Shown here piece after piece: positions 1-64,000 of a stretch of DNA of 64,000 nucleotides. The position numbers and the translations under genes were made by a program. The notes beneath the pieces are model-generated. The model was not told where the DNA came from. It made no database searches and worked only from the letters and a program-made list of their open reading frames with translations. Origin of the DNA: Alphaproteobacteria bacterium (GTDB taxonomy: Bacteria; Pseudomonadota; Alphaproteobacteria; UBA2136; UBA6156). Location of the stretch: the NCBI GenBank assembly GCA_036261915.1, contig DATAJX010000006.1, positions 23,546 through 87,545 of the forward strand, in the 5' to 3' direction. How positions within the stretch are numbered: the stretch's first letter is position 1; every line of letters begins with the position of its first letter.

Positions 1-656
1 GTTCCCGGTTCGGGCGTGCCCTGGGCCGGCACCTCAATCTCGTCGCGCCACACCTCGCCGCGCATGGCCTGCGCCAACCCGCCGTACAGGCTCGAGCGCG
101 TCAGCCACGGCAGCGCCTGCTGCAACTCGTGCCCGGCGGGCTCCTCCACTTTCAAAAACTGCCGCGCGGCCTGGTTGGCACGGGAAATACGCCCGTCGCG
201 CCCCACCACCAGCCATACGTCGGCGCCGTCTTCCATCAGCTTGTCAAAGGCCTCGCGCGCCATGCCCCAGTGGCCGCCGCTCGATTTCTCGTTATCCTGC
301 AGCGTCTCGATGAATTTTTCCTGGCTGTGCATCTTGGTCAGGTACATGGCCAGTTCCTCGTCGCTGGCACGGCGGATGAACAACGCGGTGAACACCGCTC
401 CGAACACCGGTATCATCCATAGCAGCCACTGCTGGCTCAGCATGAACAGGTAAAATTTTCCCTGCAGCAACACCTGCTGCTGCAACGGCAGCGCGCTGCC
501 CGCGGGCGGTGTGGCGCCTTGCCAAAAGCTGTTGGCCAGGTCGGCCACCGCGGGCAACGGGAACAGCCGCTGGCCTTCCACCGCCAGCACCAGCACCACG
601 GCAGTCGCCATGGCACCCAGCACCCCGGTGATGATCTTGTTTAAAAGAAGCGGCAT
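1..656 (-). CDS. PAS-domain membrane sensor protein, N-terminal part. The gene continues past the window start; it is absent from the ORF track because it runs off the edge.
   Basis: My own reverse-strand translation from the ATG at ~656 is open to position 1: MPLLLNKIITGVLGAMATAVVLVLAVEGQRLFPLP... It has two hydrophobic segments followed by a PAS-like region (WLVVGRDGRISRANQAARQFL). There is an in-frame stop 9 nt upstream of the ATG. The gene is divergent from dsbD. Confidence 0.6.
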   Translation of the reverse strand, partial: MPLLLNKIITGVLGAMATAVVLVLAVEGQRLFPLPAVADLANSFWQGATPPAGSALPLQQQVLLQGKFYLFMLSQQWLLWMIPVFGAVFTALFIRRASDEELAMYLTKMHSQEKFIETLQDNEKSSGGHWGMAREAFDKLMEDGADVWLVVGRDGRISRANQAARQFLKVEEPAGHELQQALPWLTRSSLYGGLAQAMRGEVWRDEIEVPAQGTPEPG

Positions 657-722
657 CTTTATTTAAGCTCTGTTATTCACTACAATGTAACAAACAATCT
701 CCTCCAATATAAGAGAGTACCC

Positions 723-2735
723 ATGACCCGCCTTATTCTGTTGCTGCTGCTGTGTGCCACCGCCATCACCAATGCGTTCGCCGCCCCGGGCCAAACCGAG
801 TGGGTGAGCACCGACGCCATCCATTCGCAACTGGTGGCCAGCAACACCAGCGTGCGCGCGGGCCAAACCTTTGGCGTGGCGTGGCACATCAAAACCGAAC
901 CCAAGTGGCACGTGTACTGGAGCAACCCGGGAGACTCCGGCCTGCCGCCCACCATCAATCCGGGCGAAGGTTTCAAGGCCGGGCCGCTCACCTTCCCCAC
1001 GCCCAAGCTCATCAGCACGCCGCCGGTCACCAATTACGGCTACGAGCACGAAGTGATCCTCACCGCGCAGGTCACGGCACCCGCCACCCTGCCCGCGGGC
1101 AAAACCACCCTGCCGGTGGCGCTCACCTACCTGTATTGCAGCGACGAAGTGTGCATGCCCGGCCGCATCAACACCAGCCTCGAACTTGAAAGCACGCTGG
1201 GCGAACCGCAAGCCAACCCCGCCTATGCCGACCTGCAAAAAACCCAGGCCCCCACGCTGCCGCAGCAACTGCCCGCGGGCGCCAACCTGGCGGCCTCGCT
1301 CAGCGGCAACACCTTCAGCCTCACCTTCAGCCCGGCGGCCTTCGGCAAGGTCGAGAGCGTCCGCTTCCTGCCCGCCGAAGACGGCATGATCCAGGACAGC
1401 GGCCCCCAAACCTATGCCAACGGCACACTCACCTTCAGCACCGACCCGCAAAGCACCACGCCGCCCACCACCCTGCGCGGCCTGCTGGTGGTGAACGGCA
1501 GCGGCTATGTCATCGAAAAACTCCCTCTCACCGCGCCGGTGGCCACCGCTCCGGCGGGGGCCGCGCCCGCCACGACCGGTGTGGGCGGGCTTTTTTTTGC
1601 GCTGCTGTCGGCCTTCATTGCCGGGCTTATCCTTAACCTGATGCCCTGCGTCATGCCGGTGCTGGCGCTCAAGGCCTTCGCGCTTTTAAAGGGGCACGAA
1701 AACCGCGCCGCCAGCATCCGCCACGCCACCGGCTATACGCTGGGCGTGGTCGGCACCTTCCTTGTTCTGGGCGGCCTTACGCTGGCGCTGCAGCAGGCCG
1801 GGCACGGCATCGGCTGGGGCTTCCAGTTGCAGCAGCCGCTGTTCGTGGCGGGGCTGTGCGCGCTCATGCTCACGCTCGCGCTCAGCTTTTTCGGTGTCAT
1901 CGAGGTCGGCAGCAGCCTTACCCGTTTGGGCCACACCGGCCGCAGCCAGCATTTCACGAATGATATTGCCACCGGCATCCTCGCCGTGGTGGTGGCCACG
2001 CCCTGCACCGTGCCGTTCATGGGCGGCGCCGTGGCCTTTGCCCTTACCCAGCACCCGGCGGTGTCGCTGGCGGTGTTCGCCGCGCTGGGCCTTGGCCTTG
2101 CCGCGCCGCTGGTGGCCATCACGTTGCTGCCCGGCCTGGGCCGCCTGCTGCCCAAACCCGGCGCGTGGCTCGCAAGCTTCAAGCAACTGCTCGGCTGGCC
2201 GCTGCTGGCCACCGCGCTGTGGCTGCTGTGGGTGTACCATAACCAAACCGACGCCCTGCACTTCTTTACCCTGCTGGCGGCGCTGCTGGCGTTCTCGTTC
2301 GGCCTGTGGCTGTACGGCCGCCGCCCGCAACTGTGGCGCTTGGCACTGCTCGCCGTGCTCGGCATCGGCGGCGCCTATGCCGTCACCATGCCGCCCATGC
2401 CCACCGCCAATTGGCAGGAGTGGAGCGAAACCGAAGTCAACGCCCTGCGCCCGCACCGCCCGGTGTTCGTCGATTTCACGGCCGACTGGTGCCTCAGCTG
2501 CAAGGTGAACGAAGCCACCGTGCTCAACACCACCCGCACGCAGGCGCTGTTTGCCCAAAAGAACGTGGCGCTGTTCAAGGCCGACTGGACCATGCAGAAC
2601 GCCGACATCAGCGCCGAACTGGCCAAACACGGCCGCCGCGGCGTACCGCTGTACCTGCTGTATGTGCCGGGGAAGGACGCGCAGATACTCCCGCAGATCC
2701 TCACCTACGGCGAGATCGAAAAGGCTTTCAACTAA
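723..2735 (+). CDS. dsbD: Thiol:disulfide interchange protein DsbD (protein-disulfide reductase)
   Basis: 670 aa with a signal peptide. The N-terminal domain has the YLYCSDEVCMP Cys pair, the membrane core has the CVMPVL and TPCTVPFM motifs, and the C-terminal thioredoxin domain has a WCLSCK (CXXC) motif. Confidence 0.9.
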   Translation: MTRLILLLLLCATAITNAFAAPGQTEWVSTDAIHSQLVASNTSVRAGQTFGVAWHIKTEPKWHVYWSNPGDSGLPPTINPGEGFKAGPLTFPTPKLISTPPVTNYGYEHEVILTAQVTAPATLPAGKTTLPVALTYLYCSDEVCMPGRINTSLELESTLGEPQANPAYADLQKTQAPTLPQQLPAGANLAASLSGNTFSLTFSPAAFGKVESVRFLPAEDGMIQDSGPQTYANGTLTFSTDPQSTTPPTTLRGLLVVNGSGYVIEKLPLTAPVATAPAGAAPATTGVGGLFFALLSAFIAGLILNLMPCVMPVLALKAFALLKGHENRAASIRHATGYTLGVVGTFLVLGGLTLALQQAGHGIGWGFQLQQPLFVAGLCALMLTLALSFFGVIEVGSSLTRLGHTGRSQHFTNDIATGILAVVVATPCTVPFMGGAVAFALTQHPAVSLAVFAALGLGLAAPLVAITLLPGLGRLLPKPGAWLASFKQLLGWPLLATALWLLWVYHNQTDALHFFTLLAALLAFSFGLWLYGRRPQLWRLALLAVLGIGGAYAVTMPPMPTANWQEWSETEVNALRPHRPVFVDFTADWCLSCKVNEATVLNTTRTQALFAQKNVALFKADWTMQNADISAELAKHGRRGVPLYLLYVPGKDAQILPQILTYGEIEKAFN

Positions 2736-2765
2736 CTGATTTATAAAAACAAAAACGTCTGATAC

Positions 2766-2794
2766 TTGACAAAAAAGCCAGGCCGCCCAATATT
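2766..2794 (+). promoter_or_regulatory. Putative sigma70 promoter (TTGACA-17-AATATT) driving a structured ~105-nt leader and the small ORF
   Basis: TTGACA at 2766-2771, a 17-nt spacer, and AATATT at 2789-2794. The leader contains a nested hairpin, gtggca(agccatcgaacgatgggt)gccac. Confidence 0.3.
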
Positions 2795-2900
2795 CGTTTT
2801 AGCCAAGTGGCAAGCCATCGAACGATGGGTGCCACTGCACCTCACCGTTTGCCATTTGGTTTTCGCCCGCAAGGGTTGTTTCAAACTCAGGGAGATTTCC

Positions 2901-2999
2901 ATGTCCGCTCGTTATGGCCCGCACCACAACGCCCAGAGCAAAATTTTGGCCCCGACCGCCATCTCCTCGATCCTCGTCGGCGCCGTCGCGATCCACTGA
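2901..2999 (+). CDS. Small hypothetical protein (32 aa, hydrophobic C-terminus), on its own transcription unit
   Basis: MSARYGPHHNAQSKILAPTAISSILVGAVAIH. An AGGGAG Shine-Dalgarno sequence lies 7 nt upstream, a sigma70-like promoter sits about 110 nt upstream, and a strong terminator lies 50 nt downstream. Confidence 0.4.
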   Translation: MSARYGPHHNAQSKILAPTAISSILVGAVAIH

Positions 3000-3048
3000 T
3001 CGATCAACGTGCCCGACACTTACTCCAACCCCGCCACGGATGTGGTAC

Positions 3049-3075
3049 GGCCCCTCTCCCGAGGGGCCGTTTTTT
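3049..3075 (+). terminator. Rho-independent terminator
   Basis: ggcccctctcccgaggggcc stem followed by tttttat. Confidence 0.7.
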
Positions 3076-3505
3076 ATTGCCCTACGGCCACGCGCCAACC
3101 GGCGCCCATCTTGTGGCGCGCGGCCCAGCCGCCGTTCACTTCCAGCACCAGGTCGATCGCATCCGGCGGGCTTATCACCGTCTCGTCCATCGGCTTGGCA
3201 TCGGGCGCCACCGCCACCACCTGACCGCCGCGGGCAAAAATAATATCGAGCGATATCAGCGTATCCTTCATCCAGAAACCCACCTTCTCGGCCTGCGGCC
3301 ACACAAACACCATGCCTTCGTCGGCACCCAGCTGCTTGCGGTTCATCAGGCCCACCTCGCGCAGCTTGGGGGTGTCGGCCACTTCGGCCTTGATGACTTC
3401 ACGCTCGCCATGCGGTCCGATCAACGTCACGCTGGTGGTGCGCAGCGCCGTGGCGGCAAAGGCGCCGTTGGCCAAAAGCATCAGGCCCAATAGCAGGGTC
3501 TTCAT
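3074..3505 (-). CDS. DUF192 domain periplasmic protein
   Basis: Signal peptide. Contains the EVADTPKLREVGLMNR...GMVFVW...FWMKDTLISLDIIF motifs typical of DUF192/COG1430. Overlaps the upstream gene by 1 nt, so the two are likely an operon. Confidence 0.7.
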   Translation of the reverse strand: MKTLLLGLMLLANGAFAATALRTTSVTLIGPHGEREVIKAEVADTPKLREVGLMNRKQLGADEGMVFVWPQAEKVGFWMKDTLISLDIIFARGGQVVAVAPDAKPMDETVISPPDAIDLVLEVNGGWAARHKMGAGWRVAVGQ

Positions 3506-6366
3506 TATTTTTTGCTCCTTCCATCAACAACATCGGGCTTGGGCGCGCTGCCGCCGGTCAGGCCGCGGAAGATCCCCTTCAGCAGCCCGGGCGTGATCAC
3601 GCTCAGCGGGCGCACGGTAATGTCCGGCGCGTCGGCGCTGCCCTTCAGTTTAAAGTCGGCCACCACCACGCCGTCCTGCCCGCCGGTCAGCAGCGTGCCC
3701 AGCAGCGGAATCTGCCCCACCAGCCGGTTGAACGGAATGGCAGGCGCCATCTGGCCGTCAATGTTCATGGTGCGGGTGGCGCGGTTATACACGCCGTTCA
3801 GCCGCAGGCTCATGCTCGGGCCTTCCATGGTCACGTTATCAATAAAGATGTTGTCGCCATCAAACCGCAGCGGAATGGCCGCATTGTCAAACAGCACGCT
3901 GTCGCCGCCGGCCAGCAGCTGGGTCAGGCTCAGCATGCCCAGCAGGCGCACCAGCACCGGCGGGTTGGCCAATTCAAACTTCCGCATCTGCAACACGCCC
4001 GAAGCCACGTCGGGCGAATCGTAGTTGATCTCGCCGAACACCTGCCCGCCGCGCAGGTCCTTATAGGCGCCAATGCCGCGCAGCAGCTTGCCCGCGTTAT
4101 CAATATTGATGGCCAGCTTGCGGCGGCCGTCGGCGCCCTTGCTGCTGATCACGTTCACCTGGTTGTTGCCGTCAACCTTGGCGGTAAAGGTGTTTATCTC
4201 CCAACGCCCGGCACGCGCCACAACCTCGGCGGTCAGGTTGCGCATGCTGGCCTCGCGGGTTTTCAGCTCTTCCAGCTTCACGCTCACGTTCATGTTCTTC
4301 ACCGTGCTTTCGCTGGTGCTGGTGCTGAACAGGTCGATGGCGCTCAGGTCCAGCTTTTTGCCGGTAATGCTCAGCGTGTCGCCGTTCATCTCCAGCTTGG
4401 CGCTGCTCGGCGCGGTCCACACCACCTGCCCTTTCAGGTTGGCGCCAAAGGTGGCCAGCGCATCGGCCAGGGTGGCTTCCAGGTTCTGGCCGCCCATTTG
4501 GCCCTTGGCTTTAATGGCCATCTTGTCGGCGCCGATTTTAAAATTCCCCTCGCTCACCTGCAGCGGCGGCAACGGCAGGTCTTCCACCTTGTCCAGGGTC
4601 ACGTCGCGAATGTTGCTGTCCACCGCCATCATCGCATCTTCCGGCGTCGTTTCCTTGCCGCGCACAAACGGCACGGTCACACTAATGCCCGTGCTGTGCG
4701 TGCCCGCGCTCACAACCGGCATGTCCTTTTTCAGCCAGCCGCCCAACCCTTTCAGCAGGGGGCTCAGCGGGCCGTTCACCGTGCCGCTCACGATCACGTC
4801 GGTGGGCCCGGGGGTGAACAGGTTGGTGATCTGTATCTCGGCGCCCTCCACGTTCTGCGGGCCGTTGGCGGCGGTGCCCATTTTGGTGGGGCCGATGTTG
4901 AACACCAGCGCATCGCCGCGCATTTCGCCGGTGCCGCTCACATCGCCCACAGGGCCCAGCGCGTCGGCAAAGGTGGCCTTGCCCTTCACAATGTTCAGCC
5001 GAAGCTTCAACCCGCAGGCGCTGCCGCAATACGGCATGTCGCCGGGGTGGCCGTTATAGTTCAGCACCAGGTTGGCATACCTGGCGTCGGCAATGTTCTT
5101 GCGCAAAAACGGCATGGCCACGTCCAGCCGCTTGTCGGGTAAAAAGTCGAAGATGCGCTGCGCATCGCCACCGGCGGTATAAGCCACAATGCTCACCAGC
5201 GGGCCCCTTCCATTCGTGGGGCCGGTCACCCCCTGCACCCAGCCCTTGGCATGAATGTTCTCGATGCCTTTGTACACCGCTTCCACGTCATGCAACGTCA
5301 GCAAATCGGTCGGGCTGGCCTGGTAACTGGCCGTCAACGTCAAGCGGTCGAACTTGATACTGTGGCTGAATTCCGAAGGCGGGGTAAAGGTAATGTCGCG
5401 CAACCGCAGCGTGATCCACGGCTGGCCCAGCCGGTTGTTGCGGTCAAGGGTGGTGCCCACCTCCACGTTGCCTTCGGCGCGCATCAGGTCGCTCACCGGC
5501 TTGGGCAGGTAGTCGGCGATCAGGTCCACGTCGGCGCTGCCAAAACGGGCGCGTATCTCGGCCGTGTCGGCGTCCTCGGCGTGGTCGAACGTCACCAGCA
5601 CCGGCAGGCGGCGTTCGTGGCCGTCGGCGGCACGGCGGCGCACTTCGGCCACCAAACTGCCGTGCTCGCCGCCGTCATCGGTCTTGCCTAAATCAACCGT
5701 GGCATCCTGCATGATCCAGTCGGTGTTCTGCACATTGTCGCGCAGCAGCAGAGTCAGGCCCGTCACCTTCACGCTGCTCAGCCAACCCCAGGTATCGTTG
5801 GCGCCCATGCCGTTCAAAAAGCCCACCACGCCCAAACCCTTACTGGGCTTGGCTGCCGCGCCGCCCACGTTCAACCCGGCAATGCTTATCTCATTCTCGT
5901 CGCGCACCACGCGCAAGGTCACGTTCTGGGCTTCCACCGTGCGTGGCGCGATCTTAAAGCGGAACAGCGAACTGCGCGAAAACCGCACCGCCGCCTGCTC
6001 GATCACCACCGCCAGCGTGCCGTCACCGCCGCGCAGGCGCAGGTCGCTGGCGCGCAGCACAATGCCCTTGTCGTAAAACATCTCCAGCCCGCTGGCGCTC
6101 AGCTTGGCGCCGTCGCCCAGCATCTTCTCGATGCTCGGCAGCCAGCCGCTCAGGCTCACGGGTTTGGTAATCGGGTGCGCCTGCTGAAGCCATAGCACAC
6201 CACCCACCACGCCGGTCACGATCACCAGCATCAGCAGCGCAAACACACGGCCGATCCACAGCATGCACACGTGCGGCACCAGCAGCGCCAGGTTGCGGCG
6301 CACGGGCTTGATAAGCTTCTGCTCGGCCAGCTTTTTGATCGGCTTGAGCGGGTTGTTAGTCTTCAC
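3505..6366 (-). CDS. Large AsmA-like / YhdP-like outer-membrane biogenesis family protein (N-terminal TM anchor, 953 aa)
   Basis: GTG start with GGGGAG 6 nt upstream. It has a single N-terminal TM helix followed by a long beta-rich periplasmic body, matching the architecture and size of AsmA-family proteins. Confidence 0.5.
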   Translation of the reverse strand: MKTNNPLKPIKKLAEQKLIKPVRRNLALLVPHVCMLWIGRVFALLMLVIVTGVVGGVLWLQQAHPITKPVSLSGWLPSIEKMLGDGAKLSASGLEMFYDKGIVLRASDLRLRGGDGTLAVVIEQAAVRFSRSSLFRFKIAPRTVEAQNVTLRVVRDENEISIAGLNVGGAAAKPSKGLGVVGFLNGMGANDTWGWLSSVKVTGLTLLLRDNVQNTDWIMQDATVDLGKTDDGGEHGSLVAEVRRRAADGHERRLPVLVTFDHAEDADTAEIRARFGSADVDLIADYLPKPVSDLMRAEGNVEVGTTLDRNNRLGQPWITLRLRDITFTPPSEFSHSIKFDRLTLTASYQASPTDLLTLHDVEAVYKGIENIHAKGWVQGVTGPTNGRGPLVSIVAYTAGGDAQRIFDFLPDKRLDVAMPFLRKNIADARYANLVLNYNGHPGDMPYCGSACGLKLRLNIVKGKATFADALGPVGDVSGTGEMRGDALVFNIGPTKMGTAANGPQNVEGAEIQITNLFTPGPTDVIVSGTVNGPLSPLLKGLGGWLKKDMPVVSAGTHSTGISVTVPFVRGKETTPEDAMMAVDSNIRDVTLDKVEDLPLPPLQVSEGNFKIGADKMAIKAKGQMGGQNLEATLADALATFGANLKGQVVWTAPSSAKLEMNGDTLSITGKKLDLSAIDLFSTSTSESTVKNMNVSVKLEELKTREASMRNLTAEVVARAGRWEINTFTAKVDGNNQVNVISSKGADGRRKLAINIDNAGKLLRGIGAYKDLRGGQVFGEINYDSPDVASGVLQMRKFELANPPVLVRLLGMLSLTQLLAGGDSVLFDNAAIPLRFDGDNIFIDNVTMEGPSMSLRLNGVYNRATRTMNIDGQMAPAIPFNRLVGQIPLLGTLLTGGQDGVVVADFKLKGSADAPDITVRPLSVITPGLLKGIFRGLTGGSAPKPDVVDGRSKK

Positions 6367-6382
6367 GCTGGCTCCCCACCAA

Positions 6383-6666
6383 GGCCTGATAAAGAAGGAT
6401 TTTTAGGTGTTTGTGGCCAGCCAAACGCCGAAGCGGAGCGTTCGGTTTGTGTTTTGGACGACGACGCGCAGCGGGACTGCGCGAGGAGGAGAAAACCGAA
6501 CCGGGCGGCATTTGGCTGAGCCACCCGAAGGGCACGGGCCAAAACGGCTCCCCGTACCGTCTTGTCGGGCTTATGCAGGCCATGCAGCACCGTGCCCTCC
6601 GCGCCGCCACGGGATAGCCGTTTATGGCCTCGTGCAAACATCCTAAAAATCCTTCTTTATCAGGCC
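6383..6666. repeat. ~31-bp inverted repeat pair (6383-6413 and 6635-6666) enclosing a ~220-bp structured intergenic segment
   Basis: ggcctgataaagaaggatttttaggtgtttg against caaacatcctaaaaatccttctttatcaggcc, which differ by one indel. The right copy encodes the prfB C-terminus (GLIKKDF*). Confidence 0.7.
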
Positions 6667-7753
6667 ATCGGCCAGTGCGGCACGAATGAACCGGTCGATC
6701 TTGCCGTCCAGCACACCGGTGGTGTCACTGGTTTCCTCGGCGGTGCGCAGGTCCTTCACCATCTGGTAGGGGTGCAGCACGTAACTGCGTATCTGGTGCC
6801 CCCAGCCGATGTCGGTCTTGGCGTCCTCCAGCGCGCTTTGCGCGGCCTCGCGCTTGCGCAGTTCAATGTCGTACAGCCGGGCCTTCAGCATGTTCATGGC
6901 AATTTCGCGGTTGCGGTGCTGGCTGCGGTCCTGCTGGCTGGCCGCCACGGTGTTGGTGGGGATGTGCGTGATGCGCACCGCGCTTTCCACCTTGTTCACG
7001 TTCTGGCCGCCGGGCCCGCTGGCGCGGTAGGTATCAATGCGCAGGTCGGCCGGGTTGATCTGGATGTCGATGTTGTCGTCCACTTCGGGGTAGGCGAACA
7101 CGCTGGCAAAGCTGGTGTGGCGGCGGGCGTTGCTGTCAAAGGGGCTGATGCGCACCAGCCGGTGCACGCCGCTTTCGGTCTTGCTCATGCCGTAGGCGTA
7201 ATCGCCCTGAATGAAGATGGTGGCGTTCTTGATGCCCGCCTGCTCGCCCTCGGCCTGGTCGATGATGCTCACCTTAAAACCCTGGCGCTCGGCCCAGCGC
7301 ATGTACATGCGCAGCAGCATGGCGGCCCAGTCGCAACTTTCGGTGCCGCCGGCCCCGGCGTGCACTTCAATAAAGGCGTTGTTGATGTCGGCCTCGCCGC
7401 CCAGCAAACACTGGGTTTCCAGTTTGTCGGCCTCTTCCAGCAAAGCCGAAAGCTCCTTCGCCCCCTCCTCAACGCTGGCGGCATCGTTCTCGGCTTCGCC
7501 CAGTTCCAGCAGCGTCACGGCGTCGTCCAGCTTGCGGCGCACGGCATCGTACTGCCCCAGCGTCACTTCAATGCGGCGTTTTTCCTGCATCACTTCTTTG
7601 GCGGCGGCAGGGTCGCTCCACAGGTCGGCGCTGGCGGCCCGGGTTTCCAATTCGGCTAAACGTTCACGCGCGGCGGCAGGGTCAAAGACGCCTCCCGAGC
7701 AGGTGTAAAACCTGCTCCACTTTTTCCACAATCTGCTTGTGTTCGGCCTGCAT
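6643..7753 (-). CDS. prfB: Peptide chain release factor 2, expressed through a programmed +1 ribosomal frameshift
   Basis: Frame 0 reads MQAEHKQIVEKVEQVLHLLGRRL, then CTT TGA C. After the +1 shift it continues DPAAARERLAELE... through the GGQ motif (RASGPGGQNVNKVESAVRITHIPT) to the stop at 6643. The ORF track shows only the downstream frame (6643..7731). Confidence 0.9.
7681..7687 (-). other. prfB +1 frameshift site CTT TGA C, with an upstream SD-like GGGAGG
   Basis: The minus strand reads ...CTC GGG AGG CGT CTT TGA C..., the canonical RF2 autoregulatory frameshift cassette. Confidence 0.85.
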
Positions 7754-7850
7754 GGTGTTTTCTACACCAAAGCCAACCGCACGCCAACGCCAAGTACATA
7801 AAAAGGCGGCCGATTTTACAATCAGCCGCCCCAGCCACTCTCCCTGCCCC

Positions 7851-8702
7851 CTAAGCCTGCGTGCGGCTTGCCTGCGTGCTGGCCCCGGCGGCCAGCTCGG
7901 CACCGGTCAGGCTGCCGTTGCCGTCGCTGTCAAGCCGGGCAAACAGGTCGGCCAGGCTTTGCGAATGGTTGCCATAACTGTCCAGCGCCAGCTTCTGCAT
8001 CACCGTATCGGTCACGGTGCCCCACGCCACCACCTTGCCGGTGGCAGCCTCGGTCAACGTAAAGGTCTGGCTTTCGCTAGCCTCAACCCCCACCCCGTCG
8101 CGGCCATCAAGCAAAGCACCAAATTCATCGACACTCAGGCTGCCGCTGCGGTCGCCGTCGGCGCTGTCGGCCATCATCTGCCAGGCGGCGTTCAGGCCCT
8201 TGCCCAAGGCCTTCTGCTCCTGCGTCATGGGGCCGGTCTGCTGGCCGCCGTTGTTGGTGGGCGGGCCTTCATTACCACCCAGCTGCGCAATCGCGGCCTG
8301 AAGGTCCGGCATCAGCACCATCCCGGCAGGCGCACCGGTAATAACGGCGGCCCCACCCTCGCCTTTCTTGGCAGCCTCTACGGCGGCCCGGCTGGCATCC
8401 ATGGCTTCCTGCCACTGGTCAACCACATAGCCTTTCAGCTCATCCAGCGACACCTTTCCGTCGCCATCAACGTCAGCCTTGGCAAACGCGTCGGCGGGCA
8501 TTTTCGCCGCACCGGGCTTCACCGGCATCAGCAAACTCAAGGCCCCGGCGGCGGCGGCAAATTCCTGCTGGTTCAGCTGGCCGTCGCCGTCCTTGTCGGC
8601 GTTCTTGATGATCTTCTCAAGCGCCTCGGTCAGGTTCGAAGGCTTCTTTTCAGTCTGCTGGGTGGGCGGCATCAAGCCGGTGCCGCTAACGCTTCCTACC
8701 AT
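7851..8702 (-). CDS. EF-hand calcium-binding domain protein (paralog 1)
   Basis: Three canonical EF-hand loops: DKDGDGQLNQQEF, DVDGDGKVSLDEL and DSDGNGSLTGAEL. No signal peptide. Confidence 0.75.
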   Translation of the reverse strand: MVGSVSGTGLMPPTQQTEKKPSNLTEALEKIIKNADKDGDGQLNQQEFAAAAGALSLLMPVKPGAAKMPADAFAKADVDGDGKVSLDELKGYVVDQWQEAMDASRAAVEAAKKGEGGAAVITGAPAGMVLMPDLQAAIAQLGGNEGPPTNNGGQQTGPMTQEQKALGKGLNAAWQMMADSADGDRSGSLSVDEFGALLDGRDGVGVEASESQTFTLTEAATGKVVAWGTVTDTVMQKLALDSYGNHSQSLADLFARLDSDGNGSLTGAELAAGASTQASRTQA

Positions 8703-8717
8703 GGCTATACTCTCCTT

Positions 8718-9461
8718 TTAGCCAACCGTAATGCCGCTACCGGCCGTAGCGCTGGCCGTCACGTCGGTGGCATTGGCGGCCTGCAACGCACTGGCAAATT
8801 CGGCTCCGCTGATCGAACCATCGCCGTCGCTGTCCAGCTTGTTGAACAACTGGGCCAACCCGTCGGTGCCATGCTTGCGGTGGTTGCCGTAGCTGCTCAG
8901 CGCGTTACTCAGGCGTACCAGGCTGCCCAGGGGCGCATCGCCATTGCCGCTGATCATGCTGCTGGTGCCGTCGGCGGCCGTGGTGCCGCTCACGGTCACG
9001 CCGTCCATGTGGGCGCCGTCGGTGCCGTAGGTGATGTGAAAAACGCTGACACTCAGCGTACTGCCCGGCGGCAGGCCGTTACCGGCAATTTTCTTATAAA
9101 TGTCGGCGGCCAGTTCGCCATCGCTTTTCTGGTCATAGTGGCCCTGCCCGCCGCTGCTGGCGCTTACTTTGTCGGCAAACAGGTTACCGGCAAACTGCTT
9201 GAACTCGGCCAGCGAGATCTGGCCGTCGCCGTCCTTGTCGATGCTCTTGAACAGGTCGCTGGTGTCGGTGCCGGCGCTGCCGCCACTGGCCTGCCCCATC
9301 AGGTCGCCAAACTCACCGGCATTGATGCTGCCGTTGCCGTCGGTATCGACCTTGGCGAACAACCCCTGCAGAAGCGCGGCCAACCCGCCCGACTGCTTAT
9401 CGACCTGGCTGCCTTGGCCCATTTGGCCGGTTTGGCAGGCCCAGCCCACATTCATACTCAT
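8718..9461 (-). CDS. EF-hand calcium-binding domain protein (paralog 2)
   Basis: EF loops DTDGNGSINAGEF, DKDGDGQISLAEF and DSDGDGSISGAEF. It shares the C-terminal SYGNH...LFxxLDSDGxGS module with the downstream gene, and the 15-bp gap suggests an operon. Confidence 0.75.
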   Translation of the reverse strand: MSMNVGWACQTGQMGQGSQVDKQSGGLAALLQGLFAKVDTDGNGSINAGEFGDLMGQASGGSAGTDTSDLFKSIDKDGDGQISLAEFKQFAGNLFADKVSASSGGQGHYDQKSDGELAADIYKKIAGNGLPPGSTLSVSVFHITYGTDGAHMDGVTVSGTTAADGTSSMISGNGDAPLGSLVRLSNALSSYGNHRKHGTDGLAQLFNKLDSDGDGSISGAEFASALQAANATDVTASATAGSGITVG

Positions 9462-9534
9462 GTCATCATCTTTCCGTTGTTATGCAGGGGGTTCTCTCCT
9501 CACCCGCCAACGCTTTAATCAGAATGCATACGCT

Positions 9535-9581
9535 GTGCCAAAACGGCACCTAAACGTGCTTAATGGGCACCAAAGTGCCCA
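9535..9581. promoter_or_regulatory. Two palindromes (GTGCCaaaacGGCAC and TGGGCACcaaaGTGCCCA) that are candidate operators or terminator hairpins
   Basis: They lie upstream of the EF-hand operon and immediately downstream of the mrcA stop. Both share a GGCAC/GTGCC core. Confidence 0.3.
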
Positions 9582-9606
9582 CACAACAATCAGGCCAGGG
9601 GAAGGT

Positions 9607-12156
9607 TTAGTAGATGCCCAGCATGTTCAGCACGCCGCGTTTTTGCGCGGGCTGCTGCGGGGCTTCGCTTTCGCCGGTGGTGGTGGCGTTGGGGCTGGTG
9701 TCCTCCACGCCGGGCACCACGTTCTGGTTAGGCGCTTCATCGGCCGGGTTGCTCTCATCGGCGGGCGGGCCGTTCTTACCGAAAAACCCGCCGAATATAT
9801 CGCCGGCGCCGCCAAACACGCCGGTATCCATGCCGTAGTAGTCGGCCGGGGTCTGCTGGGTGGGCGCGGTGCCGGCCACAAAGGCCTCGGCCATGGTGCG
9901 CTTGGTGGTGGGGCCGGGCAAATAGCCGGTGTCGCGGTCAATGGTGGTAAAATCGATCCCATCGGGCACGGCAAAGTCTTCGCGTGGGGTATTGTCTAGC
10001 ACGCCCTTCATGTAGCTCTTCCAAATGGGTAACGCGGCGCGGGCACCGGTTTCGCCGTTGCCCAGACTCTTGGGCGTATCCATACCCACCCACACACCGG
10101 TGGCCACGCTGGGGCTAAAGCCAACAAACCACGCATCGATAAAGTTATTGGTGGTACCGGTCTTGCCGGCCAGCGGGCGGCCCAGGTCGTTCAGCGCGTA
10201 GCCGGTGCCGCGCAACACCACACCCTGCAACATGCTGGTCATCAGGTAGCTCAGTTGCGGGGTCACGGCGGCCACGGCGGGCAACGCGGGCGGCGTGGGC
10301 ACGGTGTCGGGCGTGGCACCCATGCCTTGCAGGCAACCGTCGCAGGCGGCGGCGCTGCGTTGCAGGGTCTGGCCGTCCGGCCCCTGTACGCGCATGATGG
10401 CGCGGGGCGGAATGTACAACCCGCCGCGCGGGAACACCGCATAGGCGTTGGTCATCTCCATCAGGCTGAAATTCAGCGAACCCAGCACCACGGTCAGGTC
10501 GTCCAGCGGCACGCGCTCGGCCACACCCACGCGGCGCACCACGTCGCTGATCGACTTCAGGCCCACGTCCTGTGCCAGCCGCACGGTCATCAGGTTACGG
10601 CTTTGCTCAAGCCCCCGGCGTACGGGCATGGGGCCACCCATCTTGCCGTCGTAGTTGCCGGGCTTCCATTCCTTGTCGCCGGTGCGGAACACCACGGGCG
10701 CATCAAGCACGGTGGTCGCCGGGGTGTAACCTTTTTCCAAAGCGGCTAAATAAACGAACGGCTTGAAGCTGCTGCCCACCTGGCGCCGGGCCTGCACCGC
10801 GCGGTTAAAGCCGATGCCCTCGCCCAACCCGCCCACCATGGCCAGTATGTCGCCGCTGCGCACATCAATGCTCATCAAGGCACCCTGCGCCTGCGGTATC
10901 TGCTCAAGCTGGTACTGGTCGCCCTTTTTAGGGTCGCCGCCCACCAGTGGTTTCACCATCACAATGTCGCCCACCTTCAGCAGGGCGTTGGCGGTCTTCT
11001 TGCCGGTCCACTTGTAGCCGGCGGGCACCAGGTTGCCCTCTTTGCCTTCGCTCAGGCCGATGCGCGCGCTGTCGCCGCCCACCTTCAGCACCACGGCGGG
11101 CGTACCGATGCGCTTGCTGTGGCTGTACTGGTCCTGCACCTCGCCCAGCGCGGCGGGCCAGTCGCGGGTGTTGCTCAGGTGGAAAACCGGCCCGCGCCAG
11201 CCGTGGCGGCGGTCATAATCGCGCAGGCCTTCATACACGGCCTGCTCGGCCTTTTTCTGCAGGTTCAGATCCAGCGTGGTGTAAATGGTCAGCCCGTTCT
11301 GGTACAGCGCATCCGGGCCAAACTGCTGCTCGATCTGGCGGCGGATGTACTCCGAAAAGTGCGGCGCATCCTCGCCGCTGGCCAGCGGGGCCACTTTCAG
11401 GCCCAGCGGCAGCTTGGCGTCGGCAGCGGCCTCGCTTTCGCTGATGTAACCTTCCTTGGCCATGCGGCCCAAAATGATGTTGCGGCGGGCCAGCGCGGCA
11501 TCGGGGTTGCGCACAGGGTTGTAACGGCTGGGGGCCTGCGGCAGCCCGGCGATCATGGCACGCTCGGCCGGGGTCAGCTCGGCCAGGCTCTTGCTGAAAT
11601 ACGTCTGCGCCGCCGCCGCCACGCCGTAGGCACCGTTGCCCAGGTAAATGCGGTTCAGGTACAGTTCCAAAATCTCGTTTTTGCTGAATACCTTCTCGAT
11701 GCGCCAACTGAGGATAAGCTCCTTCACCTTGCGGGTGTAGGTGCGTTCAGAGCTCAACAAAAAGGTTTTGGCCACCTGCTGGGTGATGGTGCTGGCGCCC
11801 TGCGTGCGGTCGGTCAGCGCGTTCTTCACCGTGGCGCGCAAAATGGCTTTCAGGTCAAAGCCGCCGTGCTCATAAAAGTGGGCGTCCTCGGCCGCCAAAA
11901 AACTGTTCACCACATCTTTGGGAATGGAACCGATCGGCACCCACACGCGCCGCTCGCGGGCAAACTCGGCAATGATCTGGCCGTTGCGGTCATACACCTT
12001 GGTGATCAGGCTGGGCTGCCACTTGCTCAACTGCATGAAGTCGGGCAACTGGGCGCTGAAGTAAGCCACCGCCAACCCGAACACGGCGGCGCCCGCCAAA
12101 ATGCCCAGCACGATCAGCCAGACCAGCGCGCGCAAAAATTTATTCGGTTTCGCCAT
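9607..12156 (-). CDS. mrcA: Penicillin-binding protein 1A (bifunctional transglycosylase/transpeptidase)
   Basis: N-terminal TM, GT51 motifs (EDxxFxxHxG, RIYLGNGAYG) and transpeptidase motifs (SSFKP, KTGTT). Confidence 0.9.
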   Translation of the reverse strand: MAKPNKFLRALVWLIVLGILAGAAVFGLAVAYFSAQLPDFMQLSKWQPSLITKVYDRNGQIIAEFARERRVWVPIGSIPKDVVNSFLAAEDAHFYEHGGFDLKAILRATVKNALTDRTQGASTITQQVAKTFLLSSERTYTRKVKELILSWRIEKVFSKNEILELYLNRIYLGNGAYGVAAAAQTYFSKSLAELTPAERAMIAGLPQAPSRYNPVRNPDAALARRNIILGRMAKEGYISESEAAADAKLPLGLKVAPLASGEDAPHFSEYIRRQIEQQFGPDALYQNGLTIYTTLDLNLQKKAEQAVYEGLRDYDRRHGWRGPVFHLSNTRDWPAALGEVQDQYSHSKRIGTPAVVLKVGGDSARIGLSEGKEGNLVPAGYKWTGKKTANALLKVGDIVMVKPLVGGDPKKGDQYQLEQIPQAQGALMSIDVRSGDILAMVGGLGEGIGFNRAVQARRQVGSSFKPFVYLAALEKGYTPATTVLDAPVVFRTGDKEWKPGNYDGKMGGPMPVRRGLEQSRNLMTVRLAQDVGLKSISDVVRRVGVAERVPLDDLTVVLGSLNFSLMEMTNAYAVFPRGGLYIPPRAIMRVQGPDGQTLQRSAAACDGCLQGMGATPDTVPTPPALPAVAAVTPQLSYLMTSMLQGVVLRGTGYALNDLGRPLAGKTGTTNNFIDAWFVGFSPSVATGVWVGMDTPKSLGNGETGARAALPIWKSYMKGVLDNTPREDFAVPDGIDFTTIDRDTGYLPGPTTKRTMAEAFVAGTAPTQQTPADYYGMDTGVFGGAGDIFGGFFGKNGPPADESNPADEAPNQNVVPGVEDTSPNATTTGESEAPQQPAQKRGVLNMLGIY

Positions 12157-12209
12157 CAGGCCCTATCCATAATCGCAAAGCGTTTAGGCGTAAAGACGAA
12201 AGCTCAAGC

Positions 12210-13781
12210 CTAACGCACCGCTCCGCCGTGGCGCTTGGCGGGCTTGCGGGCGGCGGGCTTCTTCGGCGCAGCGGCGGCGGGCGCAATGGCGGGCAGGCCG
12301 CCCTCCCTTCGGTCGGCGGTCTTGATGGCCGCCGGCGTCTGCAAATGCACATAATGGTCAAGGTAGTTGCGTATGCCCTGCGCAATGGCACCGGCCAGTT
12401 TTTGACGGTAAGCGATGGTCTCCAGCTTGCGCTGTTCGCGCGGGCTGGTCAGGTAGCCCATCTCCACTAAAATGCTCGGCACATCGGGGGCCTTCAACAC
12501 CTTAAAACCGGCAAACAGCGGGTCGGGCTTGCGCACCTCGGTCACGGCCGAAAGCCGGTCCAGCACACTGCGCGCCAGGTAACTGCTGTTGTTCAGCGTG
12601 TCGCGCTGCACCAGGCTGATAAGTATCCCCTGCACCTCGCGGCTTTCGTTCTCAAAGCCCACACCGGCCAGCACGTCGCCGGCGTTTTCGGCGGCGGCCA
12701 ACCGTTCGGCTTCGCGGTCACTGGCCTTTTCGCTCACCATATATACGGTGGCGCCCTGCACGTCGCGGTCCGGGTGGCTGTCGGCATGCAGGCTCACAAA
12801 CAGGTTGGCCTGCGCACGCTCGGCAATGCGCGAGCGGTCGCCCAGCGGAATATACTCGTCGGTCGAGCGCGTATAAATGACCTTGATGCCCTCTTTCTGC
12901 AGCAGCTCACCCACGCGCTTCACCATGTCCAGCGTCAGGTATTTTTCGCACATGCCGTTGCTGCAGGCGCCGGGGTCAACGCCGCCGTGGCCGGCGTCCA
13001 GCGTCACCACCAGCGGGCCTTCGCGGCCGTCGGCCACGTTCTGCACTACCGTGGGCGGCACCACCGCGGCGGGTTTTTCGGTGGTCTGCCCCCCCGCCGG
13101 GCCGGGGCTCGCCACCTCACTGCGGGGGGTGCTCTCAAGCCCGGGCACCTGTACCACCGGCGCCGTCGCGGCATTCTGGCCCGGCGGGCTCCACGCCACG
13201 CTGGTGATCACATCACTCGGCGGCGCTACTTCGGTAGGCTGCTGGCCGGGCTTCAGCGCGGCAATGTCCACGATCAGGCGCGGGCCTTGCGTACTGCCGG
13301 CGGGCAGCGGAAAAACACTCACCCGCGCCCTGGCACTCAAGTCGATCACCATGCGCACCACACCGGGGCGGAACAACCCGGCGCGCATGCCCTTCAGCAT
13401 GCCACCCTGCGGTATCTCCACCAAACTCGGCTGGGTCACGAATTGCACGGCAGGAAAATCCACCACCACGCGGGCGGGCTGGTTGAGGGTGAACCAGCGG
13501 TGGTCCACCGCCTTGTCAAAACTCAGCACAATGCGGGTGCGGCTGCTGGTGCCCGTGCCTTCCTGCGTAATGCGCATGGTCTGCACCTGCGGCACGTGGG
13601 GGCCCAGGTTGTCCTGCGCGCCACCGGCCAAAGGCGGCCAAACCGCGGTCAGCCCCAAAAAGGCGAGCCAAAACGCGGCAGCCACAGCTACCGTCACCAT
13701 CCGCTGTTTGAGAACGTCCCACGAACCCATGCCTTCACCTGCCACTGGTACGGCGCTTGCGTAAACCCTCGCCCGCCACAT
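12210..13781 (-). CDS. N-acetylmuramoyl-L-alanine amidase (AmiC-like, with an N-terminal AMIN-type domain)
   Basis: Amidase_3 motifs (VVTLDAGHGGVDPGA..., SLHADS). The start is uncertain; an alternative start at ~13730 would avoid the overlap with the permease gene. Confidence 0.8.
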   Translation of the reverse strand: MWRARVYASAVPVAGEGMGSWDVLKQRMVTVAVAAAFWLAFLGLTAVWPPLAGGAQDNLGPHVPQVQTMRITQEGTGTSSRTRIVLSFDKAVDHRWFTLNQPARVVVDFPAVQFVTQPSLVEIPQGGMLKGMRAGLFRPGVVRMVIDLSARARVSVFPLPAGSTQGPRLIVDIAALKPGQQPTEVAPPSDVITSVAWSPPGQNAATAPVVQVPGLESTPRSEVASPGPAGGQTTEKPAAVVPPTVVQNVADGREGPLVVTLDAGHGGVDPGACSNGMCEKYLTLDMVKRVGELLQKEGIKVIYTRSTDEYIPLGDRSRIAERAQANLFVSLHADSHPDRDVQGATVYMVSEKASDREAERLAAAENAGDVLAGVGFENESREVQGILISLVQRDTLNNSSYLARSVLDRLSAVTEVRKPDPLFAGFKVLKAPDVPSILVEMGYLTSPREQRKLETIAYRQKLAGAIAQGIRNYLDHYVHLQTPAAIKTADRREGGLPAIAPAAAAPKKPAARKPAKRHGGAVR

Positions 13782-14451
13782 TAAGCCCCACCGCGAGGCA
13801 AATCAGCACCACAGCCGGAACGATAACCAGATGCGGCGCCACCAGTATATAGCGAGCGCCCTCGCGCAGCATGCCACCCAAACTCGGCGCGGGAGGGGCA
13901 ATGCCAAGGCCCAGGTAGCTCAACCCGGCCTCGGCCACCATGCTGCCCGCCGCCACAACCAAAGCTTCAACCAAAAGCGGAGCGGCGATCACCGGCAAAA
14001 TGTGCCGCAGCAAAATGCGCGCCACATCCACGCCGCCCAAACGCGCCGCGTCCACAAACGGCAGCGCCTGCACGCGCCGCACCTCGGCCACCGTCAACCG
14101 GTAAAAACCCACCCAGCCCAGCAAACATAACGCCAGCAGCACATTGCTCAGGCCCGGCCCCAGCAGCGCCGCCAGCGCCAACGCCAGCAACAGGCCCGGA
14201 AAACTCTGCACCACATCGGCCAGCGCATTAAAGGCCATGCGCACGCGCTCGCCGCACCACCCGGCCGCCAGCCCCATGCCAATGCCCACAAGGCCCGTCA
14301 CCAGCGTCACCACAAACGCCACGGTCAGGCTCACCTGCAACCCGCCCACCGCGCGCAAAAAAACGTCGCGGCCCAGCTCGTCACAACCCAGCCAGTGCAG
14401 GCTCGAAGGCGCCGCCAGTATGTGGCCCAAATCGATGGTGAACATATCCAT
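13735..14451 (-). CDS. ABC transporter permease (DppC/OppC-like)
   Basis: N-terminal GxDxLGRDVF motif and six TM segments typical of peptide/nickel permease subunit C. Confidence 0.75.
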   Translation of the reverse strand: MDMFTIDLGHILAAPSSLHWLGCDELGRDVFLRAVGGLQVSLTVAFVVTLVTGLVGIGMGLAAGWCGERVRMAFNALADVVQSFPGLLLALALAALLGPGLSNVLLALCLLGWVGFYRLTVAEVRRVQALPFVDAARLGGVDVARILLRHILPVIAAPLLVEALVVAAGSMVAEAGLSYLGLGIAPPAPSLGGMLREGARYILVAPHLVIVPAVVLICLAVGLNVAGEGLRKRRTSGR

Positions 14452-15356
14452 TACGCGCGCCTCCGCAGCCGCGGGTCGAGCAGCGCCTGCAAAACGTCGG
14501 CCAGCAGAATGGCCAGGCCATAACCCACCGAAATCAGAATCAAACAGCCCTGCACCAGCGGGTAATCGCGCGCCTGCAAACCTTCAACCAAAAGCGAGCC
14601 GATGCCCGGCCAGCCGAACACCGCCTCGGTCAGCACCGTGCCGGTCAACACCATGCCCAGCTGCAAACAGAAAATCAGCACCACCGGGCCCAGCGCGTTG
14701 CGCAGCCAGTGGTGCAGCAAGGCCCCCTGCCCGCCGCCCTTGGCCGCCACGGTCAGGCCGTAGGCCTTGGCGCGTTCTTCCACCAGCGTGGCCGCCAGCA
14801 AACGCGCCAGCACCGCACCCATGCCCAGCCCCAGCGTCACGGCGGGCAGCACCACGCTTGATAATCCTGTCATCCCACTCACGGGGAACCACCCCAGCTT
14901 CACCGCGCCACCCATGATGAGCAGCGGCCCCAGCACAAAGGTCGGCACGGCAATAATGGCCACCACCAGCATCTGGCCGATTCTCGAATTGTGCAGGCCC
15001 AGAAGTATCCCGGCGGGAATACCCACCAGCAGCGCCACCACCATGGCGGCCAGCCCCAGCCAGCCGGTGGCGGGCAACCGCTCAAAAATCATCCCCAGCA
15101 CCGGCTTGCCGCTCACCAGGCTGGTGCCCCAATCGCCATGCAGCAACCCGTTCAGGTACGCGGGCAGCGCCACCGGCCACGCCACATCCAAACCCAGCGC
15201 ATGGCGCAACCGCTCGGCGTCCACCGGCGCGGCCCAGTCGCCCAGCAGCATGGCCACCGGGTCGCCCGGCACCACGCGCAACAGGGCAAATACAACCACC
15301 ACCACCGCCAGCGTGGTCAGCAGCAGTCGCAGCGCGCGGGGCAAAACCGTCCTCAT
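14451..15356 (-). CDS. ABC transporter permease (DppB/OppB-like)
   Basis: Begins MRTVLPRALRLLLTTLAVVVVVFALLRVVPGDPV, a typical DppB N-terminus. The track ORF extends to 15476, but an internal Met at 15356 is the likely start. Confidence 0.7.
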   Translation of the reverse strand: MRTVLPRALRLLLTTLAVVVVVFALLRVVPGDPVAMLLGDWAAPVDAERLRHALGLDVAWPVALPAYLNGLLHGDWGTSLVSGKPVLGMIFERLPATGWLGLAAMVVALLVGIPAGILLGLHNSRIGQMLVVAIIAVPTFVLGPLLIMGGAVKLGWFPVSGMTGLSSVVLPAVTLGLGMGAVLARLLAATLVEERAKAYGLTVAAKGGGQGALLHHWLRNALGPVVLIFCLQLGMVLTGTVLTEAVFGWPGIGSLLVEGLQARDYPLVQGCLILISVGYGLAILLADVLQALLDPRLRRRA

Positions 15357-15476
15357 CGGCGCAGAATACAATTTTTTGTGCCGCAAAGCATCACTCGCGC
15401 TCGTTTTGGCACCTAAAAGCGACACCTGTGCATCATAAGTGTACAGCTTACCGACAGCCCAACATCCATTCAGCAT

Positions 15477-15755
15477 CGCTTGCGCACACCCCGAATAGAG
15501 ACTATATATAAGGGCAACGGAAGCCCCATAAACCGGCCTCCAGATACAAACAAATTTCGCTGTACCGCCAGTAACTTAGGTAACAAACCTAACCTTGCCC
15601 GGCACCACAGCCCAACCAAACCGCCAGTTAAACGCTGCGGTTACCGAAGAAAAGCTTTTAAAGGTCTAAAATGTTTAGCCTTTTATCAACAGCACTCCTT
15701 CTGGCCCTTACCGGGGCATATGCGGCGTTTACCTTGCACATCAAGGAGATAGCCC
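15477..15755 (+). promoter_or_regulatory. Long rne 5' leader/promoter region
   Basis: There are 279 nt of non-coding sequence upstream of rne. RNase E genes characteristically carry long autoregulatory 5' UTRs. Confidence 0.4.
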
Positions 15756-18296
15756 ATGAAAAAAATGCTTATCGACGCAACCCACAGCGACGAACAACGG
15801 GTCGTGCTGCTCGACGGTAATTACGTCGACGATTTCGAAGCCGAAACCTCGGGTAAAACCCAAACCAAATCAAACATCTACGTGGCCCATGTGAGCCGCG
15901 TCGAACCCTCGCTGCAGGCCGCATTCATCAGCTACGGCGCGGTCCGCAACGGCTTTCTGGCCTTCGGCGAAGTCCACCCCGCCTTCTTCAACCTGCCCAA
16001 GGCCGAAAAAGCCGAACTGTTAGAAGAACTTATCGACGTCGCCGCCCGCCGCCGCCAACGCGATGGCGACGAACTCCCCGGCCTGCCGCCCGCCGAAAGC
16101 GCCGACATCAGCGACGAAGCCGCGGTCGAGCTGGCCACCACCCAGGCCGACGAGCCCCAACCCGCTGAAACTTCAGGCAAAAAACGCCCCCGCCGCGCGC
16201 CCACCAGCGCCGCCGCCAAGGCCGAATCGGCCAAGGAAGTCCGTGGCGAAGAAGCCAAAAAATCCAAGAATTTCGAGCGCAAACCACCCATCCACCGCCG
16301 CTACCGCATCCAGGACGTGCTGAAGGAAGGCCAAAAGATTCTCATCCAGGTCGTCAAGGAAGAACGCGGCACCAAGGGCGCGGCGCTCACCACCTACTTC
16401 AGCCTGCCCGGCCGCTACACCGTGCTGATGCCCAATACGCCTTACGCCGGTGGCATTTCGCGCAAGATCACCGACCATGACGAACGCCGCCAACTGCGCG
16501 ACACCTACGCCGCGCTCAAAATTCCCAACGAAATGGGCCTCATCATCCGTACCGCCGGGGTAGGTCAGGAAATCGCCGCCATCCGCCGCGATTACGACAA
16601 TCTCACCAGCCTCTGGAGCAACATCACCGAAAAGTTCGCCAAGGAAGACGACATCCAGTGCGTGCACGAAGACGGCTCCCTCATCATCCGCGCCATGCGC
16701 GACATGATGAGCGACGACGTCGAAGAAGTGGTCATCGCCGGTAAAGCCGCCGCCAAAACGGCCAAGGATTACTGCAAGAGCCTGATGCCCAACGTCGCCA
16801 AGATTTTGCACGAACACAAGGAGGATACTCCCTTATTCGCGCACTACGGGGTCGAAGAAAAGCTCAACCAGCTGCACCACAGCCGCGTGGTGCTGCCCAG
16901 CGGCGGTTACCTGGTCATCAACCCCACCGAGGCGCTGGTGGCCATCGATATCAACAGCGGCCGCGCCACGCAGGAACGCAACATCGAAGAGACCGCCTTT
17001 AAAACCAACATGGAAGCGTCGGAAGAGATCGCCCGTCAGATCCGCCTGCGCGACCTGGCCGGGCTGATCGTGGTCGACTTCATCGACATGGAAGACCACC
17101 GCAATACGCGTAAGGTCGAAAATGCCATGCGCCGCGCCCTGCGCCGCGACCGCGCGCGCATCCAGTTCGGCAACATCTCCGATTTCGGCCTCATGGAAAT
17201 TTCCCGCCAGCGCCTGCGCCCGAGCTTTGGCGAAAGCCACTTCATCACCTGCCCGCACTGCCAGGGCAGCGGCCACGTGCACAGCCCGGCCACGGCGGCT
17301 TTGATGATTTTACGCCGCCTGGAAGACGACGATACCCACGGCGCCGACCGCGTGTACATCTCCACCAGCCCCGAGCAGGTGCTGTGGATGCTGAACCACA
17401 AGCGCGACCACATCCGCGAACTGGAAAGCAAGTACAAGTTCTCCATCCAGTTCAAGGCCGACCCCGCGCTCATCGCGCCCGACCACCGCCTCGACCTCAC
17501 CCGCGTGAAGTCCGACGGTACCGAAACCAGCCAGACCATCAACGTGAGCCTGCGCGAGCAGCCCGAACTGCCGCCCGAACTGCGCATGCGCGAACGTGGC
17601 CGCAACCGTGGGCGTGATCGCGATAACGGCGGCGAAAACCGCCCCAAACGCGACCGTGACGACGACCGTCCGCAGCGCAACGAACACCGTGCCGATAACA
17701 GCGACCGCGAAGACCGGAATGATGACGCACGCGACAATAACCGCAGCAACCGCGAACGCGGCGGCAAAGGCCGTGGCCGCGATCGTGGCGGCCGTGACCG
17801 CAACGACCGTGGCGGCAACCGCCACGACGCCCCGCGCCGCCCGCAGCGCATCAGTGCCGAGGCCGCCGAGTCTTCGGCCGACGCCACCGAAAGCCGCGCC
17901 GTGGCCGCCGGTAGCGCCAGCGAAGGCAATACCAATGGCAAGCGCCCGCAGCGCGATGGCAACCGCGATAACAACCGTGGCAACGTGCGCCCGGCCCGCC
18001 CGCAACGTGCCGCCGCCCCTGTCGAAGACCAGCCCCTGCTGGTACAGCAGGTCACGGTGAGCGCCGACGATAACGATGCCCCCGCCATCAAGGCCGCCCC
18101 GCGCAAAAAGGTGGCCATCAAACGGCAGGAGGACACCGACGCCGCCGACGCCCCCCTGCAGGTGGAAAAGGTGAGCGACTCGGGCAGCGGCAGTAAGATC
18201 GCCCGCGCCACGGCCAAGGTCGAAAAGACCGACAAGCCCGCGCCCAAAGCCCCGAAAGAAGGCAGCATCCTCGCCCGCCTGATGGGCAAGCAATAA
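15756..18296 (+). CDS. rne: Ribonuclease E
   Basis: Has the S1 and catalytic domain (MKKMLIDATHSDEQRVVLLDG...) and an Arg/Asp/Asn-rich low-complexity C-terminal scaffold. Confidence 0.9.
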   Translation: MKKMLIDATHSDEQRVVLLDGNYVDDFEAETSGKTQTKSNIYVAHVSRVEPSLQAAFISYGAVRNGFLAFGEVHPAFFNLPKAEKAELLEELIDVAARRRQRDGDELPGLPPAESADISDEAAVELATTQADEPQPAETSGKKRPRRAPTSAAAKAESAKEVRGEEAKKSKNFERKPPIHRRYRIQDVLKEGQKILIQVVKEERGTKGAALTTYFSLPGRYTVLMPNTPYAGGISRKITDHDERRQLRDTYAALKIPNEMGLIIRTAGVGQEIAAIRRDYDNLTSLWSNITEKFAKEDDIQCVHEDGSLIIRAMRDMMSDDVEEVVIAGKAAAKTAKDYCKSLMPNVAKILHEHKEDTPLFAHYGVEEKLNQLHHSRVVLPSGGYLVINPTEALVAIDINSGRATQERNIEETAFKTNMEASEEIARQIRLRDLAGLIVVDFIDMEDHRNTRKVENAMRRALRRDRARIQFGNISDFGLMEISRQRLRPSFGESHFITCPHCQGSGHVHSPATAALMILRRLEDDDTHGADRVYISTSPEQVLWMLNHKRDHIRELESKYKFSIQFKADPALIAPDHRLDLTRVKSDGTETSQTINVSLREQPELPPELRMRERGRNRGRDRDNGGENRPKRDRDDDRPQRNEHRADNSDREDRNDDARDNNRSNRERGGKGRGRDRGGRDRNDRGGNRHDAPRRPQRISAEAAESSADATESRAVAAGSASEGNTNGKRPQRDGNRDNNRGNVRPARPQRAAAPVEDQPLLVQQVTVSADDNDAPAIKAAPRKKVAIKRQEDTDAADAPLQVEKVSDSGSGSKIARATAKVEKTDKPAPKAPKEGSILARLMGKQ

Positions 18297-18320
18297 GCGT
18301 TAAAGCTTGTCATACAGCAA

Positions 18321-18357
18321 AACCCGTCACCACTTAAGGTTGACGGGTTTTGTTTTT
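18321..18357 (+). terminator. Rho-independent terminator of rne
   Basis: aacccgtcaccacttaaggttgacgggtt stem followed by a T-run. Confidence 0.7.
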
Positions 18358-18392
18358 GGCGCCACGTTAAGCCCAACAATAAAGGGCATCGC

Positions 18393-19094
18393 ATGAGCCA
18401 AAACGACGAACTGAAAAAAGCCTGGCAAAAGCAGCTGAACGACAACCGCAACGGCGTGTCCGATTTCTGGCGCGCCAATGCCGCCTACTGGCAAACCGTG
18501 TCCGATATCATGAGCGCCCGCGCCGCCACCTTCACCAGCTGGTGGCAAAGCCTGCCGCAACACATGCAGGGCTTTGCGCAGGCCAAAAGCTGGCCCGAGT
18601 TCGCCGAAGCCTTCACCCGCTGGCAGCAAAAAAACTGGCTTAGCACCTGGCACCTGGGGGTCGATACCCAGCAGCAGCGCAATTACCTGTGGGAAGAATG
18701 GCAAAAGCTGGCCCAGCGCAACGGCATGGTTAACCCCTTTGCTCCGGCACCCGAAAAAGAAAAGTCGGTCGCTCCGTCATCGTTCTATGCCGCCAACCCG
18801 CACCTGCAACCGCAGGCGCCCGTGGCCAAGCCCGCCCCGGCCAAGGCGGCAACACAGCCTGCGCCGCAACCGGCCCCCGCCCCCAAGGCGGCCCAACCCG
18901 TTAAGGCCGAACCTATCATCACGGCCGCCGCAACCGCCCCGGTAACAGCCGACCTCAACGGCGAAGCCGTGCAACCGCACCCCGAACCTGCGCGCAACGC
19001 CGCACAGGCTGCCACGCTGGCGGCAGCCACATCGGCCCGGCGCAGCGTGGTGGCCAGCCACCGCAGCCGCGCGGCCCGCCGCACCACGCACTAA
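18393..19094 (+). CDS. Hypothetical Trp-rich protein with an Ala/Pro-rich C-terminal half
   Basis: 233 aa. The N-terminal 110 aa contains 13 Trp residues (WQKQL, YWQTV, WWQSLP, WEEWQKL), followed by a low-complexity AP-rich tail. No family recognised. Confidence 0.5.
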   Translation: MSQNDELKKAWQKQLNDNRNGVSDFWRANAAYWQTVSDIMSARAATFTSWWQSLPQHMQGFAQAKSWPEFAEAFTRWQQKNWLSTWHLGVDTQQQRNYLWEEWQKLAQRNGMVNPFAPAPEKEKSVAPSSFYAANPHLQPQAPVAKPAPAKAATQPAPQPAPAPKAAQPVKAEPIITAAATAPVTADLNGEAVQPHPEPARNAAQAATLAAATSARRSVVASHRSRAARRTTH

Positions 19095-19110
19095 CCACGG
19101 CCAACAAAAA

Positions 19111-19135
19111 AGCCCCCGCACAAGCGGGGGCTTTT
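19111..19135 (+). terminator. Rho-independent terminator
   Basis: agcccccgcacaagcgggggctttt. Confidence 0.7.
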
Positions 19136-19359
19136 CGTAGGGGCCTCGGGGCGGGGCCGACGGGGGCGTTGCCACCCCGCCCCTTCGGGCGCGCACGCCG
19201 AAAACTGGAGAGTAAACGGCGCGCGAACACAAATGGTCGGCGGGAACGCGCGGCGGGCACGTTCCCGCCTCCTTGCAAGGTGGGCTGGGGGCTGAGGAAT
19301 ACCCTGCAAGGAAACAGTTTTATCTTGTAAAAAAATCAAAGGTGCTTCTAAGTAATTGA

Positions 19360-20661
19360 ATGAAGTTTGCCTATGCCGCACTGGCCGCCCTGCTGTCAAT
19401 ATCAACCCCCGGGTGGGCCGAGGGCTACATCCTCGATTCCGAAAGCACCGCCTATTTCCAAAAGCTGGCCAGGCCGCTGCAGCCGTTTTTGCCGCATACG
19501 CAAAACATCCATTTTCTGCTGGTGGCCGATCCCAACATCAACGCCTATGTCGATAACGACAAGATCATCCACCTCAACAGCGGGCTGCTGCTGCGCGCCA
19601 GCAATGTCGATGAGGTCCGTGGCGTCATCGCGCACGAAATGGGCCACGTGGCCGCGCAACATATCTTCCGCATGCAGGGCGATAAATCGCCCATGATCGC
19701 AGGTATCGCCGGCGCCGTGCTGGGCGTGGGCACCATGGCGGCGGGCGCACCGCAGGCGGGCGCGGCCATTCTTACCGGCGGCGGCGCGGCGGGGCTTACC
19801 ATGCTGCTGCGCCACTCGCGGCAGAATGAGATGGAAGCCGACAACCGCGCCGTGCAGGCGCTGCACGGCGCGGGCTACGGCGTGGGCGGCATGGCCACGC
19901 TGTTCGGCAAACTGCGCACCGAAATGCAGCTGAGCTACAAAAACCCGCCGCCTTACCTGCTCACCCACCCCATGCCCGCCGAGCGCATGCAAAACCTGCA
20001 GTTGATCGCCGCGCGCGAGCCCAGCCCCACCCAGCCGCCTGCCGACGATAAACAGTTCAAGCGTATCCAGGCCCGCATTTACGCACTCAGCTACAGCCCG
20101 GCCGAAACCCTGCGCAAGTACGCCGATAACTCCGAAGCCAGCCGCTACGCCCGCGCCATTGCGCTGGCCCAGCAGGGCAAGGTGGCCGACGCCAAAAAGC
20201 TGATGGACGGCCTGCTGGCCGAACACCCGAAGGATTATTTCTATCGCGGCACGGCGGCCGACCTGGCCGAAGACCGCGGCGACCTGCAACTGGCCAAAAC
20301 ACTGCTCGAACAGCTCGTGCGCGAAGATTCCAGCCAAACCCTGCTGCAATACCAACTGGGCGATATTCTCCGCAACCTCGACCAGCCCGCCGCCGCCCTG
20401 CCGCACCTCGAGCAGGCCACGCGCGACTGGCCCGCCTGGCCCGAACCGTGGCGCAGCCTGGGCGTGGTGTACGGCCAACTGGGCCGCCTGTCCGAAGGCC
20501 AACTGGCGCTGGCCGAATTTTCGCTGCAAAGCGGCGACAAGAACGGCGCCGAGCAGCACCTCAAAACCGCCGACATCGAGCTGAAGAAAAAGCCCGACCC
20601 CAAACTCTCCAGCTGGCGCGACGACATCAAAGACAAGATCAAAGACCTGCCCACCAGCTAG
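19360..20661 (+). CDS. M48 family periplasmic metalloprotease with TPR repeats (BepA/YfgC-like)
   Basis: Signal peptide, an HEMGH zinc motif, and C-terminal TPR-like repeats. Confidence 0.8.
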   Translation: MKFAYAALAALLSISTPGWAEGYILDSESTAYFQKLARPLQPFLPHTQNIHFLLVADPNINAYVDNDKIIHLNSGLLLRASNVDEVRGVIAHEMGHVAAQHIFRMQGDKSPMIAGIAGAVLGVGTMAAGAPQAGAAILTGGGAAGLTMLLRHSRQNEMEADNRAVQALHGAGYGVGGMATLFGKLRTEMQLSYKNPPPYLLTHPMPAERMQNLQLIAAREPSPTQPPADDKQFKRIQARIYALSYSPAETLRKYADNSEASRYARAIALAQQGKVADAKKLMDGLLAEHPKDYFYRGTAADLAEDRGDLQLAKTLLEQLVREDSSQTLLQYQLGDILRNLDQPAAALPHLEQATRDWPAWPEPWRSLGVVYGQLGRLSEGQLALAEFSLQSGDKNGAEQHLKTADIELKKKPDPKLSSWRDDIKDKIKDLPTS

Positions 20662-20709
20662 GCGCGCCCTGCCCGCCCGCCGCCTTTTATGGTAAACAGC
20701 AGAGTGAAC

Positions 20710-21042
20710 ATGCCTCGCAAGCCTGACCCTGCTACGCCCAAACGGCCCGTCGGCCGCCCCAAGGGCACCACCAAAATCGCCCGCCAGCAGGCCGAAATGG
20801 CCCAGCAGGCCAGCGCCGCCGGCGTGCAGCTGCCGCTGGTGCCCAAAAAGGTCAACCTGTCGCCCTACCCCGATCTCTCCATGGCCATCGCCATGCTGCG
20901 CTACCGGCAGGCCCAGGTCGACCCCCAGCGGGCCGACCTCATCAAGCAGTGGCTGGCTTCGCTCACCGACATCCACACCAGCATCACCAAGCTGAAAAAG
21001 CTTGAAATTCTGTCAGAAAGTCTTACATCTGCAGGCAAGTGA
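20710..21042 (+). CDS. Hypothetical protein with an AT-hook-like N-terminus
   Basis: MPRKPDPATPKRPVGRPKGTTK... A GRP-core basic motif followed by a helical region. Unrecognised. Confidence 0.4.
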   Translation: MPRKPDPATPKRPVGRPKGTTKIARQQAEMAQQASAAGVQLPLVPKKVNLSPYPDLSMAIAMLRYRQAQVDPQRADLIKQWLASLTDIHTSITKLKKLEILSESLTSAGK

Positions 21043-21123
21043 TAGACAGGAAAGCCAACCATGCCCGCCAAAGCCAAAGTTAAAGCCACCCCCAAAGCCG
21101 CAGCCGCCAAGGCTGGCGATGCC

Positions 21124-21558
21124 ATGGCCGATATCAAGATCAAACCGCTCAACACCGAAGTGCTTGAAAAACTGAACAATTTCCTCAAAAAGACCGGCCT
21201 CGAAGAGATCGAGATCTCGCAAGGCGACGCCAGCGTGCGCCTCAAGCGCCCCGGCAGCGGCGTGGCTGTGGCTCCCACCCCCATTCACCATCAAACTGTT
21301 GAAATCACGAAGGAAATAGCCCCCAAAAACACCTTCAATGCCCCCATGATCGGCACCTTTTACCGCGCCGCCAGCCCCGAGGCCCCCGCATTCGCCAAGG
21401 TGGGCGATACCGTGCGTGCCGGCCAGGTGCTCTGCATCATCGAGGCCATGAAGACCATGAACCAGATCGAAACCGACCGCGCGGGCAAAATCACTAAAAT
21501 CCTGGTCGAGAACGCCACTCCGGTCGAATTCGGCCAACCGCTGTTCGTCATCGAGTAG
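21124..21558 (+). CDS. accB: Acetyl-CoA carboxylase biotin carboxyl carrier protein
   Basis: Biotinyl domain with the EAMKTMNQIE (AMKM-type) motif. The track ORF begins at 21061 with a Lys/Ala-rich extension; MADIKIK at 21124 fits the AccB N-terminus. Confidence 0.85.
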   Translation: MADIKIKPLNTEVLEKLNNFLKKTGLEEIEISQGDASVRLKRPGSGVAVAPTPIHHQTVEITKEIAPKNTFNAPMIGTFYRAASPEAPAFAKVGDTVRAGQVLCIIEAMKTMNQIETDRAGKITKILVENATPVEFGQPLFVIE

Positions 21559-21576
21559 CGGAAAAAGGGTTTTCCC

Positions 21577-22923
21577 ATGTTCAAAAAGATATTAATCGCC
21601 AACCGCGGAGAGATCGCCGTTCGCATCCACCGCGCCTGCCGCGAAATGGGCATCGAGACCGTGGCCGTGCACAGCACCGCCGACGAAACCGCCCTGCACG
21701 TCAAGCTGGCGAATGAGTCGGTCTGCATCGGCCCCGCCCCGGCAAGCCAAAGCTACCTCAACATTCCGGCCATTCTCAGCGCCGCCGAAGTGACCGATGC
21801 CGAAGCCATCCACCCCGGCTACGGCTTTCTGGCCGAAAACGCCAAGTTCGCCGAGATCGTCACCAAGCTGGGCTTCACCTTCATCGGCCCCACCGCCGAG
21901 CACATCAACCTCATGGGCGACAAGATCGCGGCCATCGACTACGCCAAAAAGGTGGGCCTGCCCACCATCCCCGGCAGCAACGGCGCCATCGATAACGCCG
22001 ACGACGCCCTGGCCGCAGCCGAGCGCATCGGCTACCCGGTCATCGTCAAGGCCGCCGCAGGCGGCGGCGGCCGCGGCATGAAGGTGGCACACACCGCCGC
22101 AACCCTTACCAACGCCGTGCACATGGCCACCACCGAGGCCAAGGCCGCCTACGGCGATGGCCGCGTGTACCTCGAAAAATTCCTCGAAGAACCCCGCCAC
22201 ATCGAAGTGCAGGTGCTGTGCGACAGCCACGGCAACGTCAGCATTCTGGGCGAGCGGGACTGCTCGCTGCAACGTCGCCACCAGAAGGTGGTGGAGGAAA
22301 CCCCCAGCCCCGTCATCACCGACGCCCTGCGCGAGCCGCTGTTCGCCGCCGTGGCCACCGCCTGCAAAAAAATGAAGTACCTCGGCGCCGGCACCATCGA
22401 GTTTTTATACGAAAAGGGCAAATTCTACTTCATCGAAATGAACACGCGCCTGCAGGTCGAACACCCGGTCACCGAAATGGTCACGGGGCTCGACCTGGTG
22501 GCCGAACAGATCCGCATCGCGGCGGGCGAGCAGCTGCGCGTGGTGTCGGCCAACGTCAAACCGCGCGGCCACAGCATCGAGGTGCGCATCAATGCAGAGG
22601 ACCCCGAAACCTTCCGCCCCACTCCCGGCAAGGTCACCGATTACTTCGCGCCCGGCGGCCCCGGCGTGCGGGTCGATAGCGCGCTCTACCCCGGCTACAC
22701 CGTGCCGCCGTATTACGACAGCACCGTGGCCAAGCTCATCGTGCACGGCGCCACGCGCGAAGAGGCGGTGCTGCGCCTGCGCCGCGCGCTGGAAGAATTC
22801 TTCATCGGCGGCCTCACCACCAACCTGCCGCTGCTGCGTAAAATCGCCGCCACCAACAGCTTCATGGCGGGCGAGTACAACATCCACTCGCTCAACCACT
22901 TCCTCGAAGACGGCCGCCTGTGA
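21577..22923 (+). CDS. accC: Acetyl-CoA carboxylase biotin carboxylase subunit
   Basis: ATP-grasp motifs ([17 protein letters not shown]..., [21 protein letters not shown]). Confidence 0.95.
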
Positions 22924-22943
22924 TTACAAAAAAGCCCTCTACT

Positions 22944-23147
22944 ATGCTGGAAAGGCTCGCTAATTTAATTTACTGGGCTGGCTGTATAGGTGGCGTTTTA
23001 TTTTTCCTAGTTGGCTGCTCTAATGCTCCTTTCCGTTATGAATCCCATACTCTTTACGAAGGCATTTTTATCGGTGTTATTTATGGCCTTCCCATTTGGC
23101 TTATTGGTTTAGCTGTTCGGTACATTTTAATCGGGCGAAGTTTGTAA
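22944..23147 (+). CDS. Small two-TM membrane protein encoded in an anomalously low-GC segment
   Basis: 68 aa (MLERLANLIYWAGCIGGVLFFLVGC...IGVIYGLPIWLIGLAVRYILIGRSL). G+C is about 40% against ~66% in the flanking genes. A possible GTG start at 22920 overlaps the accC stop. Confidence 0.45.
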   Translation: MLERLANLIYWAGCIGGVLFFLVGCSNAPFRYESHTLYEGIFIGVIYGLPIWLIGLAVRYILIGRSL

Positions 23148-23212
23148 CTTCAAAGCTTTGATTGACCACTTTGTAGGCACCCCCTACACTCGCGCCTATC
23201 ATGATGAAAATA

Positions 23213-23737
23213 ATGTACACCGCCGACGTCATCGCCTCCCGCGTGGCCGATCTTTCCGCCAGCATCAACAAAAGCCTGGGCGGTCACAAACTGGTCCACA
23301 CCGTCGTCACCATGAATGGCGGCTTTTGTTTTGCGGCCGACCTCTGCCGCCAGCTCACCATCCCGCAGGTCATGCACTTTACCGGCGGCAGCTATTTTTC
23401 CAATAACGTGAAGCACGAAATGAAGCTGAACCCCGAAACGCTGCCCACCACCTTCGGCGGCGCGCCGGTGCTCATCATCGAAGACATCCTCGATTCCGGC
23501 GAAGGCGTCCGCCAGCTCAAAAGCGAGATCGCCAAGCGCCAGGCCGGGGCCATCACCACGGTCACGCTGTTCAAGCGCGTGGGCGGCGGCGCCGAGGCCG
23601 AGCATTCGGCCTTCTCTCTCCCGCGCGAACTGTTCGTGGTCGGCTACGGGCTCGACATGGACGGCCGCTTCCGCGAACTGAAAGACATTTACACCTTCGA
23701 CACCACGGTCATGACCGGGCAGACCGGCGTTTGTTAA
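23213..23737 (+). CDS. hpt: Hypoxanthine-guanine phosphoribosyltransferase
   Basis: PRPP-binding motif VLIIEDILDSGEGV. Size and order match Hpt. Confidence 0.85.
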   Translation: MYTADVIASRVADLSASINKSLGGHKLVHTVVTMNGGFCFAADLCRQLTIPQVMHFTGGSYFSNNVKHEMKLNPETLPTTFGGAPVLIIEDILDSGEGVRQLKSEIAKRQAGAITTVTLFKRVGGGAEAEHSAFSLPRELFVVGYGLDMDGRFRELKDIYTFDTTVMTGQTGVC

Positions 23738-23911
23738 GGCCTTCTTAGGCCTTAATAAACCAGCGCGCAGCGGTGCGCCACGCAGTGGCGGTATTCGCGG
23801 AACGCGAATTTCATAAGCGTTGAAAATCGCGAAGCGACGCCCCGCTGGCGGGGCAGCGAGGGGACCGAGCGCGGGATGTTTAGCGCGTCACAGACGCCCT
23901 TATAGAAAACT

Positions 23912-24343
23912 CTAAATCACCTTCAATCGTTTCGCCCACGCAATCACGTCGGCCACCACCGCATTCATTTCAGCGAAGATGAATTCGCGCTCCACCGCTT
24001 CCTCCGGCGTCACCCACTCGTAGCCTTCGTGCGCTTCGTGCTCGGGCAGCACAATGTCGGGCACGCCTTCCACACGGGCCAGGTACGCCACCGAATATTT
24101 GGTCGGCTCCATCGCGCCCCAGCGGCTGGTGCTGCAGGGCACGATCAGCTCCACATCGGTCAGGCCGGTTTCTTCTTCAATTTCGCGTAACAGCCCCTGC
24201 CCCGGCTGGTCGCCAATGTCCATGCGGCCGCCCGGCAGGTGGCTTTTGCCGCTGTACTCGCCGCCATGCACCAGTAACAAAATACGGCCTTCGCCGTTGA
24301 ATATCACCGCATGCTCGCTGACTTGCCCGATGTAAAACGCCAT
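23912..24343 (-). CDS. NUDIX hydrolase
   Basis: Nudix box GGRMDIGDQPGQGLLREIEEETGL. Confidence 0.85.
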   Translation of the reverse strand: MAFYIGQVSEHAVIFNGEGRILLLVHGGEYSGKSHLPGGRMDIGDQPGQGLLREIEEETGLTDVELIVPCSTSRWGAMEPTKYSVAYLARVEGVPDIVLPEHEAHEGYEWVTPEEAVEREFIFAEMNAVVADVIAWAKRLKVI

Positions 24344-24346
24344 GGG

Positions 24347-25090
24347 CTATTGCGTGTTCGGCATGTCCATCATGCGCTGCAATTCGTTCATGTCGGCGCC
24401 GGTGGGCGCTACAGGCTCGGGTGGCGGCGCACCGGGGCCCACTTCCAGCTGCGGCACGTTGGGCACCGGCACCGGTACGGTGGCGGGCGCGGGCGGCAAC
24501 TCGTTGCTGTTTTCATTGATGCCCGGCACCACAAAATCATTATTCACGCCTTGCGGCGCCTCGTCGTCGCCCCCCCTGTCGTGCTCGGGGCCGCTGGGCT
24601 GCGGCGGCGCTACGCGCGCAGGCGCCGCATCGGTGTAGCCCGCCGGACGCACGCATTTTTCAAGCTCAACGTCAAAACGGGGGTGGTCATAGGTGGCCAC
24701 GCTGGGAAAGGTATTGAACATCCAGCCATGGAATTCCGGCTCGCCGCTGGCAGCGGTAATATCAAGCCAAGCGGCATCCTGCACCGGCACGCCGCCCACG
24801 CCCCAGCCGCACTTTTGCAGGCTAACGCTCAGGCCGCCCCACTTCTGGGTCTTGCCGCTTTCAACGGTCATGGTTTCAACCTTGTTGGTCTGCTTGTCCA
24901 GCAAACGCACCACGGCGCTTTTGGCAAACTGCACGGTGCCGGCCGGAACCACCGCCGTGCCACTGGCCACAGCCGCGGTCTTGCTCACCTGCCCGCCCAC
25001 CACCGGCAGCGCCGAAAGGTCGATCGTATACCCTGTGCTGGCGCAAAAAACCCCGGCCAAGCCAGCCAGGGTCAATGCCGGGTTCTTCAT
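24347..25090 (-). CDS. Secreted DUF2155-like protein with a Pro-rich C-terminal extension
   Basis: Signal peptide. VRLLDKQTNKVETMTV...LQKCGW resembles the alphaproteobacterial DUF2155 family. Confidence 0.5.
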   Translation of the reverse strand: MKNPALTLAGLAGVFCASTGYTIDLSALPVVGGQVSKTAAVASGTAVVPAGTVQFAKSAVVRLLDKQTNKVETMTVESGKTQKWGGLSVSLQKCGWGVGGVPVQDAAWLDITAASGEPEFHGWMFNTFPSVATYDHPRFDVELEKCVRPAGYTDAAPARVAPPQPSGPEHDRGGDDEAPQGVNNDFVVPGINENSNELPPAPATVPVPVPNVPQLEVGPGAPPPEPVAPTGADMNELQRMMDMPNTQ

Positions 25091-25094
25091 AAAA

Positions 25095-25562
25095 TTACTC
25101 CGCGCTCGCGCTGTCGGCCAGCAGGTTGCGGATGCCGGTCAGCTCGTCCATCACCTGGCGCGGGGTCAGGTGGCGTTGTACGGCTTCCTTCAGCTCCGCC
25201 TTGCGGGTTTTTTGCAGGTACTGCTGTACGCCACGAATGGTATAGCCCTGGTTGTGCAGCAAGTCGCGCACCAGTTTCAGCAACGCAATGTCTTCGGGGC
25301 GGTACATGCGGCGGCCACCCTGCAGCTTCAGCGGCTTCAGGGTGGGAAACTTGCTCTCCCAAAAACGCAGCACGTGGGTGGGCAGTTGCATGTCTTCGGC
25401 CACTTCGGCAATGCCGCGGTAGGCTTCGCTGCTTTTGACAAAGCTGCGGCTGCTGCGCACGCGGGCCTTGTCATTCGCCTTTTCGGCTTCTTCGCGGGCC
25501 TTGCGCTGGGCCAGCATCGCCTTGGCGGCCGATGCGCCAAACAGGTCGGGTAAAATCGCCAT
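25095..25562 (-). CDS. MerR family transcriptional regulator
   Basis: MerR-type HTH ([20 protein letters not shown]...[18 protein letters not shown]). The position downstream of ihfA is conserved. Confidence 0.8.
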
Positions 25563-25574
25563 GGTTGCGGCTTT

Positions 25575-25883
25575 CTATCGCTTGGCGTTCAGGCGGTCTT
25601 TTAAAATGTTGCTGGCGCGGAAAACCAGCACCTTGCGGGGCGTAATGGGCACAGCCACGCCGGTCTTGGGGTTGCGGCCCATGCGCTGCTTTTTGCTGCG
25701 CACCGAAAAATGACCGAAGGTGGCCAGCTTCACGGTTTCGCCCTTGGCCAGGGCGGCACAAAGCTGCTCGACAACGTCATCCACCAGGTCGGCGGCTTCG
25801 CGGCGGGTCAAACCCACCTCGTGGTAAACGGCCTCGGCCAGGTCCATACGGGTTACGGTTTTGCCAGCAGTGTTAGCAGCCAT
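25575..25883 (-). CDS. ihfA: Integration host factor subunit alpha
   Basis: TRMDLAEAVYHEVGLTRREAADLVD...GRNPKTGVAVPI. Confidence 0.95.
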   Translation of the reverse strand: MAANTAGKTVTRMDLAEAVYHEVGLTRREAADLVDDVVEQLCAALAKGETVKLATFGHFSVRSKKQRMGRNPKTGVAVPITPRKVLVFRASNILKDRLNAKR

Positions 25884-26090
25884 GATAGAAACATCCCCCT
25901 CGATCTCATTAACAAAAAATACCTACGGCGCAGGGGCTTTTTTGCAGGCCCGGCTTGCGCTTATGCGGGGCACCCTAAGCGCGCATTTTCCACGCGTCAA
26001 GCACCACAATACAGCTTTATCAATATTTTATCGCTTGTTGTTCGGGCGCCGAAAGGCACAAAAATACTTGAATAAACCGCAGGTTGTTTT

Positions 26091-27035
26091 TTACCAGCGG
26101 ATGAGCGCACTACCCCACACGAACCCGGCACCGAAGGCCTGCAGGAGAAGAACGTTACCACGATTGAACTTACGGCCCTGAACCGCCGCATGCATGGCCA
26201 GCGGAATGCTGGCACCGCTGGTGTTGGCATGCACGCCCACGGTGGCCACCACCTTTTCAAACGGCAGGCCCAGCGCCTTGGCGGCGGCTTCCAGAATGCG
26301 GATGTTCGCCTGGTGCGGCACCACCCAGTCGATGTTTTCAAGCGCCAAACCCTGCCCGGCCACAATGGCGGGCAGGGTACCCATCTCGCGCACCGCGTGC
26401 TTGAACACCTCACGGCCGTTCATGTGCACCTTGCCGTCAACCGTCGCCAACATCTCGCCCTTGCTGCCGTCGGCGCCCACATCAACCGCCAGCAGGCCGC
26501 GCTTTTCGCCCTCGGCTTTTTCTTTCTTGATCACGATCGCCCCTGCCCCATCCCCAAACAGAATGCAGGTGCTGCGGTCGGTCCAATCCAGCGTGGTGCT
26601 CATGGCCTCGGCGCCGATGACCAGCGCATGGGTGTGCAGGGTGGTTTCCAGCAAACTTTTGGCCACCGCCAAGGCACTGATAAACCCACCGCAAGCCGCG
26701 TTCACATCCAGCACCACGGCATGGGCGGGCAGGCCCAACGCGCCCTGCACCTGTGCCGCCACGCTGGGGAAGTTCCGGTCCGGCGTGCAAGTGGCCACCA
26801 GCACAATACCCACATCTTCCGGCTTTACATCGGCCAGGGCCTCGCGCGCGGCGGCAATCGCCAGCGTACTGGTCGTCTCGCCTTCGCTACATATATAGCG
26901 CTGGGTGATGCCGGTGCGCTCCACGATCCATTCGTTGGTCGAATCCAGCCCGTGCAACGCGATCAGTTCGTCGTTGCTCAGGCGGGTACGGGGCAGCGCG
27001 CTGCCGGTGCCAACAATGGGGTATTGGTAGGTCAT
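26091..27035 (-). CDS. fabH: 3-oxoacyl-ACP synthase III
   Basis: Active-site NAACGGF plus the His/Asn regions. 314 aa. Confidence 0.95.
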   Translation of the reverse strand: MTYQYPIVGTGSALPRTRLSNDELIALHGLDSTNEWIVERTGITQRYICSEGETTSTLAIAAAREALADVKPEDVGIVLVATCTPDRNFPSVAAQVQGALGLPAHAVVLDVNAACGGFISALAVAKSLLETTLHTHALVIGAEAMSTTLDWTDRSTCILFGDGAGAIVIKKEKAEGEKRGLLAVDVGADGSKGEMLATVDGKVHMNGREVFKHAVREMGTLPAIVAGQGLALENIDWVVPHQANIRILEAAAKALGLPFEKVVATVGVHANTSGASIPLAMHAAVQGRKFNRGNVLLLQAFGAGFVWGSALIRW

Positions 27036-27051
27036 AACCCTGTACCTACCA

Positions 27052-27084
27052 CAAAAAAAAGCCCGCCAACAGGCAGGCTTTTAA
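27052..27084 (-). terminator. Rho-independent terminator of rpmF
   Basis: Minus strand: gcctgcctgttggcgggc followed by tttttttt. Confidence 0.7.
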
Positions 27085-27097
27085 AAGGATACCAAAG

Positions 27098-27322
27098 TTA
27101 CTCGGCCGGGGTTTCGGCAGCCGGAGCAGCCTTCACCTTGGCAGCCTTCACCAGGCGGTCGCCGTAGTACATGCTGCCATCGGCCTCGCGGCTCAGGTGG
27201 TGGCGGCGGGTCAGGGTGCCGGTTTGCTGGTTTTCGGTGTAGGTGCCCACTTCAGCGCGCGCATGGCGTTGCTGACGCATACCTTTGCGCCCGGGGCTGG
27301 TTTTCTTCTTCGGAACGGCCAT
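27098..27322 (-). CDS. rpmF: 50S ribosomal protein L32
   Basis: MAVPKKKTSPGRKGMRQQRH... Confidence 0.9.
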   Translation of the reverse strand: MAVPKKKTSPGRKGMRQQRHARAEVGTYTENQQTGTLTRRHHLSREADGSMYYGDRLVKAAKVKAAPAAETPAE

Positions 27323-27444
27323 AACTCGTAACTTTCCTTTAAATCCTTAAAATCTGCCGGGCTTTTAGCCTAAACCGCCCCCCCGCGCAAGCCCTTTTGC
27401 AGGGGGGCCTTCCCCACCCCCTCGGCCCACGCTATTGTCGGCCC

Positions 27445-27870
27445 ATGAAAAACAATATCGCCCTCCTCACCGCCCCCCTGCTTTTGACCGCCTGCGCCGC
27501 CATGGTCGACACCCACGGCAGCATCATTCAGCAAGGCCAGATTGAAAAAATCACCGAAGGCGTCACCACGCAAGACCAGGTGCGCGAGCTGCTGGGTAGC
27601 CCGGCCACCACCGGCACCCTCAACGAAAACCGCTGGATCTACATCACCAGCACCGTGCGCGACAAACCCCTCGATCCCGGCATTCTCACCCACCGGCAGG
27701 TCGTGGTCATCGATTTCACCCCCTCGGGCACGGTAGCCGCCGTGACGCAAAAAAACGAGAGCGACAGCCGCACGGTCGAACCGCTGCCCAAGGTCACGCC
27801 CACCCACGGCCAGGGCCTGGGGGTCATCGACCAGATGCTCAAGAACATCGGCGTCGACAAGGATAAATAA
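27445..27870 (+). CDS. bamE: Outer membrane protein assembly factor BamE (SmpA/OmlA lipoprotein)
   Basis: Lipobox LLTAC, and the GMTRDQVRELLGSP-like motif (VTTQDQVRELLGSPA). Confidence 0.8.
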   Translation: MKNNIALLTAPLLLTACAAMVDTHGSIIQQGQIEKITEGVTTQDQVRELLGSPATTGTLNENRWIYITSTVRDKPLDPGILTHRQVVVIDFTPSGTVAAVTQKNESDSRTVEPLPKVTPTHGQGLGVIDQMLKNIGVDKDK

Positions 27871-27877
27871 GGCCTAA

Positions 27878-28468
27878 ATGACCCAGCGCGGCGCCCTGTT
27901 CGGCCTCGATGCCCGCATCGCGCTGGCCATTTTCGCCGTTCTGGCGGTGGTGGTGGGCTATCTGGCCTTCGGGCGCATCCAGGTGGCCCGGCAGGCCGCC
28001 CTGCTGGCCCAACTGCAGGATATCGAAAACGCCCTCGCCGCCTATCAAACCGACATGGGCACCTTCTTCCTGTTCACGCTGAATAAAGAGCCGGGCGACA
28101 ACGACAGCACGCTCGATATTACCGCCCTGTGGGATAAAAACATGGTCAAACCAGGCTTCCGGCGGCACTGGAACGGCCCCTACCTGCACCGCACCAGCCG
28201 CGAAATGCCCGGCTACGGCCGTTTAAGCGTGTTTTACGCCACCGGCGACCGCAAAGACTACTGCTCCACCACGTCCGACTGCTTTGTGTGGCTGTCGGTA
28301 TCCAGCACGCCGCAAAAGGCCTGGGTGCAAACCAACCATATCGTCGACGAAGGCAACGGCGCTGAAAACGAGATCGACGGCCAGCAGATCAGCCTCGGGC
28401 GCATCCAGTCCGAAGCCGCCACCGACCCCCGCCCGCTGTATTACCGCACGGTCGAACGCCCCCGCTAA
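27878..28468 (+). CDS. Pseudopilin-like protein A (GspG/EpsG-like body, atypical N-terminus)
   Basis: Conserved N-terminus QRGALFGLDARIALAIFAVLAVVVG, then AL..Y..D.G.F and W.GPYLH motifs reminiscent of T2SS major pseudopilins. Paralog of 34152..34745. Begins 7 bp after bamE. Confidence 0.55.
   Translation: MTQRGALFGLDARIALAIFAVLAVVVGYLAFGRIQVARQAALLAQLQDIENALAAYQTDMGTFFLFTLNKEPGDNDSTLDITALWDKNMVKPGFRRHWNGPYLHRTSREMPGYGRLSVFYATGDRKDYCSTTSDCFVWLSVSSTPQKAWVQTNHIVDEGNGAENEIDGQQISLGRIQSEAATDPRPLYYRTVERPR
27896..27944 (+). repeat. Direct repeat copy 1 (encodes LFGLDARIALAIFAV)
   Basis: ctgttcggcctcgatgcccgcatcgcgctggccattttcgccgtt, about 85-90% identical at the nucleotide level to 34185-34233. 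Confidence 0.7.
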
Positions 28469-28478
28469 GCCGCCATTT

Positions 28479-28506
28479 AAAAAGCCCCCGGCCGGGGGCT
28501 TTTTTA
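28479..28506. terminator. Bidirectional rho-independent terminator
   Basis: aaaagcccccggccgggggcttttttact, lying between two convergent genes. Confidence 0.75.
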
Positions 28507-31500
28507 CTGCGCGGCACGGCTGTACTTGGCGGGCTGGGCCGCAAAGGCGGCATATACATACGTGGCGCCACTGCCGTTATAGTCGCTGTTGGTGTTGCGT
28601 ATCTTGAACCCGTTTGAAACCACATCCAGGTCGGTGGCCGCATTACTGTTACTGGCCGATGTCAGGTTATAAAACACCTCGTTGCCGTCCGGGTTATACA
28701 GGTTGCGCGCGGTATCCAGCACAAACCAGTTGCCGGTGCTGTCGGTGCGCTTGATGATCACAAGCGCGGGTTTGAAACCCAGGTTCACATAAGCGCCGTC
28801 GGCACTACCGTTCCCGGTATAGGTTCCAAATTTGCTGAATCCCGGCACCTCGGCAAAGGCATAAACAACATAAGGCTGGCTGGCCAACACGCCGCCCCCG
28901 GCGGTCAGGCCCACATTGCTCGAGGTATGGCCCGAACCCCACATGGTCGAATACGTGGTCGCCGCCGCGGTGGTGTTCAGCGCCAGGTAGGCCGTGGTGT
29001 TGTTCGCCAGGTTCTGGTGCCACACATACCAGTGCGAAGCCGAACCGCTATACGTCCGGGCGATCACAAACGCCGGTACAACCCCCATGCCGTGCGCCGC
29101 GGTAAAAGCCCCCGATCCTGGCGCCGTACCGGTCAATATGTCCATGCCGGGCGTAACGCCCTTCTTAAACATGTGCGCCACATAAATGTTGCCGCTGGTG
29201 TTAAAGGCGCTGGCGCTGCCTACCGCAAAACCGTTGTTGTAAAAGGTTGCCAGCGATTGCGCATCGATGGTCTGCACCGCCGTGCCCGTGCTGTCCAGGT
29301 ACTTGGCGGGCCCGCGCGCACTGTCAAACCAGCCCCATGCGCCGGTGCTGGTATTATCCTTCAGCATCACCAGGTCGGGCTGGTAAGGGGTGTAGGTGGT
29401 CAGCGGCGTGTAGGTGATAACAATAAGCCCAGGGGCGCCCACACCCGCCGTGCTGCTGTTCGAACTACCGCCGCCGCCGCCGCCGTACAGGCCACCATTA
29501 CCCGCCGAATAACCGCTGCTGCCGCCCTGTTGCGAGCCGCCGCCGCCGCCCGAACCGTGCAGCGGGTCAAACTCCTGCCCGTTGCCACCGTTACCGCCCC
29601 TGCTGGCGCCGGCAGGATTGCCGCCGCCGCCGCCGCCGCCGCCCGATGACCCGAACAGCGAATAACCGTACCCGCCATGGGTATTGTTCACCGCCACGAT
29701 CCCACCGGTGCCGTTGACCAGCCCGCTGGCATTGGCCCCGCGCCCGCCAACGCCGCTGGTGGTGTTATTAGAGGGTCCCAATTGACCGGCTTCACCGCCG
29801 CCGCCGCCGCCGCCGCCCGGGCCGCGGTAGTTCACACCCGCGTTCGAGCCACCGGCCCCGCCATTGCCATAAGGTCCGGCCGCACCGCCGCCGCCGCCGC
29901 CCGCCTGGGTGCCGGTGGCGGGGCTCTGCCCGTTGCCACCGGCGCCGCCCGAATACTTGGTGGTACCGGTACCCGAGCCCGAAGCCCCGCCAGCCCCACC
30001 CGTGCCACCGCTGCCGCCGCTGCCGCCCTTGGCCCCCACGCTCGAAGCCGCCACGCTGGTGCCGTTGAACCACGTATCGCCGCCGGCGGTGCTGGCCGCA
30101 CCACCGCTCCCCACCTGGGTCTGCACGGTGGTGGTGGGCACCAGCGCCAGGTTCGATATCTTCGAGTACCCGCCGCCGCCGCCGCCGCCGTTGACCGAAG
30201 ACCCCGACGACGCCCCACCGCCGCCACCGATCACTTCAATGGTGTTGCTGGTGCTGTTCCAATCCAGCGGCACGCGCCACGAAGTCCCCCCGGTCAAAAA
30301 TATCTGCTTGGTCGTCGGCACGGTGGGCACATAGGTGATCACCACGATCCCCGGCGCCCCATTCCCCGGGTTTCCCTGGTTGGTGCTGGTATAACCGGCA
30401 CCGCCGCCGCCGCCGCCATACAGGCCGCCGTCACCACCACGGTAAATACTGCTTTCGCCGCCGCCGCCGCCGCCGCCCGCACCTGCACCACCCCACTCAA
30501 TGCCGTCGCCCCCCTTGCTCCCCAAACCGTGGGCACTGCTCACGCCGCCGCCGCCGCCTGCGCCAAAGGCCCCGGCGGTCGAATCCACACTGGCCGTCGC
30601 CGCACCGCCGCCGCCGCCGCCAAAGCGGTTAGCACCACCGGCACCGCCGGTGGTGCTCGTACCGTTACCTCCAACCGAACCGCCATTAGCTCCACCGCCA
30701 CCACCCGAACCTGCACTACCGGCCGAACTCATATCGCCACCATTGGCGCCATTACCGTTGGGCCCGGCGGCGCCACCGCCACCGGGGCCGCTCACATAGC
30801 CCGAGCCACCACCCGAATTCCCGCCGCTATACGCATAAGGCGCACCGGGGTTGGTGGTGCCGCCACCCGCACCGCCGCGCGCGCTCGAAGCCGCCCCGCC
30901 GGTCCCGCCGCTGCCGCTGGTGCCGCCGGTGCCGCCCTTGGCACCCACGCTCGCCACCGCCAGCGAAGCCCCGTTGAACCACGTATCGCCACCGGCACTC
31001 CCCGCCCCGCTGGTGGCCGGGGTGGCGGCCACACCGCCCATGCCCACATTGTAGCTGATGCTTGCCCCAATGGTCAGCGTCACACTGGTGGCCTTGGCAT
31101 AGCCGCCGCCGCCGCCGCTCCCGGCATAGGTGGTGCCGCCACCGGCCCCAAAACCGCCGCCGCCGCCAGCCCCGATCACTTCAATGGTGTTATCGCCGCT
31201 CCAGTCACTGGGCACGGTCCAGGTGGTGCCGCTGGTCAAAAACACCGTCTTGGTGGGCAACGGCCCAGGCAAGGTAACAACCTGGGTACCGCCCGTGCCG
31301 CGGTACAGCACCGGCTGGAAGTAAAGCGAAGGGCTCACCACCGCAGGTGTCGCCGTGTTGTAGGTGTTCAGCGCCGCAAACCCCGCCGGGGGGGTGGCAG
31401 CAAAAGCTCTCTGACCAAAGTTGAACGAGGCCGTTTGGGTGGAACCTTGGTTATTGCCTATGGCCGCCACCCAAGCCAGCCCCGCCGTAGCAGTGGCCGC

Positions 31501-32928
31501 CGGGCTGGTGCCGGTGGCAGGGTTCGAACTCCCCAGCCACGTCCCGTTCTTCGAGAAATAAAGCTTACCCGTGTCGGCGTCAAAGGCCACGCCAACCACA
31601 TCGTTAATGGCAATCGTCACACCATAGCTGGTAATGGCCGAACCGTTATTATACACTTGCCCCGCACTGTTTATCCCATAGCCATAAGTATTATTGTAGC
31701 CGGGGTAATAGCTCGCGGGCATGTTCTGCTGCTGGATACCCGCCGTCCCCACCAAACTGCCGGTCCATACAAACTCCCAGTACCATTTGCCACTCGTCAT
31801 CAACTGGTTGGCCTTCACAACGCTGTTGGTGGCAAACGGCACCGAAACGTCCATATTCGCCGCCGACAAGGTCGAGCCGGTCGGGTCCAGAAAATTGAAT
31901 GCAGGGTCATTCCCGCGCCCATTGTCGCCGTTGTCGGCCAACGTGGGGTGGTCTTCGGTAGGGTCATAGGTCACGCCGGTGGTCACGCTAAAGTTATTGG
32001 GCGTCCAGTTGTTGCCCTTACCGCTCACGTCCTTGCCCAGCGTGGTGGCGGTGTTGTTCAGGTAATTTTCAAAATCAAGATGGAATCCGTTGGTGCCATA
32101 AGCGCCGGTATAGGTTTTCGGCACCCACATGCCGTTGCTGTCAATCTCGGCAAAAGCGCTGGGGTCCAGGGCCAGGCCGTCCACAAAATTGATGTCGGCC
32201 ATCACGCCGTCAAAATACTGGGTGGAAGAACCCGCCGTGTTCAGGTAAGCGCCGATCCCGTTATAGCCGGACCGGTTGAAGTACGAAGTGGTGCTGTTCG
32301 CCACCGAGCCCGAACCGATCACCTGGCGCTGGCCGTTAACGTATATCCGCACGTTATCGGCGGTGGTGCCGTTGGCGGTGTCCCATACAAACACAATGTG
32401 GTACCAGGCCGTGGGGTCGCGGTACACGCCCGCGCTGGTGGCGGCATTGGCTGAGTTGGCATAAAAGATCAGCTGGTCGCTCGTATTGAAATCAACCTCG
32501 GTCGTCTGCCCCGACCCCACGATCTGGCTGAACAGGGTCTGCGTGGTTCCCATCTTCCCGCGCTTGACCCACATGCTCATGGTCCAGGTGGTCAGGTTCC
32601 CGTTGCCGGCGGGTGAGCGGCTCAGGTACGCCGAACTCGCGCTCCTGAACCGCAACGCCCCGCCGCTGCACTTGCCGTTGGTAACACCCGGAATGGTACT
32701 CGAAAGGAACGAACCCGCCGAGTTCTTCCACTCATAGCTATACTTCGTGGGCACCATCAGGCTCTTGCCGCTGGCATGGTTATTGGCGATCAGGCGGCAA
32801 CTGCCGAACTCATTGATGCCAAGCCCCTCGCCGTTCGGAATGGTGTAACTCACGTTGGTCTGCGCCATGGCATTGCCGCCCAGCAGCAACCCCAGCAGCA
32901 TCAGCAAAAACAACATCGCCCGGCGCAT
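28504..32928 (-). CDS. Giant secreted multidomain fibre-like protein (LamG-like + SPRY-like + 2x glycine-rich domain + duplicated C-terminal domain)
   Basis: 1474 aa with a signal peptide (AMA|QTN).
- aa ~100-240: LamG/ConA-like pattern (W.H..FVWD...VRIYVNG).
- aa ~380-500: SPRY-like pattern (KWYWEFVW...GDVVGVAFDADTGKLYFSKNG).
- aa 562-866 and 876-1173: two copies of a W.VP...IEVIG-GGGGG...APG(I/L)(V/I)VITY glycine-rich domain.
- C-terminal domain carrying a twice-repeated KP.LV.IK...STG.W..D.AR motif. Confidence 0.8.
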   Translation of the reverse strand: MRRAMLFLLMLLGLLLGGNAMAQTNVSYTIPNGEGLGINEFGSCRLIANNHASGKSLMVPTKYSYEWKNSAGSFLSSTIPGVTNGKCSGGALRFRSASSAYLSRSPAGNGNLTTWTMSMWVKRGKMGTTQTLFSQIVGSGQTTEVDFNTSDQLIFYANSANAATSAGVYRDPTAWYHIVFVWDTANGTTADNVRIYVNGQRQVIGSGSVANSTTSYFNRSGYNGIGAYLNTAGSSTQYFDGVMADINFVDGLALDPSAFAEIDSNGMWVPKTYTGAYGTNGFHLDFENYLNNTATTLGKDVSGKGNNWTPNNFSVTTGVTYDPTEDHPTLADNGDNGRGNDPAFNFLDPTGSTLSAANMDVSVPFATNSVVKANQLMTSGKWYWEFVWTGSLVGTAGIQQQNMPASYYPGYNNTYGYGINSAGQVYNNGSAITSYGVTIAINDVVGVAFDADTGKLYFSKNGTWLGSSNPATGTSPAATATAGLAWVAAIGNNQGSTQTASFNFGQRAFAATPPAGFAALNTYNTATPAVVSPSLYFQPVLYRGTGGTQVVTLPGPLPTKTVFLTSGTTWTVPSDWSGDNTIEVIGAGGGGGFGAGGGTTYAGSGGGGGYAKATSVTLTIGASISYNVGMGGVAATPATSGAGSAGGDTWFNGASLAVASVGAKGGTGGTSGSGGTGGAASSARGGAGGGTTNPGAPYAYSGGNSGGGSGYVSGPGGGGAAGPNGNGANGGDMSSAGSAGSGGGGGANGGSVGGNGTSTTGGAGGANRFGGGGGGAATASVDSTAGAFGAGGGGGVSSAHGLGSKGGDGIEWGGAGAGGGGGGGESSIYRGGDGGLYGGGGGGAGYTSTNQGNPGNGAPGIVVITYVPTVPTTKQIFLTGGTSWRVPLDWNSTSNTIEVIGGGGGASSGSSVNGGGGGGGYSKISNLALVPTTTVQTQVGSGGAASTAGGDTWFNGTSVAASSVGAKGGSGGSGGTGGAGGASGSGTGTTKYSGGAGGNGQSPATGTQAGGGGGGAAGPYGNGGAGGSNAGVNYRGPGGGGGGGGEAGQLGPSNNTTSGVGGRGANASGLVNGTGGIVAVNNTHGGYGYSLFGSSGGGGGGGGNPAGASRGGNGGNGQEFDPLHGSGGGGGSQQGGSSGYSAGNGGLYGGGGGGSSNSSTAGVGAPGLIVITYTPLTTYTPYQPDLVMLKDNTSTGAWGWFDSARGPAKYLDSTGTAVQTIDAQSLATFYNNGFAVGSASAFNTSGNIYVAHMFKKGVTPGMDILTGTAPGSGAFTAAHGMGVVPAFVIARTYSGSASHWYVWHQNLANNTTAYLALNTTAAATTYSTMWGSGHTSSNVGLTAGGGVLASQPYVVYAFAEVPGFSKFGTYTGNGSADGAYVNLGFKPALVIIKRTDSTGNWFVLDTARNLYNPDGNEVFYNLTSASNSNAATDLDVVSNGFKIRNTNSDYNGSGATYVYAAFAAQPAKYSRAAQ

Positions 32929-32932
32929 GGGC

Positions 32933-33952
32933 TCAGCGCCCTGCTTGCTTGGCCCGCAGTTCGTCCACTTCGCGGCGCAGGTCGTCGATTTGTTTTTGTT
33001 GGATCTTCACAGCCTCGATCAACGGCGCGATCAGCTGGTCGCTGTCCACCACCATGGTGGTGCTGCCGCCGCCGTGCACAGCCTCGGGCATCACCTTCTG
33101 TACATCCTGTGCGATCACCCCGTACGAGGGTCGGCCGTCCTTCTTCCAGGTAAAGTGCACGCCGTTCAGGCTTTTCACCAATCCCATGGCGTCGGCCACC
33201 GGCACAATATTGTCTTTCAATCGGCGGTCCGAACTGTGCAAATAGGCAACCGCCGTCATATTGCCGCTGGCGCTCACGTCACCGGCCACCTCAAGCTTGC
33301 TGGCCGGCGAGGTTACACCCAAACCCACATTCCCGGCGCTCGTAATCCCCAGGCGCGCACCCTGCCACGCACCGGCAATATAATTGCCCACCATATACAT
33401 CCCGCTGCTGTCATAACCGGTGGCCCACAACGGCGTGGTGTTGCTGGTAAAACGTATGTAGTTCCAGCTACCGGTGCCCGACCGCGACAATGTCATGGTA
33501 TTATCAAGGCCCGACAGCACATAAAGCGGCACCGTCGTGGTGGCGGCAGCCCCAATCCCCACATTACCGCTCGAATAAAACCCGGTGGCCGAAACCACAC
33601 CAGTGGCACTCACCCCCGGTCCCACAAAGCCCAACGTAGGGTGAATGTAAGCAGCCCCCGCCGTACCCGCCAATGTAAAGCTCACAGTGCCCCTGTCGGC
33701 CACCACCATGCCCAGGTTGGCGCCGCTGGAAACGTTGGTGGTGCTGATGCGGTCACCCGCGCCCCCACCGTTGGTGAACACAATGCCGTTCACCGCCAGG
33801 TTGGTGGTCGATACGTACAAAAAGTGCCCATACGTCCCGCTCACCACCCCGGCCACGCTGGTACTTACCAGCGGCGCATTGTTCATCTGCGCCATCACGC
33901 CGCCCGGCAGCAGTAGGGCGCAAACAAGCAAAAGCAGGCGTAATGTTTTCAT
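32933..33952 (-). CDS. Secreted phage-tail-fibre-like protein with a C-terminal S74 intramolecular chaperone autoprocessing domain
   Basis: Signal peptide (VMA|QMNN). Tail-fibre repeats (GNVGIG...TT, GNVGLGVTSPASKLEVAGDV). The C-terminus YLHSSDRRLKDNIVPV...GLVKSLNGVHFTWK...LIAPLIEAVKIQQKQIDDLRREVDELR matches the Ser-Lys dyad chaperone-of-endosialidase domain. Lies 4 nt downstream-adjacent to the giant gene. Confidence 0.8.
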   Translation of the reverse strand: MKTLRLLLLVCALLLPGGVMAQMNNAPLVSTSVAGVVSGTYGHFLYVSTTNLAVNGIVFTNGGGAGDRISTTNVSSGANLGMVVADRGTVSFTLAGTAGAAYIHPTLGFVGPGVSATGVVSATGFYSSGNVGIGAAATTTVPLYVLSGLDNTMTLSRSGTGSWNYIRFTSNTTPLWATGYDSSGMYMVGNYIAGAWQGARLGITSAGNVGLGVTSPASKLEVAGDVSASGNMTAVAYLHSSDRRLKDNIVPVADAMGLVKSLNGVHFTWKKDGRPSYGVIAQDVQKVMPEAVHGGGSTTMVVDSDQLIAPLIEAVKIQQKQIDDLRREVDELRAKQAGR

Positions 33953-34151
33953 CTTCTTGAACCCACATTAACGGCTCATCTTTTCCGCGCAACGCCCGAG
34001 TAAGCAAAACGCCGACATTTCCGCCCAAAAAATGAGCCAAACCTCATTAAAAAAACAACACTTTACAACAGTAAAACAACAGCCACGCATCACCTCCGCA
34101 TCATTTGCGCACGCCCCTTGCGCCCCCGCCCCTGCCTGCTAGCATGTTGGC

Positions 34152-34745
34152 ATGAAGCATATTTTACAGTCACAACAAGGCGCCATGTTCGGGCTCGACG
34201 CCCGTATCGCGCTGGCGATTTTCGCCGTGATTTCCGTGGTGGCGGGCACCGCCATCGCCATCAGCATGGATAGCACCCGCGCCAAGGCCCTGGCGCAGGA
34301 AATGTCCGACACCGGCAAGGCCATCGAATCCATCAGCTACGACATGCGCGCCGATCTTTACCCGTCCCTCATCCAACCCTCGCCCAAAAACGCCTACACG
34401 GCGCTGTTCGACGTCAGCGTCATCAAAGACGAAAACAACTTGCGCGGCAAATGGTTAGGCCCCTACGTTCATGCAACAAGTACAAGCTCCCGCTACGGCG
34501 AAATGATGATCGAGGCCCGCAAGGCCTCCCATGCCGACGCCTGCATGGAAGGCGAGCCCTGCTTCCTCTGGCTCACCTACGCCAACGTCAAACGGGCGAT
34601 TGCGCTCGAGGTCAACAGCATCATCGACGGCGACAAAGAAACCGACCCGGCCAAAACCGGCCGCATCCAGTGGGTCGAGAACGCCGACGGCACAACGCTC
34701 AGCCTGCAGGCCGCCAAAACGCTCACTTATACCGGGAACAACTAG
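34152..34745 (+). CDS. Pseudopilin-like protein B (paralog of 27878..28468)
   Basis: QQGAMFGLDARIALAIFAVISVVAG N-terminus. Contains AIESISYDMRADLYP and KWLGPYVHATS, and shares the C.FLWL motif with A. Its stop codon overlaps the nusB stop. Confidence 0.55.
   Translation: MKHILQSQQGAMFGLDARIALAIFAVISVVAGTAIAISMDSTRAKALAQEMSDTGKAIESISYDMRADLYPSLIQPSPKNAYTALFDVSVIKDENNLRGKWLGPYVHATSTSSRYGEMMIEARKASHADACMEGEPCFLWLTYANVKRAIALEVNSIIDGDKETDPAKTGRIQWVENADGTTLSLQAAKTLTYTGNN
34185..34233 (+). repeat. Direct repeat copy 2 (encodes MFGLDARIALAIFAV)
   Basis: atgttcgggctcgacgcccgtatcgcgctggcgattttcgccgtg. Confidence 0.7.
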
Positions 34746-35236
34746 GCTTTCACAAAAAATTCGCCCCGCACCGCGCGGGCGATCTTATCCAGCGTGGCGT
34801 TCACAAACGCCACTTCTTCGGGGCTGGCCACAAAGCCTTTGGCAATGTTCACAAACTCGTTGATGACCACGGGCGGCGTCACATCGGCACGGGCAAACAG
34901 CTCGGCGGTGGCAGCCCACAGCAGGGCGTAGTGCACCGCATCCAGCCTGTCCATCGGCCATTCTTCCAGCAGGTTGGCACCAATCAGGGCGGCGTGGCGC
35001 TCGGCGCCGCGGGCGGCTTCGGCGGTAATGGCGTCAAACATCTTCTTGTCGGCCTTGCGACGCTTCAGGCGCGCACCGGCAAATTCGGCGGCCACATCGG
35101 CCACGTCCTGCCCACGCGCCTTGGCCTGGAACAACGCCTGCACCGCGCAAATGCGCGCCTCGGTGCGGCTGTCCTTCACCAACGGAGAATTTTCGAGGGG
35201 GAACGCGTCTTCCCCGGCTTCCCAGGCCTTAACCAT
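34742..35236 (-). CDS. nusB: Transcription antitermination factor NusB
   Basis: ARICAVQALFQ...helical NusB fold motifs. 164 aa. Confidence 0.9.
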   Translation of the reverse strand: MVKAWEAGEDAFPLENSPLVKDSRTEARICAVQALFQAKARGQDVADVAAEFAGARLKRRKADKKMFDAITAEAARGAERHAALIGANLLEEWPMDRLDAVHYALLWAATAELFARADVTPPVVINEFVNIAKGFVASPEEVAFVNATLDKIARAVRGEFFVKA

Positions 35237-35244
35237 TTAAACTG

Positions 35245-35697
35245 TTACTTTCCGCCGTCTTTTTTAAGAACGGCTGCAAAATCTTCGGGCTGTTGAAAGT
35301 CATGATAGACCGACGCATAGCGCACATACGCCACCGAATCCAGCGCTTTTAACGCTTCCAGCACGGTTTCGCCCAGCTCGCGGCTGCTAATTTCGCTCTT
35401 GCCGCTCTCGCTCAGTTGCTGCTCGATGTCGCTGATGGTCTTTTCCAGCTGGCCCTGCTCCACCGGGCGCTTGCGCACGGCCACGCTCACGCTGCGGGTC
35501 AGTTTTTCGCGGTCGAACAGCTCGCGCACACCACTGCGCTTCACCACAATGATCTGTTGCACCTGAAAACGCTCAAAGGTGGTAAAGCGGCGGCCGCACT
35601 CGGGGCATTCGCGGCGGCGGCGGATGGTGCGCCCATCGTCAGCCGGGCGGCTGTCCTTCACAATCGTGTCGTCGTGGCTGCAAAAGGGGCACTTCAT
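35245..35697 (-). CDS. nrdR: Transcriptional repressor NrdR
   Basis: MKCPFCSHDDTIVKDSRP...CPECGRRFTTFE zinc ribbon plus an ATP-cone. Confidence 0.95.
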   Translation of the reverse strand: MKCPFCSHDDTIVKDSRPADDGRTIRRRRECPECGRRFTTFERFQVQQIIVVKRSGVRELFDREKLTRSVSVAVRKRPVEQGQLEKTISDIEQQLSESGKSEISSRELGETVLEALKALDSVAYVRYASVYHDFQQPEDFAAVLKKDGGK

Positions 35698-35761
35698 GCC
35701 GCTAGAATGCCTACATCTGGTTAAAAAAGTCCAGCCCTACCCCAAATATGGGGCCAAACCT

Positions 35762-37033
35762 TTATTTCAGGGCCGGGTAAAGCGGATGCTTCTTGCACAA
35801 CTTCAGCACCTCGCCACGCACCCGCTTCTGCGTTGCGGCCAGTTGCTTGTCGCCCTGCTTCACCGCACGCAATACGTCGGCGATCCACACCGCGATCTGC
35901 TTGAAGTCCTTGTCGTTGAAGCCACGGGTGGTGCCCGCCGCGCTACCCAAACGCAGGCCGCTGGTCACAAACGGCTTTTCCGGATCGTTGGGGATCATGT
36001 TCTTGTTGGTGGTCAACCCGGCCTTGTCCAGCTCCACCTCGGCCACCGCGCCGGTCACGCCAAAGCTGCGCAGGTCCACCAAGCACAGGTGGTTGTCGGT
36101 GCCGCCGCTCACCAGCCGCAGGCCCTCCTTGGCCAGCTGGTCGGCCATGGCCTTGCAGTTCTTCTTCACGGCCTTGATGTAGGTTTTAAACCCGGGCTTC
36201 AGCGCCTCGCCAAAGGCCACGGCCTTGGCGGCCACAATGTGTTCCAGCGGGCCACCCTGCAACCCGGGGAAGATTGCGCTGTTGATCTTCTTCGCCTTCT
36301 CGGGGTCGTTTGTCAAAATCATGCCACCACGGGGCCCGCGCAGGGTTTTGTGGGTGGTGGTGGTCACCACGTCGGCGTGGGGGAATGGGTTGGGGTGCTC
36401 GCCCGCCGCCACCAGCCCGGCAATGTGGGCCATATCCACCAAAAACAGTGCTCCCACGTTGTGGGCAATGCGGGCGATGCGCTCAAAGTCGATTTCGCGC
36501 GGGTAGGCACTGGCACCGGCACTGATCAGCTTCGGCCGCACCTGGTTGGCGGTATATTCCAGCGCGTCGTAGTCGATCAGCTCACTGCTGTCCAAGCCGT
36601 AAAAGTGGGGCTTAAACCACTTGCCGCTCATGTTCACCGGGCTGCCGTGGGTCAGGTGCCCGCCCTGGTCCAGCCGCAGGCCCAAAATGGCGTCGCCGGG
36701 CTGAAGAAAGGCCATGAACACCGCCTGGTTGGTCTGGCTGCCGCTGTGGGGCTGCACGTTGGCAAATTCGCAGCCGAACAGCTTTTTGGCGCGGTCGATG
36801 GCCAGTTGCTCCACCACGTCCACCTCGTGGCAGCCGCCATAGTAGCGCTTGCCTGGGTAGCCTTCGGCATACTTGTTGGTCAGCACGCTGCCCTGCGCCT
36901 CCAGCACGGCGGCACTCACGTAGTTCTCGCTGGCGATAAGCTCGATCCCCTCGCGCTGACGCTTCAGTTCTGCCCCAATGCCCTTGGCAACGGCGCTATC
37001 GGTTTTGGCTAAAATGCTGGCCATGATGATCAC
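35762..37033 (-). CDS. glyA: Serine hydroxymethyltransferase
   Basis: IELIASENY and [13 protein letters not shown] (PLP-binding lysine) motifs. Confidence 0.95.
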
Positions 37034-37097
37034 TCCCTATTGCATGCAATATAACAAAAAACCGCCTGCGGCGGCCGGTCGTGCACGCAAAACAAGC

Positions 37098-37661
37098 TTA
37101 AACCAGCGTATCGATCGCCTTGGGGGCTTCGGGCGCCGGCACCGCCGTAACGGTGGAAGTGCGCGAGGTCACCGGCCGAACCACCGCCGTACCCGCCTGC
37201 TCAATGGCCGGGCCCACCACCTTGGCGGCGGTGGCGCTGGCCAGGGCAATGCTCAGGCTGGTGCCCCGGCTTTGCTGGGCAATGGCATTCAGGTTCTGCT
37301 GCACTTGCGCGGCCACGGCGGCCTCGGTCTGGGTGCTTTGGCCCGAAAGGTTAAGCCCATAAGCGCGCAACGCGGTCATCAAGGGCCAGCGGGGGAAGCC
37401 GTTGGTGTCACTGTTCCTGAAATACATGCCTAGGCCTTTCACCTGGCTGAAAAGGTTTTCGCGCACGCTGGCGGTCTGCACACCGGCATCCACCTGCGCC
37501 ACGGCAGCGCTCAGGGTGGTGATTTCTTCAACACTCAAGCCGCCCGATTGGGAAATTTCGCTCAACACTTGCATGGCATCGCTGGCAGGGGCAACTTGTA
37601 ACGCAGCGGCCGGGCTATACAAGCCCGCCTGAACCGCACTCAAGTTCGTTACGTCTACCAT
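37098..37661 (-). CDS. Hypothetical protein (Ala/Ser/Thr/Gln-rich)
   Basis: 187 aa, no recognised domain. An AT-rich promoter region lies upstream. Confidence 0.4.
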   Translation of the reverse strand: MVDVTNLSAVQAGLYSPAAALQVAPASDAMQVLSEISQSGGLSVEEITTLSAAVAQVDAGVQTASVRENLFSQVKGLGMYFRNSDTNGFPRWPLMTALRAYGLNLSGQSTQTEAAVAAQVQQNLNAIAQQSRGTSLSIALASATAAKVVGPAIEQAGTAVVRPVTSRTSTVTAVPAPEAPKAIDTLV

Positions 37662-37882
37662 TCCAGTCTTCCTGACTGTTCTCTCTCTCCGGGTGCTGTT
37701 TAGTTTCCAGCCTTAAGCACCCTGGCCATCCTGGCTCATATTCATCATAGGCTTACCACCTAGGGGTGCAACATAAATTGCACGCAACAGGTATACTAGG
37801 CGCTTTATTCGTAGGCACCTGTATGGCCTAACTGCAACAAGTTTGTATAACAAACTGAATATTAAGAATAAATATACAAAAT

Positions 37883-39199
37883 CTAACGTTTTTCGATCGC
37901 CAGATTCATGCCCGAAAGCCGCGCGGCCACGTCACCATAGCCACGCTCGATGCGGTCAATATGCGTCAACGTGGTACTGCCATTCCCCACCGCCGCGGCA
38001 ATAATATAGGCCAGCCCGGCGCGCAAATCCGGCACTTCCACCGGGGCGTCCAACCCTTTCAGCGGGGTGGCTCCCATGATCAACGCGCTGTGGCCATGGC
38101 CCTTGTGCTCAAAGCGGCAGGGCTTGCCGATGCACTCGGTGCTCACCTGGATTTTCGCCCCCATGCGGTTCAGTACACCGGTGTAGCCAAAGCGGCTCTC
38201 ATACACGGTCTCGTGGATCACGCTCACCCCCTGCGCCTGCGTCAGCAGCACGGCAAAGGGCTGCTGCCAGTCGGTGGCAAAGCCGGGGTACACGTCGGTC
38301 TCCAGCATAATGGGCTTCAGCTCGCCCTCCCGGTAAAAGCGCAGGCTCTGCTCGCCCACTAAATCGAAACCGCCGCCCACCTGCCGGTAATAGGCCAAAA
38401 AGTTGTTCAGGGTGTCGGGCTGGATGCCGTGCACGGTAATGTCGCCACCGGTGGCGCAGGCCAGGCTGGCCCAACTGGCGGCCTCAATGCGGTCGCCCAA
38501 ACAGTGCATGGTGGTGCCATGCAGGTGGGTTACCCCCTGCACGCGTATCTCGCGGCCGGGGGTTACGAATATAATGGCACCCATCGCCCGCAGCATGGCG
38601 ATCAACGCCAAAATCTCGGGCTCGATGGCCGCATTGCGTATAATGGTCGTCCCCGCCGCCAGCACGCTGTACAGCAGGCAGCTTTCGGTGGCGCCCACGC
38701 TGGGGTAGCTCAGGCTGTAATGAATGGCCTTCAACCCACCGGCCTCGGCAAAAAACCCGCCTTCCTCATGCTCAACCCTGGCCCCGAACAAACGCCCGGC
38801 CTCAATATGGAAATCCACCTTGCGCGCGCCAATGGCGTCGCCATCCAGCACCGGCACGCGGGCCTTGCCAAAGCGGTGGAGCAGCACGGGAATGAACAGA
38901 ATGGGAATGCGGTTGCTGCCCGAATCCGGCATCTTCATGTGCCAGTCCTTGATGCTGGTGGGGTCAACCTCCAGCGTGCCGGCTTTTTTGTCCCATGCCA
39001 CCTTGGCACCCAGCCCCTGCACCATCTCCACCAGTATCTGCACTTCACCAATGGGCGGCACGTTGGTCAGCGTCGTCGGGCTGTCGCCCAAACACGCCGC
39101 CACCAACGCCTTGTTGATGAAGTTCTTGGCGCCATAGCAGGTAATCTCGCCCCTTACGGGGCGGCCGCCGGTTACGGTATAGGTGCTTGTCATGGCCAC
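37883..39199 (-). CDS. murA: UDP-N-acetylglucosamine 1-carboxyvinyltransferase
   Basis: GAKNFINKALVAACL..., ...HGIQPDTLNNF... 438 aa. Confidence 0.95.
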   Translation of the reverse strand: MAMTSTYTVTGGRPVRGEITCYGAKNFINKALVAACLGDSPTTLTNVPPIGEVQILVEMVQGLGAKVAWDKKAGTLEVDPTSIKDWHMKMPDSGSNRIPILFIPVLLHRFGKARVPVLDGDAIGARKVDFHIEAGRLFGARVEHEEGGFFAEAGGLKAIHYSLSYPSVGATESCLLYSVLAAGTTIIRNAAIEPEILALIAMLRAMGAIIFVTPGREIRVQGVTHLHGTTMHCLGDRIEAASWASLACATGGDITVHGIQPDTLNNFLAYYRQVGGGFDLVGEQSLRFYREGELKPIMLETDVYPGFATDWQQPFAVLLTQAQGVSVIHETVYESRFGYTGVLNRMGAKIQVSTECIGKPCRFEHKGHGHSALIMGATPLKGLDAPVEVPDLRAGLAYIIAAAVGNGSTTLTHIDRIERGYGDVAARLSGMNLAIEKR

Positions 39200-39254
39200 C
39201 CTTATACCCTCCTGCCCGCCAAATGATAAAGGCCCCGCAGGGCCTTTATTTCAA

Positions 39255-39455
39255 TCAATGTCGCTGTCGCATGATCTCTTCGGTCAAATGCAACTTCTTC
39301 AGCTTCAGTTCCTTCACGCGGGTGGCGTCTACCGCGGGGTGGGCCATCTCGGCGCGCAATTCAGTTTCGATAATCTCGTGTTTGTGCAGCAGGCTTTGCA
39401 CATGCGGGTTGTGCTTCATTTGTTCGGTCAGCGGGTGGTTTCCGTTATACGCCAT
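39255..39455 (-). CDS. DUF465 (YdcH-like) small protein
   Basis: HNPHVQSLLHKHEIIETELRAE...LKLKKLHLTEEI matches the DUF465 pattern. Confidence 0.75.
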   Translation of the reverse strand: MAYNGNHPLTEQMKHNPHVQSLLHKHEIIETELRAEMAHPAVDATRVKELKLKKLHLTEEIMRQRH

Positions 39456-39609
39456 TGCTTATGTGTCCCCTTGTTTTGTTACTCGGTTCTACTGGTCGGC
39501 ACGCAGGGGTATTATTCGCCTCTTTGCGGACGCATTCAACTACGTAAATGCGCAACATATCTATGGCTTACCCGCACCACTTAAAGCTGACACCTTTACA
39601 CAAAAACCG

Positions 39610-41130
39610 CTAAGCGGCCGATACAACGAGGCTTTCCCAGGCCGCCTTCAACACCTTGCGCACCAGCGCCGCGTCTTCCGAATGGTCGAACAGCCCGCTG
39701 TCCACCGGCCCGGTCTGGGCGGCGGCAAAACTGCCCAGCGGCACCAGGTGCACCTGCGGGGGCTTCACGCTGCCTACCCGGAAAACCTTGCGGTAGCTCT
39801 CAAACCGCAGTTCCATTTCGCCGTGCAGGCGGCGGGCCAGGCTCTCCAGCACCGGCTGCGGCACCTCGCCCATCGGGCGGCTGATCTCCAACACCCACAC
39901 CGGCTGACGCTCGGCCACGCGGTGGCCCAACAGGGCATCGCGCACAAACACACCGTGGTTGCCCAGCGCCATATTGATGTTGGCCAGCGCTTCCACCACC
40001 GCGTCTTCGCGTATCCCCTCGCCCAGCCCGTCAAGGCGCATGGCGGGGCCGCGGCAACTCACGTGCATGGGGTCGGTCTGCAATACCTTGATCAACTGGC
40101 CGCTGGCCACGCCCAGCAAACCGCTGGCGGTGGTCAGCACCGGCATGTACTCCTGCCCCGGCTCCACCTGTCCGGCGTGCAGGCGGCGGAAGTTCCGCGT
40201 CAGCTTGCCGTCGCTGGTCACGTCACCGGCGGGGATGAACTCATAAAACGCCTGCCCGTCGCCGATCATCTGCAACCGCTGGCGGATGTTAATGTCGTAC
40301 TGGCACGCCACAAAACCGGTGGGCTGCCACAAATATTGCAGCCACTTTACCCGCTCCAGCCCGGCCAGCAAATAGCCGATCTCGGTCCGTTGCAACGCCA
40401 CCTCGTAGTGGTTGAACAGTATCGCCTGCAGGTTCGGCACCAGCTTGGCCAGCGGGGTGAATTTGCCTTCCTGCTGGCTCACGTAAAGCCCAAAGTCGAT
40501 CAGCGTCTTGGGCGTGGTCACCAGCGCGCTCACCTCGTTCCCCACCTGCCGCAGTTGGTCAAGCATCGCAGCAAACCAGGCAAAGCGGCTGCCCCCGGCG
40601 GCGGCCAGCGTGTCGGCGCGCGGCAATACCCAGCGCCTGCGGAACCAGTTGCGCTGCGCATCCAGCGCGGTGTTCAAGCCCACCATCGGCAGGCCGGGGC
40701 CACGGTGACCGGCCTCGTTATCGCCCAGGTAAAAGAAGGCGCCGTCCAACTGCAACCCCTGCGCCTGCATCAGGCTTTTCATGTGGGCTTCGGCAGCCAG
40801 CAGGTCATCGCCCAGCGGGTTGCCCCACGGCAGCGGCAGGTTTTTCCACGGCACGGTTTTTTCGATCCGCGTCTTGGTGATCAGCCCCGGGCTTTGCAGC
40901 ACCAGCGGGTAAGCCTGCCCCGGCGGCTGCAGTATCTTCGACAACCCGTCAAGCCAGCCCTTGCCGCTTTGTACAGGCACGGCGCGGGTAAAACTCTGGT
41001 ACAGCAAATTGAAGTCGCGATAGCTGTTCAGCTTCTGCAGCCCCATGTGGGCATACAACGAACTGCGGCCATTGGCCTTCACAATGCGGCGCAGCGCGTT
41101 TTCCTGCTGTTCGGCAAAAGTCATTGCCAT
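39610..41130 (-). CDS. GH3 (auxin-responsive promoter) family adenylating enzyme
   Basis: Size (506 aa) and motifs (SSGTT-like region, YYEFIP...) match the bacterial GH3 family. Confidence 0.6.
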   Translation of the reverse strand: MAMTFAEQQENALRRIVKANGRSSLYAHMGLQKLNSYRDFNLLYQSFTRAVPVQSGKGWLDGLSKILQPPGQAYPLVLQSPGLITKTRIEKTVPWKNLPLPWGNPLGDDLLAAEAHMKSLMQAQGLQLDGAFFYLGDNEAGHRGPGLPMVGLNTALDAQRNWFRRRWVLPRADTLAAAGGSRFAWFAAMLDQLRQVGNEVSALVTTPKTLIDFGLYVSQQEGKFTPLAKLVPNLQAILFNHYEVALQRTEIGYLLAGLERVKWLQYLWQPTGFVACQYDINIRQRLQMIGDGQAFYEFIPAGDVTSDGKLTRNFRRLHAGQVEPGQEYMPVLTTASGLLGVASGQLIKVLQTDPMHVSCRGPAMRLDGLGEGIREDAVVEALANINMALGNHGVFVRDALLGHRVAERQPVWVLEISRPMGEVPQPVLESLARRLHGEMELRFESYRKVFRVGSVKPPQVHLVPLGSFAAAQTGPVDSGLFDHSEDAALVRKVLKAAWESLVVSAA

Positions 41131-41159
41131 GCGGGTTTACCCGGTACTAAGGTGGCGAC

Positions 41160-41363
41160 ATGAACCTTCAAGCCGTCTTCCCCCCGCTCATGATCATCAC
41201 CTTCATCGCCGCCATCCTCACGCTGGTGCTCGGCATCTCGGGCATGATGGGCGGGCATTCGGGCGGTAAAGACCGCAGCACGCAACTCATGGCGCTGCGC
41301 GTGGGCCTGTGCGCGGTACTGCTGTTCGAGATCATCATCTATATTACTTTCGTACGCCCTTAA
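41160..41363 (+). CDS. Twin-TM small protein (HIG1-domain family)
   Basis: 67 aa with two TM helices: LMIITFIAAILTLVLGISGMMGGH...LMALRVGLCAVLLFEIIIY. Confidence 0.7.
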   Translation: MNLQAVFPPLMIITFIAAILTLVLGISGMMGGHSGGKDRSTQLMALRVGLCAVLLFEIIIYITFVRP

Positions 41364-43749
41364 CCGGGGCTTTTCCGCCGGCCTTTTTACTGCGCACCAC
41401 CACCGAACGCGGCGCCACCGGCTTTTCAACCGCCGCCGCTTGGCCATTGCCGCCATTGGCCTTGCCGTTGGCGGGCACCACAACCGCCGCCGGCGCAGCG
41501 CTCACCGCAGGCGCAAGGGCGGGGTAATCACCTGCAACCTTGCCTTGGTAGGCCTCGATCAGTTTGGGCAGATCAGGCTGCGGCTTGCCCAAATGCCAAC
41601 CCTGCCCCCAACCCACACCCAGGTCGGTCAGCAGCGTCATAATGTCGGCGTTCTCCACAAACTCGGCAATGGTATCAATGCCCAGGCCCTTGCACAGCTG
41701 CACCATGCTAGCCACAAACAGCTTATCGTCCTCGTCGGTCAAAATGCTCTTGATGTACTCGCCGTCGATCTTCACCACGTCCACGTCCAGCACCTTCAGG
41801 TAGCGGAAACTGGTGAACCCGGTCCCAAAGTCATCCAGCGCAAACCTGAAGCCCATGGCCCGCAGCTCGGTCACAAAAATATGGATGTCGCCGATGTCGC
41901 GCATCTGCGCCGGGTCGTGCAGCGCCATGGTTTCGGTCACTTCAAACATGATGTGCGCGGGGTTCACCGGCAGTTCCTTCATCAGCTCCTTCAGCTTCTT
42001 CATCACCGCAATGTCGCCCAGCGTGCGGCAACTCAGGTTGATGGAAACATCCGCCGCCAAACCCATCTTCTTCAGCTTCAGCTGGGTCTCGAACACGCGG
42101 CGCACCACAGCCAGATCAAGCTGCTGGATAAGCCCGAAGTGCTCGGCGGCATCAATGTACAGCGCCGGGCTGCCCACCTTGCCGTTCTCGTCGTAAATGC
42201 GCAGCAACGCCTCAAACATCGGGCGGGCTTTTTTGTGCACGGGCACAATCGGCTGGTAGTGCATTTCAAAGTCGCCGGTCTCAAGGCACACGCGCAGGCG
42301 GTCCACCCACTTCAGTTGCGCGCGCACGCTACCGATGCTTTCCTCGTTGGCGTCGGCGGCATCCACAAACAGGCGGTTGCGGCCCATGTCCTTGGCCTTG
42401 TACATGGCCAGGTCGGCACTCATGATCAAATGCTCGGCGCCCTTGTCACCCACCGGGTACTGCACCATCCCCACACTCATGGTCACGGTCAGCTTGGCAC
42501 CGTGGTAATCCACGTAAAACGCGTTCACGCGCTCGATCATCTTCTGCACTTTTTCGCCGGCGGCTGGCACGCCAATGTTGTGCATGATCACCGCAAACTC
42601 GTCGCCGCCCAACCGGGCCACCACGTCGGTACTGCGCACGGTTTCGCGTAATATGTTGCTCAGGCCTACCAGTATCTGGTCACCGGCCTCGTGGCCGTGG
42701 GTGTCGTTGATCTCCTTGAAGCGGTCCAGGTCAATAAACACCACCACACCGCTGGTATGGTGCCGTCGGCTCAGCGTCACGGCGCGTTCCAGCTCTTCCT
42801 TAAAGCGGTGGCGGTTCAGCAAACCGGTCAGGTGGTCGGTGGTCGCCAGGCGGAACATGTTGTCGCTGGCCAGCTTGCTGCTGGTCACGTTGCTGGCCAC
42901 GCCGCGGTAACCCACCAGCTGCTGGAACTCGTCAAACACCGGCACGCCGCTCATGCGCAGGCACACCTTGTCGCCGTTGCGGGCACGGGTCCAGAATTCA
43001 AGGTCGCGGTAAGGCTGCTGGCGCTCCACGCGGCTCATAATCAGGTCGCGGATGCTATCGGCCGGGTCGTCGAACAGCGTCATCAGCTGCACGCGGCCGG
43101 TCATTTCATCCGGCTCAAAACCCAGCACGTTGGCCACGCCGGGGCTTACGTAGGTGAAGTTCTGCTGGGTGTCTACTTCCCACAGCCAGTCGGCACTGCT
43201 GCCGGCAAAATCGCGGAAACGCTGCTCGCTGCGAGCCAGCTCATCGGCGGCGCGGCGGCGGGCGGTAATGTCGCGGGCATGCACCACCGCGTGGCGTATC
43301 AACCAGTCGGTGTCGGGCAACCCGTGGGCCACGGCTTCCACATACAGCCAGCTGCCGTCGGGCATGCGGCAGCGCAAAACGGTTTCCTCGGCGGGCTCGC
43401 CGCGTAGGGCACGGTCCAGCAACCGCTGGAAGGCCTCGCGGTCATTCTGGTGGATCACCTCGCCAAGCTGGCGCTCTTTCATTTCCTCGGGGGCATACCC
43501 CAGCAACCGGCTCCAGGCGCGGTTCACATATTCCACGTTGCCTGTGCCGTCGGTCACGGCCATCAGGTCAAAGGCCTGGTCAACCATCAACCGAAAGCGA
43601 CGGCTCACCCCCTCCAAACCCTTGGTGCGCTCGGCCACGGCCTTTTCCACCCAATGACGGCTCAGGCGCCAGCCCTGCGCTATACACAGCGCCACCACCA
43701 TTACGGCAGCGGCGGCAAACCAGAACCACAGGGGCAGCGCACTTATCAT
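41344..43749 (-). CDS. PAS-GGDEF-EAL c-di-GMP signalling protein with a Lys/Ala-rich C-terminal tail
   Basis: N-terminal TM, two PAS domains, RLGGDEFAV (GGDEF), FEALLR (EAL), and a tail ...KKAGGKAPVKGVRK. Confidence 0.9.
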   Translation of the reverse strand: MISALPLWFWFAAAAVMVVALCIAQGWRLSRHWVEKAVAERTKGLEGVSRRFRLMVDQAFDLMAVTDGTGNVEYVNRAWSRLLGYAPEEMKERQLGEVIHQNDREAFQRLLDRALRGEPAEETVLRCRMPDGSWLYVEAVAHGLPDTDWLIRHAVVHARDITARRRAADELARSEQRFRDFAGSSADWLWEVDTQQNFTYVSPGVANVLGFEPDEMTGRVQLMTLFDDPADSIRDLIMSRVERQQPYRDLEFWTRARNGDKVCLRMSGVPVFDEFQQLVGYRGVASNVTSSKLASDNMFRLATTDHLTGLLNRHRFKEELERAVTLSRRHHTSGVVVFIDLDRFKEINDTHGHEAGDQILVGLSNILRETVRSTDVVARLGGDEFAVIMHNIGVPAAGEKVQKMIERVNAFYVDYHGAKLTVTMSVGMVQYPVGDKGAEHLIMSADLAMYKAKDMGRNRLFVDAADANEESIGSVRAQLKWVDRLRVCLETGDFEMHYQPIVPVHKKARPMFEALLRIYDENGKVGSPALYIDAAEHFGLIQQLDLAVVRRVFETQLKLKKMGLAADVSINLSCRTLGDIAVMKKLKELMKELPVNPAHIMFEVTETMALHDPAQMRDIGDIHIFVTELRAMGFRFALDDFGTGFTSFRYLKVLDVDVVKIDGEYIKSILTDEDDKLFVASMVQLCKGLGIDTIAEFVENADIMTLLTDLGVGWGQGWHLGKPQPDLPKLIEAYQGKVAGDYPALAPAVSAAPAAVVVPANGKANGGNGQAAAVEKPVAPRSVVVRSKKAGGKAPVKGVRK

Positions 43750-43765
43750 TTTTGTTGCGCCGAGT

Positions 43766-45037
43766 TTACGTCAGTTTCTGCCACAATCCTAAATCATCTG
43801 CGCGTAATTTAACCTTCAAATGCCATTCCTCTTCCACCAGTTGCTTGTCGGTCACTTCGCCATGGGCATACAGCCAGGCCAGCCGCTTGCCGTCCCCGGC
43901 CGGAACCACCACCTCCAGCGTCTTCCAGCTGCTTTTCAGGCTCTTTTCAACGGCAGCCAAAAGGTCGGGCACGCCTTCGCCTGTTATGGCGCTCACGCCC
44001 ACGCCGTTTTTGGGCACAAAATCGCCCTCGGCCAGCCTGTCCACTTTGTTGTAAACGTTGATCACCCGCTTCACATCGGCGCCAATTTCGGCCAGCACGC
44101 TCTCCACATCGCGCATCTGCGCCATCCACTCGGGGTTGGAAATATCATGCACCTGCAACAACACGTCGGCCAGCACCACCTCTTCCAGCGTGGCCTTGAA
44201 CGCTGCCACCAGTTCGTGCGGCAGGTCGGCAATGAACCCCACGGTATCAATGATCAAAATCTCCAGCCCGCCCGGCAACTCCAGTCGCCGCATCAACGGG
44301 TCCAGCGTGGCGAACAACGCATCGGCCACCAGCGTGCCGGCATGGGCCAACTGGTTGAACAATGTGCTCTTGCCCGCATTGGTATAACCCACCAGCGCCA
44401 CGGTGGGCAGGTGGGCCTTGGCGCGCGCCATACGCTGCAGCCCGCGCGTCTGCTCCACGGCTTTCAGGTCGTTCTTCACGCGGCTGATCCGGTCGCGCAG
44501 CAAGCGCTTGTCGGTTTCAATTTGCCGTTCACCCGGCCCACCCATCTTGCCAAGCCCGCCGCGCTGGCGCTCAAGGTGGGTCCACTGCCGCACAAGGCGC
44601 GTGCTCTGGTAGGTCAGCTGTGCCAGCTCCACCTGCATCTTCCCGGCGGCGGTGCGCGCGCGGCTGGCGAATATCTCCAAAATCAACCCGGTGCGGTCAA
44701 GCACCTTCACCTTCATGGCCTCTTCCAGTTCGCGCTGCTGGCGGGGGCTCAGCGCGGCATCCACCACCACCAGTTCCAGCTGGTTTTCGGCAGCAATCAC
44801 CGCCCACTCTTCCACCTTGCCGCCGCCGATCAGCGTGGCGGCATTGATTTCCCGAAGCTGCACCCCCTCGCTCACCACAACGTCCAGCCCCAAACTTTCG
44901 GCCAGCCCGATGGCCTCGGTCAGCTGCTGCTCGGGCGTGCGGGTGTTGCTGCCACCCAAAATGCCTTCGCCGATACCCCGGCGGCTGGCCCACGCCACCC
45001 CGATCACCCCGGCCCGGATCACCACCTGTTTCTGCAT
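43766..45037 (-). CDS. hflX: GTPase HflX
   Basis: G-domain VALVGYTNAGKSTLFN, and synteny with hfq. Confidence 0.9.
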   Translation of the reverse strand: MQKQVVIRAGVIGVAWASRRGIGEGILGGSNTRTPEQQLTEAIGLAESLGLDVVVSEGVQLREINAATLIGGGKVEEWAVIAAENQLELVVVDAALSPRQQRELEEAMKVKVLDRTGLILEIFASRARTAAGKMQVELAQLTYQSTRLVRQWTHLERQRGGLGKMGGPGERQIETDKRLLRDRISRVKNDLKAVEQTRGLQRMARAKAHLPTVALVGYTNAGKSTLFNQLAHAGTLVADALFATLDPLMRRLELPGGLEILIIDTVGFIADLPHELVAAFKATLEEVVLADVLLQVHDISNPEWMAQMRDVESVLAEIGADVKRVINVYNKVDRLAEGDFVPKNGVGVSAITGEGVPDLLAAVEKSLKSSWKTLEVVVPAGDGKRLAWLYAHGEVTDKQLVEEEWHLKVKLRADDLGLWQKLT

Positions 45038-45100
45038 GCCTCCACTCTACCCCAAAACAAAAAGGGCGCCATGCGCCCTTTGCACAACCACTTTAAAAAA

Positions 45101-45349
45101 TTACTCGCCCATCACGTCAAAAACCTGAAAAGCATCCTGCGGCATGATGGTCGCCACGGCATGGCGCATCACCAGCTGGGTCACGCCGTCACGGGTCAAG
45201 GTCAGGCAGTCCGGGTCGTTCCAGGTGATGCTCCCGCTCAGCTTCACGCCGTTGGTCAAAAACACCGTCACGGGCGAATGACCCTTCACCAGGTGCGCAA
45301 TAAAACTCTCAAACAGCGGCTTACCCGATGTTTTTGCATTAGCGGCCAT
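45101..45349 (-). CDS. hfq: RNA chaperone Hfq
   Basis: Sm motifs VTVFLTNGVKLSGSITWNDPDCLTLTRDGVTQLVMRHAV. Confidence 0.9.
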   Translation of the reverse strand: MAANAKTSGKPLFESFIAHLVKGHSPVTVFLTNGVKLSGSITWNDPDCLTLTRDGVTQLVMRHAVATIMPQDAFQVFDVMGE

Positions 45350-45537
45350 GCGGCAGCTCCTGTTCTTTTTCTTCTTTTTGTCCCAAGCTTTTGCTTGTGG
45401 TTAAAAGCACTATCCCCAAAAAAGCCGTATACCACCAGCACTTAAGCCAGCAGCCCCCACCCCCCGTGGCCACAATGCCATGCCTATGTTAAAGTCTTTT
45501 CCAACTACAACCACCTACCTTTTTTCAGGAGAACTTA

Positions 45538-45714
45538 ATGGCAAACTTCTGTGCAACTCCCAAACTCAGGCCTCGCGCCTTCACGCTCAGCGCCGAAGAA
45601 TCGGCCCGACTCGATAAACACCTCACCAACTGGGCAAATCGCGAGCGCAAGCAAATGGGCCTACCTCCTCTTGAGGTTACGTTCACACCCGGAATACAAA
45701 AAGAATCTAAATAA
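45538..45714 (+). CDS. Small hypothetical ORF (58 aa) between ntrX and hfq
   Basis: MANFCATPKLRPRAFTLSAEESARLDKHLTNWANRERKQMGLPPLEVTFTPGIQKESK. A GGAGA Shine-Dalgarno sequence lies 6 nt upstream and a terminator lies immediately downstream. The ORF is below the track's length cutoff. Confidence 0.3.
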   Translation: MANFCATPKLRPRAFTLSAEESARLDKHLTNWANRERKQMGLPPLEVTFTPGIQKESK

Positions 45715-45743
45715 AAAAGGGCGCCATGGGGCGCCCTTTTTTG
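45713..45743. terminator. Bidirectional rho-independent terminator
   Basis: aaaaaagggcgccatggggcgcccttttttg. Confidence 0.8.
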
Positions 45744-45755
45744 CGGCCCAAAGCC

Positions 45756-47099
45756 TTACATCATCGGCCCTTCAACCCGGGCATCCACGCCAAGGCTCTT
45801 CAGCTTGCGGTGAAGCGCAGAACGCTCCATGCCCACAAAGTCGGCGGTGCGGGAAACGTTGCCGTTGAAGCGCATCAGCTGGCTGGTCAGGTAATTCTTC
45901 TCAAACAGCTCGCGGGCCTGGCGCAGCGGCATGGCCACGGCGGTTTCCATCACGTTGCTGGCCACCATGTCGCCACGGGTCAGTTCGGGCGGCAACAGCT
46001 CGGGGGTAATGCTCTGGCCGGCATGCATGATGATCAGCCACTCGCACAGATTCTTCAGCTGGCGGATGTTCCCGGGCCACGGGTAGCTGGTCAAAATGGC
46101 CATGGTCGCGGGCGCGATCTTCGGCTGGGCGGCGGCGTCGGGCGCCATCACCTTCAAAAAGTGCTGAACCAGCGTGGGAATGTCCACGCTGCGGTCGCGC
46201 AAGGCGGGCAACGGCAGCGGCACAACGGCTACGCGGTAAAACAGGTCGGCGCGGAACTTGTTCTGCTCGATCAGCACCTTCAAATCCTTGCTGGTGCTGC
46301 TGATCACGCGCACGTCAGCTTCCATGGGTATGCCGGTGTGCGGGTCCGGAATGGTCCCTTCCTGCAAAAACTTCAGCAAGCGGGCCTGCATCGCGGGGGT
46401 CAGGTCGGCAATTTCGTCAAGGAAAAGCGAACCGCCTTTACCCTGCGAAACCATGCTGGCCAGAGTCAGTTCAAAGGTCTGGTCGCTCACGGCACCGGGG
46501 GCCATGATCACGAACGGGCGGTCGGCGCGGCGGCTGCCTTTGTGAACAAGACGCGCGGCAATTTCCTTGCCGGCACCGGGCTCGCCCTGCACCAGCAAAC
46601 GGCTTTCACCGGCGGCCACCTGCTTGATGGTCTGGCGCACGGTGGCGATCTCGCTGCTAATGCCCAGCAATTCCTGCACCTCGCCGCCCTTGGCGCGCAG
46701 CAGGTAGTTTTCCTTGCGCAACTGGGCTTCGCGGATGGCGCGGCTCACCGTCAGCAATAAACGCTCCACGCTCGGCGGTTTTTCAATAAAGTCGTAGGCA
46801 CCCTTCTGGGTGGCCTGCACGGCGGTCTCGATGGTGCCGTGGCCCGAGATCATGATCACCGGCAACTCCGGCACGCGGCGCTTGATGCGGCCGAGCACTT
46901 CCAGCCCGTCCATGCCTTCCATCCAAATGTCCAGCAGCACCAGGTGCGGCAGCTTCTGGCTCATCATCTCCAGCGCCTGCTGGCCGCTTTCGGCTACGCG
47001 TACGTTGTAGCCGTCGTCCTCCAGAATCCCCGCCAGCGCGGTGCGGACGTCGGCCTCGTCATCTACGACCAGAATATCGTGACTTACCTGACTTGCCAT
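45756..47099 (-). CDS. ntrX: Sigma-54-dependent response regulator NtrX
   Basis: Receiver domain (ILVVDDEADVR...D), AAA+ domain (GEPGAGKE) and C-terminal HTH. Confidence 0.9.
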   Translation of the reverse strand: MASQVSHDILVVDDEADVRTALAGILEDDGYNVRVAESGQQALEMMSQKLPHLVLLDIWMEGMDGLEVLGRIKRRVPELPVIMISGHGTIETAVQATQKGAYDFIEKPPSVERLLLTVSRAIREAQLRKENYLLRAKGGEVQELLGISSEIATVRQTIKQVAAGESRLLVQGEPGAGKEIAARLVHKGSRRADRPFVIMAPGAVSDQTFELTLASMVSQGKGGSLFLDEIADLTPAMQARLLKFLQEGTIPDPHTGIPMEADVRVISSTSKDLKVLIEQNKFRADLFYRVAVVPLPLPALRDRSVDIPTLVQHFLKVMAPDAAAQPKIAPATMAILTSYPWPGNIRQLKNLCEWLIIMHAGQSITPELLPPELTRGDMVASNVMETAVAMPLRQARELFEKNYLTSQLMRFNGNVSRTADFVGMERSALHRKLKSLGVDARVEGPMM

Positions 47100-49362
47100 G
47101 CGTTCCCCCTTTAACTTTCAATTTCTTCTCTTTTTTCCTGCCGGTGGCGGCCGCGCCTGCAACCAAAAAGGCTGCGGGCACAATCTGCGGCAAACTCAAT
47201 TCCACCGCGGCGCCACCTTCCGGCCTCCGTCGCAGGCGGGCCTGGCCATCGTGTTCGTCCATCACGCGCCTCACCATCGCCAGCCCCAGGCCGGTCCCCC
47301 CTTTGCGTGTCGTCACATAGGGGTCGAACAGGTGTTCCTCCTCAACCTCGGGGGGCAAGCCCTTGCCGTTGTCGAGAACCGTGACCGACACCTTATCAGA
47401 TTGTGTCTTTTTAACAACAACCTCAATGCGGCCTTTTGGCAACGAAGTGCCTGTTCTTTCCTCAATCGCGTGCGTGGCGTTCTCCAAAAGGTTCACCAGA
47501 ACGCGGTTCACGAATTGCCCACGGTCGGCCACCACATTGTCTTCGCCCGGCTTCAGCTGGTTGGTCACCACAAATTCGATGCTCGAGGCCTTGGGCCGTT
47601 GCACCGCCACCGCCTCTTCCACGATCTCGATCAGGCTCTCGTCCTTTTTAATCGCCCCGGGCAGGCGGGCAAATTCGCTGAACTCATTGGTCATGCGCCG
47701 CATGTCTTCGGCCTGGTTGATGATGGTGGTGGTCAGCTCCTTGTACAGCTTCTGGTCGGCCTCGGGGATATGCGTAAAGTACTTCCGCTGCAACCGCTCG
47801 GCACTCAGCTTGATGGGCGTCAGCGGGTTTTTAATTTCATGCGCCAACCGCCGCGCCACGTCGCGCCATGCCGCCAAACGCTGCGCCCCGATCAACGGTG
47901 TGATGTCGTCAAACGTCAGCACCACGCCACCCACCTTGCCGCCTTCCACATATTGCGGCACCAGCCGAACCTGCAGCATGCGGCTGCCACCGCCCGGCAC
48001 ATCCACCTTCAGCTCATGCTCTTCCAACCCGCGGGGGAATTTCACCGTATTGGCCGCCAACTCGCCCAGCGGCGGCACAGCCTTGTCCAGCACCAGCCCC
48101 TTCTTCAACCCCAGCATGCGCTCGGCACCGGCATTGGCCAGCACCACCAGCCCACGCTCATCCACGCGCAGCACTCCGGCGGTCACCCCGGTCAGCACGG
48201 CCTCCATCTGGCGGCGGCGCTCATCCAGCTCGTGGTTCTTGCGCTCCAGCAGGTCGCGGTTGTGCAGCAACTGCTGCGCCATGCGGTTAAAGGCCTGCGT
48301 CAGCACACCCAATTCGTCGTCAAAACGCGGCGTCAGGCGCACGTCATATTCACCGGCGCTCACCTGGTTGGTAGCCTGCACCAGCGCCGTCACCGGCTGC
48401 ACAATGCGGTTGGCCAAACGCAACCCGGTCCAGCTGGCACCGGCCAAACCGCCTAAGCCCAGCATCACCAAAAACAGCGTGGCCAGCAGGCGTATCTTGT
48501 CGCGCTCCTCCCGCAGCTTGAAGTACTCCTGGTACGCGGCATTGGTCTGGTCCACCCGGGCCAGCACGGCGGGGTTCACGGTCTGCTGTCCCACCAGCCA
48601 CAGGTCGCCGCGCACCGGCACCAGCGCCACGATCTGCCCGGCGCGGTTGGCCTTCATCACAAACGGGCTGGGCAAGGGCGAATCCATCGCCGCAACCGCC
48701 TCGGGCGGCAAATTCACGCTGCCAAAGCCGCCGCCGGTGGCCATCTGGCGGCCATTGCTGTCCAGCACCGCCAGCATGTCCAGGTTCTTCGCCGCCGCCT
48801 GCTCGGCCAGCCAGCGACGCAGGCTCAACGGGTCCAGCATCAGCGGGTCGCGCCATACTGTATCGCGGCCCATGCCCTGCACTTCCAGCAGCAGACCGTG
48901 CTCGTGCTCATCAAGGTAGGCCTGCGCCGCCTCAAGGCTGCCTTCCAGCGCCCCGGTCACCTTGCCGCTAAACCAGCTTTCAACGCCCTGGTTCAGCAGG
49001 TAGATCGCCATCAACGTCACGCAGGCGGCAGGCACAATGGCCAAAAAGCTGAAGATCGCCAGCAACCGAATGTGCAAACGCCCCCCGGCCAGCCGCCCGC
49101 GGCGGTCCAAAAACATCACCAATACCTTGCGGCCGATGTACAAAACCAAAAAGGTCAGGATGATGACGTTCACGTTGATCAACGCCAGGTAAGCAGGCCC
49201 CGAAAGCTCGGGCTGCAAAACCCCGGCCAGCAAAATGCCCACCACGCCCAAAAGGCCCAGTATGGCGGCGCCAAAAGCCCCGGTTTTCAGCCAGCGGTAG
49301 GCATGGCTGGTGTGCCCCTTGGGCCGCCGCCGTTCCTGCATCCCCGCCATCAATTCAGTCAT
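47059..49362 (-). CDS. ntrY: Sensor histidine kinase NtrY
   Basis: TM segments, HAMP, PAS, HisKA (HEIKNPLTPI) and HATPase. Overlaps ntrX by 41 nt. Confidence 0.9.
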   Translation of the reverse strand: MTELMAGMQERRRPKGHTSHAYRWLKTGAFGAAILGLLGVVGILLAGVLQPELSGPAYLALINVNVIILTFLVLYIGRKVLVMFLDRRGRLAGGRLHIRLLAIFSFLAIVPAACVTLMAIYLLNQGVESWFSGKVTGALEGSLEAAQAYLDEHEHGLLLEVQGMGRDTVWRDPLMLDPLSLRRWLAEQAAAKNLDMLAVLDSNGRQMATGGGFGSVNLPPEAVAAMDSPLPSPFVMKANRAGQIVALVPVRGDLWLVGQQTVNPAVLARVDQTNAAYQEYFKLREERDKIRLLATLFLVMLGLGGLAGASWTGLRLANRIVQPVTALVQATNQVSAGEYDVRLTPRFDDELGVLTQAFNRMAQQLLHNRDLLERKNHELDERRRQMEAVLTGVTAGVLRVDERGLVVLANAGAERMLGLKKGLVLDKAVPPLGELAANTVKFPRGLEEHELKVDVPGGGSRMLQVRLVPQYVEGGKVGGVVLTFDDITPLIGAQRLAAWRDVARRLAHEIKNPLTPIKLSAERLQRKYFTHIPEADQKLYKELTTTIINQAEDMRRMTNEFSEFARLPGAIKKDESLIEIVEEAVAVQRPKASSIEFVVTNQLKPGEDNVVADRGQFVNRVLVNLLENATHAIEERTGTSLPKGRIEVVVKKTQSDKVSVTVLDNGKGLPPEVEEEHLFDPYVTTRKGGTGLGLAMVRRVMDEHDGQARLRRRPEGGAAVELSLPQIVPAAFLVAGAAATGRKKEKKLKVKGGTHGKSGKSRYSGRR

Positions 49363-49477
49363 CGCACCAGCTATACCCCAAGGGGCCGGGTGTCGTCACC
49401 CAAACTGCTTTTCAAACAAGCCACCGTGTCGTATACAACACCATCTGTTTCCTCGCTTTTCGCAAAGGTTCATCCCC

Positions 49478-50119
49478 ATGGAATACCTCACCGCACCCCC
49501 AACCCAAAAACTGCTGCCGCCCCGCTGCACCATCGCCCTGTTCGACGTCGAGGCCAACAACGCCAACGCCGAAAAGCTCGCCGTCGCCGGCAGCGCGGTG
49601 GCGGTGGGCGGCGCGGCATTCCTGTGGCCCGAGGCCACGCCCACGCCCACGGTGCTGCGGCGCAGTACGTTCTACCGCGCCATCACACCCAAGCTGCAAA
49701 GCAATCAAATGGCGCAGGAGTTCTTCCAAAAGCACCCGCACGCGCTGGCGGCCACAAGGCTCGAACCCACCGAACCGTTCTTCGCCGGGGTGTCGTTCCT
49801 TCACTGGCTGGGCCACCTGCTGCGCAACTTCAACCGGCCGCTGGTGCTCATGTCGGCGCCGCACAGCTACGACGGCGCCCACCTCAACCACCTGCTGCCG
49901 CGCAACGAATACCTCGCGCTGCAACTGCAAAGCCGTACGGCGGTGGGCCAGCAACCGGTCTGGCACGATGTGGCCGAAACCATCGCGGCCCACAAAAACC
50001 TCACGCAGGCCGAAGCCAGCCGGCAGTACCACGCACACCTGCCGCCGCTGCCGCACATCGCCGATGTCGACAGCCTGCTGCAAGGCTTCGCCACCATGAA
50101 GGCGCTCACGGCCCCGTAA
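49478..50119 (+). CDS. Hypothetical protein with weak DEDD-exonuclease-like motifs
   Basis: Contains IALFDVEANNANAEK and ...YHAHLPPLPHIADVDSLLQGF. The RBS is poor and the start is uncertain. Confidence 0.35.
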   Translation: MEYLTAPPTQKLLPPRCTIALFDVEANNANAEKLAVAGSAVAVGGAAFLWPEATPTPTVLRRSTFYRAITPKLQSNQMAQEFFQKHPHALAATRLEPTEPFFAGVSFLHWLGHLLRNFNRPLVLMSAPHSYDGAHLNHLLPRNEYLALQLQSRTAVGQQPVWHDVAETIAAHKNLTQAEASRQYHAHLPPLPHIADVDSLLQGFATMKALTAP

Positions 50120-50225
50120 TAAAAGGCCCCGCACGCGGGGCCTTTTTTATTTGCCATGTCAAAGGCTTAGGTATATACGGCCCGCAGTAACCACCGCGTT
50201 ATCTTCCTTTTTAACGGAGGCCGCC

Positions 50226-50504
50226 ATGGCCGTCATCAAATTCCACGACGTCGTCACTCCCACCGACTGGACCGCCGAACAGCAGGCCTTCGTCCGCAAC
50301 CTGCTGGCGGCCCGCGATCACAACCCCACCTACCGGCAAACACTCACGCTCAACCTCATCGGCCGCATGGTCGCAAAAACCCCGGGGCAAATGAACCGCT
50401 TCAACACCGAAGCCGGCTTCGCCATCCCCTACGGCCCGCGCAAAAAGAAGCGCGCCAAACACAAGCCCTCGCGCAAAAGCAAAACCAAGATCAGGCGCAA
50501 ATAA
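50226..50504 (+). CDS. Hypothetical protein with a highly basic C-terminal tail
   Basis: A GGAGG Shine-Dalgarno sequence lies upstream. MAVIKFHDVVTPTDW...PRKKKRAKHKPSRKSKTKIRRK. A terminator hairpin (ggcgcccgcc...ggtgggcgcc plus a T-run) follows. Confidence 0.45.
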   Translation: MAVIKFHDVVTPTDWTAEQQAFVRNLLAARDHNPTYRQTLTLNLIGRMVAKTPGQMNRFNTEAGFAIPYGPRKKKRAKHKPSRKSKTKIRRK

Positions 50505-50574
50505 CACCCGCATCGTCCCGCGTCCTGGCGCCCGCCTTTTATATAAGGTGGGCGCCATGTTTTTAGGCGCCCCT

Positions 50575-50626
50575 CGCGTACGCGTACGCGCGTACATACA
50601 CCTACGCGCATGCCCGCGCACGCAGG
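50575..50626. promoter_or_regulatory. Alternating purine-pyrimidine (Z-DNA-prone) tract upstream of topA
   Basis: cgcgtacgcgtacgcgcgtacatacacctacgcgcatgcccgcgcacgc. A TTGACA hexamer lies at 50636-50641, 32 nt before the topA ATG. Confidence 0.4.
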
Positions 50627-50672
50627 TAAACCCTGTTGACACAACGTCTTTTGCCGTCCATTTTCCGGCCCA

Positions 50673-52970
50673 ATGTCAAACGCATCGCAAAACGCACTGG
50701 TCATCGTCGAAAGCCCCGCCAAAGCCAAAACCATCGAAGGTTATCTCGGCAAGGGCTACACCGTGCTGGCGTCGTTCGGCCACATCCGCGACCTGCCCAG
50801 CAAAGAAGGCGCGGTCGAACCGGATAACGATTTCGCGATGCACTACCGCGTCAGCCCCGACAGTGAAAAGCACGTCAAGGCCATCATGTCGGCGGTCAAA
50901 AAAGTCGATACACTGTATCTGGCGACCGACTTGGACCGCGAAGGGGAAGCCATCAGCTGGCACGTCTGGCAGGTGATCAAGGAGCGCGACCCCAAACTGG
51001 CCGCCAAACTCAACGTACACCGCATCGAATTCGACGAGATCACCAAGTCGGCCATCCAGCACGCCATCGCCCACCCGCGCGAACTGTCGCTCAACCTCAT
51101 CGACGCCCAGCAGGCCCGCCGCGCGCTCGATTACCTTGTCGGTTTCACGCTCAGCCCGGTGCTGTGGCGCAAGGTCAAAACCGGCCTATCCGCAGGCCGC
51201 GTGCAAAGCGTGGCGCTGCGCCTGCTGTGCGAACGCGAAGACGCGATCGAAGCCTTCAAGCCCGACGAATACTGGACCCTGCACGGCGCGTTCAAAACGC
51301 CCAAGGGCGCGGCCCTGCCCGCCAACCTCGGCATTTACAACGGCACCAAGGTCGAAAAGTTCACCTTCACCAACGAGGCCAACGCCACCGCCGCCAAAAA
51401 CGCGCTCACCCCGCCCGGCTACACCGTGGCCGATGTCGAAAAATCGCCGCGCAACCGCTACCCGGCGCCTCCCTTCACCACCAGCACCATCCAGCAAGAG
51501 GCCTCGCGCAAACTGGGCTTCGCTGCGCGCCGCACCATGATGGCCGCGCAACGTTTATACGAAGCCGGTCACATCACCTACATGCGTACCGACTCGGTGC
51601 ACCTGGCCACCGAAGCCGTGGGCAAGATCCGCGATGCCATCAGCAAGTTCTACCCCGGCGCATTGCCCAGCAGCCCGCTCAGCTACAAGAGCAAGCAAAA
51701 GAACGCGCAAGAAGCCCACGAAGCCATCCGCCCCACCGACGCTTTCGCGCGCCCCGGCAGCCTGCGGCTCGAGGCCGACCAGGCCCGCCTGTACGAACTC
51801 ATCTGGCAACGCACCGTGGCCTGCCAAATGGCGCCCGCGCAAATGGAACAGACCGTCATCACCATCAACGATGCTTCCGGCAAGCACCAGTTCCGCGCCA
51901 CCGGCAGCGTGGTGGTCGTGCCCGGCTTCCTCAGCGTGTACCGCGAAGACGAAGACGACGTCGCCGCTGGCTCCGACGACGACAAGATCCTCCCCGCGGT
52001 AAACAAGGGCGACAAACTCGATACCATCCGCATCGACGCCGACCAGCACTTCACCGAGCCGCCGCCCCGCTTCTCCGAAGCCTCACTGGTCAAGGCGCTC
52101 GAAGAGCACGGCATCGGCCGCCCCTCCACTTATGCCAGCATTATCAGCACCTTGCAGGATAGAGGTTATGTACGCATTGAACAGCGCCGCTTCTTCCCTG
52201 AGGATGTCGGCCGCGTGGTCAACAAGTTCCTCAGCACCTATTTCGACGAGTACATCAACGTCAAATTCACCGCCGAAATGGAAGACGACCTCGACGCCAT
52301 CGCGCGCGGCGAGCACGACTGGAAACCCACCCTGCGCCAGTTCTGGACACCCTTCAAAAAGCAGGTCGACGAACGCGCCGAAACGGTCAAAAAAGCCGAC
52401 ATGTTCGAGCCGACCGGCGAAAAGTGCCCCGAATGCGGCGAAGGCGACCTCATCTGGCGCCTCTCGCGCTTCGGCCGCAAGTTCAAGGGCTGCAACCGCT
52501 ACCCCGAGTGCACGTACATCGAAAAGACCGGCCCCGACGCCGCCGGCCCCGAACTCATGGGCATCCCCTGCCCCAAGTGCACGCCCACCGGCGGCGCGGG
52601 CGAACTCGCCAAGCGCGTCAGCCGCCGCGGCAAGGTCTTCTACAGCTGCAACACCTGGCCCAAGTGCGACTACGCGCTGTGGGACGAGCCGGTGAAGCAG
52701 GCCTGCCCCAAGTGCAAATGGCCCATCATCACCAAAAAGGAATCGAAGAAGTTCGGCACCTGGCACCGCTGCCCGCAAAAGGATTGCGACTGGAACGATA
52801 ATGCCGAAGCCGCGGCCATGAACGCCGCCTTCGCCGCCCGCTTCAAAAAGCGCACCGCGCCCGAAGGCACCACCGCCTCGGCCGCTAAAGGCAAGGCCGC
52901 CCCCAAGGCAGCCAAGGCCGCGCCCGCCAAAAAAGCCTCGGCCAAAAAACCGGCAGCGAAGAAAAAATAA
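50673..52970 (+). CDS. topA: DNA topoisomerase I
   Basis: TOPRIM (LVIVESPAKAKTI), active-site Tyr region, C-terminal zinc ribbons (CPECGEG, CPKCT, CPKCKW) and a Lys/Ala-rich tail. Confidence 0.95.
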   Translation: MSNASQNALVIVESPAKAKTIEGYLGKGYTVLASFGHIRDLPSKEGAVEPDNDFAMHYRVSPDSEKHVKAIMSAVKKVDTLYLATDLDREGEAISWHVWQVIKERDPKLAAKLNVHRIEFDEITKSAIQHAIAHPRELSLNLIDAQQARRALDYLVGFTLSPVLWRKVKTGLSAGRVQSVALRLLCEREDAIEAFKPDEYWTLHGAFKTPKGAALPANLGIYNGTKVEKFTFTNEANATAAKNALTPPGYTVADVEKSPRNRYPAPPFTTSTIQQEASRKLGFAARRTMMAAQRLYEAGHITYMRTDSVHLATEAVGKIRDAISKFYPGALPSSPLSYKSKQKNAQEAHEAIRPTDAFARPGSLRLEADQARLYELIWQRTVACQMAPAQMEQTVITINDASGKHQFRATGSVVVVPGFLSVYREDEDDVAAGSDDDKILPAVNKGDKLDTIRIDADQHFTEPPPRFSEASLVKALEEHGIGRPSTYASIISTLQDRGYVRIEQRRFFPEDVGRVVNKFLSTYFDEYINVKFTAEMEDDLDAIARGEHDWKPTLRQFWTPFKKQVDERAETVKKADMFEPTGEKCPECGEGDLIWRLSRFGRKFKGCNRYPECTYIEKTGPDAAGPELMGIPCPKCTPTGGAGELAKRVSRRGKVFYSCNTWPKCDYALWDEPVKQACPKCKWPIITKKESKKFGTWHRCPQKDCDWNDNAEAAAMNAAFAARFKKRTAPEGTTASAAKGKAAPKAAKAAPAKKASAKKPAAKKK

Positions 52971-52979
52971 CCGCCCATA

Positions 52980-53012
52980 AAAAACGCCCCGGCAAAACCG
53001 GGGCGTTTTTTT
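52980..53012. terminator. Bidirectional rho-independent terminator
   Basis: aaaaacgccccggcaaaaccggggcgttttttt. Confidence 0.8.
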
Positions 53013-53016
53013 CCAG

Positions 53017-53340
53017 TTACATCACTGGCGTGGTGATAAAGAAAGCCGCGTTGGGCTTTCCATTCTCACCGTCATCATACGCACCAATCTGGGTCAGCAC
53101 GTATCCCTTGTTCAACAGCTCAAGGGCCAGCTTCCGAAACAGGTCAGTGGCAAAATAGGCTTCCGCCTCTTTCTCACTGTCTGTCACGGCTTCCAGCGTC
53201 AGGCCTTTCGCCAGCTTTTTCTGATACTTCAGAATCTGCCGCCGAAATTCAGTATCGATGCGTTCCATGGCATCGATAACCGAGGCCTTTCTCCGTGGCC
53301 GAGATTCAGGCGCCTGCGCAATCATGTCCAAACCGCTCAT
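53017..53340 (-). CDS. Hypothetical protein
   Basis: 107 aa, with a coding-like composition. No family recognised. Confidence 0.4.
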   Translation of the reverse strand: MSGLDMIAQAPESRPRRKASVIDAMERIDTEFRRQILKYQKKLAKGLTLEAVTDSEKEAEAYFATDLFRKLALELLNKGYVLTQIGAYDDGENGKPNAAFFITTPVM

Positions 53341-53510
53341 AATCGTTTCTCCAGATGTTTCGACCCAAAACGGGCGAATTCCCCTTATATATAGGGCGCA
53401 AAATCTGTTTTTCCAGCCACCTTGCCCAAATTTTCACGCCACCAGATCTTCACAAAACCAAGGTGGTTTCCTTATGGCTTTTTTGCGCCCGCCGGTGGCA
53501 CCATCATGTC

Positions 53511-53786
53511 ATGCCAAGCAGAACACCATACACCGACCTATTGCACACTCAGGGCGTGCTCATCACCCGTCACCCGCTGCCGGAAGACGAAGACGCACAC
53601 CCTTTCAGCAACAGCGAGGCCGACGACCTCGAAAGCGAAGTGGCCGAACGCGAAGACGAAGAAGTGCTCATGCCCACCGAGCAGATCGAAGAAGTGCTCT
53701 ATTTGAATAAAGACGACATCGCCGACTCCGACGAAAGCCAGGAGTGGCAGGTCGAACAAACCAAGCGCGGCGTTAACGCCGGCTAA
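53511..53786 (+). CDS. Hypothetical highly acidic protein
   Basis: MPSRTPYTDLLHTQGVLITRHPLPEDEDAHPFSNSEADDLESEVAEREDEEVLMPTEQIEEVLYLNKDDIADSDESQEWQVEQTKRGVNAG. A terminator follows. Confidence 0.35.
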   Translation: MPSRTPYTDLLHTQGVLITRHPLPEDEDAHPFSNSEADDLESEVAEREDEEVLMPTEQIEEVLYLNKDDIADSDESQEWQVEQTKRGVNAG

Positions 53787-53815
53787 AAAAAGCCTCCCGT
53801 CGGGGAGTCTTTTTT
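53787..53815. terminator. Bidirectional rho-independent terminator
   Basis: aaaaaagcctcccgtcggggagtctttttt. Confidence 0.75.
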
Positions 53816-54161
53816 ACTTCGCCGCAGGCTTGGTCACCGGCACGGTGGCCGATACCGAACCCGCATTGCACGCAATGATCATGTTGCGGTTATGGGTCGT
53901 ACGGCTCTGCGAACCCCTGCCCGCCTTATACACGCCGTACGAATCGCTCTCGCGGCCTTTCTCGTAGGTCTTCTCAAGCTTCTTGTACCCGGCGCTGCCG
54001 CAAAGCTTGCCCGCTTCCTCGTAGCAATCGCCCCATGCGTAATAGCCACCGTCACAATAAACGCTGTACCCGGCGCTGCCGTCTTCCAGCACGATCGGCG
54101 TATTCCCCACGCAACCCGCCATCATGGCCGCCACGGCGGTAATACCCACATATTTCAGCAT
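53814..54161 (-). CDS. Cys-rich lipoprotein, hypothetical
   Basis: Lipobox MMAGC. The mature part is rich in Cys, Tyr and Gly. Confidence 0.5.
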   Translation of the reverse strand: MLKYVGITAVAAMMAGCVGNTPIVLEDGSAGYSVYCDGGYYAWGDCYEEAGKLCGSAGYKKLEKTYEKGRESDSYGVYKAGRGSQSRTTHNRNMIIACNAGSVSATVPVTKPAAK

Positions 54162-54235
54162 CTGTTTTCCCCTTGTTTTAGCGGGGCAAGTCTAATCAAC
54201 CGAAGCGGCAGGCGCAATGCCCGCCGCTACAAATT

Positions 54236-54943
54236 TCAACCAACGCGAGTACTCTTGGCCTTGCCCGCCAGCGCGGCCCGTATCTCGCCAAGCTTGCACA
54301 CCATCAGGGGAAGCTTGTGCTCGCGGCACAGGGCAATGGCGTTGGCATCCATCACCTTCAGGTCGTCCACCAGCACTTCCTTGTAGCTTACCTTGGCAAA
54401 GTGCTTGGCCTTCTTATCCTTCACCGGGTCGGCACTGTAAATGCCGTCCACCTTGGTGGCCTTGATCAGCAGGTCGGCCTGCAGTTCAATGGCGCGCAAC
54501 GCCCCGGCGGTATCGGTGGTGAAGAACGGGTTGCCGGTCCCGGCGGCCAAAATCACCACGCGGCCCTTCTCCATGTGCCGCACGGCGCGGCGCTTGATGT
54601 ACGGCTCGGCCATGCTGTACACGGTCACGGCAGTCATCACGCGGGTGGGCACCCCCAGCTGTTCCAGCGCGCTCTGCAACGCCAACCCGTTGATCACGGT
54701 GGCCAGCATCCCCATCTGGTGGGCGGTCGAATCCTCAATGCCCGCGGCAATGGCCTCGCGGCCGCGCACAATGTTGCCGCCGCCGATCACCACACCCACC
54801 TGCAGCTTGTCGTCCTGCAGGCTCTTGATCTCGCGGGCGATCAGGGCAATGGCCTTGCCGTCCAGAATGTCGCTTTTGCTCTTGGCCTCGTCGCCGCCAA
54901 AGCGCTCGCCGCTCACCTTCACCAACACACGCCGTAATGCCAT
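54236..54943 (-). CDS. pyrH: UMP kinase
   Basis: RVLVKVSGE, GGGNIVRG and TGNPFFTTDTAGALRA motifs. Confidence 0.95.
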   Translation of the reverse strand: MALRRVLVKVSGERFGGDEAKSKSDILDGKAIALIAREIKSLQDDKLQVGVVIGGGNIVRGREAIAAGIEDSTAHQMGMLATVINGLALQSALEQLGVPTRVMTAVTVYSMAEPYIKRRAVRHMEKGRVVILAAGTGNPFFTTDTAGALRAIELQADLLIKATKVDGIYSADPVKDKKAKHFAKVSYKEVLVDDLKVMDANAIALCREHKLPLMVCKLGEIRAALAGKAKSTRVG

Positions 54944-55016
54944 GGGTACACCCTTGCTTTATTTTCCCCACGATACTACACCTTCTGCGTCTGCAATATC
55001 TCACGGAGCATTTCAA

Positions 55017-55271
55017 ATGGGCAAAGTTGTCCAAACCGCTCAAGGCCCCATGTGGCAACGTACAAGGCTCGAAAAGATATTCCTTTCCCTCCAGCTTCCC
55101 TTCGTCGTGGGCCACCCCGTCACCGGCCTGTGCGTGGGCATCCTGGGCAATGCCGTGCTTTATTCAACCATCGTCACCGGCTACAACTTCGGCGTTCCTG
55201 CGGGCATCGGCACCGCCCTCCTCACCGCGATCCTGTTCATCTGGTTCTGCTGGGTAAACCTGCTCGATTAA
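55017..55271 (+). CDS. Small hypothetical membrane protein (84 aa)
   Basis: Two predicted TM helices. A terminator lies immediately downstream. Confidence 0.35.
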   Translation: MGKVVQTAQGPMWQRTRLEKIFLSLQLPFVVGHPVTGLCVGILGNAVLYSTIVTGYNFGVPAGIGTALLTAILFIWFCWVNLLD

Positions 55272-55300
55272 AAAAAGCCCCGGCAAAACCGGGGCTTTTT
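55270..55300. terminator. Bidirectional rho-independent terminator (same hairpin family as 52980..53012)
   Basis: aaaaaagccccggcaaaaccggggctttttc. Confidence 0.8.
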
Positions 55301-55327
55301 CACGTCGATACGCCTTAGGCCAACTTA

Positions 55328-56218
55328 TTAAGCGCTGGCCGCCACCTGGGCCGCCACTTCAGCGGCAAAGTCGGTGGTTTCCTTTTCAATGCCTTCGCCC
55401 AGGCCAAAGCGCACAAAGCCAACAACCTTGGCACCGGCGGCAACGTCGGTCACAACCTTCATCACCTTGCGGTCCGGGTCCATCACAAACGGCTGTTCAA
55501 CCAGGCACACTTCTTCCAGGAACTTGTTCACACGGCCTTCCACGATCTTCTCAACAACCGCGGCGGGCTTGCCGCTTTCGGCGGCCTGCGCGGTGTAAAT
55601 CGCTTTTTCGCGGGCCAGCACATCGGGGTCGATGCTGCTCTTGTCGAGCGCCTGCGGGTTGCTGGCGGCAATGTGCATGCTCACCTGCTTGGCCACGGTG
55701 GCGTCGGTGGTGCCTTCAATGGCCACCAGCACACCAATCTTGCCGCCAAGGTGAACATAACTGCCCACAATGCCGTTGCTCACGCTCAGCTTGGCCGCGC
55801 GGCGCAGGGTCATGTTCTCGCCGGTGGTGGCCACCAGTTCGGTCAGGGCATCGGCTACGGTCTTGCCGCCGCCAAAGTCCAAAGCCTTCACGGTTTCAAC
55901 ATCACCCGCCTTGGCCGCCATGGCCAGCTCGGCAACCTTCTTCACAAAGTTGGTGAAGTTGTCGTTGCGGCCGGTAAAGTCGGTTTCGCAGTTGATCTCG
56001 ATCATCACACCGGTGGTGCCGTCGCTCAGCGCGGCAACCATGCCTTCGGCAGCGGTGCGGCCGCTCTTCTTGGCGGCCTTGCTCACGCCCTTCTGGCGCA
56101 GCCAGTCAATGGCCTGCTCCATGTTGCCGCCGTTTTCTTCCAGCGCCTTCTTGGCGTCCATCATACCCGCGCCGCTACGTTCGCGCAGGTCCTTGATCAT
56201 TTCTCCGGTAATCGCCAT
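55328..56218 (-). CDS. tsf: Elongation factor Ts
   Basis: MAITGEMIKDLRERSGAGMMDAKKALEE... Confidence 0.95.
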   Translation of the reverse strand: MAITGEMIKDLRERSGAGMMDAKKALEENGGNMEQAIDWLRQKGVSKAAKKSGRTAAEGMVAALSDGTTGVMIEINCETDFTGRNDNFTNFVKKVAELAMAAKAGDVETVKALDFGGGKTVADALTELVATTGENMTLRRAAKLSVSNGIVGSYVHLGGKIGVLVAIEGTTDATVAKQVSMHIAASNPQALDKSSIDPDVLAREKAIYTAQAAESGKPAAVVEKIVEGRVNKFLEEVCLVEQPFVMDPDRKVMKVVTDVAAGAKVVGFVRFGLGEGIEKETTDFAAEVAAQVAASA

Positions 56219-56252
56219 CAGTATTCTCCTTTAAAGGTTAAGATTTAAACCA

Positions 56253-57200
56253 CTAGGCCTTGGGGGCTTCAGCAGCCGGGGCCGCTTCGGCAGCGTCGGC
56301 CGCCTTGTCGTCGGCCTTGGCAACTTCGCGGGCCTTCTTGCTCAGGCTCACGGTCACGGGGCCTTTGCGGGCACCGCGCGAAGCGCCTTCGGCACCAGCG
56401 GCATTGCCGCCGGGCTGGTGAAGGCTGGCCTGCATGGCAATACCGCTGATGGCCGCATCGGCGCACAAACGGGCATACAGGTTCAGGGCACGCACGCTGT
56501 CGTCGTTGCCGGGAATCACATAGTCCACGCCTTCGTCGCTGGCGTTGGTGTCAACAATCCCAACAACCGGAATACCCAGGCGGTTGGCTTCATCAACGGC
56601 AATCTTGTCCTGATGCACACTCATCACCACCACCACGTCGGGCAAACCGGCCATGCTGGAAATCCCACCCAGCACGCGGTGCAGGTTTTCGCGCTCGCGT
56701 TCCAGCATCAGGCGCTCTTTCTTCACGTAGTGGGCCATCGGGTCTTTAATGCTGTCGCGGTTAAAGGGGTTTTCCGGGGTCGCGGCGGCCTGGGCTTCGG
56801 CAATGCGGGCCTGGGCTTCGGCGCTGTCTTTAAACAGCTGTTCCAGGTCGCGCAAACGCTTGATGCTCTTGGAAATGGTCTTCCAGTTGGTCAGCGTGCC
56901 ACCCAGCCAGCGGTGGTTCACAAAGTACATGCCGCAGCGTTCGGCGGCTTCGCGCACAACGCCCTGGGCTTGCTTGCGGGTGCCCACAAACAGCACGCGG
57001 CCGCCACGGGCCACGGCAGCTTCAATGGCGCTCAGCGCGGTGTAAATGGCGGGCAGGGTTTGCTGCAGGTCAATAATGTGAATGCCGTTGCGTTCGCCGT
57101 AAATGTAGCTTTTCAGCTTGGGGTTCCAGCGGAAGGCACGGTGGCCGAAGTGCACGCCGGCACCCAGCAGGTCGGTCATGGTAAATTGCGGTAAAGCCAT
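56253..57200 (-). CDS. rpsB: 30S ribosomal protein S2
   Basis: LLGAGVHFGHRAFRWNPK... Confidence 0.95.
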   Translation of the reverse strand: MALPQFTMTDLLGAGVHFGHRAFRWNPKLKSYIYGERNGIHIIDLQQTLPAIYTALSAIEAAVARGGRVLFVGTRKQAQGVVREAAERCGMYFVNHRWLGGTLTNWKTISKSIKRLRDLEQLFKDSAEAQARIAEAQAAATPENPFNRDSIKDPMAHYVKKERLMLERERENLHRVLGGISSMAGLPDVVVVMSVHQDKIAVDEANRLGIPVVGIVDTNASDEGVDYVIPGNDDSVRALNLYARLCADAAISGIAMQASLHQPGGNAAGAEGASRGARKGPVTVSLSKKAREVAKADDKAADAAEAAPAAEAPKA

Positions 57201-57318
57201 GTTTTGGCTCCTTTATGTTTGGTTTCAGTCGTTGCCGGGGCGTATCAGAAGCTTCCTTCCAACCAAATCCGCCGCAGGCTGTTTATTTCCGCCAGGTTTC
57301 CCGTTCGGATGCGGGCTT

Positions 57319-58527
57319 TTAGGCCAAATTCAGACCAGCGTCAATCACCACTTTGCGCACGGCGCCCAGCGGGCTTTGGGCCGCGCGGGAGCCCTCGATC
57401 CACCCCCCGCCCAGCATGACGCCATCCGGGGTATAAAACACGGCGGCCTGGCCGGGGCTGATGTGGTCGGCCTCGGCCAACACCACTTCGGCGCGCCCTT
57501 CGCCCAAGTCATGGATCATCGCTTCCGCGCCATTGTGCTGGGCCCGAACCTTCACCACCCCGGCACCAAATTGCGGCGCCCCCAGCCAGTTCAGCTCACG
57601 CACGGAAAACACCTTGCGGCCCAGCGCCGCCCGGTTACCCACCACCACTTCGCGGGTCGCGGGCCTTATTTCCACCACATACAGCGGTTCAACCGAACCA
57701 CCCGGCAACCCCTTGCGCTGGCCCACGGTAAAGCCCACCACGCCGTCGTGCGTACCCACCACGTTGCCTTCCAGGTCCACCACGTTGCCCGGCGCATCGG
57801 CGTCGGGGTCGAACTTGCGCACAACCTTGCGGTAATCGCCGCCCGGCACAAAACAAATGTCGTAGCTGTCCTTCTTCACGTGCACGTGCAAACCAAGCTC
57901 CTTGGCCCAGGCTCGCACCTGCGTCTTTTCGTATTTCCCCAACGGGAAGTGCAAATACCCCAACTGTTCCGCCGTGGTGGTGAACAGGTAGTAGCTCTGG
58001 TCCTTTTCACTGAATGCACCGCGCTTCAACACCGGCACGCCGTTGCCATCCACATCCTTGATCACATAGTGCCCCGTCGCCATCGCATCGGCACCCAGGC
58101 TCTTGGCCTTGTCCAGCAGCGCCACAAACTTGATGCGCTGGTTGCAGCGCACGCAAGGTATCGGGGTTTCCCCGGCGGCATAGGTCTCCACAAAGTCGTC
58201 AATAACAGCCTCTTTAAAAGCCTTCTCCATGTTCAGCACGTAGTGCGGAATACCCAGCTTCTGGCACACCCGGCGCGCGTCATACACATCGTCCAGCGCG
58301 CAGCAGGTGCCGCCGGCCTTGATCGCCCCGCCGTTGCTGGCAGGCGTGTAATCCCACAGCTGCAGGGTCATCCCCACCACGTTGTACCCGGCGGCCTGGT
58401 ACAGCGCCGCCACCGCGCTGCTGTCCACGCCGCCGCTCATGGCCACCACAACAGTGGTGTCGCCCGGGGCCTTGCCGGGTACAACAACAGGCATTTCAAA
58501 GCCTTGGGGCAACTTATTTAAAGTCAT
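57319..58527 (-). CDS. mnmA: tRNA 2-thiouridine(34) synthase MnmA
   Basis: PP-loop VVAMSGGVDSS, plus the catalytic Cys region. Confidence 0.9.
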   Translation of the reverse strand: MTLNKLPQGFEMPVVVPGKAPGDTTVVVAMSGGVDSSAVAALYQAAGYNVVGMTLQLWDYTPASNGGAIKAGGTCCALDDVYDARRVCQKLGIPHYVLNMEKAFKEAVIDDFVETYAAGETPIPCVRCNQRIKFVALLDKAKSLGADAMATGHYVIKDVDGNGVPVLKRGAFSEKDQSYYLFTTTAEQLGYLHFPLGKYEKTQVRAWAKELGLHVHVKKDSYDICFVPGGDYRKVVRKFDPDADAPGNVVDLEGNVVGTHDGVVGFTVGQRKGLPGGSVEPLYVVEIRPATREVVVGNRAALGRKVFSVRELNWLGAPQFGAGVVKVRAQHNGAEAMIHDLGEGRAEVVLAEADHISPGQAAVFYTPDGVMLGGGWIEGSRAAQSPLGAVRKVVIDAGLNLA

Positions 58528-58667
58528 TTCAAGCGGGTTATAGGCACATTGCCGCCTCCCCGCAACCCCAAAACTTTATAGTCCGCTTACGCCTGCCGCC
58601 CCGCTTCACCACGCTTTTTTATACGGGCGGGCGCATAACGGAGTCGAATCAAACAAGGAGAAAACCC

Positions 58668-58979
58668 ATGGCGACCATCAAACAAAAAGCCAGCAAACTG
58701 GCCGACCGCGGCCTCGACAAGGCCGATGACGTCATCGACCGCGCCCGCGACGGCAAGCAACGCCTCGAGCGCCGCTACGACAACGCCGACATCGGAGGCC
58801 GCATCGAAGAATTCGCCGAAGAAACCGGCCGCAACCTGCGCTACGCCTACGATACCAGCGCCGACAAGCTCGAAGAAACCGCCGACAACACGCGCGACCT
58901 GGTGCAGCGCAACCCGCTCATCGCCATCGCCGGCGCCTTCGTGGGCGGCATGCTCGCCAGCGCCCTGCTGCGCCGCTAA
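58668..58979 (+). CDS. DUF883 (ElaB/YqjD-like) membrane-anchored protein
   Basis: Helical N-terminus and a C-terminal TM: PLIAIAGAFVGGMLASALLRR. Confidence 0.7.
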   Translation: MATIKQKASKLADRGLDKADDVIDRARDGKQRLERRYDNADIGGRIEEFAEETGRNLRYAYDTSADKLEETADNTRDLVQRNPLIAIAGAFVGGMLASALLRR

Positions 58980-58985
58980 CCGGGC

Positions 58986-59387
58986 ATGAACACCCTCCTG
59001 CTCGATACCCTGGCGCAAACGCTGCTCGGCGCCGTCACGCGGCGCCCCACCCGGGGCATGACCGACCTGCTGCACGGCCTGTTGTGGCAAGCCGTGGGGC
59101 TGGTGGCCGCCATCGTCATCGCGGTGGTGGCGGTACTGTGCGCTATCGCGGGCGGCATCGTCATGCTCGCCCCCCAACCGCTCGACGTGCCGCAGGTGCT
59201 GTTCATCCTCGCCGCGCTGTTCGTGTTTTTGTCGCTGGTCACGTGGCTCATCGTCTGCAAGGGCAAATCGCCACGCCAAATGGTGGCCGACGCCCTCGGC
59301 GCTCCCACCTCCCCGCTCGATTACGTCAACAAAACCTTCGACCGCGTGAGCGACGCCTTCAGCCGCGGCTGGCACAACGCCCGCTAA
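58986..59387 (+). CDS. YqjE-like two-TM membrane protein
   Basis: Position downstream of the DUF883 gene (mirroring E. coli yqjD-yqjE), plus two TM helices. Confidence 0.45.
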   Translation: MNTLLLDTLAQTLLGAVTRRPTRGMTDLLHGLLWQAVGLVAAIVIAVVAVLCAIAGGIVMLAPQPLDVPQVLFILAALFVFLSLVTWLIVCKGKSPRQMVADALGAPTSPLDYVNKTFDRVSDAFSRGWHNAR

Positions 59388-59403
59388 AAACCAGCGGCCA
59401 TAA

Positions 59404-59440
59404 AACGTAACCCCGCCAACCGGCGGGGTTACGTTTTTCA
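59404..59440. terminator. Rho-independent terminator
   Basis: aacgtaaccccgccaaccggcggggttacgttttt. Confidence 0.75.
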
Positions 59441-59445
59441 GTTGT

Positions 59446-59676
59446 TCAGGCCGCCGCCATGGCGGGCGCCAGCGGGGGGCTTTTTTCATTCAGCAGTTGT
59501 CCGCGTACAAACATATCGGCGGCAAACCGCTTCATGCTCAGGCACTGGCTGGGCACGCGCAAATTGCTGGCCAGGTCTTCGGCGCTAAAGCTCAACTCAA
59601 AAAAGGCTTCAGCCGTCGGCATCAGCTCTGCCTCGGTCATTTTCCGGGCAATGGTGTCAAACGTTTCAGATTGCAT
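59446..59676 (-). CDS. Hypothetical small protein
   Basis: MQSETFDTIARKMTEAELMPTAEAFFELSF... A GGAGTGGAG Shine-Dalgarno sequence lies upstream of the internal Met. The gene is downstream of the cysteine desulfurase. Confidence 0.35.
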   Translation of the reverse strand: MQSETFDTIARKMTEAELMPTAEAFFELSFSAEDLASNLRVPSQCLSMKRFAADMFVRGQLLNEKSPPLAPAMAAA

Positions 59677-59844
59677 GGCTCCACTCCGGCAAACCACTTG
59701 GTTAAGTTGCGGTCACCCTAAGCCCCCTCAGGCAACACAGTCTTGTTGCAACTTTGTAAGGCGGTTCCAGCCCCAAAACCCCCATACCCAGCCGTCACAG
59801 GGTCAAATGCCCTATTTATAGTCAATCAATATACAATGTAAAAA

Positions 59845-60924
59845 TCAGGCAACAACCCGCTTCAGCGCAGCCAGCACGGCATCAATATCGGCAACGGTGG
59901 TGTTCCAGCCCAAGCTGATGCGCAGCCCCTCACCGGCCTCCTGCTCGCTGTAACCCATGGCCTTCAGCACATGGCTGGCCTTCACGCGGCCGCTGCTGCA
60001 GGCGCTGCCCTGGCTCACCGCAATACCGGCCAGGTCCATCGCGATCACCATATCCTCGCCGTTCCGGCCGGGCACGCGCAGCTGCAGCACATGCGGCACA
60101 CCTACCGCGCCTTCAGCCACAATACCCACCCCGGGAATCTCCTCCAACCCAGCCACCAACCGCGCCATCAAATCACTGGTATCGATCAACTCCCCCAGCG
60201 CCGCCGCCATGCCCACCACGGCCGGAAGGTTCTCGGTGCCCGCACGGCGCCCGCGCTCCTGCGCCCCACCCATCATTTGCGGCACAAAATCCAGTTCCGG
60301 CTTCACCACCAACGCGCCCACACCTTTCGGCCCGCCAAACTTGTGGGCGGAAAAGCCCAGCAGATCGGCCCCCATCTCATCGGGCTTCACGTCAAGGTGG
60401 CCCACGGTCTGCACCGCATCCACAAACAGCAGCGCGCCATGGGCATGGGCCAGCGCGGCGGCTTCCTTCACAGGTTGAATAACCCCGGTCTCGTTATTCG
60501 CATGCATCAGGCACACCAGCGCCACATCACCGGCGGCCACAATTTTCTCCAGCGCGTCCAGCTTCACCACGCCATCACTGTCTACCGGAATCTCAACCAC
60601 ATCATACCGCCACGCCGCCCCTATCACGCAGTCGTGCTCAATGCCGGCAATCGCCACCTTCCTGCCCTTGGCCGCAGCCATCACACCGCCAATGGCCAAA
60701 TTGGCCGCCTCGGTACCGCCACTGGTGAACACGATCCGCTCGGCCCGCACCCCCAAAACGTCGGCAATCGCGCGGCGGCTGTCATCCAGCAGCGCGCGGG
60801 CCGCCTGCCCCTCGCCGTGCACGCTGGAAGGGTTCCCGAACACCGCCATCGCCGCAACCATGGCCTCACGTGCCGCGGGCTTCAACGGGGTGGTGGCGGC
60901 ATGGTCAAGGTACACTCTATTCAT
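59845..60924 (-). CDS. Cysteine desulfurase (class V aminotransferase, NifS/IscS-like)
   Basis: PLP-Lys motif SAHKFGGPKG and active-site Cys SQGSACSSG. Confidence 0.85.
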   Translation of the reverse strand: MNRVYLDHAATTPLKPAAREAMVAAMAVFGNPSSVHGEGQAARALLDDSRRAIADVLGVRAERIVFTSGGTEAANLAIGGVMAAAKGRKVAIAGIEHDCVIGAAWRYDVVEIPVDSDGVVKLDALEKIVAAGDVALVCLMHANNETGVIQPVKEAAALAHAHGALLFVDAVQTVGHLDVKPDEMGADLLGFSAHKFGGPKGVGALVVKPELDFVPQMMGGAQERGRRAGTENLPAVVGMAAALGELIDTSDLMARLVAGLEEIPGVGIVAEGAVGVPHVLQLRVPGRNGEDMVIAMDLAGIAVSQGSACSSGRVKASHVLKAMGYSEQEAGEGLRISLGWNTTVADIDAVLAALKRVVA

Positions 60925-61030
60925 AGGCTGGGTTGTAGGTTTTCCCTAAGCCACGGTCAATGTTTGATTTTTATCTTGAATTTCCAGGTTCGCCTGTGTC
61001 ATACCCCGCCTCGAAAACGGAGATTCAACA

Positions 61031-61681
61031 ATGCCTGACGTCGTATTCCAGGGCCCGGTAGGCCGCCTCGAAGGCAAATATTTCCCGCAAAAAGGCGGCG
61101 AATGCCCCATCGCGGTGGTGCTGCACCCGCACCCGCTGCACGGCGGCACCATGAATAACAAAACCACCTACCGCATGTTCGAAACCTTCGTGCGCCTCGG
61201 CTTCGCCACGCTGCGCTTCAACTTCCGCGGGGTGGGGAATAGCGAGGGCCAGTTCGACCACGGCGTGGGCGAACTGTCCGACGCCGCCGCCGCGCTGGAT
61301 TGGTTACACGGCAACCACCCGCACGCGCCCGAGATCTGGCTGGCGGGCTTCAGCTTCGGCGCCTGGATCACCATGCAAATGCTCATGCGCCGCCCCGACC
61401 TCAAGCGCTTCGTGGCGGTGGCCCCGCCGGTCGGCCTGTACGATTTCTCGTTCCTCTCGCCCATGCCCACCAGCGGGCTGGTGGTGTACGGCGCGAATGA
61501 CGAACTCACGCCCCCGCACGAAACCGAAAACCTGCTCAAGCGCACGGTGCGCCAAAAGGGCATCAACCTGGCCGCGGCCAAGGTCGACGGCGCCGACCAC
61601 TTCTTCACCAATCATCAGGATGAGTTGGCCGCCACCCTCACCAACTACACCCGCTCGCAAATGGGCAAACCCGGCCGATAA
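61031..61681 (+). CDS. Alpha/beta-fold hydrolase
   Basis: Nucleophile elbow GFSFGAW, with Asp and His downstream (GANDELTPP, DHFF). Confidence 0.75.
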   Translation: MPDVVFQGPVGRLEGKYFPQKGGECPIAVVLHPHPLHGGTMNNKTTYRMFETFVRLGFATLRFNFRGVGNSEGQFDHGVGELSDAAAALDWLHGNHPHAPEIWLAGFSFGAWITMQMLMRRPDLKRFVAVAPPVGLYDFSFLSPMPTSGLVVYGANDELTPPHETENLLKRTVRQKGINLAAAKVDGADHFFTNHQDELAATLTNYTRSQMGKPGR

Positions 61682-61684
61682 CAA

Positions 61685-61709
61685 AAAGCCGCCTCCGGGC
61701 GGCTTTTTA
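61685..61709. terminator. Bidirectional rho-independent terminator
   Basis: aaaagccgcctccgggcggcttttt. Confidence 0.75.
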
Positions 61710-62837
61710 ATTACGTACCCCCGCCACTGGCACCAGTTCATGATACCCCTGCGCAAAAGGCCAAACCATGTAGGGGATGAACACCCGCGCCCCACCGGTC
61801 GCACTGGGGCAAAGAACATAAGTGCCCTTGTCGGCATCGCGGGCGCCGTCCAGCCGCAGGTCGCGGTAGCGCAGGCATTGCACGTTGATGCCACGCACCG
61901 GCGGCGCCACCGGGTCGTCATACACGGCATACTTGGCCAGCCAGCCGAAGGGCCCGTTGCTCCACGCATACCACGCCAGCTTGATGCGCCGCTGGCCCGC
62001 CGCCCCCACAGCTTCAGGGCCATCGGCGCCGCCAAACCGCGAATACACGCGCCATTCCGCCTCCTCGCGGGTGCGGTACAGCGCCTGCACGCGCTGGGCG
62101 CGTAACGCGTTGCCGCGCAACTGGGTGCGCTGGCCATGCTTCAGGTTGATCAACGTGTCGTGCAACCGGCTGCCCCCGGCCTCCACGTTCTCCAGCACCA
62201 CCACCCGCCAGTTGAAGGGCGAAAGCGGCTGCGGCAACGCATCCACGTTATAACCCGGCGCCAGTTGCATGGCCTCGGCGTACTGGCCGCCAAAGCGCCA
62301 CGCGGTAAAATGCAAACCGGCCAGCGCAAGCAGGTAAACCGCAATACAGCCCAATCCCAAACGGGCAATGTCGCGCTGCCAAAATCTAAAGGCATAGCCC
62401 ATCCCCAGCGTCAGCAAACACAGGCCCAGGATCACGCCGTCAAAGTCATACACCACGCCAAACGCCAATCTAATGTTCACCAGTAGCGCCAACGGCTGAA
62501 TGCCGTCGGTGGTCAACAGCCCCAGCAACAGCGTGCTTAACATGCTTGCCGCCACGGTCAGGTAAAACGCGCCCCAGCCCCGGCGGCTGATGCTCCCCAG
62601 CACCCCGGCGGTGATAAAACTCAACAGCGGCAGCAGCAAAAAGCTCCACAGCAACCCGCGCTCGGCCTGGTAATACACCCCGGCCCCACCCAGCCAGAAC
62701 AGGCCTTCCAAATAAGGCACCAGCGCCCCCACGGCACCTGCGGCCAGCCGCCACCAGCCCATGTCGTCCGGGCCGTTGCGGCGCTTCACCGCCCAGGCCA
62801 CCACCAAACCAACCGCAAGGCTGATGAGCGGATGCAT
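61707..62837 (-). CDS. Membrane-bound metal-dependent hydrolase-like protein (DUF457/YdjM-like N-terminus with a C-terminal extension)
   Basis: The likely start is MHPLISLAV at 62837 (the track ORF extends to 63080). Multi-TM N-terminal half, soluble C-terminal half. Confidence 0.45.
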   Translation of the reverse strand: MHPLISLAVGLVVAWAVKRRNGPDDMGWWRLAAGAVGALVPYLEGLFWLGGAGVYYQAERGLLWSFLLLPLLSFITAGVLGSISRRGWGAFYLTVAASMLSTLLLGLLTTDGIQPLALLVNIRLAFGVVYDFDGVILGLCLLTLGMGYAFRFWQRDIARLGLGCIAVYLLALAGLHFTAWRFGGQYAEAMQLAPGYNVDALPQPLSPFNWRVVVLENVEAGGSRLHDTLINLKHGQRTQLRGNALRAQRVQALYRTREEAEWRVYSRFGGADGPEAVGAAGQRRIKLAWYAWSNGPFGWLAKYAVYDDPVAPPVRGINVQCLRYRDLRLDGARDADKGTYVLCPSATGGARVFIPYMVWPFAQGYHELVPVAGVRN

Positions 62838-63123
62838 GATGACCCTATCTAAGGCCTTTTTGTTGAACTGCGCCGCTAACCGGCTGGATGATAAAATTTG
62901 ACGCGACACGCGCCGTGGTGCGGGCCCTACCATAAGCGGGGCGCGGCAATATTTTAGCGCCCGCAGGTTGCGGCCCTTTGGGTTGTGCCCCAATGGCCAT
63001 CCGGCTGCGCTTTGTCGCCCTTGCGATGTCCCGCATCGCAGCGGCCTCCTCATCGCGACCGGACGCTGCGCTATGGCCATTGGCGCTCAACGCAGTCAGC
63101 AAAAAGGCCTTAGATAGGGTCAT
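62838..63123. repeat. ~33-bp inverted repeat pair (62838-62872 and 63091-63123) spanning the whole anmK-hydrolase intergenic region
   Basis: atgaccctatctaaggcctttttgttgaactgcg against cgcagtcagcaaaaaggccttagatagggtcat. The left copy abuts the hydrolase start codon and RBS; the right copy contains the anmK stop codon. Confidence 0.7.
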
Positions 63124-64000
63124 ACCGTCAACACTCCACCAACAGTGGCGTGCACCGCACCGGTGGTTTCCGGCAAACTGAAGGGCAACTTCAACACGCG
63201 CCGTGCCGCCAGCCAGGCAAAGGCCTCGGCCTCCATGGTCTGCGGGCGCAGGCCCCAGCTTATGGCATCCACCGCATCAACCCCTGCGGCGGCAAAAGCC
63301 TTCATCAGGCTGGGGTTCTGGCTGCCGCCGCCGGTGGCGGCCACCGGGCCCATGGCCTTCCATTCGTCCAGCGTGCGGGCCACCCCGGCGGCGGTAATGG
63401 CGCACAGCGTCGCCGCCGCGTCCTCCGGGTTCAGCTGGCGCATCACATCCAGAATACCGTTGAACTCATAGCGGTCGGCGCTGCGCGGCAGCGGGCGGCG
63501 CCAAAAACCGGTGTCCCTCAAACTGCGCTCCACCAGGTTGTCGTGCACGCGGCCGCGCGCGGCCAGTTCGCCGTTCTTGTCAAACGGCTGGCCCAGCCGC
63601 TGCTCGCACAGGCTGTTCAGCAAGCCCACGCCGGGGCCGGTGTCGCTGGCGCGTATCTTCCCGTCGGCCTCAAACCACGTCAGGTTGGCCACACCGCCCA
63701 AATTCAAAATACCGCAGGGCTTGGGCCGCCCACCCAGCAACGCGGCATGGAACAACGGCACCAGCGGCGCCCCCTGCCCGCCGGCGGCCATGTCCCGGCG
63801 GCGAAAGTCCATCACCGTGGGCACCCCCACCTGCTCGGCAATAAAACTGGCGTCGCCCAATTGCCAGGTCAAACCCAGCCCGGGCATGTGCCGAATGGTC
63901 TGGCCATGGCACCCCAGCACATCCACACGGCCTTCGTCGGGCATCACTTTCAGCGCGGCCAGCACATACAGCTCGCTCAGGGCGCGCTCAAGTTTCAGCA
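63120..64000 (-). CDS. anmK: Anhydro-N-acetylmuramic acid kinase, C-terminal ~290 codons (N-terminus lies beyond the window end)
   Basis: ATGGGSQNPSLM and AnmK-family C-terminal motifs. The track ORF begins at an internal Met (63965), but the frame stays open to the window edge. Confidence 0.75.
   Translation of the reverse strand, partial: LKLERALSELYVLAALKVMPDEGRVDVLGCHGQTIRHMPGLGLTWQLGDASFIAEQVGVPTVMDFRRRDMAAGGQGAPLVPLFHAALLGGRPKPCGILNLGGVANLTWFEADGKIRASDTGPGVGLLNSLCEQRLGQPFDKNGELAARGRVHDNLVERSLRDTGFWRRPLPRSADRYEFNGILDVMRQLNPEDAAATLCAITAAGVARTLDEWKAMGPVAATGGGSQNPSLMKAFAAAGVDAVDAISWGLRPQTMEAEAFAWLAARRVLKLPFSLPETTGAVHATVGGVLTV

Follow-up and report, generated by a model that had tools for sequence, protein, structure and literature searches.

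The 284-bp sequence between prfB and the downstream yhdP/AsmA-like gene, here termed E1, is best read, together with two homologues (E2 and E3), as a structure-defined, MITE-like mobile palindrome. A probability of roughly two in three was assigned to the reading of E1 as a copy of a small (~284 bp) non-coding family that is mobile or formerly mobile and is defined by its fold. The three copies, spread over two related species, sit at different junctions between cistrons and lie in both orientations, and the sites of E1 and E2 are empty in relatives. Each copy is modelled as a nested palindrome, either strand of which would fold to a Y composed of a closing stem of ~30 bp (P1), two hairpins of ~100–110 nt (P2 and P3) and a small hairpin at the junction. 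The window is the whole stretch of DNA analysed (64,000 nucleotides), and coordinates refer to it unless a different contig is named.

Extent and predicted fold of E1

The initial annotation had described 31-bp inverted repeats around a hairpin-rich interior. The repeat is present as two arms of 25 nt (6383–6407 and 6642–6666) with 100% complementarity and a 234 nt spacer, and in the fold the pairing of 6383–6412 with 6636–6666 reaches 30 bp once a bulged A (6641) is admitted, in agreement with the arm length first given and with the ~30-bp stem that had been suggested for a read-through transcript. In a pattern scan, the 22-nt arm core (6386–6407, ≤ 3 mismatches) was found at just two sites in the 64 kb and had 0 occurrences across 100 dinucleotide shuffles. 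RNA folding of 6375–6675 gave -171.8 kcal/mol for the minus strand (z = -10.8 vs shuffles) and -156.9 kcal/mol for the plus strand (z = -10.4), and these scores (z about -10.5) bear out the hairpin-rich interior. The G+C content of the arms is 40%, compared to 62% for the window. Two independently assembled Logan contigs of SRR12773038 were 100% identical to the window across both E1 and E2, so E1 is not an assembly artefact. The family orientation of E1 follows the minus strand, so that E1 runs in the sense direction of prfB and yhdP. The features of E1 and its downstream flank, with the basis of each call, are as follows.

6383..6666, minus strand: E1, 284 bp (bounded by inverted repeat)
6642..6666, minus strand: P1 5' strand, perfect outer arm, 25 nt (inverted-repeat search)
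6636..6641, minus strand: P1 inner extension, 5' strand, holding bulged A 6641 (fold)
6532..6635, minus strand: hairpin P2, 104 nt, family positions 32–135 (fold)
6525..6531, minus strand: junction mini-hairpin CC-UUC-GG in conserved block GCCCUUCGGGU (fold)
6413..6524, minus strand: hairpin P3, 112 nt, family positions 143–254 (fold, alignment)
6408..6412, minus strand: P1 inner extension, 3' strand (fold)
6383..6407, minus strand: P1 3' strand, perfect outer arm, 25 nt (inverted-repeat search)
6356..6382, minus strand: relic prfB tail, TTG GTG GGG AGC CAG CGT GAA GAC TAA, encoding LVGSQRED and a stop (in-frame restoration)
6364..6377, minus strand: yhdP Shine-Dalgarno GGGGAG (6377–6372) and GTG start (6366–6364), the start lying 16 nt after E1

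Insertion of E1 into the 3' end of prfB

The prfB gene lies on the minus strand (7731..6643 plus an upstream frameshifted start) and is followed by the YhdP/AsmA-like gene on the same strand (6366..3505), the start of which was called identically in the Logan contig. As first annotated, the right arm encodes the last seven codons of prfB and its stop (GLIKKDF and stop, 6666–6643, minus strand), and the left arm ends 5–6 nt ahead of the GGGGAG of the yhdP ribosome-binding site. The RF2 protein of the window ends in ...FIRAALADGLIKKDF followed by the stop. RF2 orthologues (68–89% identity) end in ...ALA[DEAQS][KR]VG[NS].R.. and a stop, the tails in relatives being KVGSKRED, KVGNKREE or KVGNKRDEA; these orthologue tails do not end in GLIKKDF. 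A tail of the orthologous kind is found past the left arm at 6356–6382, where it is no longer translated within prfB. Exact deletion of 6383–6666 places prfB back in frame with the ending ...ALAD-LVGSQRED and a stop (relatives ...ALADKVGSKRED and a stop), and this precise excision, made without a duplicated base, is the best fit for E1, although a Leu then stands at the position taken by Lys or Arg in orthologues. The prfB–yhdP junction contains no element in three related lineages, in which the two genes abut or overlap.

L005 (GCA_964601735.1): prfB and yhdP overlap at TAATG, without element
L006/L007 (JGI): prfB and yhdP joined as TAA ATG, without element
L043 (Logan): prfB and yhdP overlap at ATGA, without element

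Since orthologue tails differ, the relic survives beyond the other arm and the junction of relatives is empty, both arms were brought by E1. Sequence comparison identifies E1 as a 284-bp insertion in prfB, 25 nt upstream of the original stop, by which the nine-codon original tail was cut off and seven element codons and a stop were put in its place. The earlier proposal, in which the prfB 3' end had been copied into an arm, had the polarity reversed: prfB borrows seven codons from the E1 arm.

Detection of two further copies

An inverted-repeat scan of the whole window located E2, which has arms of 28 nt (96% complementary, 229 nt apart) and folds to the same Y shape as E1 (z = -7.2). In family orientation E2 reads along the plus strand, antisense to anmK and ydjM on either side. 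With E1 as its sole input sequence, a covariance model scored E2(+) at 118 bits (E = 1e-26), and global alignment of E1(-) with E2(+) gave z = 9.5 over dinucleotide shuffles, as against z = 3.0 in the opposite relative orientation. E2 carries a spurious 92-aa ORF call, and a search with this ORF against 1.84 billion protein representatives led to E3: one match was obtained, a 94-aa ORF with 51% identity, and apart from low-complexity proteins the E2 ORF matches only this spurious ORF of E3. E3 is located in a related metagenomic species at a junction between ruvA and an MBL-fold gene. Nine JGI samples of the Ga05010xx series contain E3; the DNA of 8 of the contigs was read, and orientation and sequence were the same in all 8, which come from different samples. 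The same series also holds relatives with empty E1 and E2 sites. E3 scored 86.6 bits with the E1-only covariance model and has the same fold as E1.

62839..63123, plus strand: E2, 285 bp (inverted-repeat scan of whole window)
8625–8908 of contig L036: E3, 284 bp (related metagenomic species; ruvA / MBL-fold junction)

The domain coordinates of E1(-) and E2(+), numbered from the first base of each copy, agree to 1–2 nt.

P1 closing stem: E1 1–31 / 255–284; E2 1–33 / 254–285
P2 hairpin: E1 32–135; E2 34–136
Mini-hairpin: E1 CC-UUC-GG, 136–142; E2 CC-UUU-GG, 137–143
P3 hairpin: E1 143–254; E2 144–253
P3 apical loop: E1 192–194; E2 192–194

The known copies number three: ~73 kb of the source genome contain two of them and ~50 kb of relatives the third. 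The initial annotation had suggested a search for further copies and had named their absence, combined with non-conserved arms and no discrete transcript, as a sign of chance duplication; the search turned out the opposite way, with two more homologues. E1 is not the MITE remnant that it had suggested: all three copies are full length (284–285 bp) with the fold intact.

On the sense strand of E2 and E3, the motif GAGGAGG is followed 8 nt later by ATG. A real small protein encoded on this strand was considered and rejected: the reading frame is not conserved in E1, its composition is typical of spurious ORFs in G+C-rich DNA, and the ATG lies within the P3 apical stem.

Conservation of fold and length

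Pairwise identities are 51% for E1/E2, 47% for E1/E3 and 62% for E2/E3, and the domain plan (P1 stem, two hairpins of ~100–110 nt and the tiny junction hairpin) is common to all three. In the alignment, standard pairs occupy 92.3% of pair cells, as compared to 38–44% when partners are slid by 1–3 columns. Changes on both sides were counted at 55 of 110 pairs and one-sided changes at only 6, in a model-guided alignment that comprises E1–E3 only, was fitted to the structure and consists of sequences that are each palindromic in themselves. Helices 2 and 3 of P2 together contribute 23 pairs changed on both sides, and P3 is the best-conserved domain, with an apex loop GUCCCGC common to E1 and E2. 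At the position matching the E1 mini-hairpin, CCUUUGG is found in E2 and CCGAAGG in E3. RNA folding and covariation had been recommended as a check, and across these three sequences, in an alignment fitted to structure, the fold plan is shared and paired changes are seen. G-U pairs are scarce (5/110 and 7/111), and the two strands hardly differ in how well they fold.

The outer stem is perfect for 25, 24 and 25 bp in E1, E2 and E3, respectively, and is followed by the conserved bulged A. In all three copies a run of T5–6 is found at positions 16–23 and then a conserved GA, the A of which is bulged; in E1 this is A 6641, the GA being kept in 3/3 copies (alignment A6, columns 25–26). The outermost 12–17 bp are otherwise unrelated between copies. 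A transposon family that had been active recently would usually show more than the ~51% identity seen between the two copies of this genome.

Insertion sites, orientation and boundaries

Each copy is placed between co-directional genes, with a stop and a start codon at, or no more than 16 nt from, the base of P1. One arm of E1 contains the new stop of prfB, and the yhdP start is 16 nt past the other arm. In E2 the anmK stop (TGA) occupies arm positions 2–4 and the ydjM ATG begins 1 nt past the other arm, and in E3 the ruvA stop (TGA) is 1 nt before the element and the ATG of the MBL-fold gene 2 nt after it. Relative to the host genes E1 is sense, and E2 and E3 are antisense; the latter two carry in the 3' arm a purine-rich stretch that is a possible Shine-Dalgarno for the downstream gene. 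In the relatives L024/L025 and L044/L045 the anmK–ydjM junction contains an unrelated spacer of 37–40 nt, built of CACCTG-like repeats, and the anmK stop falls at the same codon position in the E2 genome and in all of those relatives.

None of the three junctions shows a direct repeat that could be a target-site duplication. GGCC was considered as a duplicated target at E1 and rejected, as keeping one copy breaks the frame, and the notion that the outer arm is a copy of the target was dropped as the hints at E1 and E3 were too weak. Up to the bulged A, P1 has 3 bp more in E2 than in E1 or E3, and precise excision of the E2 inverted repeat would fuse anmK to ydjM, which also speaks against an intron. 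Because exact excision would fuse the genes, the outer 3–4 bp of the E2 repeat are probably of host origin; from the sequence, its outermost ATGA/TCAT is probably host DNA.

Searches for known families, coding capacity and partner genes

No match to Rfam 15 was obtained in the whole window at gathering thresholds, and permissive Rfam scans of E1, E2 and E3 returned chance-level hits only (E ≥ 0.58, less than half the gathering score). A hammerhead or other small ribozyme was set aside for want of an Rfam signal, and a tRNA/tmRNA search was negative. Six-frame translations of E1 searched against 5.8 billion proteins yielded nothing at E ≤ 10. The arm 20-mer had 4 single matches in 185,579 GTDB representative genomes, which were taken as chance since all of them are coding (D-K-E-G-F-L-G) and in A+T-rich genomes. 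The two-arm pattern had 0 matches in JGI metagenomes. A three-block pattern of conserved motifs had 0 matches in viral contigs and 9 in metagenomes, the latter rejected as chance since none was flanked by inverted repeats; looser two-block patterns in viral contigs gave 14 matches, judged to be chance, and 0. Plasmids searched by blastn with E1, E2 and E3, and phages searched with E1, contained no match. Over ~250 kb of fetched loci, neither models R1 and R2 nor a generic inverted-repeat scan located a fourth copy.

No sigma-70 promoter or intrinsic terminator above expectation was predicted in 6100–7000. Among the window ORFs checked with Pfam (30 ORFs between 12 and 54 kb, plus the Pfam labels of overlapping contigs), no insertion sequence, transposase, integrase, HUH enzyme, recombinase or reverse transcriptase was identified, and no RAYT gene was found among the checked ORFs in the 64 kb and ~9 kb more of the genome. 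In the literature searched, a Y-shaped repeat of ~284 bp was not described. Judged by these searches, the family appears to match no described repeat or RNA family.

Alternative explanations

The roles listed in the initial annotation included a MITE, an invertible segment and an mRNA stability or processing element, and chance duplication was its null outcome; among the roles, MITE is nearest to the evidence, with the term "remnant" taken away. An inverted duplication that arose locally from the end of prfB, or a chance palindrome, would account for the coincidence of one arm with the present end of prfB, and the arm GGCCTGATAAAG resembles the adjacent host GGCCGAT, with GATAAAG at the same place in a relative. 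Orthologues, however, lack the GLIKKDF ending, the original tail is found on the far side of the second arm, homologues with different arms are present at two unrelated loci, and the repeat arose in 0 of 100 shuffles; this explanation is considered refuted by the orthologue tails, the relic, E2 and E3, and its residual probability is close to nil. A DNA switch inverted by a site-specific recombinase would be in keeping with 25-bp inverted repeats around ~234 bp and with family members in both orientations. It is nevertheless very improbable: one orientation only was seen in the window and Logan contigs, and again in the 8 contigs with E3, the window ORFs checked include no nearby recombinase or invertase gene, E1 contains no predicted promoter, and inversion would change little because the interior is itself palindromic. 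The suggestion of an invertible segment was therefore not retained.

Two explanations come nearer to the preferred one. In the view of a selected, cis-acting intercistronic RNA module that serves in processing, stability or enforced translational coupling and is not selfish DNA, the strong compensatory covariation, the length conserved over ~50% sequence divergence, the location of 3/3 copies exactly between co-directional genes with stop and start at the base of P1, and the lack of a predicted terminator or promoter in E1 would all be expected. Against this, E1 is sense and E2 and E3 are antisense, so that a strand-specific RNA function would differ between copies; rare G-U pairs and equal folding of both strands point to a constraint on DNA or on double strands; the orthologous junctions of relatives work without an element; and E1 damaged a conserved protein tail. 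This explanation, the chief competitor of the preferred one, was considered unlikely. An ordinary MITE of a DDE transposase, with target duplication lost and terminal repeats belonging to different subfamilies, would explain terminal repeats of 24–25 perfect bp, small size, A+T-richer ends, absence of coding capacity and insertion polymorphism between species, and the fading of direct repeats with time is documented in a review (PMC10969869). The difficulty is that a terminal direct repeat is seen in 0/3 copies though the arms are still perfect, and the copies are not decayed, as the perfect arms attest. Moreover, the terminal 12–17 bp, the usual zone of transposase binding, are unrelated between copies of the same genome, the conserved part consists of the internal hairpins, and the arm 20-mer was found in GTDB representatives only as the 4 chance coding matches. 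An ordinary DDE element was accordingly rated as quite improbable, and a structure-defined mobile palindrome is preferred.

Proposed mechanism and significance

The structure-defined palindrome would be mobilised in trans, the enzyme recognising a hairpin or cruciform formed by the DNA and not a conserved terminal sequence; recognition of folded DNA is suggested because the outer ~17 bp vary, target duplication is absent and pairing is almost entirely Watson-Crick on both strands. Conversion from arm to arm in a hairpin intermediate may turn single changes into double ones. Insertion at a cistron junction would be tolerated if the element is looped out of the mRNA by P1, with stop and start codons brought side by side, and a terminating ribosome could then melt the outer part of P1 and free the ribosome-binding site of the next gene. 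The perfect duplex of 25–30 bp in a read-through transcript would also be a plausible substrate for RNase III. The coupling and RNase III steps are our inference from the predicted fold and the position of the genes. A bolder proposal, that E1–E3 represent a previously undescribed class of mobile DNA with a fixed Y fold of ~284 bp as its identity, recognised and cut in a folded single-stranded or cruciform state by a structure-specific enzyme, inserted without target duplication at cistron junctions where the stem would render it harmless by re-joining stop and start in the mRNA, and with arms that co-evolve by conversion when folded and so stay perfectly paired as copies diverge to ~50% identity, is put forward as speculative and was thought doubtful.

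If the preferred reading holds, a structurally distinct type is added to the short list of small bacterial non-autonomous elements, and E1 offers a clean natural case in which an essential gene, that of RF2, had its C-terminal tail swapped for element-encoded residues. It would likewise mean that operon junctions can be split by a structure of ~284 nt without obvious loss of the downstream gene, which suggests structure-mediated translational coupling. Repeat finders and BLAST would miss such a family because it is defined by fold and length and not by sequence; here the three copies were linked by combining an inverted-repeat scan with a covariance model and a spurious-ORF search. For annotation, the family would account for hypothetical ORFs of 92–94 aa called on such elements.

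Comparison with known systems

The retron msr-msd structure is closed by a1/a2 repeats, and the AAV inverted terminal repeat folds to a T or Y, with its ends paired and two inner palindromes as side branches. The likeness of E1–E3 to either is in shape only; size and context differ, and no Rep or reverse-transcriptase gene is found beside the copies, the neighbours of which are prfB/yhdP, anmK/ydjM and ruvA/MBL-fold hydrolase.

Integron attC sites have a poorly conserved sequence, a conserved palindromic fold and an unpaired base that marks the strand, and are placed directly after the stop codon of a gene. They measure 57–141 nt, have core sites RYYYAAC ... GTTRRRY and occur in cassette arrays beside intI. 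E1–E3 resemble them in that fold is conserved over sequence, and the bulged A after the 25 bp of P1 may be compared, by analogy, to the strand-marking base. By inspection, the termini of E1–E3 (GGCCTGAT.../ATGACCCT.../GAGCTTAT...) contain no attC core sites in the required order; E2 and E3, but not E1, have GTTGAAC or GTTGAGC within the 5' arm, where the order is not that of attC. The checked parts of the window contain no integrase or cassette array, and the flanks of E1–E3 are housekeeping genes.

REPIN and REP-BIME sequences are palindromic and non-coding, lack target duplication and are recognised as hairpins by RAYT (HUH Y1) enzymes; REPs are extragenic and abundant. E1–E3 are likewise palindromic, non-coding and without target duplication, and P2 and P3 are each of about REPIN length, but they are closed by an additional stem and keep to a set plan of three domains, and one copy is intragenic. 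REPs are conserved units of 20–40 nt, most with GTAG or CGTC heads (PMC3733652). No conserved REP unit was evident in the three-copy alignment, in which GTAG and CGTC were looked for by eye; CGTC is present in P3 of E1 and absent, by eye, at the matching place in E2.

The Caulobacter CIR is an alphaproteobacterial intergenic repeat of ~110 bp, the RNA model of which has two long arms and a linker, and it is highly conserved between species, exposes GANTC sites and has no closing stem (PMC2229807). E1–E3 share with it the two long arms and the nature of an alphaproteobacterial intergenic repeat. The CIR was ruled out by the size of 284–285 bp, the closure by P1 and GANTC, which is absent from E1–E3.

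The Correia/NEMIS elements of Neisseria, the enterobacterial ERIC/IRU and the RPE of Rickettsia are small, non-coding and co-transcribed stable hairpins with terminal inverted repeats; RPE and ERIC can land in the ends of genes and supply them with codons or stops, in-frame intragenic insertions of MITEs are documented, and in the Correia elements of Neisseria the stem of the terminal repeats is cut by RNase III (PMC2229807, PMC10969869). In the way they work, E1–E3 come closest to this group: they are similarly small and non-coding with terminal inverted repeats, and E1 donates codons and a stop. Correia, ERIC and RPE elements are < 200 bp, form a single hairpin, have conserved termini (often TA) with a target duplication and differ little from copy to copy within a genome, whereas E1–E3 are 284–285 bp, Y-shaped with two long internal hairpins, variable at their termini and ~50% identical. 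Of the features by which MITEs are recognised, terminal inverted repeats, small size and lack of coding capacity were all found; a target-site duplication was not, the termini are not conserved, and as to copy number the ~73 kb of source genome holds two copies that are only 51% identical. With these likenesses and differences, E1–E3 were rated as belonging among the small non-autonomous palindromic elements.

Further copies of the Y-shaped element

Two homologues of E1, the 284-bp element inserted in the end of prfB, were located at other gene junctions, one in the window and one in a related metagenomic species.

E2: window 62839-63123, 285 bp, second copy of the element, at the anmK-ydjM junction
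E3: L036 8625-8908 (also L035 and L037-L042, all loci fetched from relatives), 284 bp, third copy, at the ruvA junction

The entire gap between the anmK stop codon (63122-63120) and the ydjM ATG (62837-62835) is taken up by E2, which replaces the spacer found in relatives (L024 1380-1419; L044 3823-3859), a stretch made up of 3-4 copies of a CACCTG-like motif, e.g. TGACCTGTCACCTGCCACCTGAAACCTGTCACCTGTC. E3 is flanked by ruvA on one side and by an MBL-fold hydrolase gene on the other, and its sequence was without differences among 8 contigs from different JGI samples. The 92-aa ORF placed on E2 by gene callers (62845-63123, minus strand) is spurious, as is P0242, the 94-aa ORF called on E3.

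The ruvA-ruvB interval of the relative carrying E3 holds, immediately downstream of the element, the MBL-fold hydrolase gene and a gene for a 157-aa GIY-YIG nuclease (L035 411-1603, equivalent to L038 4095-5287). The two genes may have entered the interval as a cassette; a tblastn search of the window found homologues of neither.

Genes adjoining E1 and other window features

The N-terminus of the YhdP-like ORF (window 6306-6366, minus strand) is ~20 residues longer than in relatives, in which YhdP begins at the position of a GTG near 6306 within this ORF. Translation may therefore start at either 6366 or about 6306; the second site would place E1 ~76 nt upstream, rather than 16 nt.

A classical RF2 programmed +1 frameshift site lies in prfB at 7681-7700 (minus strand), with CTT TGA C at 7687-7681 preceded by a Shine-Dalgarno-like GGGAGG; the protein annotated by NCBI, P0001, spans this site and combines both prfB frames. 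Upstream of prfB, two EF-hand calcium-binding proteins of 283 and 247 aa are encoded side by side (7851-9461, minus strand), an arrangement kept in relatives L005 and L006.

A terminator-like palindrome was observed at 28474-28509. At 28504-33967 (minus strand), a 1500-aa ORF adjoins one of 344 aa that carries a Peptidase_S74 (endosialidase chaperone) domain. Such a pairing is characteristic of large surface proteins or of proteins resembling phage tail fibres.

Follow-up and report, generated by a model that had tools for sequence, protein, structure and literature searches.

The window, by which we mean the whole 64-kb stretch of DNA that was analyzed, carries two adjacent open reading frames between mrcA and prfB, here called EF1 and EF2. 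The gene pair is laid out as follows.

8718..9461, minus strand: EF1, an open reading frame of 247 aa (pI 4.5)
7851..8702, minus strand: EF2, an open reading frame of 283 aa (pI 4.4), probably the derived duplicate
8712..8717, minus strand: ribosome-binding site of EF2, AAGGAG, within the 15-nt gap between the genes, read from the sequence
7795..7832, minus strand: intrinsic terminator, with the stem GGGGCGGCTGATT-GTAA-AATCGGCCGCCTT (13 pairs at 7803-7832), then TTTAT

An earlier note on this DNA had described two adjacent genes 15 bp apart, and we recovered both open reading frames at exactly the limits it gave, with 15 nt between the EF1 stop codon (TAA, 8718-8720) and the EF2 ATG (8702). 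Its proposal of a tandem operon was borne out by this short gap, the strong ribosome-binding site of EF2, a single terminator (7803-7832), and, ahead of EF1, a single conserved promoter-like element. The terminator is strong and lies 19 nt past the EF2 stop codon; the single-copy EF gene of a sister genome, L002, likewise has its own hairpin and T-run. GC3 was 0.81 for EF1 and 0.79 for EF2, and 0.83-0.85 for the neighboring genes. The note had named decay of the second gene into a pseudogene as a finding that would count against its reading; EF2, however, has an intact open reading frame, native GC3, a ribosome-binding site, and four intact EF-hand loops. We discarded a long antisense open reading frame, 7737-9518(+), as spurious because of its GC3 of 0.62 and its pI of 11.7.

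EF-hand loops were defined by 12 residues with ligands at positions 1, 3, 5, and 12, Gly at position 6, and a hydrophobic residue at position 8. A PROSITE PS00018-type pattern found three loops in EF1 (aa 39, 75, and 210) and four in EF2 (aa 36, 77, 182, and 258), so that the previous count of about three loops each holds for EF1 and is too low for EF2.

9312-9347, minus strand: EF1 loop 1, aa 39-50, in the N-terminal EF-hand pair
9204-9239, minus strand: EF1 loop 2, aa 75-86, in the N-terminal EF-hand pair
8799-8834, minus strand: EF1 loop 3, aa 210-221, the last EF-hand, followed by an Ala/Thr/Ser tail
8562-8597, minus strand: EF2 loop 1, aa 36-47, canonical
8439-8474, minus strand: EF2 loop 2, aa 77-88, canonical
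8124-8159, minus strand: EF2 loop 3, aa 182-193, canonical
7896-7931, minus strand: EF2 loop 4, aa 258-269, canonical

Loop starts in the two proteins read DTDG.., DKDG.., DSDG.., DVDG.., and DGDR... Both proteins scored far above the Pfam cut-offs, with 71.3 (EF1) and 77.3 bits (EF2) against 25.4 for EF-hand_1, and 67.9 and 65.5 bits against 30 for EF-hand_7, at E-values of 1e-18 to 1e-22. Chance cannot account for so many canonical loops (seven in 530 residues) with such HMM E-values. Because all loops are canonical, Ca2+ binding is the natural prediction: EF1 and EF2 very likely bind Ca2+, at three and four predicted sites, respectively. Dockerin, STIM1, and SPARC-type matches were also returned, all of them below cut-off and merely echoing the EF-hand loops, and were set aside.

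EF1 begins with a polar tail (aa 1-26) ahead of its N-terminal EF-hand pair. After the pair come a degenerate EF-like segment, DIYKKIAGNGLPPG, and a beta-hairpin region (~aa 135-171); ALSSYGNH (nt 8880-8903) lies between this region and the third loop. EF2 has a low-complexity Gly/Pro/Gln linker and the C-terminal module that it has in common with EF1. In a PDB sequence search, the N-terminal pair (profile positions 29-94) matched calmodulin lobes at E ~1e-16, and this search returned no other kind of match. An AlphaFold model of EF2 from a 3-sequence alignment had a mean pLDDT of 48, its sole confident part being the N-terminal pair, which was modeled as two helix-loop-helix units (pLDDT ~80); a single-sequence model of EF1 had a pLDDT of 46 and was poor beyond the N-terminal pair. 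The last EF-hand of EF1 has only the degenerate segment as a partner, and the models are of low confidence there. We propose that each protein would combine a calmodulin-lobe-like N-terminal EF-hand pair, a variable linker, and a clade-specific C-terminal module made up of the beta-hairpin region, an AL.SY(G/H)-His helix, and the last EF-hand, and that Ca2+ loading would change the conformation of the EF-hand pairs. The resemblance to calmodulin covers a single aligned lobe and the canonical 12-residue loops; unlike calmodulin, EF1 and EF2 are without the central helix architecture and have a long linker, the clade-specific C-terminal module, and a very different composition.

The paralogy of the two genes, also claimed previously, was confirmed by BLASTP (26% identity, E = 2e-14). 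Their common C-terminal module, AL.SYGNH...LA.LF..LDSDG.GS..GAE, proved to be real: EF1 and EF2 are identical there at 22/41 positions (54%), and it is the best-conserved region between them. Two sister genomes, L002 and L119, whose PBP1A is 81% identical to that of the window, each have one EF gene in the same place, between mrcA and prfB; amiC-mrcA-prfB are contiguous in Hyphobacterium. EF1 is the positional ortholog of this single-copy gene, with 47% (L002) and 46% (L119) identity in multiple alignments and 44-45% by tblastn. Over the EF-hand pair, the ortholog is 62% identical to EF1 and 26% to EF2, while the C-terminal module is 54% identical between EF1 and EF2 versus 48% and 42% to the ortholog. 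These region-wise identities fit a lineage-specific duplication. Since both sister genomes are single-copy, the duplication is, on these comparisons, specific to the lineage of the window, and it is also recent. Remnants of a second copy in the sister genomes were ruled out: the gap between the L002 EF gene and prfB is only ~105 nt and contains the terminator.

The ancestral state would then be one gene inserted between mrcA and prfB, which was duplicated in the lineage of the window. EF1 would have kept the ancestral N-terminal pair, and EF2 would have diverged in its N-terminal pair and gained an extra EF-hand, compatible with sub- or neo-functionalization. At 44-47% identity to its sister-genome ortholog, against 61-88% for the neighboring genes, the EF gene evolves much faster than its surroundings. 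The earlier note had taken the duplicated pair to point to a role in calcium buffering or signaling; the canonical loops do predict Ca2+ binding, but the pair is not conserved, the sister genomes being single-copy, and so does not speak for a two-component design. With one versus two EF-gene copies between sister genomes, the locus offers a compact, testable case.

How far does the family extend? Searches for close homologs in a collection of 5.8 billion proteins returned only EF1 and EF2 themselves and then generic EF-hand proteins at no more than 29% identity, and a metagenome scan gave generic EF-hand matches only. In an exhaustive HMMER search with the C-terminal module, the whole module came up in EF1, EF2, and a single ortholog cluster (P0168) and nowhere else; all further matches were summed EF-hand matches. 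The phylogenetic distribution of the shared module, a check suggested in the note, is thus confined to these, and the family is, as judged by such searches, tiny and clade-restricted. Multi-EF-hand proteins as such had been called uncommon in bacteria. This was overstated: a profile search gave 539 matches at E <= 0.01 among 8000 candidates scored, including many bacterial and metagenomic multi-EF-hand proteins, and according to PMC4053335 most of the Ca-binding proteins that have been studied in bacteria are EF-hand proteins. The EF1/EF2 pair is an ordinary addition to the widespread bacterial EF-hand proteins, and on present evidence the locus amounts to an accessory operon that can be annotated but is unremarkable. 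Little is understood of calcium signaling in bacteria, where most EF-hand proteins have yet to be assigned a role; what this locus adds is an apparent sigma-54-gated promoter, a conserved leader hairpin, and an export-like composition without a signal peptide.

The region upstream of EF1 contains three further features.

9565..9580, minus strand: perfect palindrome GGGCACTTTGGTGCCC, upstream of the promoter-like element, read from the sequence
9525..9540, minus strand: candidate sigma-54-type promoter element TGGCACAGCGTATGCA, TGGCAC-N5-aTGCAt, with GG at 9538-9539 (-24) and GC at 9526-9527 (-12)
9475..9512, minus strand: 5' leader hairpin, GCGUUGGCGGG..GGAGAG..CCCCCUGC....AACG, with GGA motifs in the loop

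The promoter-like element TGGCACAGCGTATGCA lies 64 nt upstream of the EF1 ATG in the same orientation, has one mismatch to TGGCAC-N5-TTGCW, and has its GG and GC 10 nt apart. Of the sigma-54 matches in the 64 kb with <=1 mismatch, it alone is both intergenic and correctly oriented. All three related genomes (the window, L002, and L119) have TGGCAC and TGCAT unchanged but differ in the spacer between them (AGCGT, AGCTT, ACGTT). Judging by the motif and its conservation in these three genomes, the EF operon is most likely transcribed from a sigma-54-type -24/-12 promoter. As such a promoter implies default-off, activator-ATPase-dependent expression, the operon would be switched on by an activator ATPase upon a signal, and its Ca2+-binding proteins would be linked to an activator-dependent stress or differentiation regulon. 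NtrX (45756-47099) is the only Sigma54_activat protein in the window; we rejected it as support for sigma-54 use because it is without the GAFTGA motif. The palindrome GGGCACTTTGGTGCCC is specific to the window and is not conserved in L002 and L119 in a three-way alignment; it may serve as a regulator or enhancer-binding site.

The leader hairpin is near-invariant in sequence in the three genomes, and the leader is conserved better than the EF coding sequence. Its minimum free energy was -13.6 kcal/mol in the window (z = -1.5) and -26.9 kcal/mol in L002 (z = -3.8). An Rfam search of the whole window matched no family; the hairpin is therefore not a known riboswitch or leader. We suggest that it may act as a second, post-transcriptional control point; with GGA in its loop and an hfq gene present in the window, CsrA and Hfq are candidate binders.

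Given the gene structure, the EF-hand motifs, the paralogy, the single copy in the sister genomes, the conservation of the promoter-like element, and the terminator, we tentatively favor, with somewhat less than even confidence, a self-contained two-gene operon that arose by lineage-specific duplication, with a sigma-54-type promoter and a leader hairpin, and that encodes paralogous, acidic, leaderless EF-hand proteins. From these we infer that each protein binds several Ca2+, that expression depends on sigma-54, and that the proteins act in the cytoplasm, where EF1 and EF2, expressed conditionally, would buffer or sense Ca2+. The earlier statement that neither protein has a signal peptide stood up: we saw no Sec/Tat-type hydrophobic N-terminus in EF1 or EF2 by inspection, and a longer EF1 N-terminus is excluded because of an in-frame TAA at 9480-9482. 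A cytoplasmic location is the default reading for proteins that carry neither a Sec nor a Tat signal. The description of the proteins as cytoplasmic was nonetheless too firm, since it rests only on the missing Sec signal; the nearest family match, below cut-off, is to XopAW effectors, and the composition is XopAW-like rather than calmodulin-like. To our knowledge, all characterized Gram-negative EF-hand proteins act outside the cytoplasm.

We therefore weighed the possibility, rather unlikely in our view, that EF1 and EF2 are exported without a cleavable signal (by a type III/flagellar, type I, or other non-classical route) and act as extracellular Ca2+-binding effectors or scavengers like XopAW of Xanthomonas or calsymin; the export signal would lie either in the first 22-26 residues, which are polar, or in the Ala/Thr/Ser tail at the C-terminus. 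The best NCBIfam match of both proteins was the XopAW model for a T3SS Ca-binding effector (NF041410), and a profile-profile comparison to XopAW-like proteins gave a probability of 98.8%. However, EF1 (80.4 bits) and EF2 (72.1 bits) score under the NF041410 cut-off of 120, with best stretches at profile positions 18-107 (EF1) and 41-129 (EF2) of 235. By hhalign, the EF-hand segments alone align with XopAW-like sequences. In 10/11 of these, the N-terminal MSxISG..SAW and PPPSTMDFAQSR are near-invariant, and EF1, EF2, and their orthologs have neither motif. Members of the XopAW family and Burkholderiales homologs (e.g., Hylemonella P0013) are similarly leaderless and acidic, with ~220-320 aa, several canonical EF-hands, and low-complexity linkers, and, as in EF1 and EF2, their final EF-hand sits close to the C-terminus with an Ala/Thr/Ser-rich tail behind it, and their composition is unusually "cheap" and rich in Gly/Ser/Thr/Asp. 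XopAW-like proteins differ in being without the beta-hairpin and AL.SYGNH module of EF1 and EF2, and their genes adjoin an OmpR-type two-component system rather than lying between mrcA and prfB.

Composition also speaks for export. The mean biosynthetic cost was 19.5-19.7 for EF1 and EF2, 18.7-19.1 for XopAW-like proteins, and 21.6-22.0 for calmodulins, and the small-polar fraction was 0.59-0.66, 0.60-0.64, and 0.43-0.45, respectively. Among 44 proteins of the window, EF2 was the cheapest and EF1 the third-cheapest, and both resemble in composition the 1474-aa signal-peptide protein of the window, unlike calmodulins. The N-terminal tails are predicted to be disordered, are rich in Gly/Ser/Thr/Gln, and have no acidic residues for ~17-20 residues, and the fast evolution noted above is typical of surface or secreted proteins. 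Disorder and loop content could, however, be all that lies behind such a composition. Among the open reading frames of the window, about 1/3 of which were domain-scanned, we noted no secretion-system genes; the XopAW-like genes of free-living Burkholderiales do not adjoin T3SS genes either. PMC4053335, which cites Xi et al. 2000 on it, and PMC10574481 describe calsymin (CasA, Rhizobium etli) as a secreted, conditionally expressed, calmodulin-related multi-EF-hand protein of an alphaproteobacterium; it differs by description in having three domains of EF-hand motifs, and it was absent from the top matches of our protein-collection searches. If EF1 and EF2 are exported, the XopAW/calsymin-type class extends past plant-associated bacteria.

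A still bolder reading, which we regard as doubtful, is that EF1, EF2, and their orthologs represent a new clade-restricted branch of the leaderless, cheap-composition multi-EF-hand class that includes XopAW, exported by a non-Sec route and targeting Ca2+ outside the cell or in a host. In that case sigma-54 and a leader RNA would govern the class here, in an uncultured, deep-branching lineage that resembles Alphaproteobacteria, and the recent duplication would be a sign of diversifying selection on a secreted factor.

For transcription, the alternative to a sigma-54-type promoter is that the upstream element is the operator of a dimeric transcription factor, and that the operon is read from mrcA onward or relies on a different sigma factor. 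An inverted repeat, GTGCC-N5-GGCAC (9535-9549), overlaps the -24 element and is invariant save for its central base, as an operator might be. Matches to the sigma-54 consensus are not enriched across the window (4 observed vs 5 expected), and we did not see rpoN within the 64 kb. A sigma-70 promoter scan of 7500-9800 found none, and no terminator was found in the window between mrcA and EF1; both results also favor this alternative. An operator, however, does not predict a TGCAT exactly 12 nt from the GG and invariant despite a variable 5-nt spacer, and a long conserved hairpin after mrcA in L002 and L119 argues against obligatory read-through. We consider this alternative improbable and retain the sigma-54-type promoter.

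Pro at loop position 2 is typical of lanmodulin (LanM, NF053806), which is likewise a small bacterial protein with several EF-hands; EF1 and EF2 have no loop with this Pro and no signal peptide, and their weak matches to NF053806 (27.5 and 28.3 bits) compare with a cut-off of 135, so that lanthanides are a highly improbable physiological ligand in place of Ca2+, as are transition metals bound via His/Cys clusters, given that the SYHRHHHHG and N-terminal CGGC/CGGNC motifs of the orthologs are not kept in the window copies. In EF2 the motif has a single His, and the protein is free of Cys; EF1 retains HRKH beside its last EF-hand.

The earlier note had placed two adjacent genes, 15 bp apart, at the limits listed here, and we found both ORFs exactly there, with 15 nt separating the stop codon of EF1 from the ATG of EF2.

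8718-9461, minus strand: EF1, EF-hand gene, 247 aa ORF
7851-8702, minus strand: EF2, neighboring EF-hand gene, 283 aa ORF

Between the two lies a ribosome-binding site of consensus sequence (AAGGAG), and a longer form of EF1 is ruled out because an in-frame TAA lies 18 nt 5' of its ATG. The G+C content at third codon positions (GC3) was 0.81 in EF1 and 0.79 in EF2, matching the flanking housekeeping genes. A 593-codon antisense ORF (GC3 0.62, pI 11.7) was rejected as an artefact of high G+C content. A PROSITE-type pattern matched EF1 at three EF-hand loops (aa 39, 75, and 210) and EF2 at four (aa 36, 77, 182, and 258); the previous count of about three each thus holds for EF1 and slightly undercounts EF2. 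Both proteins are acidic (pI 4.4-4.5) and scored far over the cut-offs of the Pfam EF-hand models; judged from their sequences, they very likely bind Ca2+. A hydrophobic N-terminus is absent from both, consistent with the reported lack of a signal peptide, and a cytoplasmic location is predicted and unproven.

EF1 and EF2 were 26% identical overall by BLASTP (E = 2e-14), and a four-sequence alignment gave 54% identity in the C-terminal module versus 31% in the N-terminal EF pair, supporting the proposal of a paralogous pair in a tandem operon with a common C-terminal module. The likeness goes beyond the repeated EF-hand loops. The module comprises a helix with AL.SYGNH at its end, followed by LA.LF..LDSDG.GS..GAE; the 23-nt stretch encoding SYGNH shows 83% DNA identity between the genes. 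Just upstream lies a beta-strand-rich segment (TFTLTEAATGKV in EF2), also common to the orthologs at sister-genome locus L002 and in cluster P0168. Separately, 32 nt encoding (S/N)(I/A)DKDGDGQ in EF2 loop 1 (8577-8608) and EF1 loop 2 (9219-9250) were 91% identical, exceeding the surrounding sequence; possible reasons are codon bias and a short tract of gene conversion.

The AlphaFold2 models had low overall confidence (pLDDT 46 for EF1 from a single sequence, 48 for EF2 with a three-sequence alignment), with the EF2 N-terminal EF pair at about 80. The first 22-26 residues are predicted to be disordered. After its EF pair, EF1 is predicted to form a helix (aa 112-126), AGNGLPPG, which may be a degenerate EF loop, a beta-hairpin (aa 135-171), and then three helices, in which its last EF loop is embedded. 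In a PDB search, calmodulin lobes matched the N-terminal pair only.

Identical proteins were found in only one MAG and one Logan assembly. For close homologs, word-indexed searches (5.8 billion proteins) and one scan of metagenome data gave nothing but generic EF-hand proteins, at ≤29% identity. The distribution of the C-terminal module, a check that the earlier note had proposed, proved very narrow: in an exhaustive HMMER search with a module profile against 1.84 billion cluster representatives, the complete module occurred in EF1, EF2, and P0168 only, the remaining matches all being summed single EF-hand matches. The statement that such proteins are uncommon in bacteria was too strong, as most of the bacterial Ca-binding proteins studied are described as EF-hand proteins (PMC4053335). 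EF1 and EF2 are very narrowly distributed newcomers to an already known kind of protein.

We used the neighboring PBP1A as a handle for finding related genomes. The closest in GTDB (L002; PBP1A 81% identical to that of the window) has the order amiC - mrcA (PBP1A) - single EF-hand gene - prfB - yhdP, and L119, the JGI contig that carries P0168, has an L002-like order, also with a single EF gene. The next-nearest alphaproteobacterium retrieved was Hyphobacterium, where amiC, mrcA, and prfB follow one another directly; hence the EF gene was inserted in the clade of the window, L002, and L119, and only the window's lineage has the second copy. In multiple alignments, EF1 shared 47% identity with the L002 ortholog and 46% with that of P0168 (44-45% by tblastn); within the EF pair, identity to the orthologs was 62% for EF1 and 26-27% for EF2. 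Because EF1 retains the conserved upstream region and this ortholog identity, it is the positional ortholog; EF2 is the diverged copy and has acquired one more canonical loop, its fourth, as well as a Gly/Pro/Gln linker. In the C module, the two window copies resemble each other more than either resembles the ortholog (48% and 42%), which fits a duplication that postdates the split, or gene conversion. The EF family has evolved far faster than its neighbors: identity between the window and sister genomes was 44-47% for EF1 versus 88% for prfB, 81% for PBP1A, 71% for AmiC, and 61% for YhdP. The single-copy orthologs (L002 8822-9580; L119 6001-6753) carry SYHRHHHHG where the window has SYGNH, as well as N-terminal CGGC / CGGNC motifs; both the His cluster and the Cys motifs may be sites for transition metals, and neither is conserved in the window copies.

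The mrcA-EF1 intergenic region (145 nt) contains a candidate promoter.

9525-9540, coding strand of EF1: sigma-54-type promoter element TGGCACAGCGTATGCA, one mismatch to consensus

The sigma-54 consensus is TGGCAC-N5-TTGCW, and the GG and GC of the element stand at canonical spacing. Across the whole window, the consensus shows no excess of matches (4 observed versus 5 expected); no other match with ≤1 mismatch is both intergenic and correctly oriented. In a three-genome alignment, TGGCAC and TGCAT were invariant and the five-base spacer varied (AGCGT, AGCTT, ACGTT), the pattern that would be expected of a bipartite promoter. Alternatively, an inverted repeat upstream of EF1, GTGCC-N5-GGCAC, could be an operator; it is likewise invariant and overlaps the -24 element. 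The window contains no rpoN. NtrX, which the window does encode, carries a Sigma54_activat domain and lacks GAFTGA, and therefore has no bearing either way on sigma-54 use. Its gene lies in an ntrY - ntrX - hfq - hflX cluster (43766-49362, minus strand), an arrangement typical of Alphaproteobacteria.

The EF1 leader, roughly 55 nt, is nearly invariant and more conserved than the protein. It matched no Rfam family and folds into a hairpin whose loop contains GGAGAG (z = -3.8 in L002, -1.5 in the window). A terminator with a 13-bp stem lies 3' of EF2. Directly after the mrcA stop codon, L002 (8518-8580) and L119 (5736-5800) have a long conserved hairpin (CCCCGCGTTGGGTTTGC...GCAAACCCAATGACGGGG), and therefore the EF gene is an independent unit; this hairpin is missing from the window's shorter intergenic region. 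Tentatively, we read EF1 and EF2 as leaderless Ca2+-binding buffers or sensors, a pair that would be expressed only under certain conditions and probably under sigma-54 control. For experiments, the locus is most useful through its sigma-54-type promoter, its conserved leader, and the contrast of its two copies with the single copy in the sister genomes.

The main rival, which we consider rather unlikely, is that both proteins leave the cell by a non-classical export route like that of XopAW or calsymin. Xanthomonas type III effectors include XopAW (PMC12448352; PMC8951399), and R. etli calsymin is described as a calmodulin-related, secreted protein (PMC4053335; PMC10574481). Like the XopAW family of Ca-binding type III effectors (NF041410), EF1 and EF2 are leaderless and acidic, with low-complexity linkers between EF-hands and an Ala/Thr/Ser tail. 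Their mean biosynthetic cost (19.5-19.7) and small-polar fraction (0.59-0.66) resemble those of XopAW-like proteins (18.7-19.1; 0.60-0.64), unlike calmodulins (21.6-22.0; 0.43-0.45). Among 44 window proteins, EF2 is the cheapest and EF1 the third-cheapest, beside a 1474-aa signal-peptide protein. This composition lends weak but quantifiable support to an extracytoplasmic destination and could equally reflect disorder. The second-cheapest, a 187-aa protein (37098-37661, minus strand) within the EF1/EF2 range, matches no Pfam family and lacks a signal peptide.

Membership of the XopAW family itself was rejected. It was the best NCBIfam match of both proteins, but their scores of 80 and 72 bits fall below the cut-off of 120; profile-profile alignment to eleven XopAW-like proteins (98.8% probability) covered EF-hand segments only; and the near-invariant family motifs MSxISG..SAW and PPPSTMDFAQSR are missing from both. 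Lanmodulin was excluded (27-28 bits versus 135, no Pro at loop position 2, no signal peptide). XopAW-family genes also occur in free-living Burkholderiales (Hylemonella and metagenomic relatives; L123 8001-8819, L124 8001-8945, L125 6970-7914), divergent beside an OmpR-type response regulator and a HAMP histidine kinase. No type III secretion genes lie near these three, suggesting a Ca2+-related two-component module, not an effector setting.

Elsewhere in the window, two paralogous proteins of about 196 aa (27878-28468 and 34152-34745, both plus strand; 33% identical, E = 1e-26) share an N-terminal hydrophobic GA(L/M)FGLDARIALAIFAV segment, have no Pfam match, and flank two further genes.

28504-32928: 1474-aa signal-peptide protein, DUF7483 + SPRY
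32933-33952: 339-aa protein, Peptidase_S74 (endosialidase chaperone / tail-fibre-like)

The release factor 2 gene prfB (6643-7753, minus strand) has a programmed +1 frameshift site, CTT TGA C, around 7690-7715, preceded by a Shine-Dalgarno-like GGGAGG; because of this site, the ORF finder gave only the downstream part (6643-7731). The frameshift site is also present in L002 prfB.

Follow-up and report, generated by a model that had tools for sequence, protein, structure and literature searches.

A putative secreted fibre module related to podovirus tail fibres, inserted into a conserved pilin-like gene pair of an uncultured alphaproteobacterium

Secreted S74 fibres encoded outside prophages

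The closest described system to the locus analysed here is the S74 subgroup of the mosaic adhesive trimer (MAT) family, the secreted cellular S74 fibres of Bdellovibrio bacteriovorus (Caulton et al. 2024, PMC10769870). MAT fibres are surface-located adhesins with a signal peptide and an S74 C-terminus, and the signal peptide is followed by a conserved, beta-rich N-terminal domain of ~130 aa that has no PDB homologue; one of the fibres, Bd3442, has a SPRY tip (PMC10769870). The same authors list MAT-like members from Micavibrio (Alphaproteobacteria) and also from non-predators, associate S74 chaperones typically with trimeric fibres and spikes, and raise a possible interplay between the fibres and type IV pili (PMC10769870). 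S74 domains with the Ser-Lys dyad of Pfam Peptidase_S74 also occur in phage K1F endosialidase, T5 pb1 and eukaryotic MyRF.

The window, i.e., the whole 64-kb stretch of DNA analysed, encodes an S74 protein of 339 aa between bamE and nusB. Like the MAT fibres, this protein is cell encoded outside a prophage, has an N-terminal signal peptide, a tail-fibre-related fibre region and a C-terminal S74 domain with an SDxxxK motif, and shows mosaic domain swapping. MAT proteins, in contrast, have about 1,000 aa and form a 21-member family in Bdellovibrio, whereas a single module is seen at this locus of an uncultured alphaproteobacterium; the lectin domains, which lie at the fibre tip in MAT, are here carried by a separate, translationally coupled partner (LamG-SPRY-Gly_rich_2-DUF7483). 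The analogy with the fibre adhesins of predatory bacteria, drawn in an earlier sequence-only reading of this DNA, is apt, and the S74 protein matches chain 8ond of Bdellovibrio Bd2133 in the PDB (E 4.7e-4). The same reading held that no system of this composition had been described; secreted cellular S74 fibres have been, as MAT, whereas their pairing with a secreted LamG-SPRY-DUF7483 protein is indeed undescribed.

The ORFs and their order are as that reading gave them. bamE (27397..27870, + strand; Pfam BamE, E 2.4e-14), which keeps its place upstream of the pilin-like pair across relatives, is followed by pilin-like gene A (27878..28468, +; 196 aa), the gene of a 1,474-aa giant protein (28504..32928, -), the S74 gene (32933..33952, -), pilin-like gene B (34152..34745, +; 197 aa), and nusB (34742..35236, -; TIGR01951, E 1e-28). 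Only 4 nt separate the S74 gene from the ATG of the giant gene. Between pilin-like gene A and the 3' end of the giant gene lies a bidirectional hairpin terminator (AAAAAGCCCCCGG/CCGGGGGCTTTTTT; 28474..28509), an inverted repeat with 18-nt arms that are 89% complementary. On the other side, a divergent, A+T-richer intergenic region of 199 bp (33953..34151) presumably holds the promoters of both the fibre operon (-) and the now-orphaned pilin-like gene B (+); no consensus sigma-70 site was found within these 199 bp. We propose, with a probability of roughly 0.6, that the locus consists of two unrelated parts, a conserved pilin pair and an inserted, secreted adhesion module derived from podovirus tail fibres.

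Domain architecture of the two predicted exported proteins

Both fibre proteins are predicted to carry Sec-type signal peptides, as had been claimed, with a basic n-region, a hydrophobic core (12-mer Kyte-Doolittle values of 2.9 in the S74 protein and 3.05 in the giant), and small residues at -3 and -1. Read by eye along the protein, these are MKTLRLLLLVCALLLPGGVMA followed by Q in the S74 protein (aa 1-21) and MRRAMLFLLMLLGLLLGGNAMA followed by Q in the giant (aa 1-22, cleavage between AMA and Q; 32863..32928, -).

The fibre region of the S74 protein (aa 22-240) contains GNVGIG-type repeats, and the protein matches 33 PHROG families, the majority with a tail-fibre or baseplate annotation. Judged solely by family membership, this region would form a trimeric beta-helix; in the AF2 monomer its pLDDT is <50, with residues 22-120 of low confidence, compared to a pLDDT of about 95 over the S74 domain. 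The intramolecular chaperone/autoprotease domain (aa 241-339; 32936..33232, -) is recognised by Pfam Peptidase_S74 at aa 241-293 (E 5.6e-17), and its SDxxxK motif, S241-D-R-R-L-K246, provides the Ser241 and Lys246 pair; S241, D242, and K246 are almost invariant across 43 homologues. The best Foldseek match of this domain is the MyRF ICA domain (7dc3, E 2.7e-6); two phage chaperones, 3GUD and 3GW6, come next, with nonsignificant E-values (0.05 and 0.07). Unlike the S74 domains of K1F, T5 pb1, and MyRF, the one encoded here belongs to a predicted Sec-exported bacterial protein. The window protein may be a truncated or decaying copy, because the small Cys-containing N-terminal domain ("W..ATVSPT..L..CY.DG.DI.C") of its orthologues at two other loci (L083 and L174, see below) is missing.

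The giant starts, after the signal peptide, with an N-terminal domain (aa 23-90; 32659..32862, -) that is missing in the phage homologues and common to P0171 and P0352; the only two cysteines of the protein, C44 and C87, both lie within it. There follow a Laminin_G_3/concanavalin-A-like lectin domain (about aa 91-290; 32059..32658, -; Pfam PF13385, E 1.7e-15), a SPRY domain (about aa 350-522; 31363..31881, -; Pfam E 2.4e-7) with PDB sequence matches to the SPRY domains of DDX1 and RyR, two tandem Gly_rich_2 copies (aa ~560-868 and ~874-1175; 29404..31251, -; Pfam PF21722, E 1e-5), and a C-terminal DUF7483 domain (aa 1180-1466; 28531..29391, -; Pfam E 1e-69). The Gly_rich_2 copies are further supported by an internal DNA duplication with 909-nt spacing and by glycine composition. 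Counted in 50%-identity clusters, 20,220 cluster representatives match DUF7483 at E<=0.001; a literature search for this domain found no papers, and one on SPRY, tail fiber, and pelagiphage found nothing functional. Two patterns of the N-terminal domain, HASGKS[LI]M and VPTKY[SQN]YE, retrieved no further members from JGI metagenome contigs, and no PLSDB plasmid was matched by P0171 in tblastn.

By analogy with MAT, the fibre pair probably makes a surface adhesion fibre. The S74 protein would be exported through Sec, trimerise with the aid of its C-terminal intramolecular chaperone, and cleave itself at Ser241, so that a short fibre of about 219 residues remains as the mature form. The giant, also exported, would present its lectin-type Laminin_G and SPRY domains plus the two Gly_rich_2 copies and would probably dock to the fibre or the cell envelope via DUF7483 and/or the new, disulfide-capable N-terminal domain. 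The resulting complex could be displayed at the cell surface or released as a glycan-binding fibre, a repurposed phage receptor-binding-like apparatus that, analogously to MAT, may serve in adhesion between cells, to a substrate or, more speculatively, to a host or prey.

The two proteins could also be released as glycan-binding or glycan-degrading exoproteins, or as a lectin-type, bacteriocin-like factor, with no surface fibre. Such a role would suit the membership of Laminin_G_3 in the concanavalin-A-like lectin/glucanase superfamily, the outcome of our domain searches, which recognised no anchoring domain, and the position of the closest S74 homologues on plasmid, ICE, or integrative elements with defence and toxin-antitoxin cargo. 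The same searches found no catalytic domain, however, S74 chaperones are typical of trimeric fibres and spikes, and the conserved tight pairing of the S74 and DUF7483 genes suggests a complex; we consider this alternative unlikely.

Podovirus relatives and recurrence at nonphage loci

The giant matches phrog_19943, annotated as a virion structural protein, at 9e-148, and it also matches phrog_24898 (tail fiber) and tail-module proteins of pelagiphages, cyanophages, roseophages, and phage MEP301. Its homologues number >2,600 and are typically proteins of ~790 aa with LamG, SPRY, and DUF7483, encoded on contigs of 30-60 kb. The podovirus proteins (phrog_19943/phrog_24898, pelagiphage HTVC011P-type, cyanophage SS120-1, roseophage CRP-811, and gp16 of Methylophilales phage MEP301) share this domain order with the giant, at 29-37% identity by tblastn and, for two phage proteins, 34-40% by BLASTP. 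In MEP301, the SPRY protein gp16 and an S74-bearing gp21 belong to one tail module. The podovirus proteins differ from the giant in lacking the signal peptide, the two-Cys N-terminal domain, and the double Gly_rich_2 insertion; alignments of viral homologues start at giant residue ~65-91, indicating that they have neither the signal peptide nor the N-terminal domain, and an N-terminal hydrophobic segment is present in only 1 of the 120 closest homologues of the N-terminal part.

While the podovirus proteins are encoded amid capsid, tail, and lysis genes, the window has none of these. Forty ORFs of the window that lie outside the insert were scanned with Pfam, as were bamE and nusB, and the window was scanned for tRNAs; no capsid, terminase, portal, sheath, tube, baseplate, or integrase gene and no tRNA gene turned up across the 64 kb. 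The other window genes scanned are housekeeping genes or have no family match. The earlier claims of two minus-strand tail-fibre derivatives in a cellular context, and of a window without phage structural, integrase, or lysis genes, therefore hold. So does that of a host-like G+C content, which extends to GC3: values in the insert are 0.74-0.76, compared to 0.74-0.87 for most neighbouring genes, with a few short neighbouring ORFs down to 0.63-0.69. A prophage, a tailocin, or a tRNA-linked island was rejected on the lack of phage genes and tRNAs and the size of the insert, just 5.7 kb between conserved neighbours.

Orthologues of the fibre pair recur at other nonphage loci, where an S74 gene and a DUF7483 gene, separated by 3-4 nt, each encode a protein with a signal peptide. 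At one of them (L083), an S74 fibre of 1,481 aa with a signal peptide is encoded 3 nt upstream of a DUF7483 protein that likewise has a signal peptide and shares the N-terminal domain of the giant; on its contig, this pair is surrounded by plasmid-type and recombinase genes, which code for resolvases, ParA, RPA, and toxin-antitoxin systems, and no pilin lies nearby. The other (L174) comes from MAG RI_491, as does L006, and is an operon of four genes whose products have signal peptides. One product is an S74 fibre that shares 72% identity with that of the window across the C-terminal 110 aa, another is a DUF7483 protein with 45-50% identity to the giant, and the S74/DUF7483 gene junctions share 75.6% DNA identity. 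These comparisons indicate that the fibre pair is a real recurrent, mosaic, and relocating module in an uncultured alphaproteobacterial lineage. In host-lineage taxonomy, the names UBA12223 and MarineProteo1 correspond to the GTDB order UBA1280.

Alternatively, the pair could be two leftover tail-fibre genes of a decayed prophage or tailocin, with no present cellular function. The strong phage tail-fibre homology of both proteins is compatible with decay, as are the presence of the exact window pair in one genome only (P0044 has 1 member) and the length of the S74 protein, 339 aa versus 908 and 1,481 aa in its orthologues. Yet both ORFs are intact, one of them over 4.4 kb, both proteins have gained signal peptides and the giant a new N-terminal domain absent from the phage homologues, and signal-peptide pairs are found at the two other nonphage loci. 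Given also the host-like codon GC3 and 64 kb with no other phage gene, integrase, or tRNA, a mere remnant appears quite improbable.

If the adhesion module that we favour is real, the use of phage receptor-binding proteins as bacterial adhesins would reach beyond Bdellovibrio-type predators, uncultured Alphaproteobacteria would possess a mobile, mosaic, multigene adhesin module, and DUF7483, a very large family (>20,000 50%-identity clusters), would have its first cellular context. Such fibre modules could influence how cells recognise one another and aggregate, which hosts or prey are within their range, and perhaps how susceptible they are to phages. More tentatively, the pair could represent an undescribed, virion-less, multicomponent receptor-binding complex built from podovirus fibres, with optional Gly_rich_2 copies and extra fibre genes, which moves between chromosomal sites and MGE-rich contigs and sets the cells or glycans to which the bacterium adheres. 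In that case, the single-protein MAT concept would widen to a complex of two to four proteins in a different phylum. A still bolder extension would make display of the fibre complex dependent on the atypical FGLDAR pilin-fold proteins of this lineage.

Insertion into a conserved pilin-like gene pair

In 17 of the 18 species representatives with a bamE locus, bamE, A, and B are directly adjacent without fibre genes, and A and B are spaced by <=130 bp. These 17 include L004, the closest relative at 73% aa identity; in the 18th representative (L014), the locus is rearranged, with A and B apart and no notable cargo. In the 17, as in L003 and L169, where the three genes are also contiguous, no fibre genes occur within ±10 kb, and L169 has ~20 kb of gene order in common with the window, the fibres missing. 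A tblastn search with both fibre proteins of 934 kb around 78 pilin-like loci gave no match. In RI_491, bamE-A-B-nusB is uninterrupted and the orthologous fibre module occupies an unrelated chromosomal site on another contig.

The ancestral arrangement is a lineage-conserved tandem pair of pilin-fold genes immediately downstream of bamE, and in the window a 5.7-kb insertion on the opposite strand (28469..34151) splits A from B. The insertion holds both fibre genes, a tightly coupled operon for two proteins with predicted Sec export, together with the region upstream of them. Both insert junctions were recovered in independent Logan assemblies of run SRR12773038, showing that the locus is not a MAG chimera. 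The insert ends have no target-site duplication, direct repeats, terminal inverted repeats, or mobility genes, and a transposon-like insertion was dropped from consideration.

The sequence-only reading had described the fibres as bracketed by, and plausibly functionally tied to, the pseudopilins, and had held that conservation of the pilin-like genes in fibre-less relatives would make the adjacency coincidental. Such conservation is what the 17 representatives exhibit, and A/B did not co-occur with S74/DUF7483 genes at any of the 78 pilin-like loci, the fibre module lying elsewhere in RI_491 and in L083. Synteny indicates that the fibres came to lie beside the pilin genes by chance insertion, at a landing site rather than in a functional partnership.

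Folded periplasmic proteins are known to be exported by type II secretion. A four-gene system, with A and B assembling, anchoring, or secreting the fibres as a T2SS-like pseudopilus or a fibre-displaying pilus, would accord with that export route, with the physical adjacency in the window genome, the true pilin fold of A and B, the fibre-pilus interplay raised for MAT, and the GspG-reminiscent N-termini of some S74 homologues (P0052, P0053, and P0060, see below). The synteny of the representatives and further metagenome contigs and the separate RI_491 and L083 fibre loci speak strongly against it, however, the fibre genes lie on the opposite strand and are parted from A by a bidirectional terminator, and we regard such a system as very improbable. 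The fibres may nevertheless use the ubiquitous pilin-like proteins once present. The bracketing is an insertion artefact revealed by comparative synteny, and adjacency alone does not make a system without such a check.

By eye, P0052, P0053, and P0060 combine an N-terminal transmembrane helix with a "DPWQNRYGY" segment reminiscent of GspG. Their interpretation as pilin-S74 fusions akin to A and B was rejected at an hhalign probability of 0.2% against the A/B family, and phmmer against the PDB was negative for pilin-likeness, P0060 included.

The flanking genes themselves do encode genuine pilin-fold proteins with an atypical N-terminus, as the earlier reading supposed. A and B are paralogues (33% identity, E 1e-26) in which an N-terminal hydrophobic alpha-1 helix packs on an antiparallel beta-sheet. 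Neither matches Pfam N_methyl, and T2SSG and GspG matches fall under the cut-off. No GspE/PilB ATPase, platform protein, secretin, or prepilin peptidase gene is present in the 64-kb window, nor are filament machinery genes within ±10 kb in the relatives L001-L003 and L167-L169; in contrast to pilin systems, the conserved partner gene is bamE. Canonical pilins carry a class III signal peptide with an N-methylation motif (G↓F/M-x-x-x-E), which is missing in A and B; these instead read ...Q(R/Q)GA(L/M)FGLDARIALAIF, with no Glu at +5 and an invariant motif, (L/M)FGLDAR(I/L)A, in which F8, G9, D11, A12, and R13 do not vary. Their closest known relatives are type IV pilins and T2SS major pseudopilins (PilA1, CofA, TcpA, PilS, and EpsG/PulG), which they resemble in a Cys pair and, for GspG, in a conserved W-x-G-P-Y that recalls the "PWGNPY" motif.

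Gene content and synteny of the bamE-nusB locus

ORF calling confirmed the coordinates of the four ORFs that the sequence-only reading had placed between bamE (positions 27397-27870, plus strand; Pfam BamE) and nusB (34742-35236, minus strand; Pfam NusB). Two pilin-like genes on the plus strand, A (27878-28468; 196 aa) and B (34152-34745; 197 aa), flank two fibre genes on the minus strand, encoding a 1474-aa protein (28504-32928; referred to as the giant) and a 339-aa protein with a peptidase S74 domain (32933-33952; the S74 protein). The S74 protein ORF ends 4 nt before the ATG of the giant, and a bidirectional terminator hairpin lies between A and the 3' end of the giant gene.

A binning or assembly chimera is excluded for this arrangement, since Logan assemblies from the same read set reproduce both insert junctions. 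A prophage is likewise rejected as an explanation of the fibre genes, and the earlier claim of a nonprophage locus is supported by the gene content of the window. Gene calling over its entire length gave 58 ORFs, and a Pfam scan of bamE, nusB, and 40 further ORFs beyond the insert found no phage gene. All ORFs with Pfam matches are housekeeping genes (DsbD, YhdP, peptide-chain release factor, PBP1a, amidase, ABC permeases, RNase E, M48 protease, AccB/AccC, MurA, a PAS-GGDEF-EAL protein, HflX, NtrX/NtrY, TopA, PyrH, Tsf, RpsB, MnmA, and AnmK), and the remaining scanned ORFs have no Pfam family match. FabH, IHF, MerR, NrdR, and GlyA were assigned from ORF translations and the Pfam-annotated syntenic genes of relatives. 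There are no tRNA genes or Rfam families in the 64-kb window. The G+C content of the insert resembles that of the host as claimed, except in the Gly-codon-rich centre of the giant.

The two fibres had also been proposed to be assembled or anchored by A and B as a four-gene system. The synteny of relatives contradicts this proposal, since they keep A and B beside bamE and nusB without the fibres, an outcome that the sequence-only reading had itself set as refuting. Scanning GTDB with the A/B alignment gave 78 loci, 934 kb in total. The order fabH ... bamE-A-B is found in 17 of the 18 species representatives having the bamE locus, followed in several by nusB in the opposite orientation, with an A-B gap of ≤130 bp and no fibre-like gene within ±10 kb of bamE-A-B in any of the 17. 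These include L004, which is the closest relative (73% identity); in the 18th representative (L014), a rearrangement separates A from B. Another locus, L169, agrees with the window in every gene over ~20 kb save the fibres, and neither fibre protein had a tblastn hit at an E value of ≤0.01 anywhere in the 934 kb of pilin-like loci. Because the A-B pair is intact and fibre-free beside bamE/nusB in relatives, the fibre genes represent a 5.7-kb insertion (28469-34151) that split an ancestral A-B operon. The insert showed neither a target-site duplication nor terminal repeats, and a mobility gene was likewise not found. Of the overall interpretation, a nonprophage, secreted, phage-derived fibre stands, and a system built with pseudopilins does not.

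The short A-B spacer of L004 (L004:10580-10660), the same junction that the insertion interrupts in the window genome, contains a repeated inverted motif (AGGTGTTAGG.../...CCTAACACCT). Elsewhere in the window, tandem paralogues of 283 and 247 aa (7851-8702 and 8718-9461, minus strand) each have multiple EF-hand calcium-binding motifs, and an EF-hand protein is also encoded near the bamE locus in the relative L003. Several Pfam-negative ORFs look conserved (GC3 of 0.75 to 0.90), at 37098-37661 (minus) and at 18393-19094, 49310-50504, and 58668-59387 (plus). One of them, the 187-aa ORF lying between glyA and murA, was likewise predicted on the Logan contig, and L169 has a counterpart at the equivalent position.

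The pilin-like family

A and B are paralogues with 33% identity, and the motif (L/M)FGLDAR(I/L)A at their N termini is invariant. A confident AF2 model built from a 25-sequence alignment (pLDDT of 87.8) combines a single N-terminal helix of 53 residues with a sheet of four strands, and Foldseek gave no significant match. The label "atypical pseudopilin" is fair for both proteins: the pilin fold is present, the canonical G|FxxxE leader is absent, and no filament machinery is seen near their genes. A tandem pair of this FGLDAR pilin-fold family directly 3' of bamE is conserved across the uncultured alphaproteobacterial lineage. The family is greatly expanded in MAG MarineProteo1_Bin2 (PTJW01; ≥26 loci) and in UBA12223 (DMEM01; GTDB order UBA1280; ≥27 loci), where the copies often form tandem arrays of 2 to 4 genes with ~600-nt spacing, again with no filament machinery seen nearby.

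The two fibre proteins and their phage kinship

The giant contains SPRY and DUF7483 (E value of 1e-69) domains, and piecewise Pfam scanning additionally detected Laminin_G_3 (1.7e-15) and Gly_rich_2 (1e-5), the latter in two tandem copies as judged from the DNA duplication D7 and composition. Its N-terminal (LamG and SPRY) and C-terminal (DUF7483) parts resemble podovirus virion/tail-fibre proteins, with PHROG matches to phrog_19943 (9e-148) and phrog_24898 ("tail fiber"). Homologues detected by tblastn in pelagiphages, cyanophages, roseophages, and the Methylophilales phage MEP301 are always inside the tail module. Databases hold >2,600 homologues of the giant, typically of ~790 aa and on contigs of 30 to 60 kb, and DUF7483 alone matches 20,220 cluster representatives. 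The viral homologues begin at residue ~65 to 91 of the giant, without the signal peptide and the ensuing ~68-residue domain, which contains the only two cysteines of the protein; the double Gly_rich_2 insertion (~600 residues) is also missing from them.

The S74 protein (Peptidase_S74, E value of 5.6e-17) matches 33 PHROG families, mostly annotated as tail fibre or baseplate. Its catalytic motif is S241-D-R-R-L-K246, and 43 homologues retain the S, D, and K almost without exception. The S74 domain is modelled with a pLDDT of ~95 and superposes on the MyRF ICA domain (2.7e-6), and the phage intramolecular chaperones 3GUD and 3GW6 gave nonsignificant E values (0.05 and 0.07). The fibre part is of low confidence when modelled as a monomer, as would be expected of an obligate trimer. 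The classical Sec signal peptides noted on both fibre proteins are borne out by their sequences, ending in ...GGVMA|Q and ...GNAMA|Q, with hydrophobic 12-mers scoring 2.9 and 3.05.

Recurrence of the fibre pair and related secreted proteins

At three independent loci (the window, L083/L084, and L174), only 3 to 4 nt separate an S74 fibre gene from a following gene for a DUF7483 protein with a signal peptide, and the DUF7483 partners all have the same N-domain, HASGKS(L/I)MVPTKY. At L083/L084, the S74 protein has 1481 aa (Gp34_trimer and S74; 61% identity in the C-terminal 119 aa), its partner has 844 aa, and the pair is embedded among resolvase, ParA, RPA, toxin-antitoxin, and Fic genes. L174 (contig WGMN01000001.1) belongs to the MAG RI_491, in which bamE-A-B-nusB (L006) is uninterrupted. 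Its four-gene operon (L174:1390-13969), next to lipid-metabolism and ABC-transporter genes, encodes only signal-peptide proteins: a 1428-aa fibre, a 467-aa protein with three Cys-repeats and Gly_rich_2 (its gene uncalled in the source annotation), a 908-aa S74 fibre (72% identity in the C-terminal 110 aa), and a LamG-SPRY-LamG-DUF7483 protein of 1322 aa. Its S74/DUF7483 junction has 75.6% DNA identity to that of the window. Recurrence of the pair in different contexts indicates that the module is orthologous across genomes yet located at differing sites. Its domains are shuffled between loci, Gly_rich_2 being a free-standing gene in RI_491 and fused into the giant in the window.

Two observations suggest that the S74 protein and its DUF7483 partner form a complex: their genes are closely coupled at all three loci, and in MEP301 a single tail module contains both an S74 protein (gp21) and the SPRY protein (gp16). 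Both proteins would be exported by Sec; S74-assisted trimerisation and subsequent self-cleavage at Ser241 would yield a short, ~219-residue fibre, and the giant would supply Laminin_G and SPRY domains of the lectin type.

The closest described system is Bdellovibrio's superfamily of mosaic adhesive trimers (MAT), with 21 signal-peptide fibres, 13 of them ending in S74 with SDxxxK; these fibres are surface-located and glycan-binding, one carries SPRY at its tip, and the listed MAT-like members include some from Micavibrio (Alphaproteobacteria) and nonpredators (PMC10769870). The window S74 protein matches Bd2133 in PDB and shares the signal peptide and S74 domain. It differs in its very short fibre, in the separate lectin partner carrying DUF7483 and Gly_rich_2, and in the organisation of the module as multiple genes. 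The main interest lies in a recurrent multicomponent, putatively "virion-less receptor-binding" module and in a first cellular context for DUF7483.

Signal peptides are present in 29/120 of the nearest other S74 homologues, which sit on non-phage mobile elements where the context is visible. Secreted homologues are cargo of a Rep_1/FtsK/resolvase/Abi/restriction-modification island (L171) and a relaxase/ArdC/ParB/integrase element (L172); those on mobile elements (L171, L172, and L083) might conceivably act in cell-cell or conjugative contact. Many secreted S74/giant proteins on (alpha)proteobacterial metagenome contigs have a Cys module, C..P.G..G...YN......Q(Y/F)C(D/N)G..W, directly after the signal peptide, sometimes in three repeats (P0045, P0046, P0048, P0054, P0058, P0152, L170:11328-16697, and L174:5733-7136). 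The L083 and L174 fibres have a different small domain there, W..ATVSPT..L....CY.DG.DI.C, and the window 339-aa protein has neither. By eye, the S74 proteins P0060 (L170:10001-11323), P0052, and P0053 have a pseudopilin-like N terminus with a short leader, a hydrophobic helix (SQSGNIFFTMFGAVALVGAVG), and then the GspG-motif-like DPWQNRYGY...ISAGPD. For P0060, neither hhalign against the A/B family nor a sequence search of PDB gave a match, and a pilin-S74 fusion in the three proteins remains conjectural. The P0060 gene follows secB, and 4 nt further on is the gene for a 1479-aa secreted RCC1/BNR-propeller protein.
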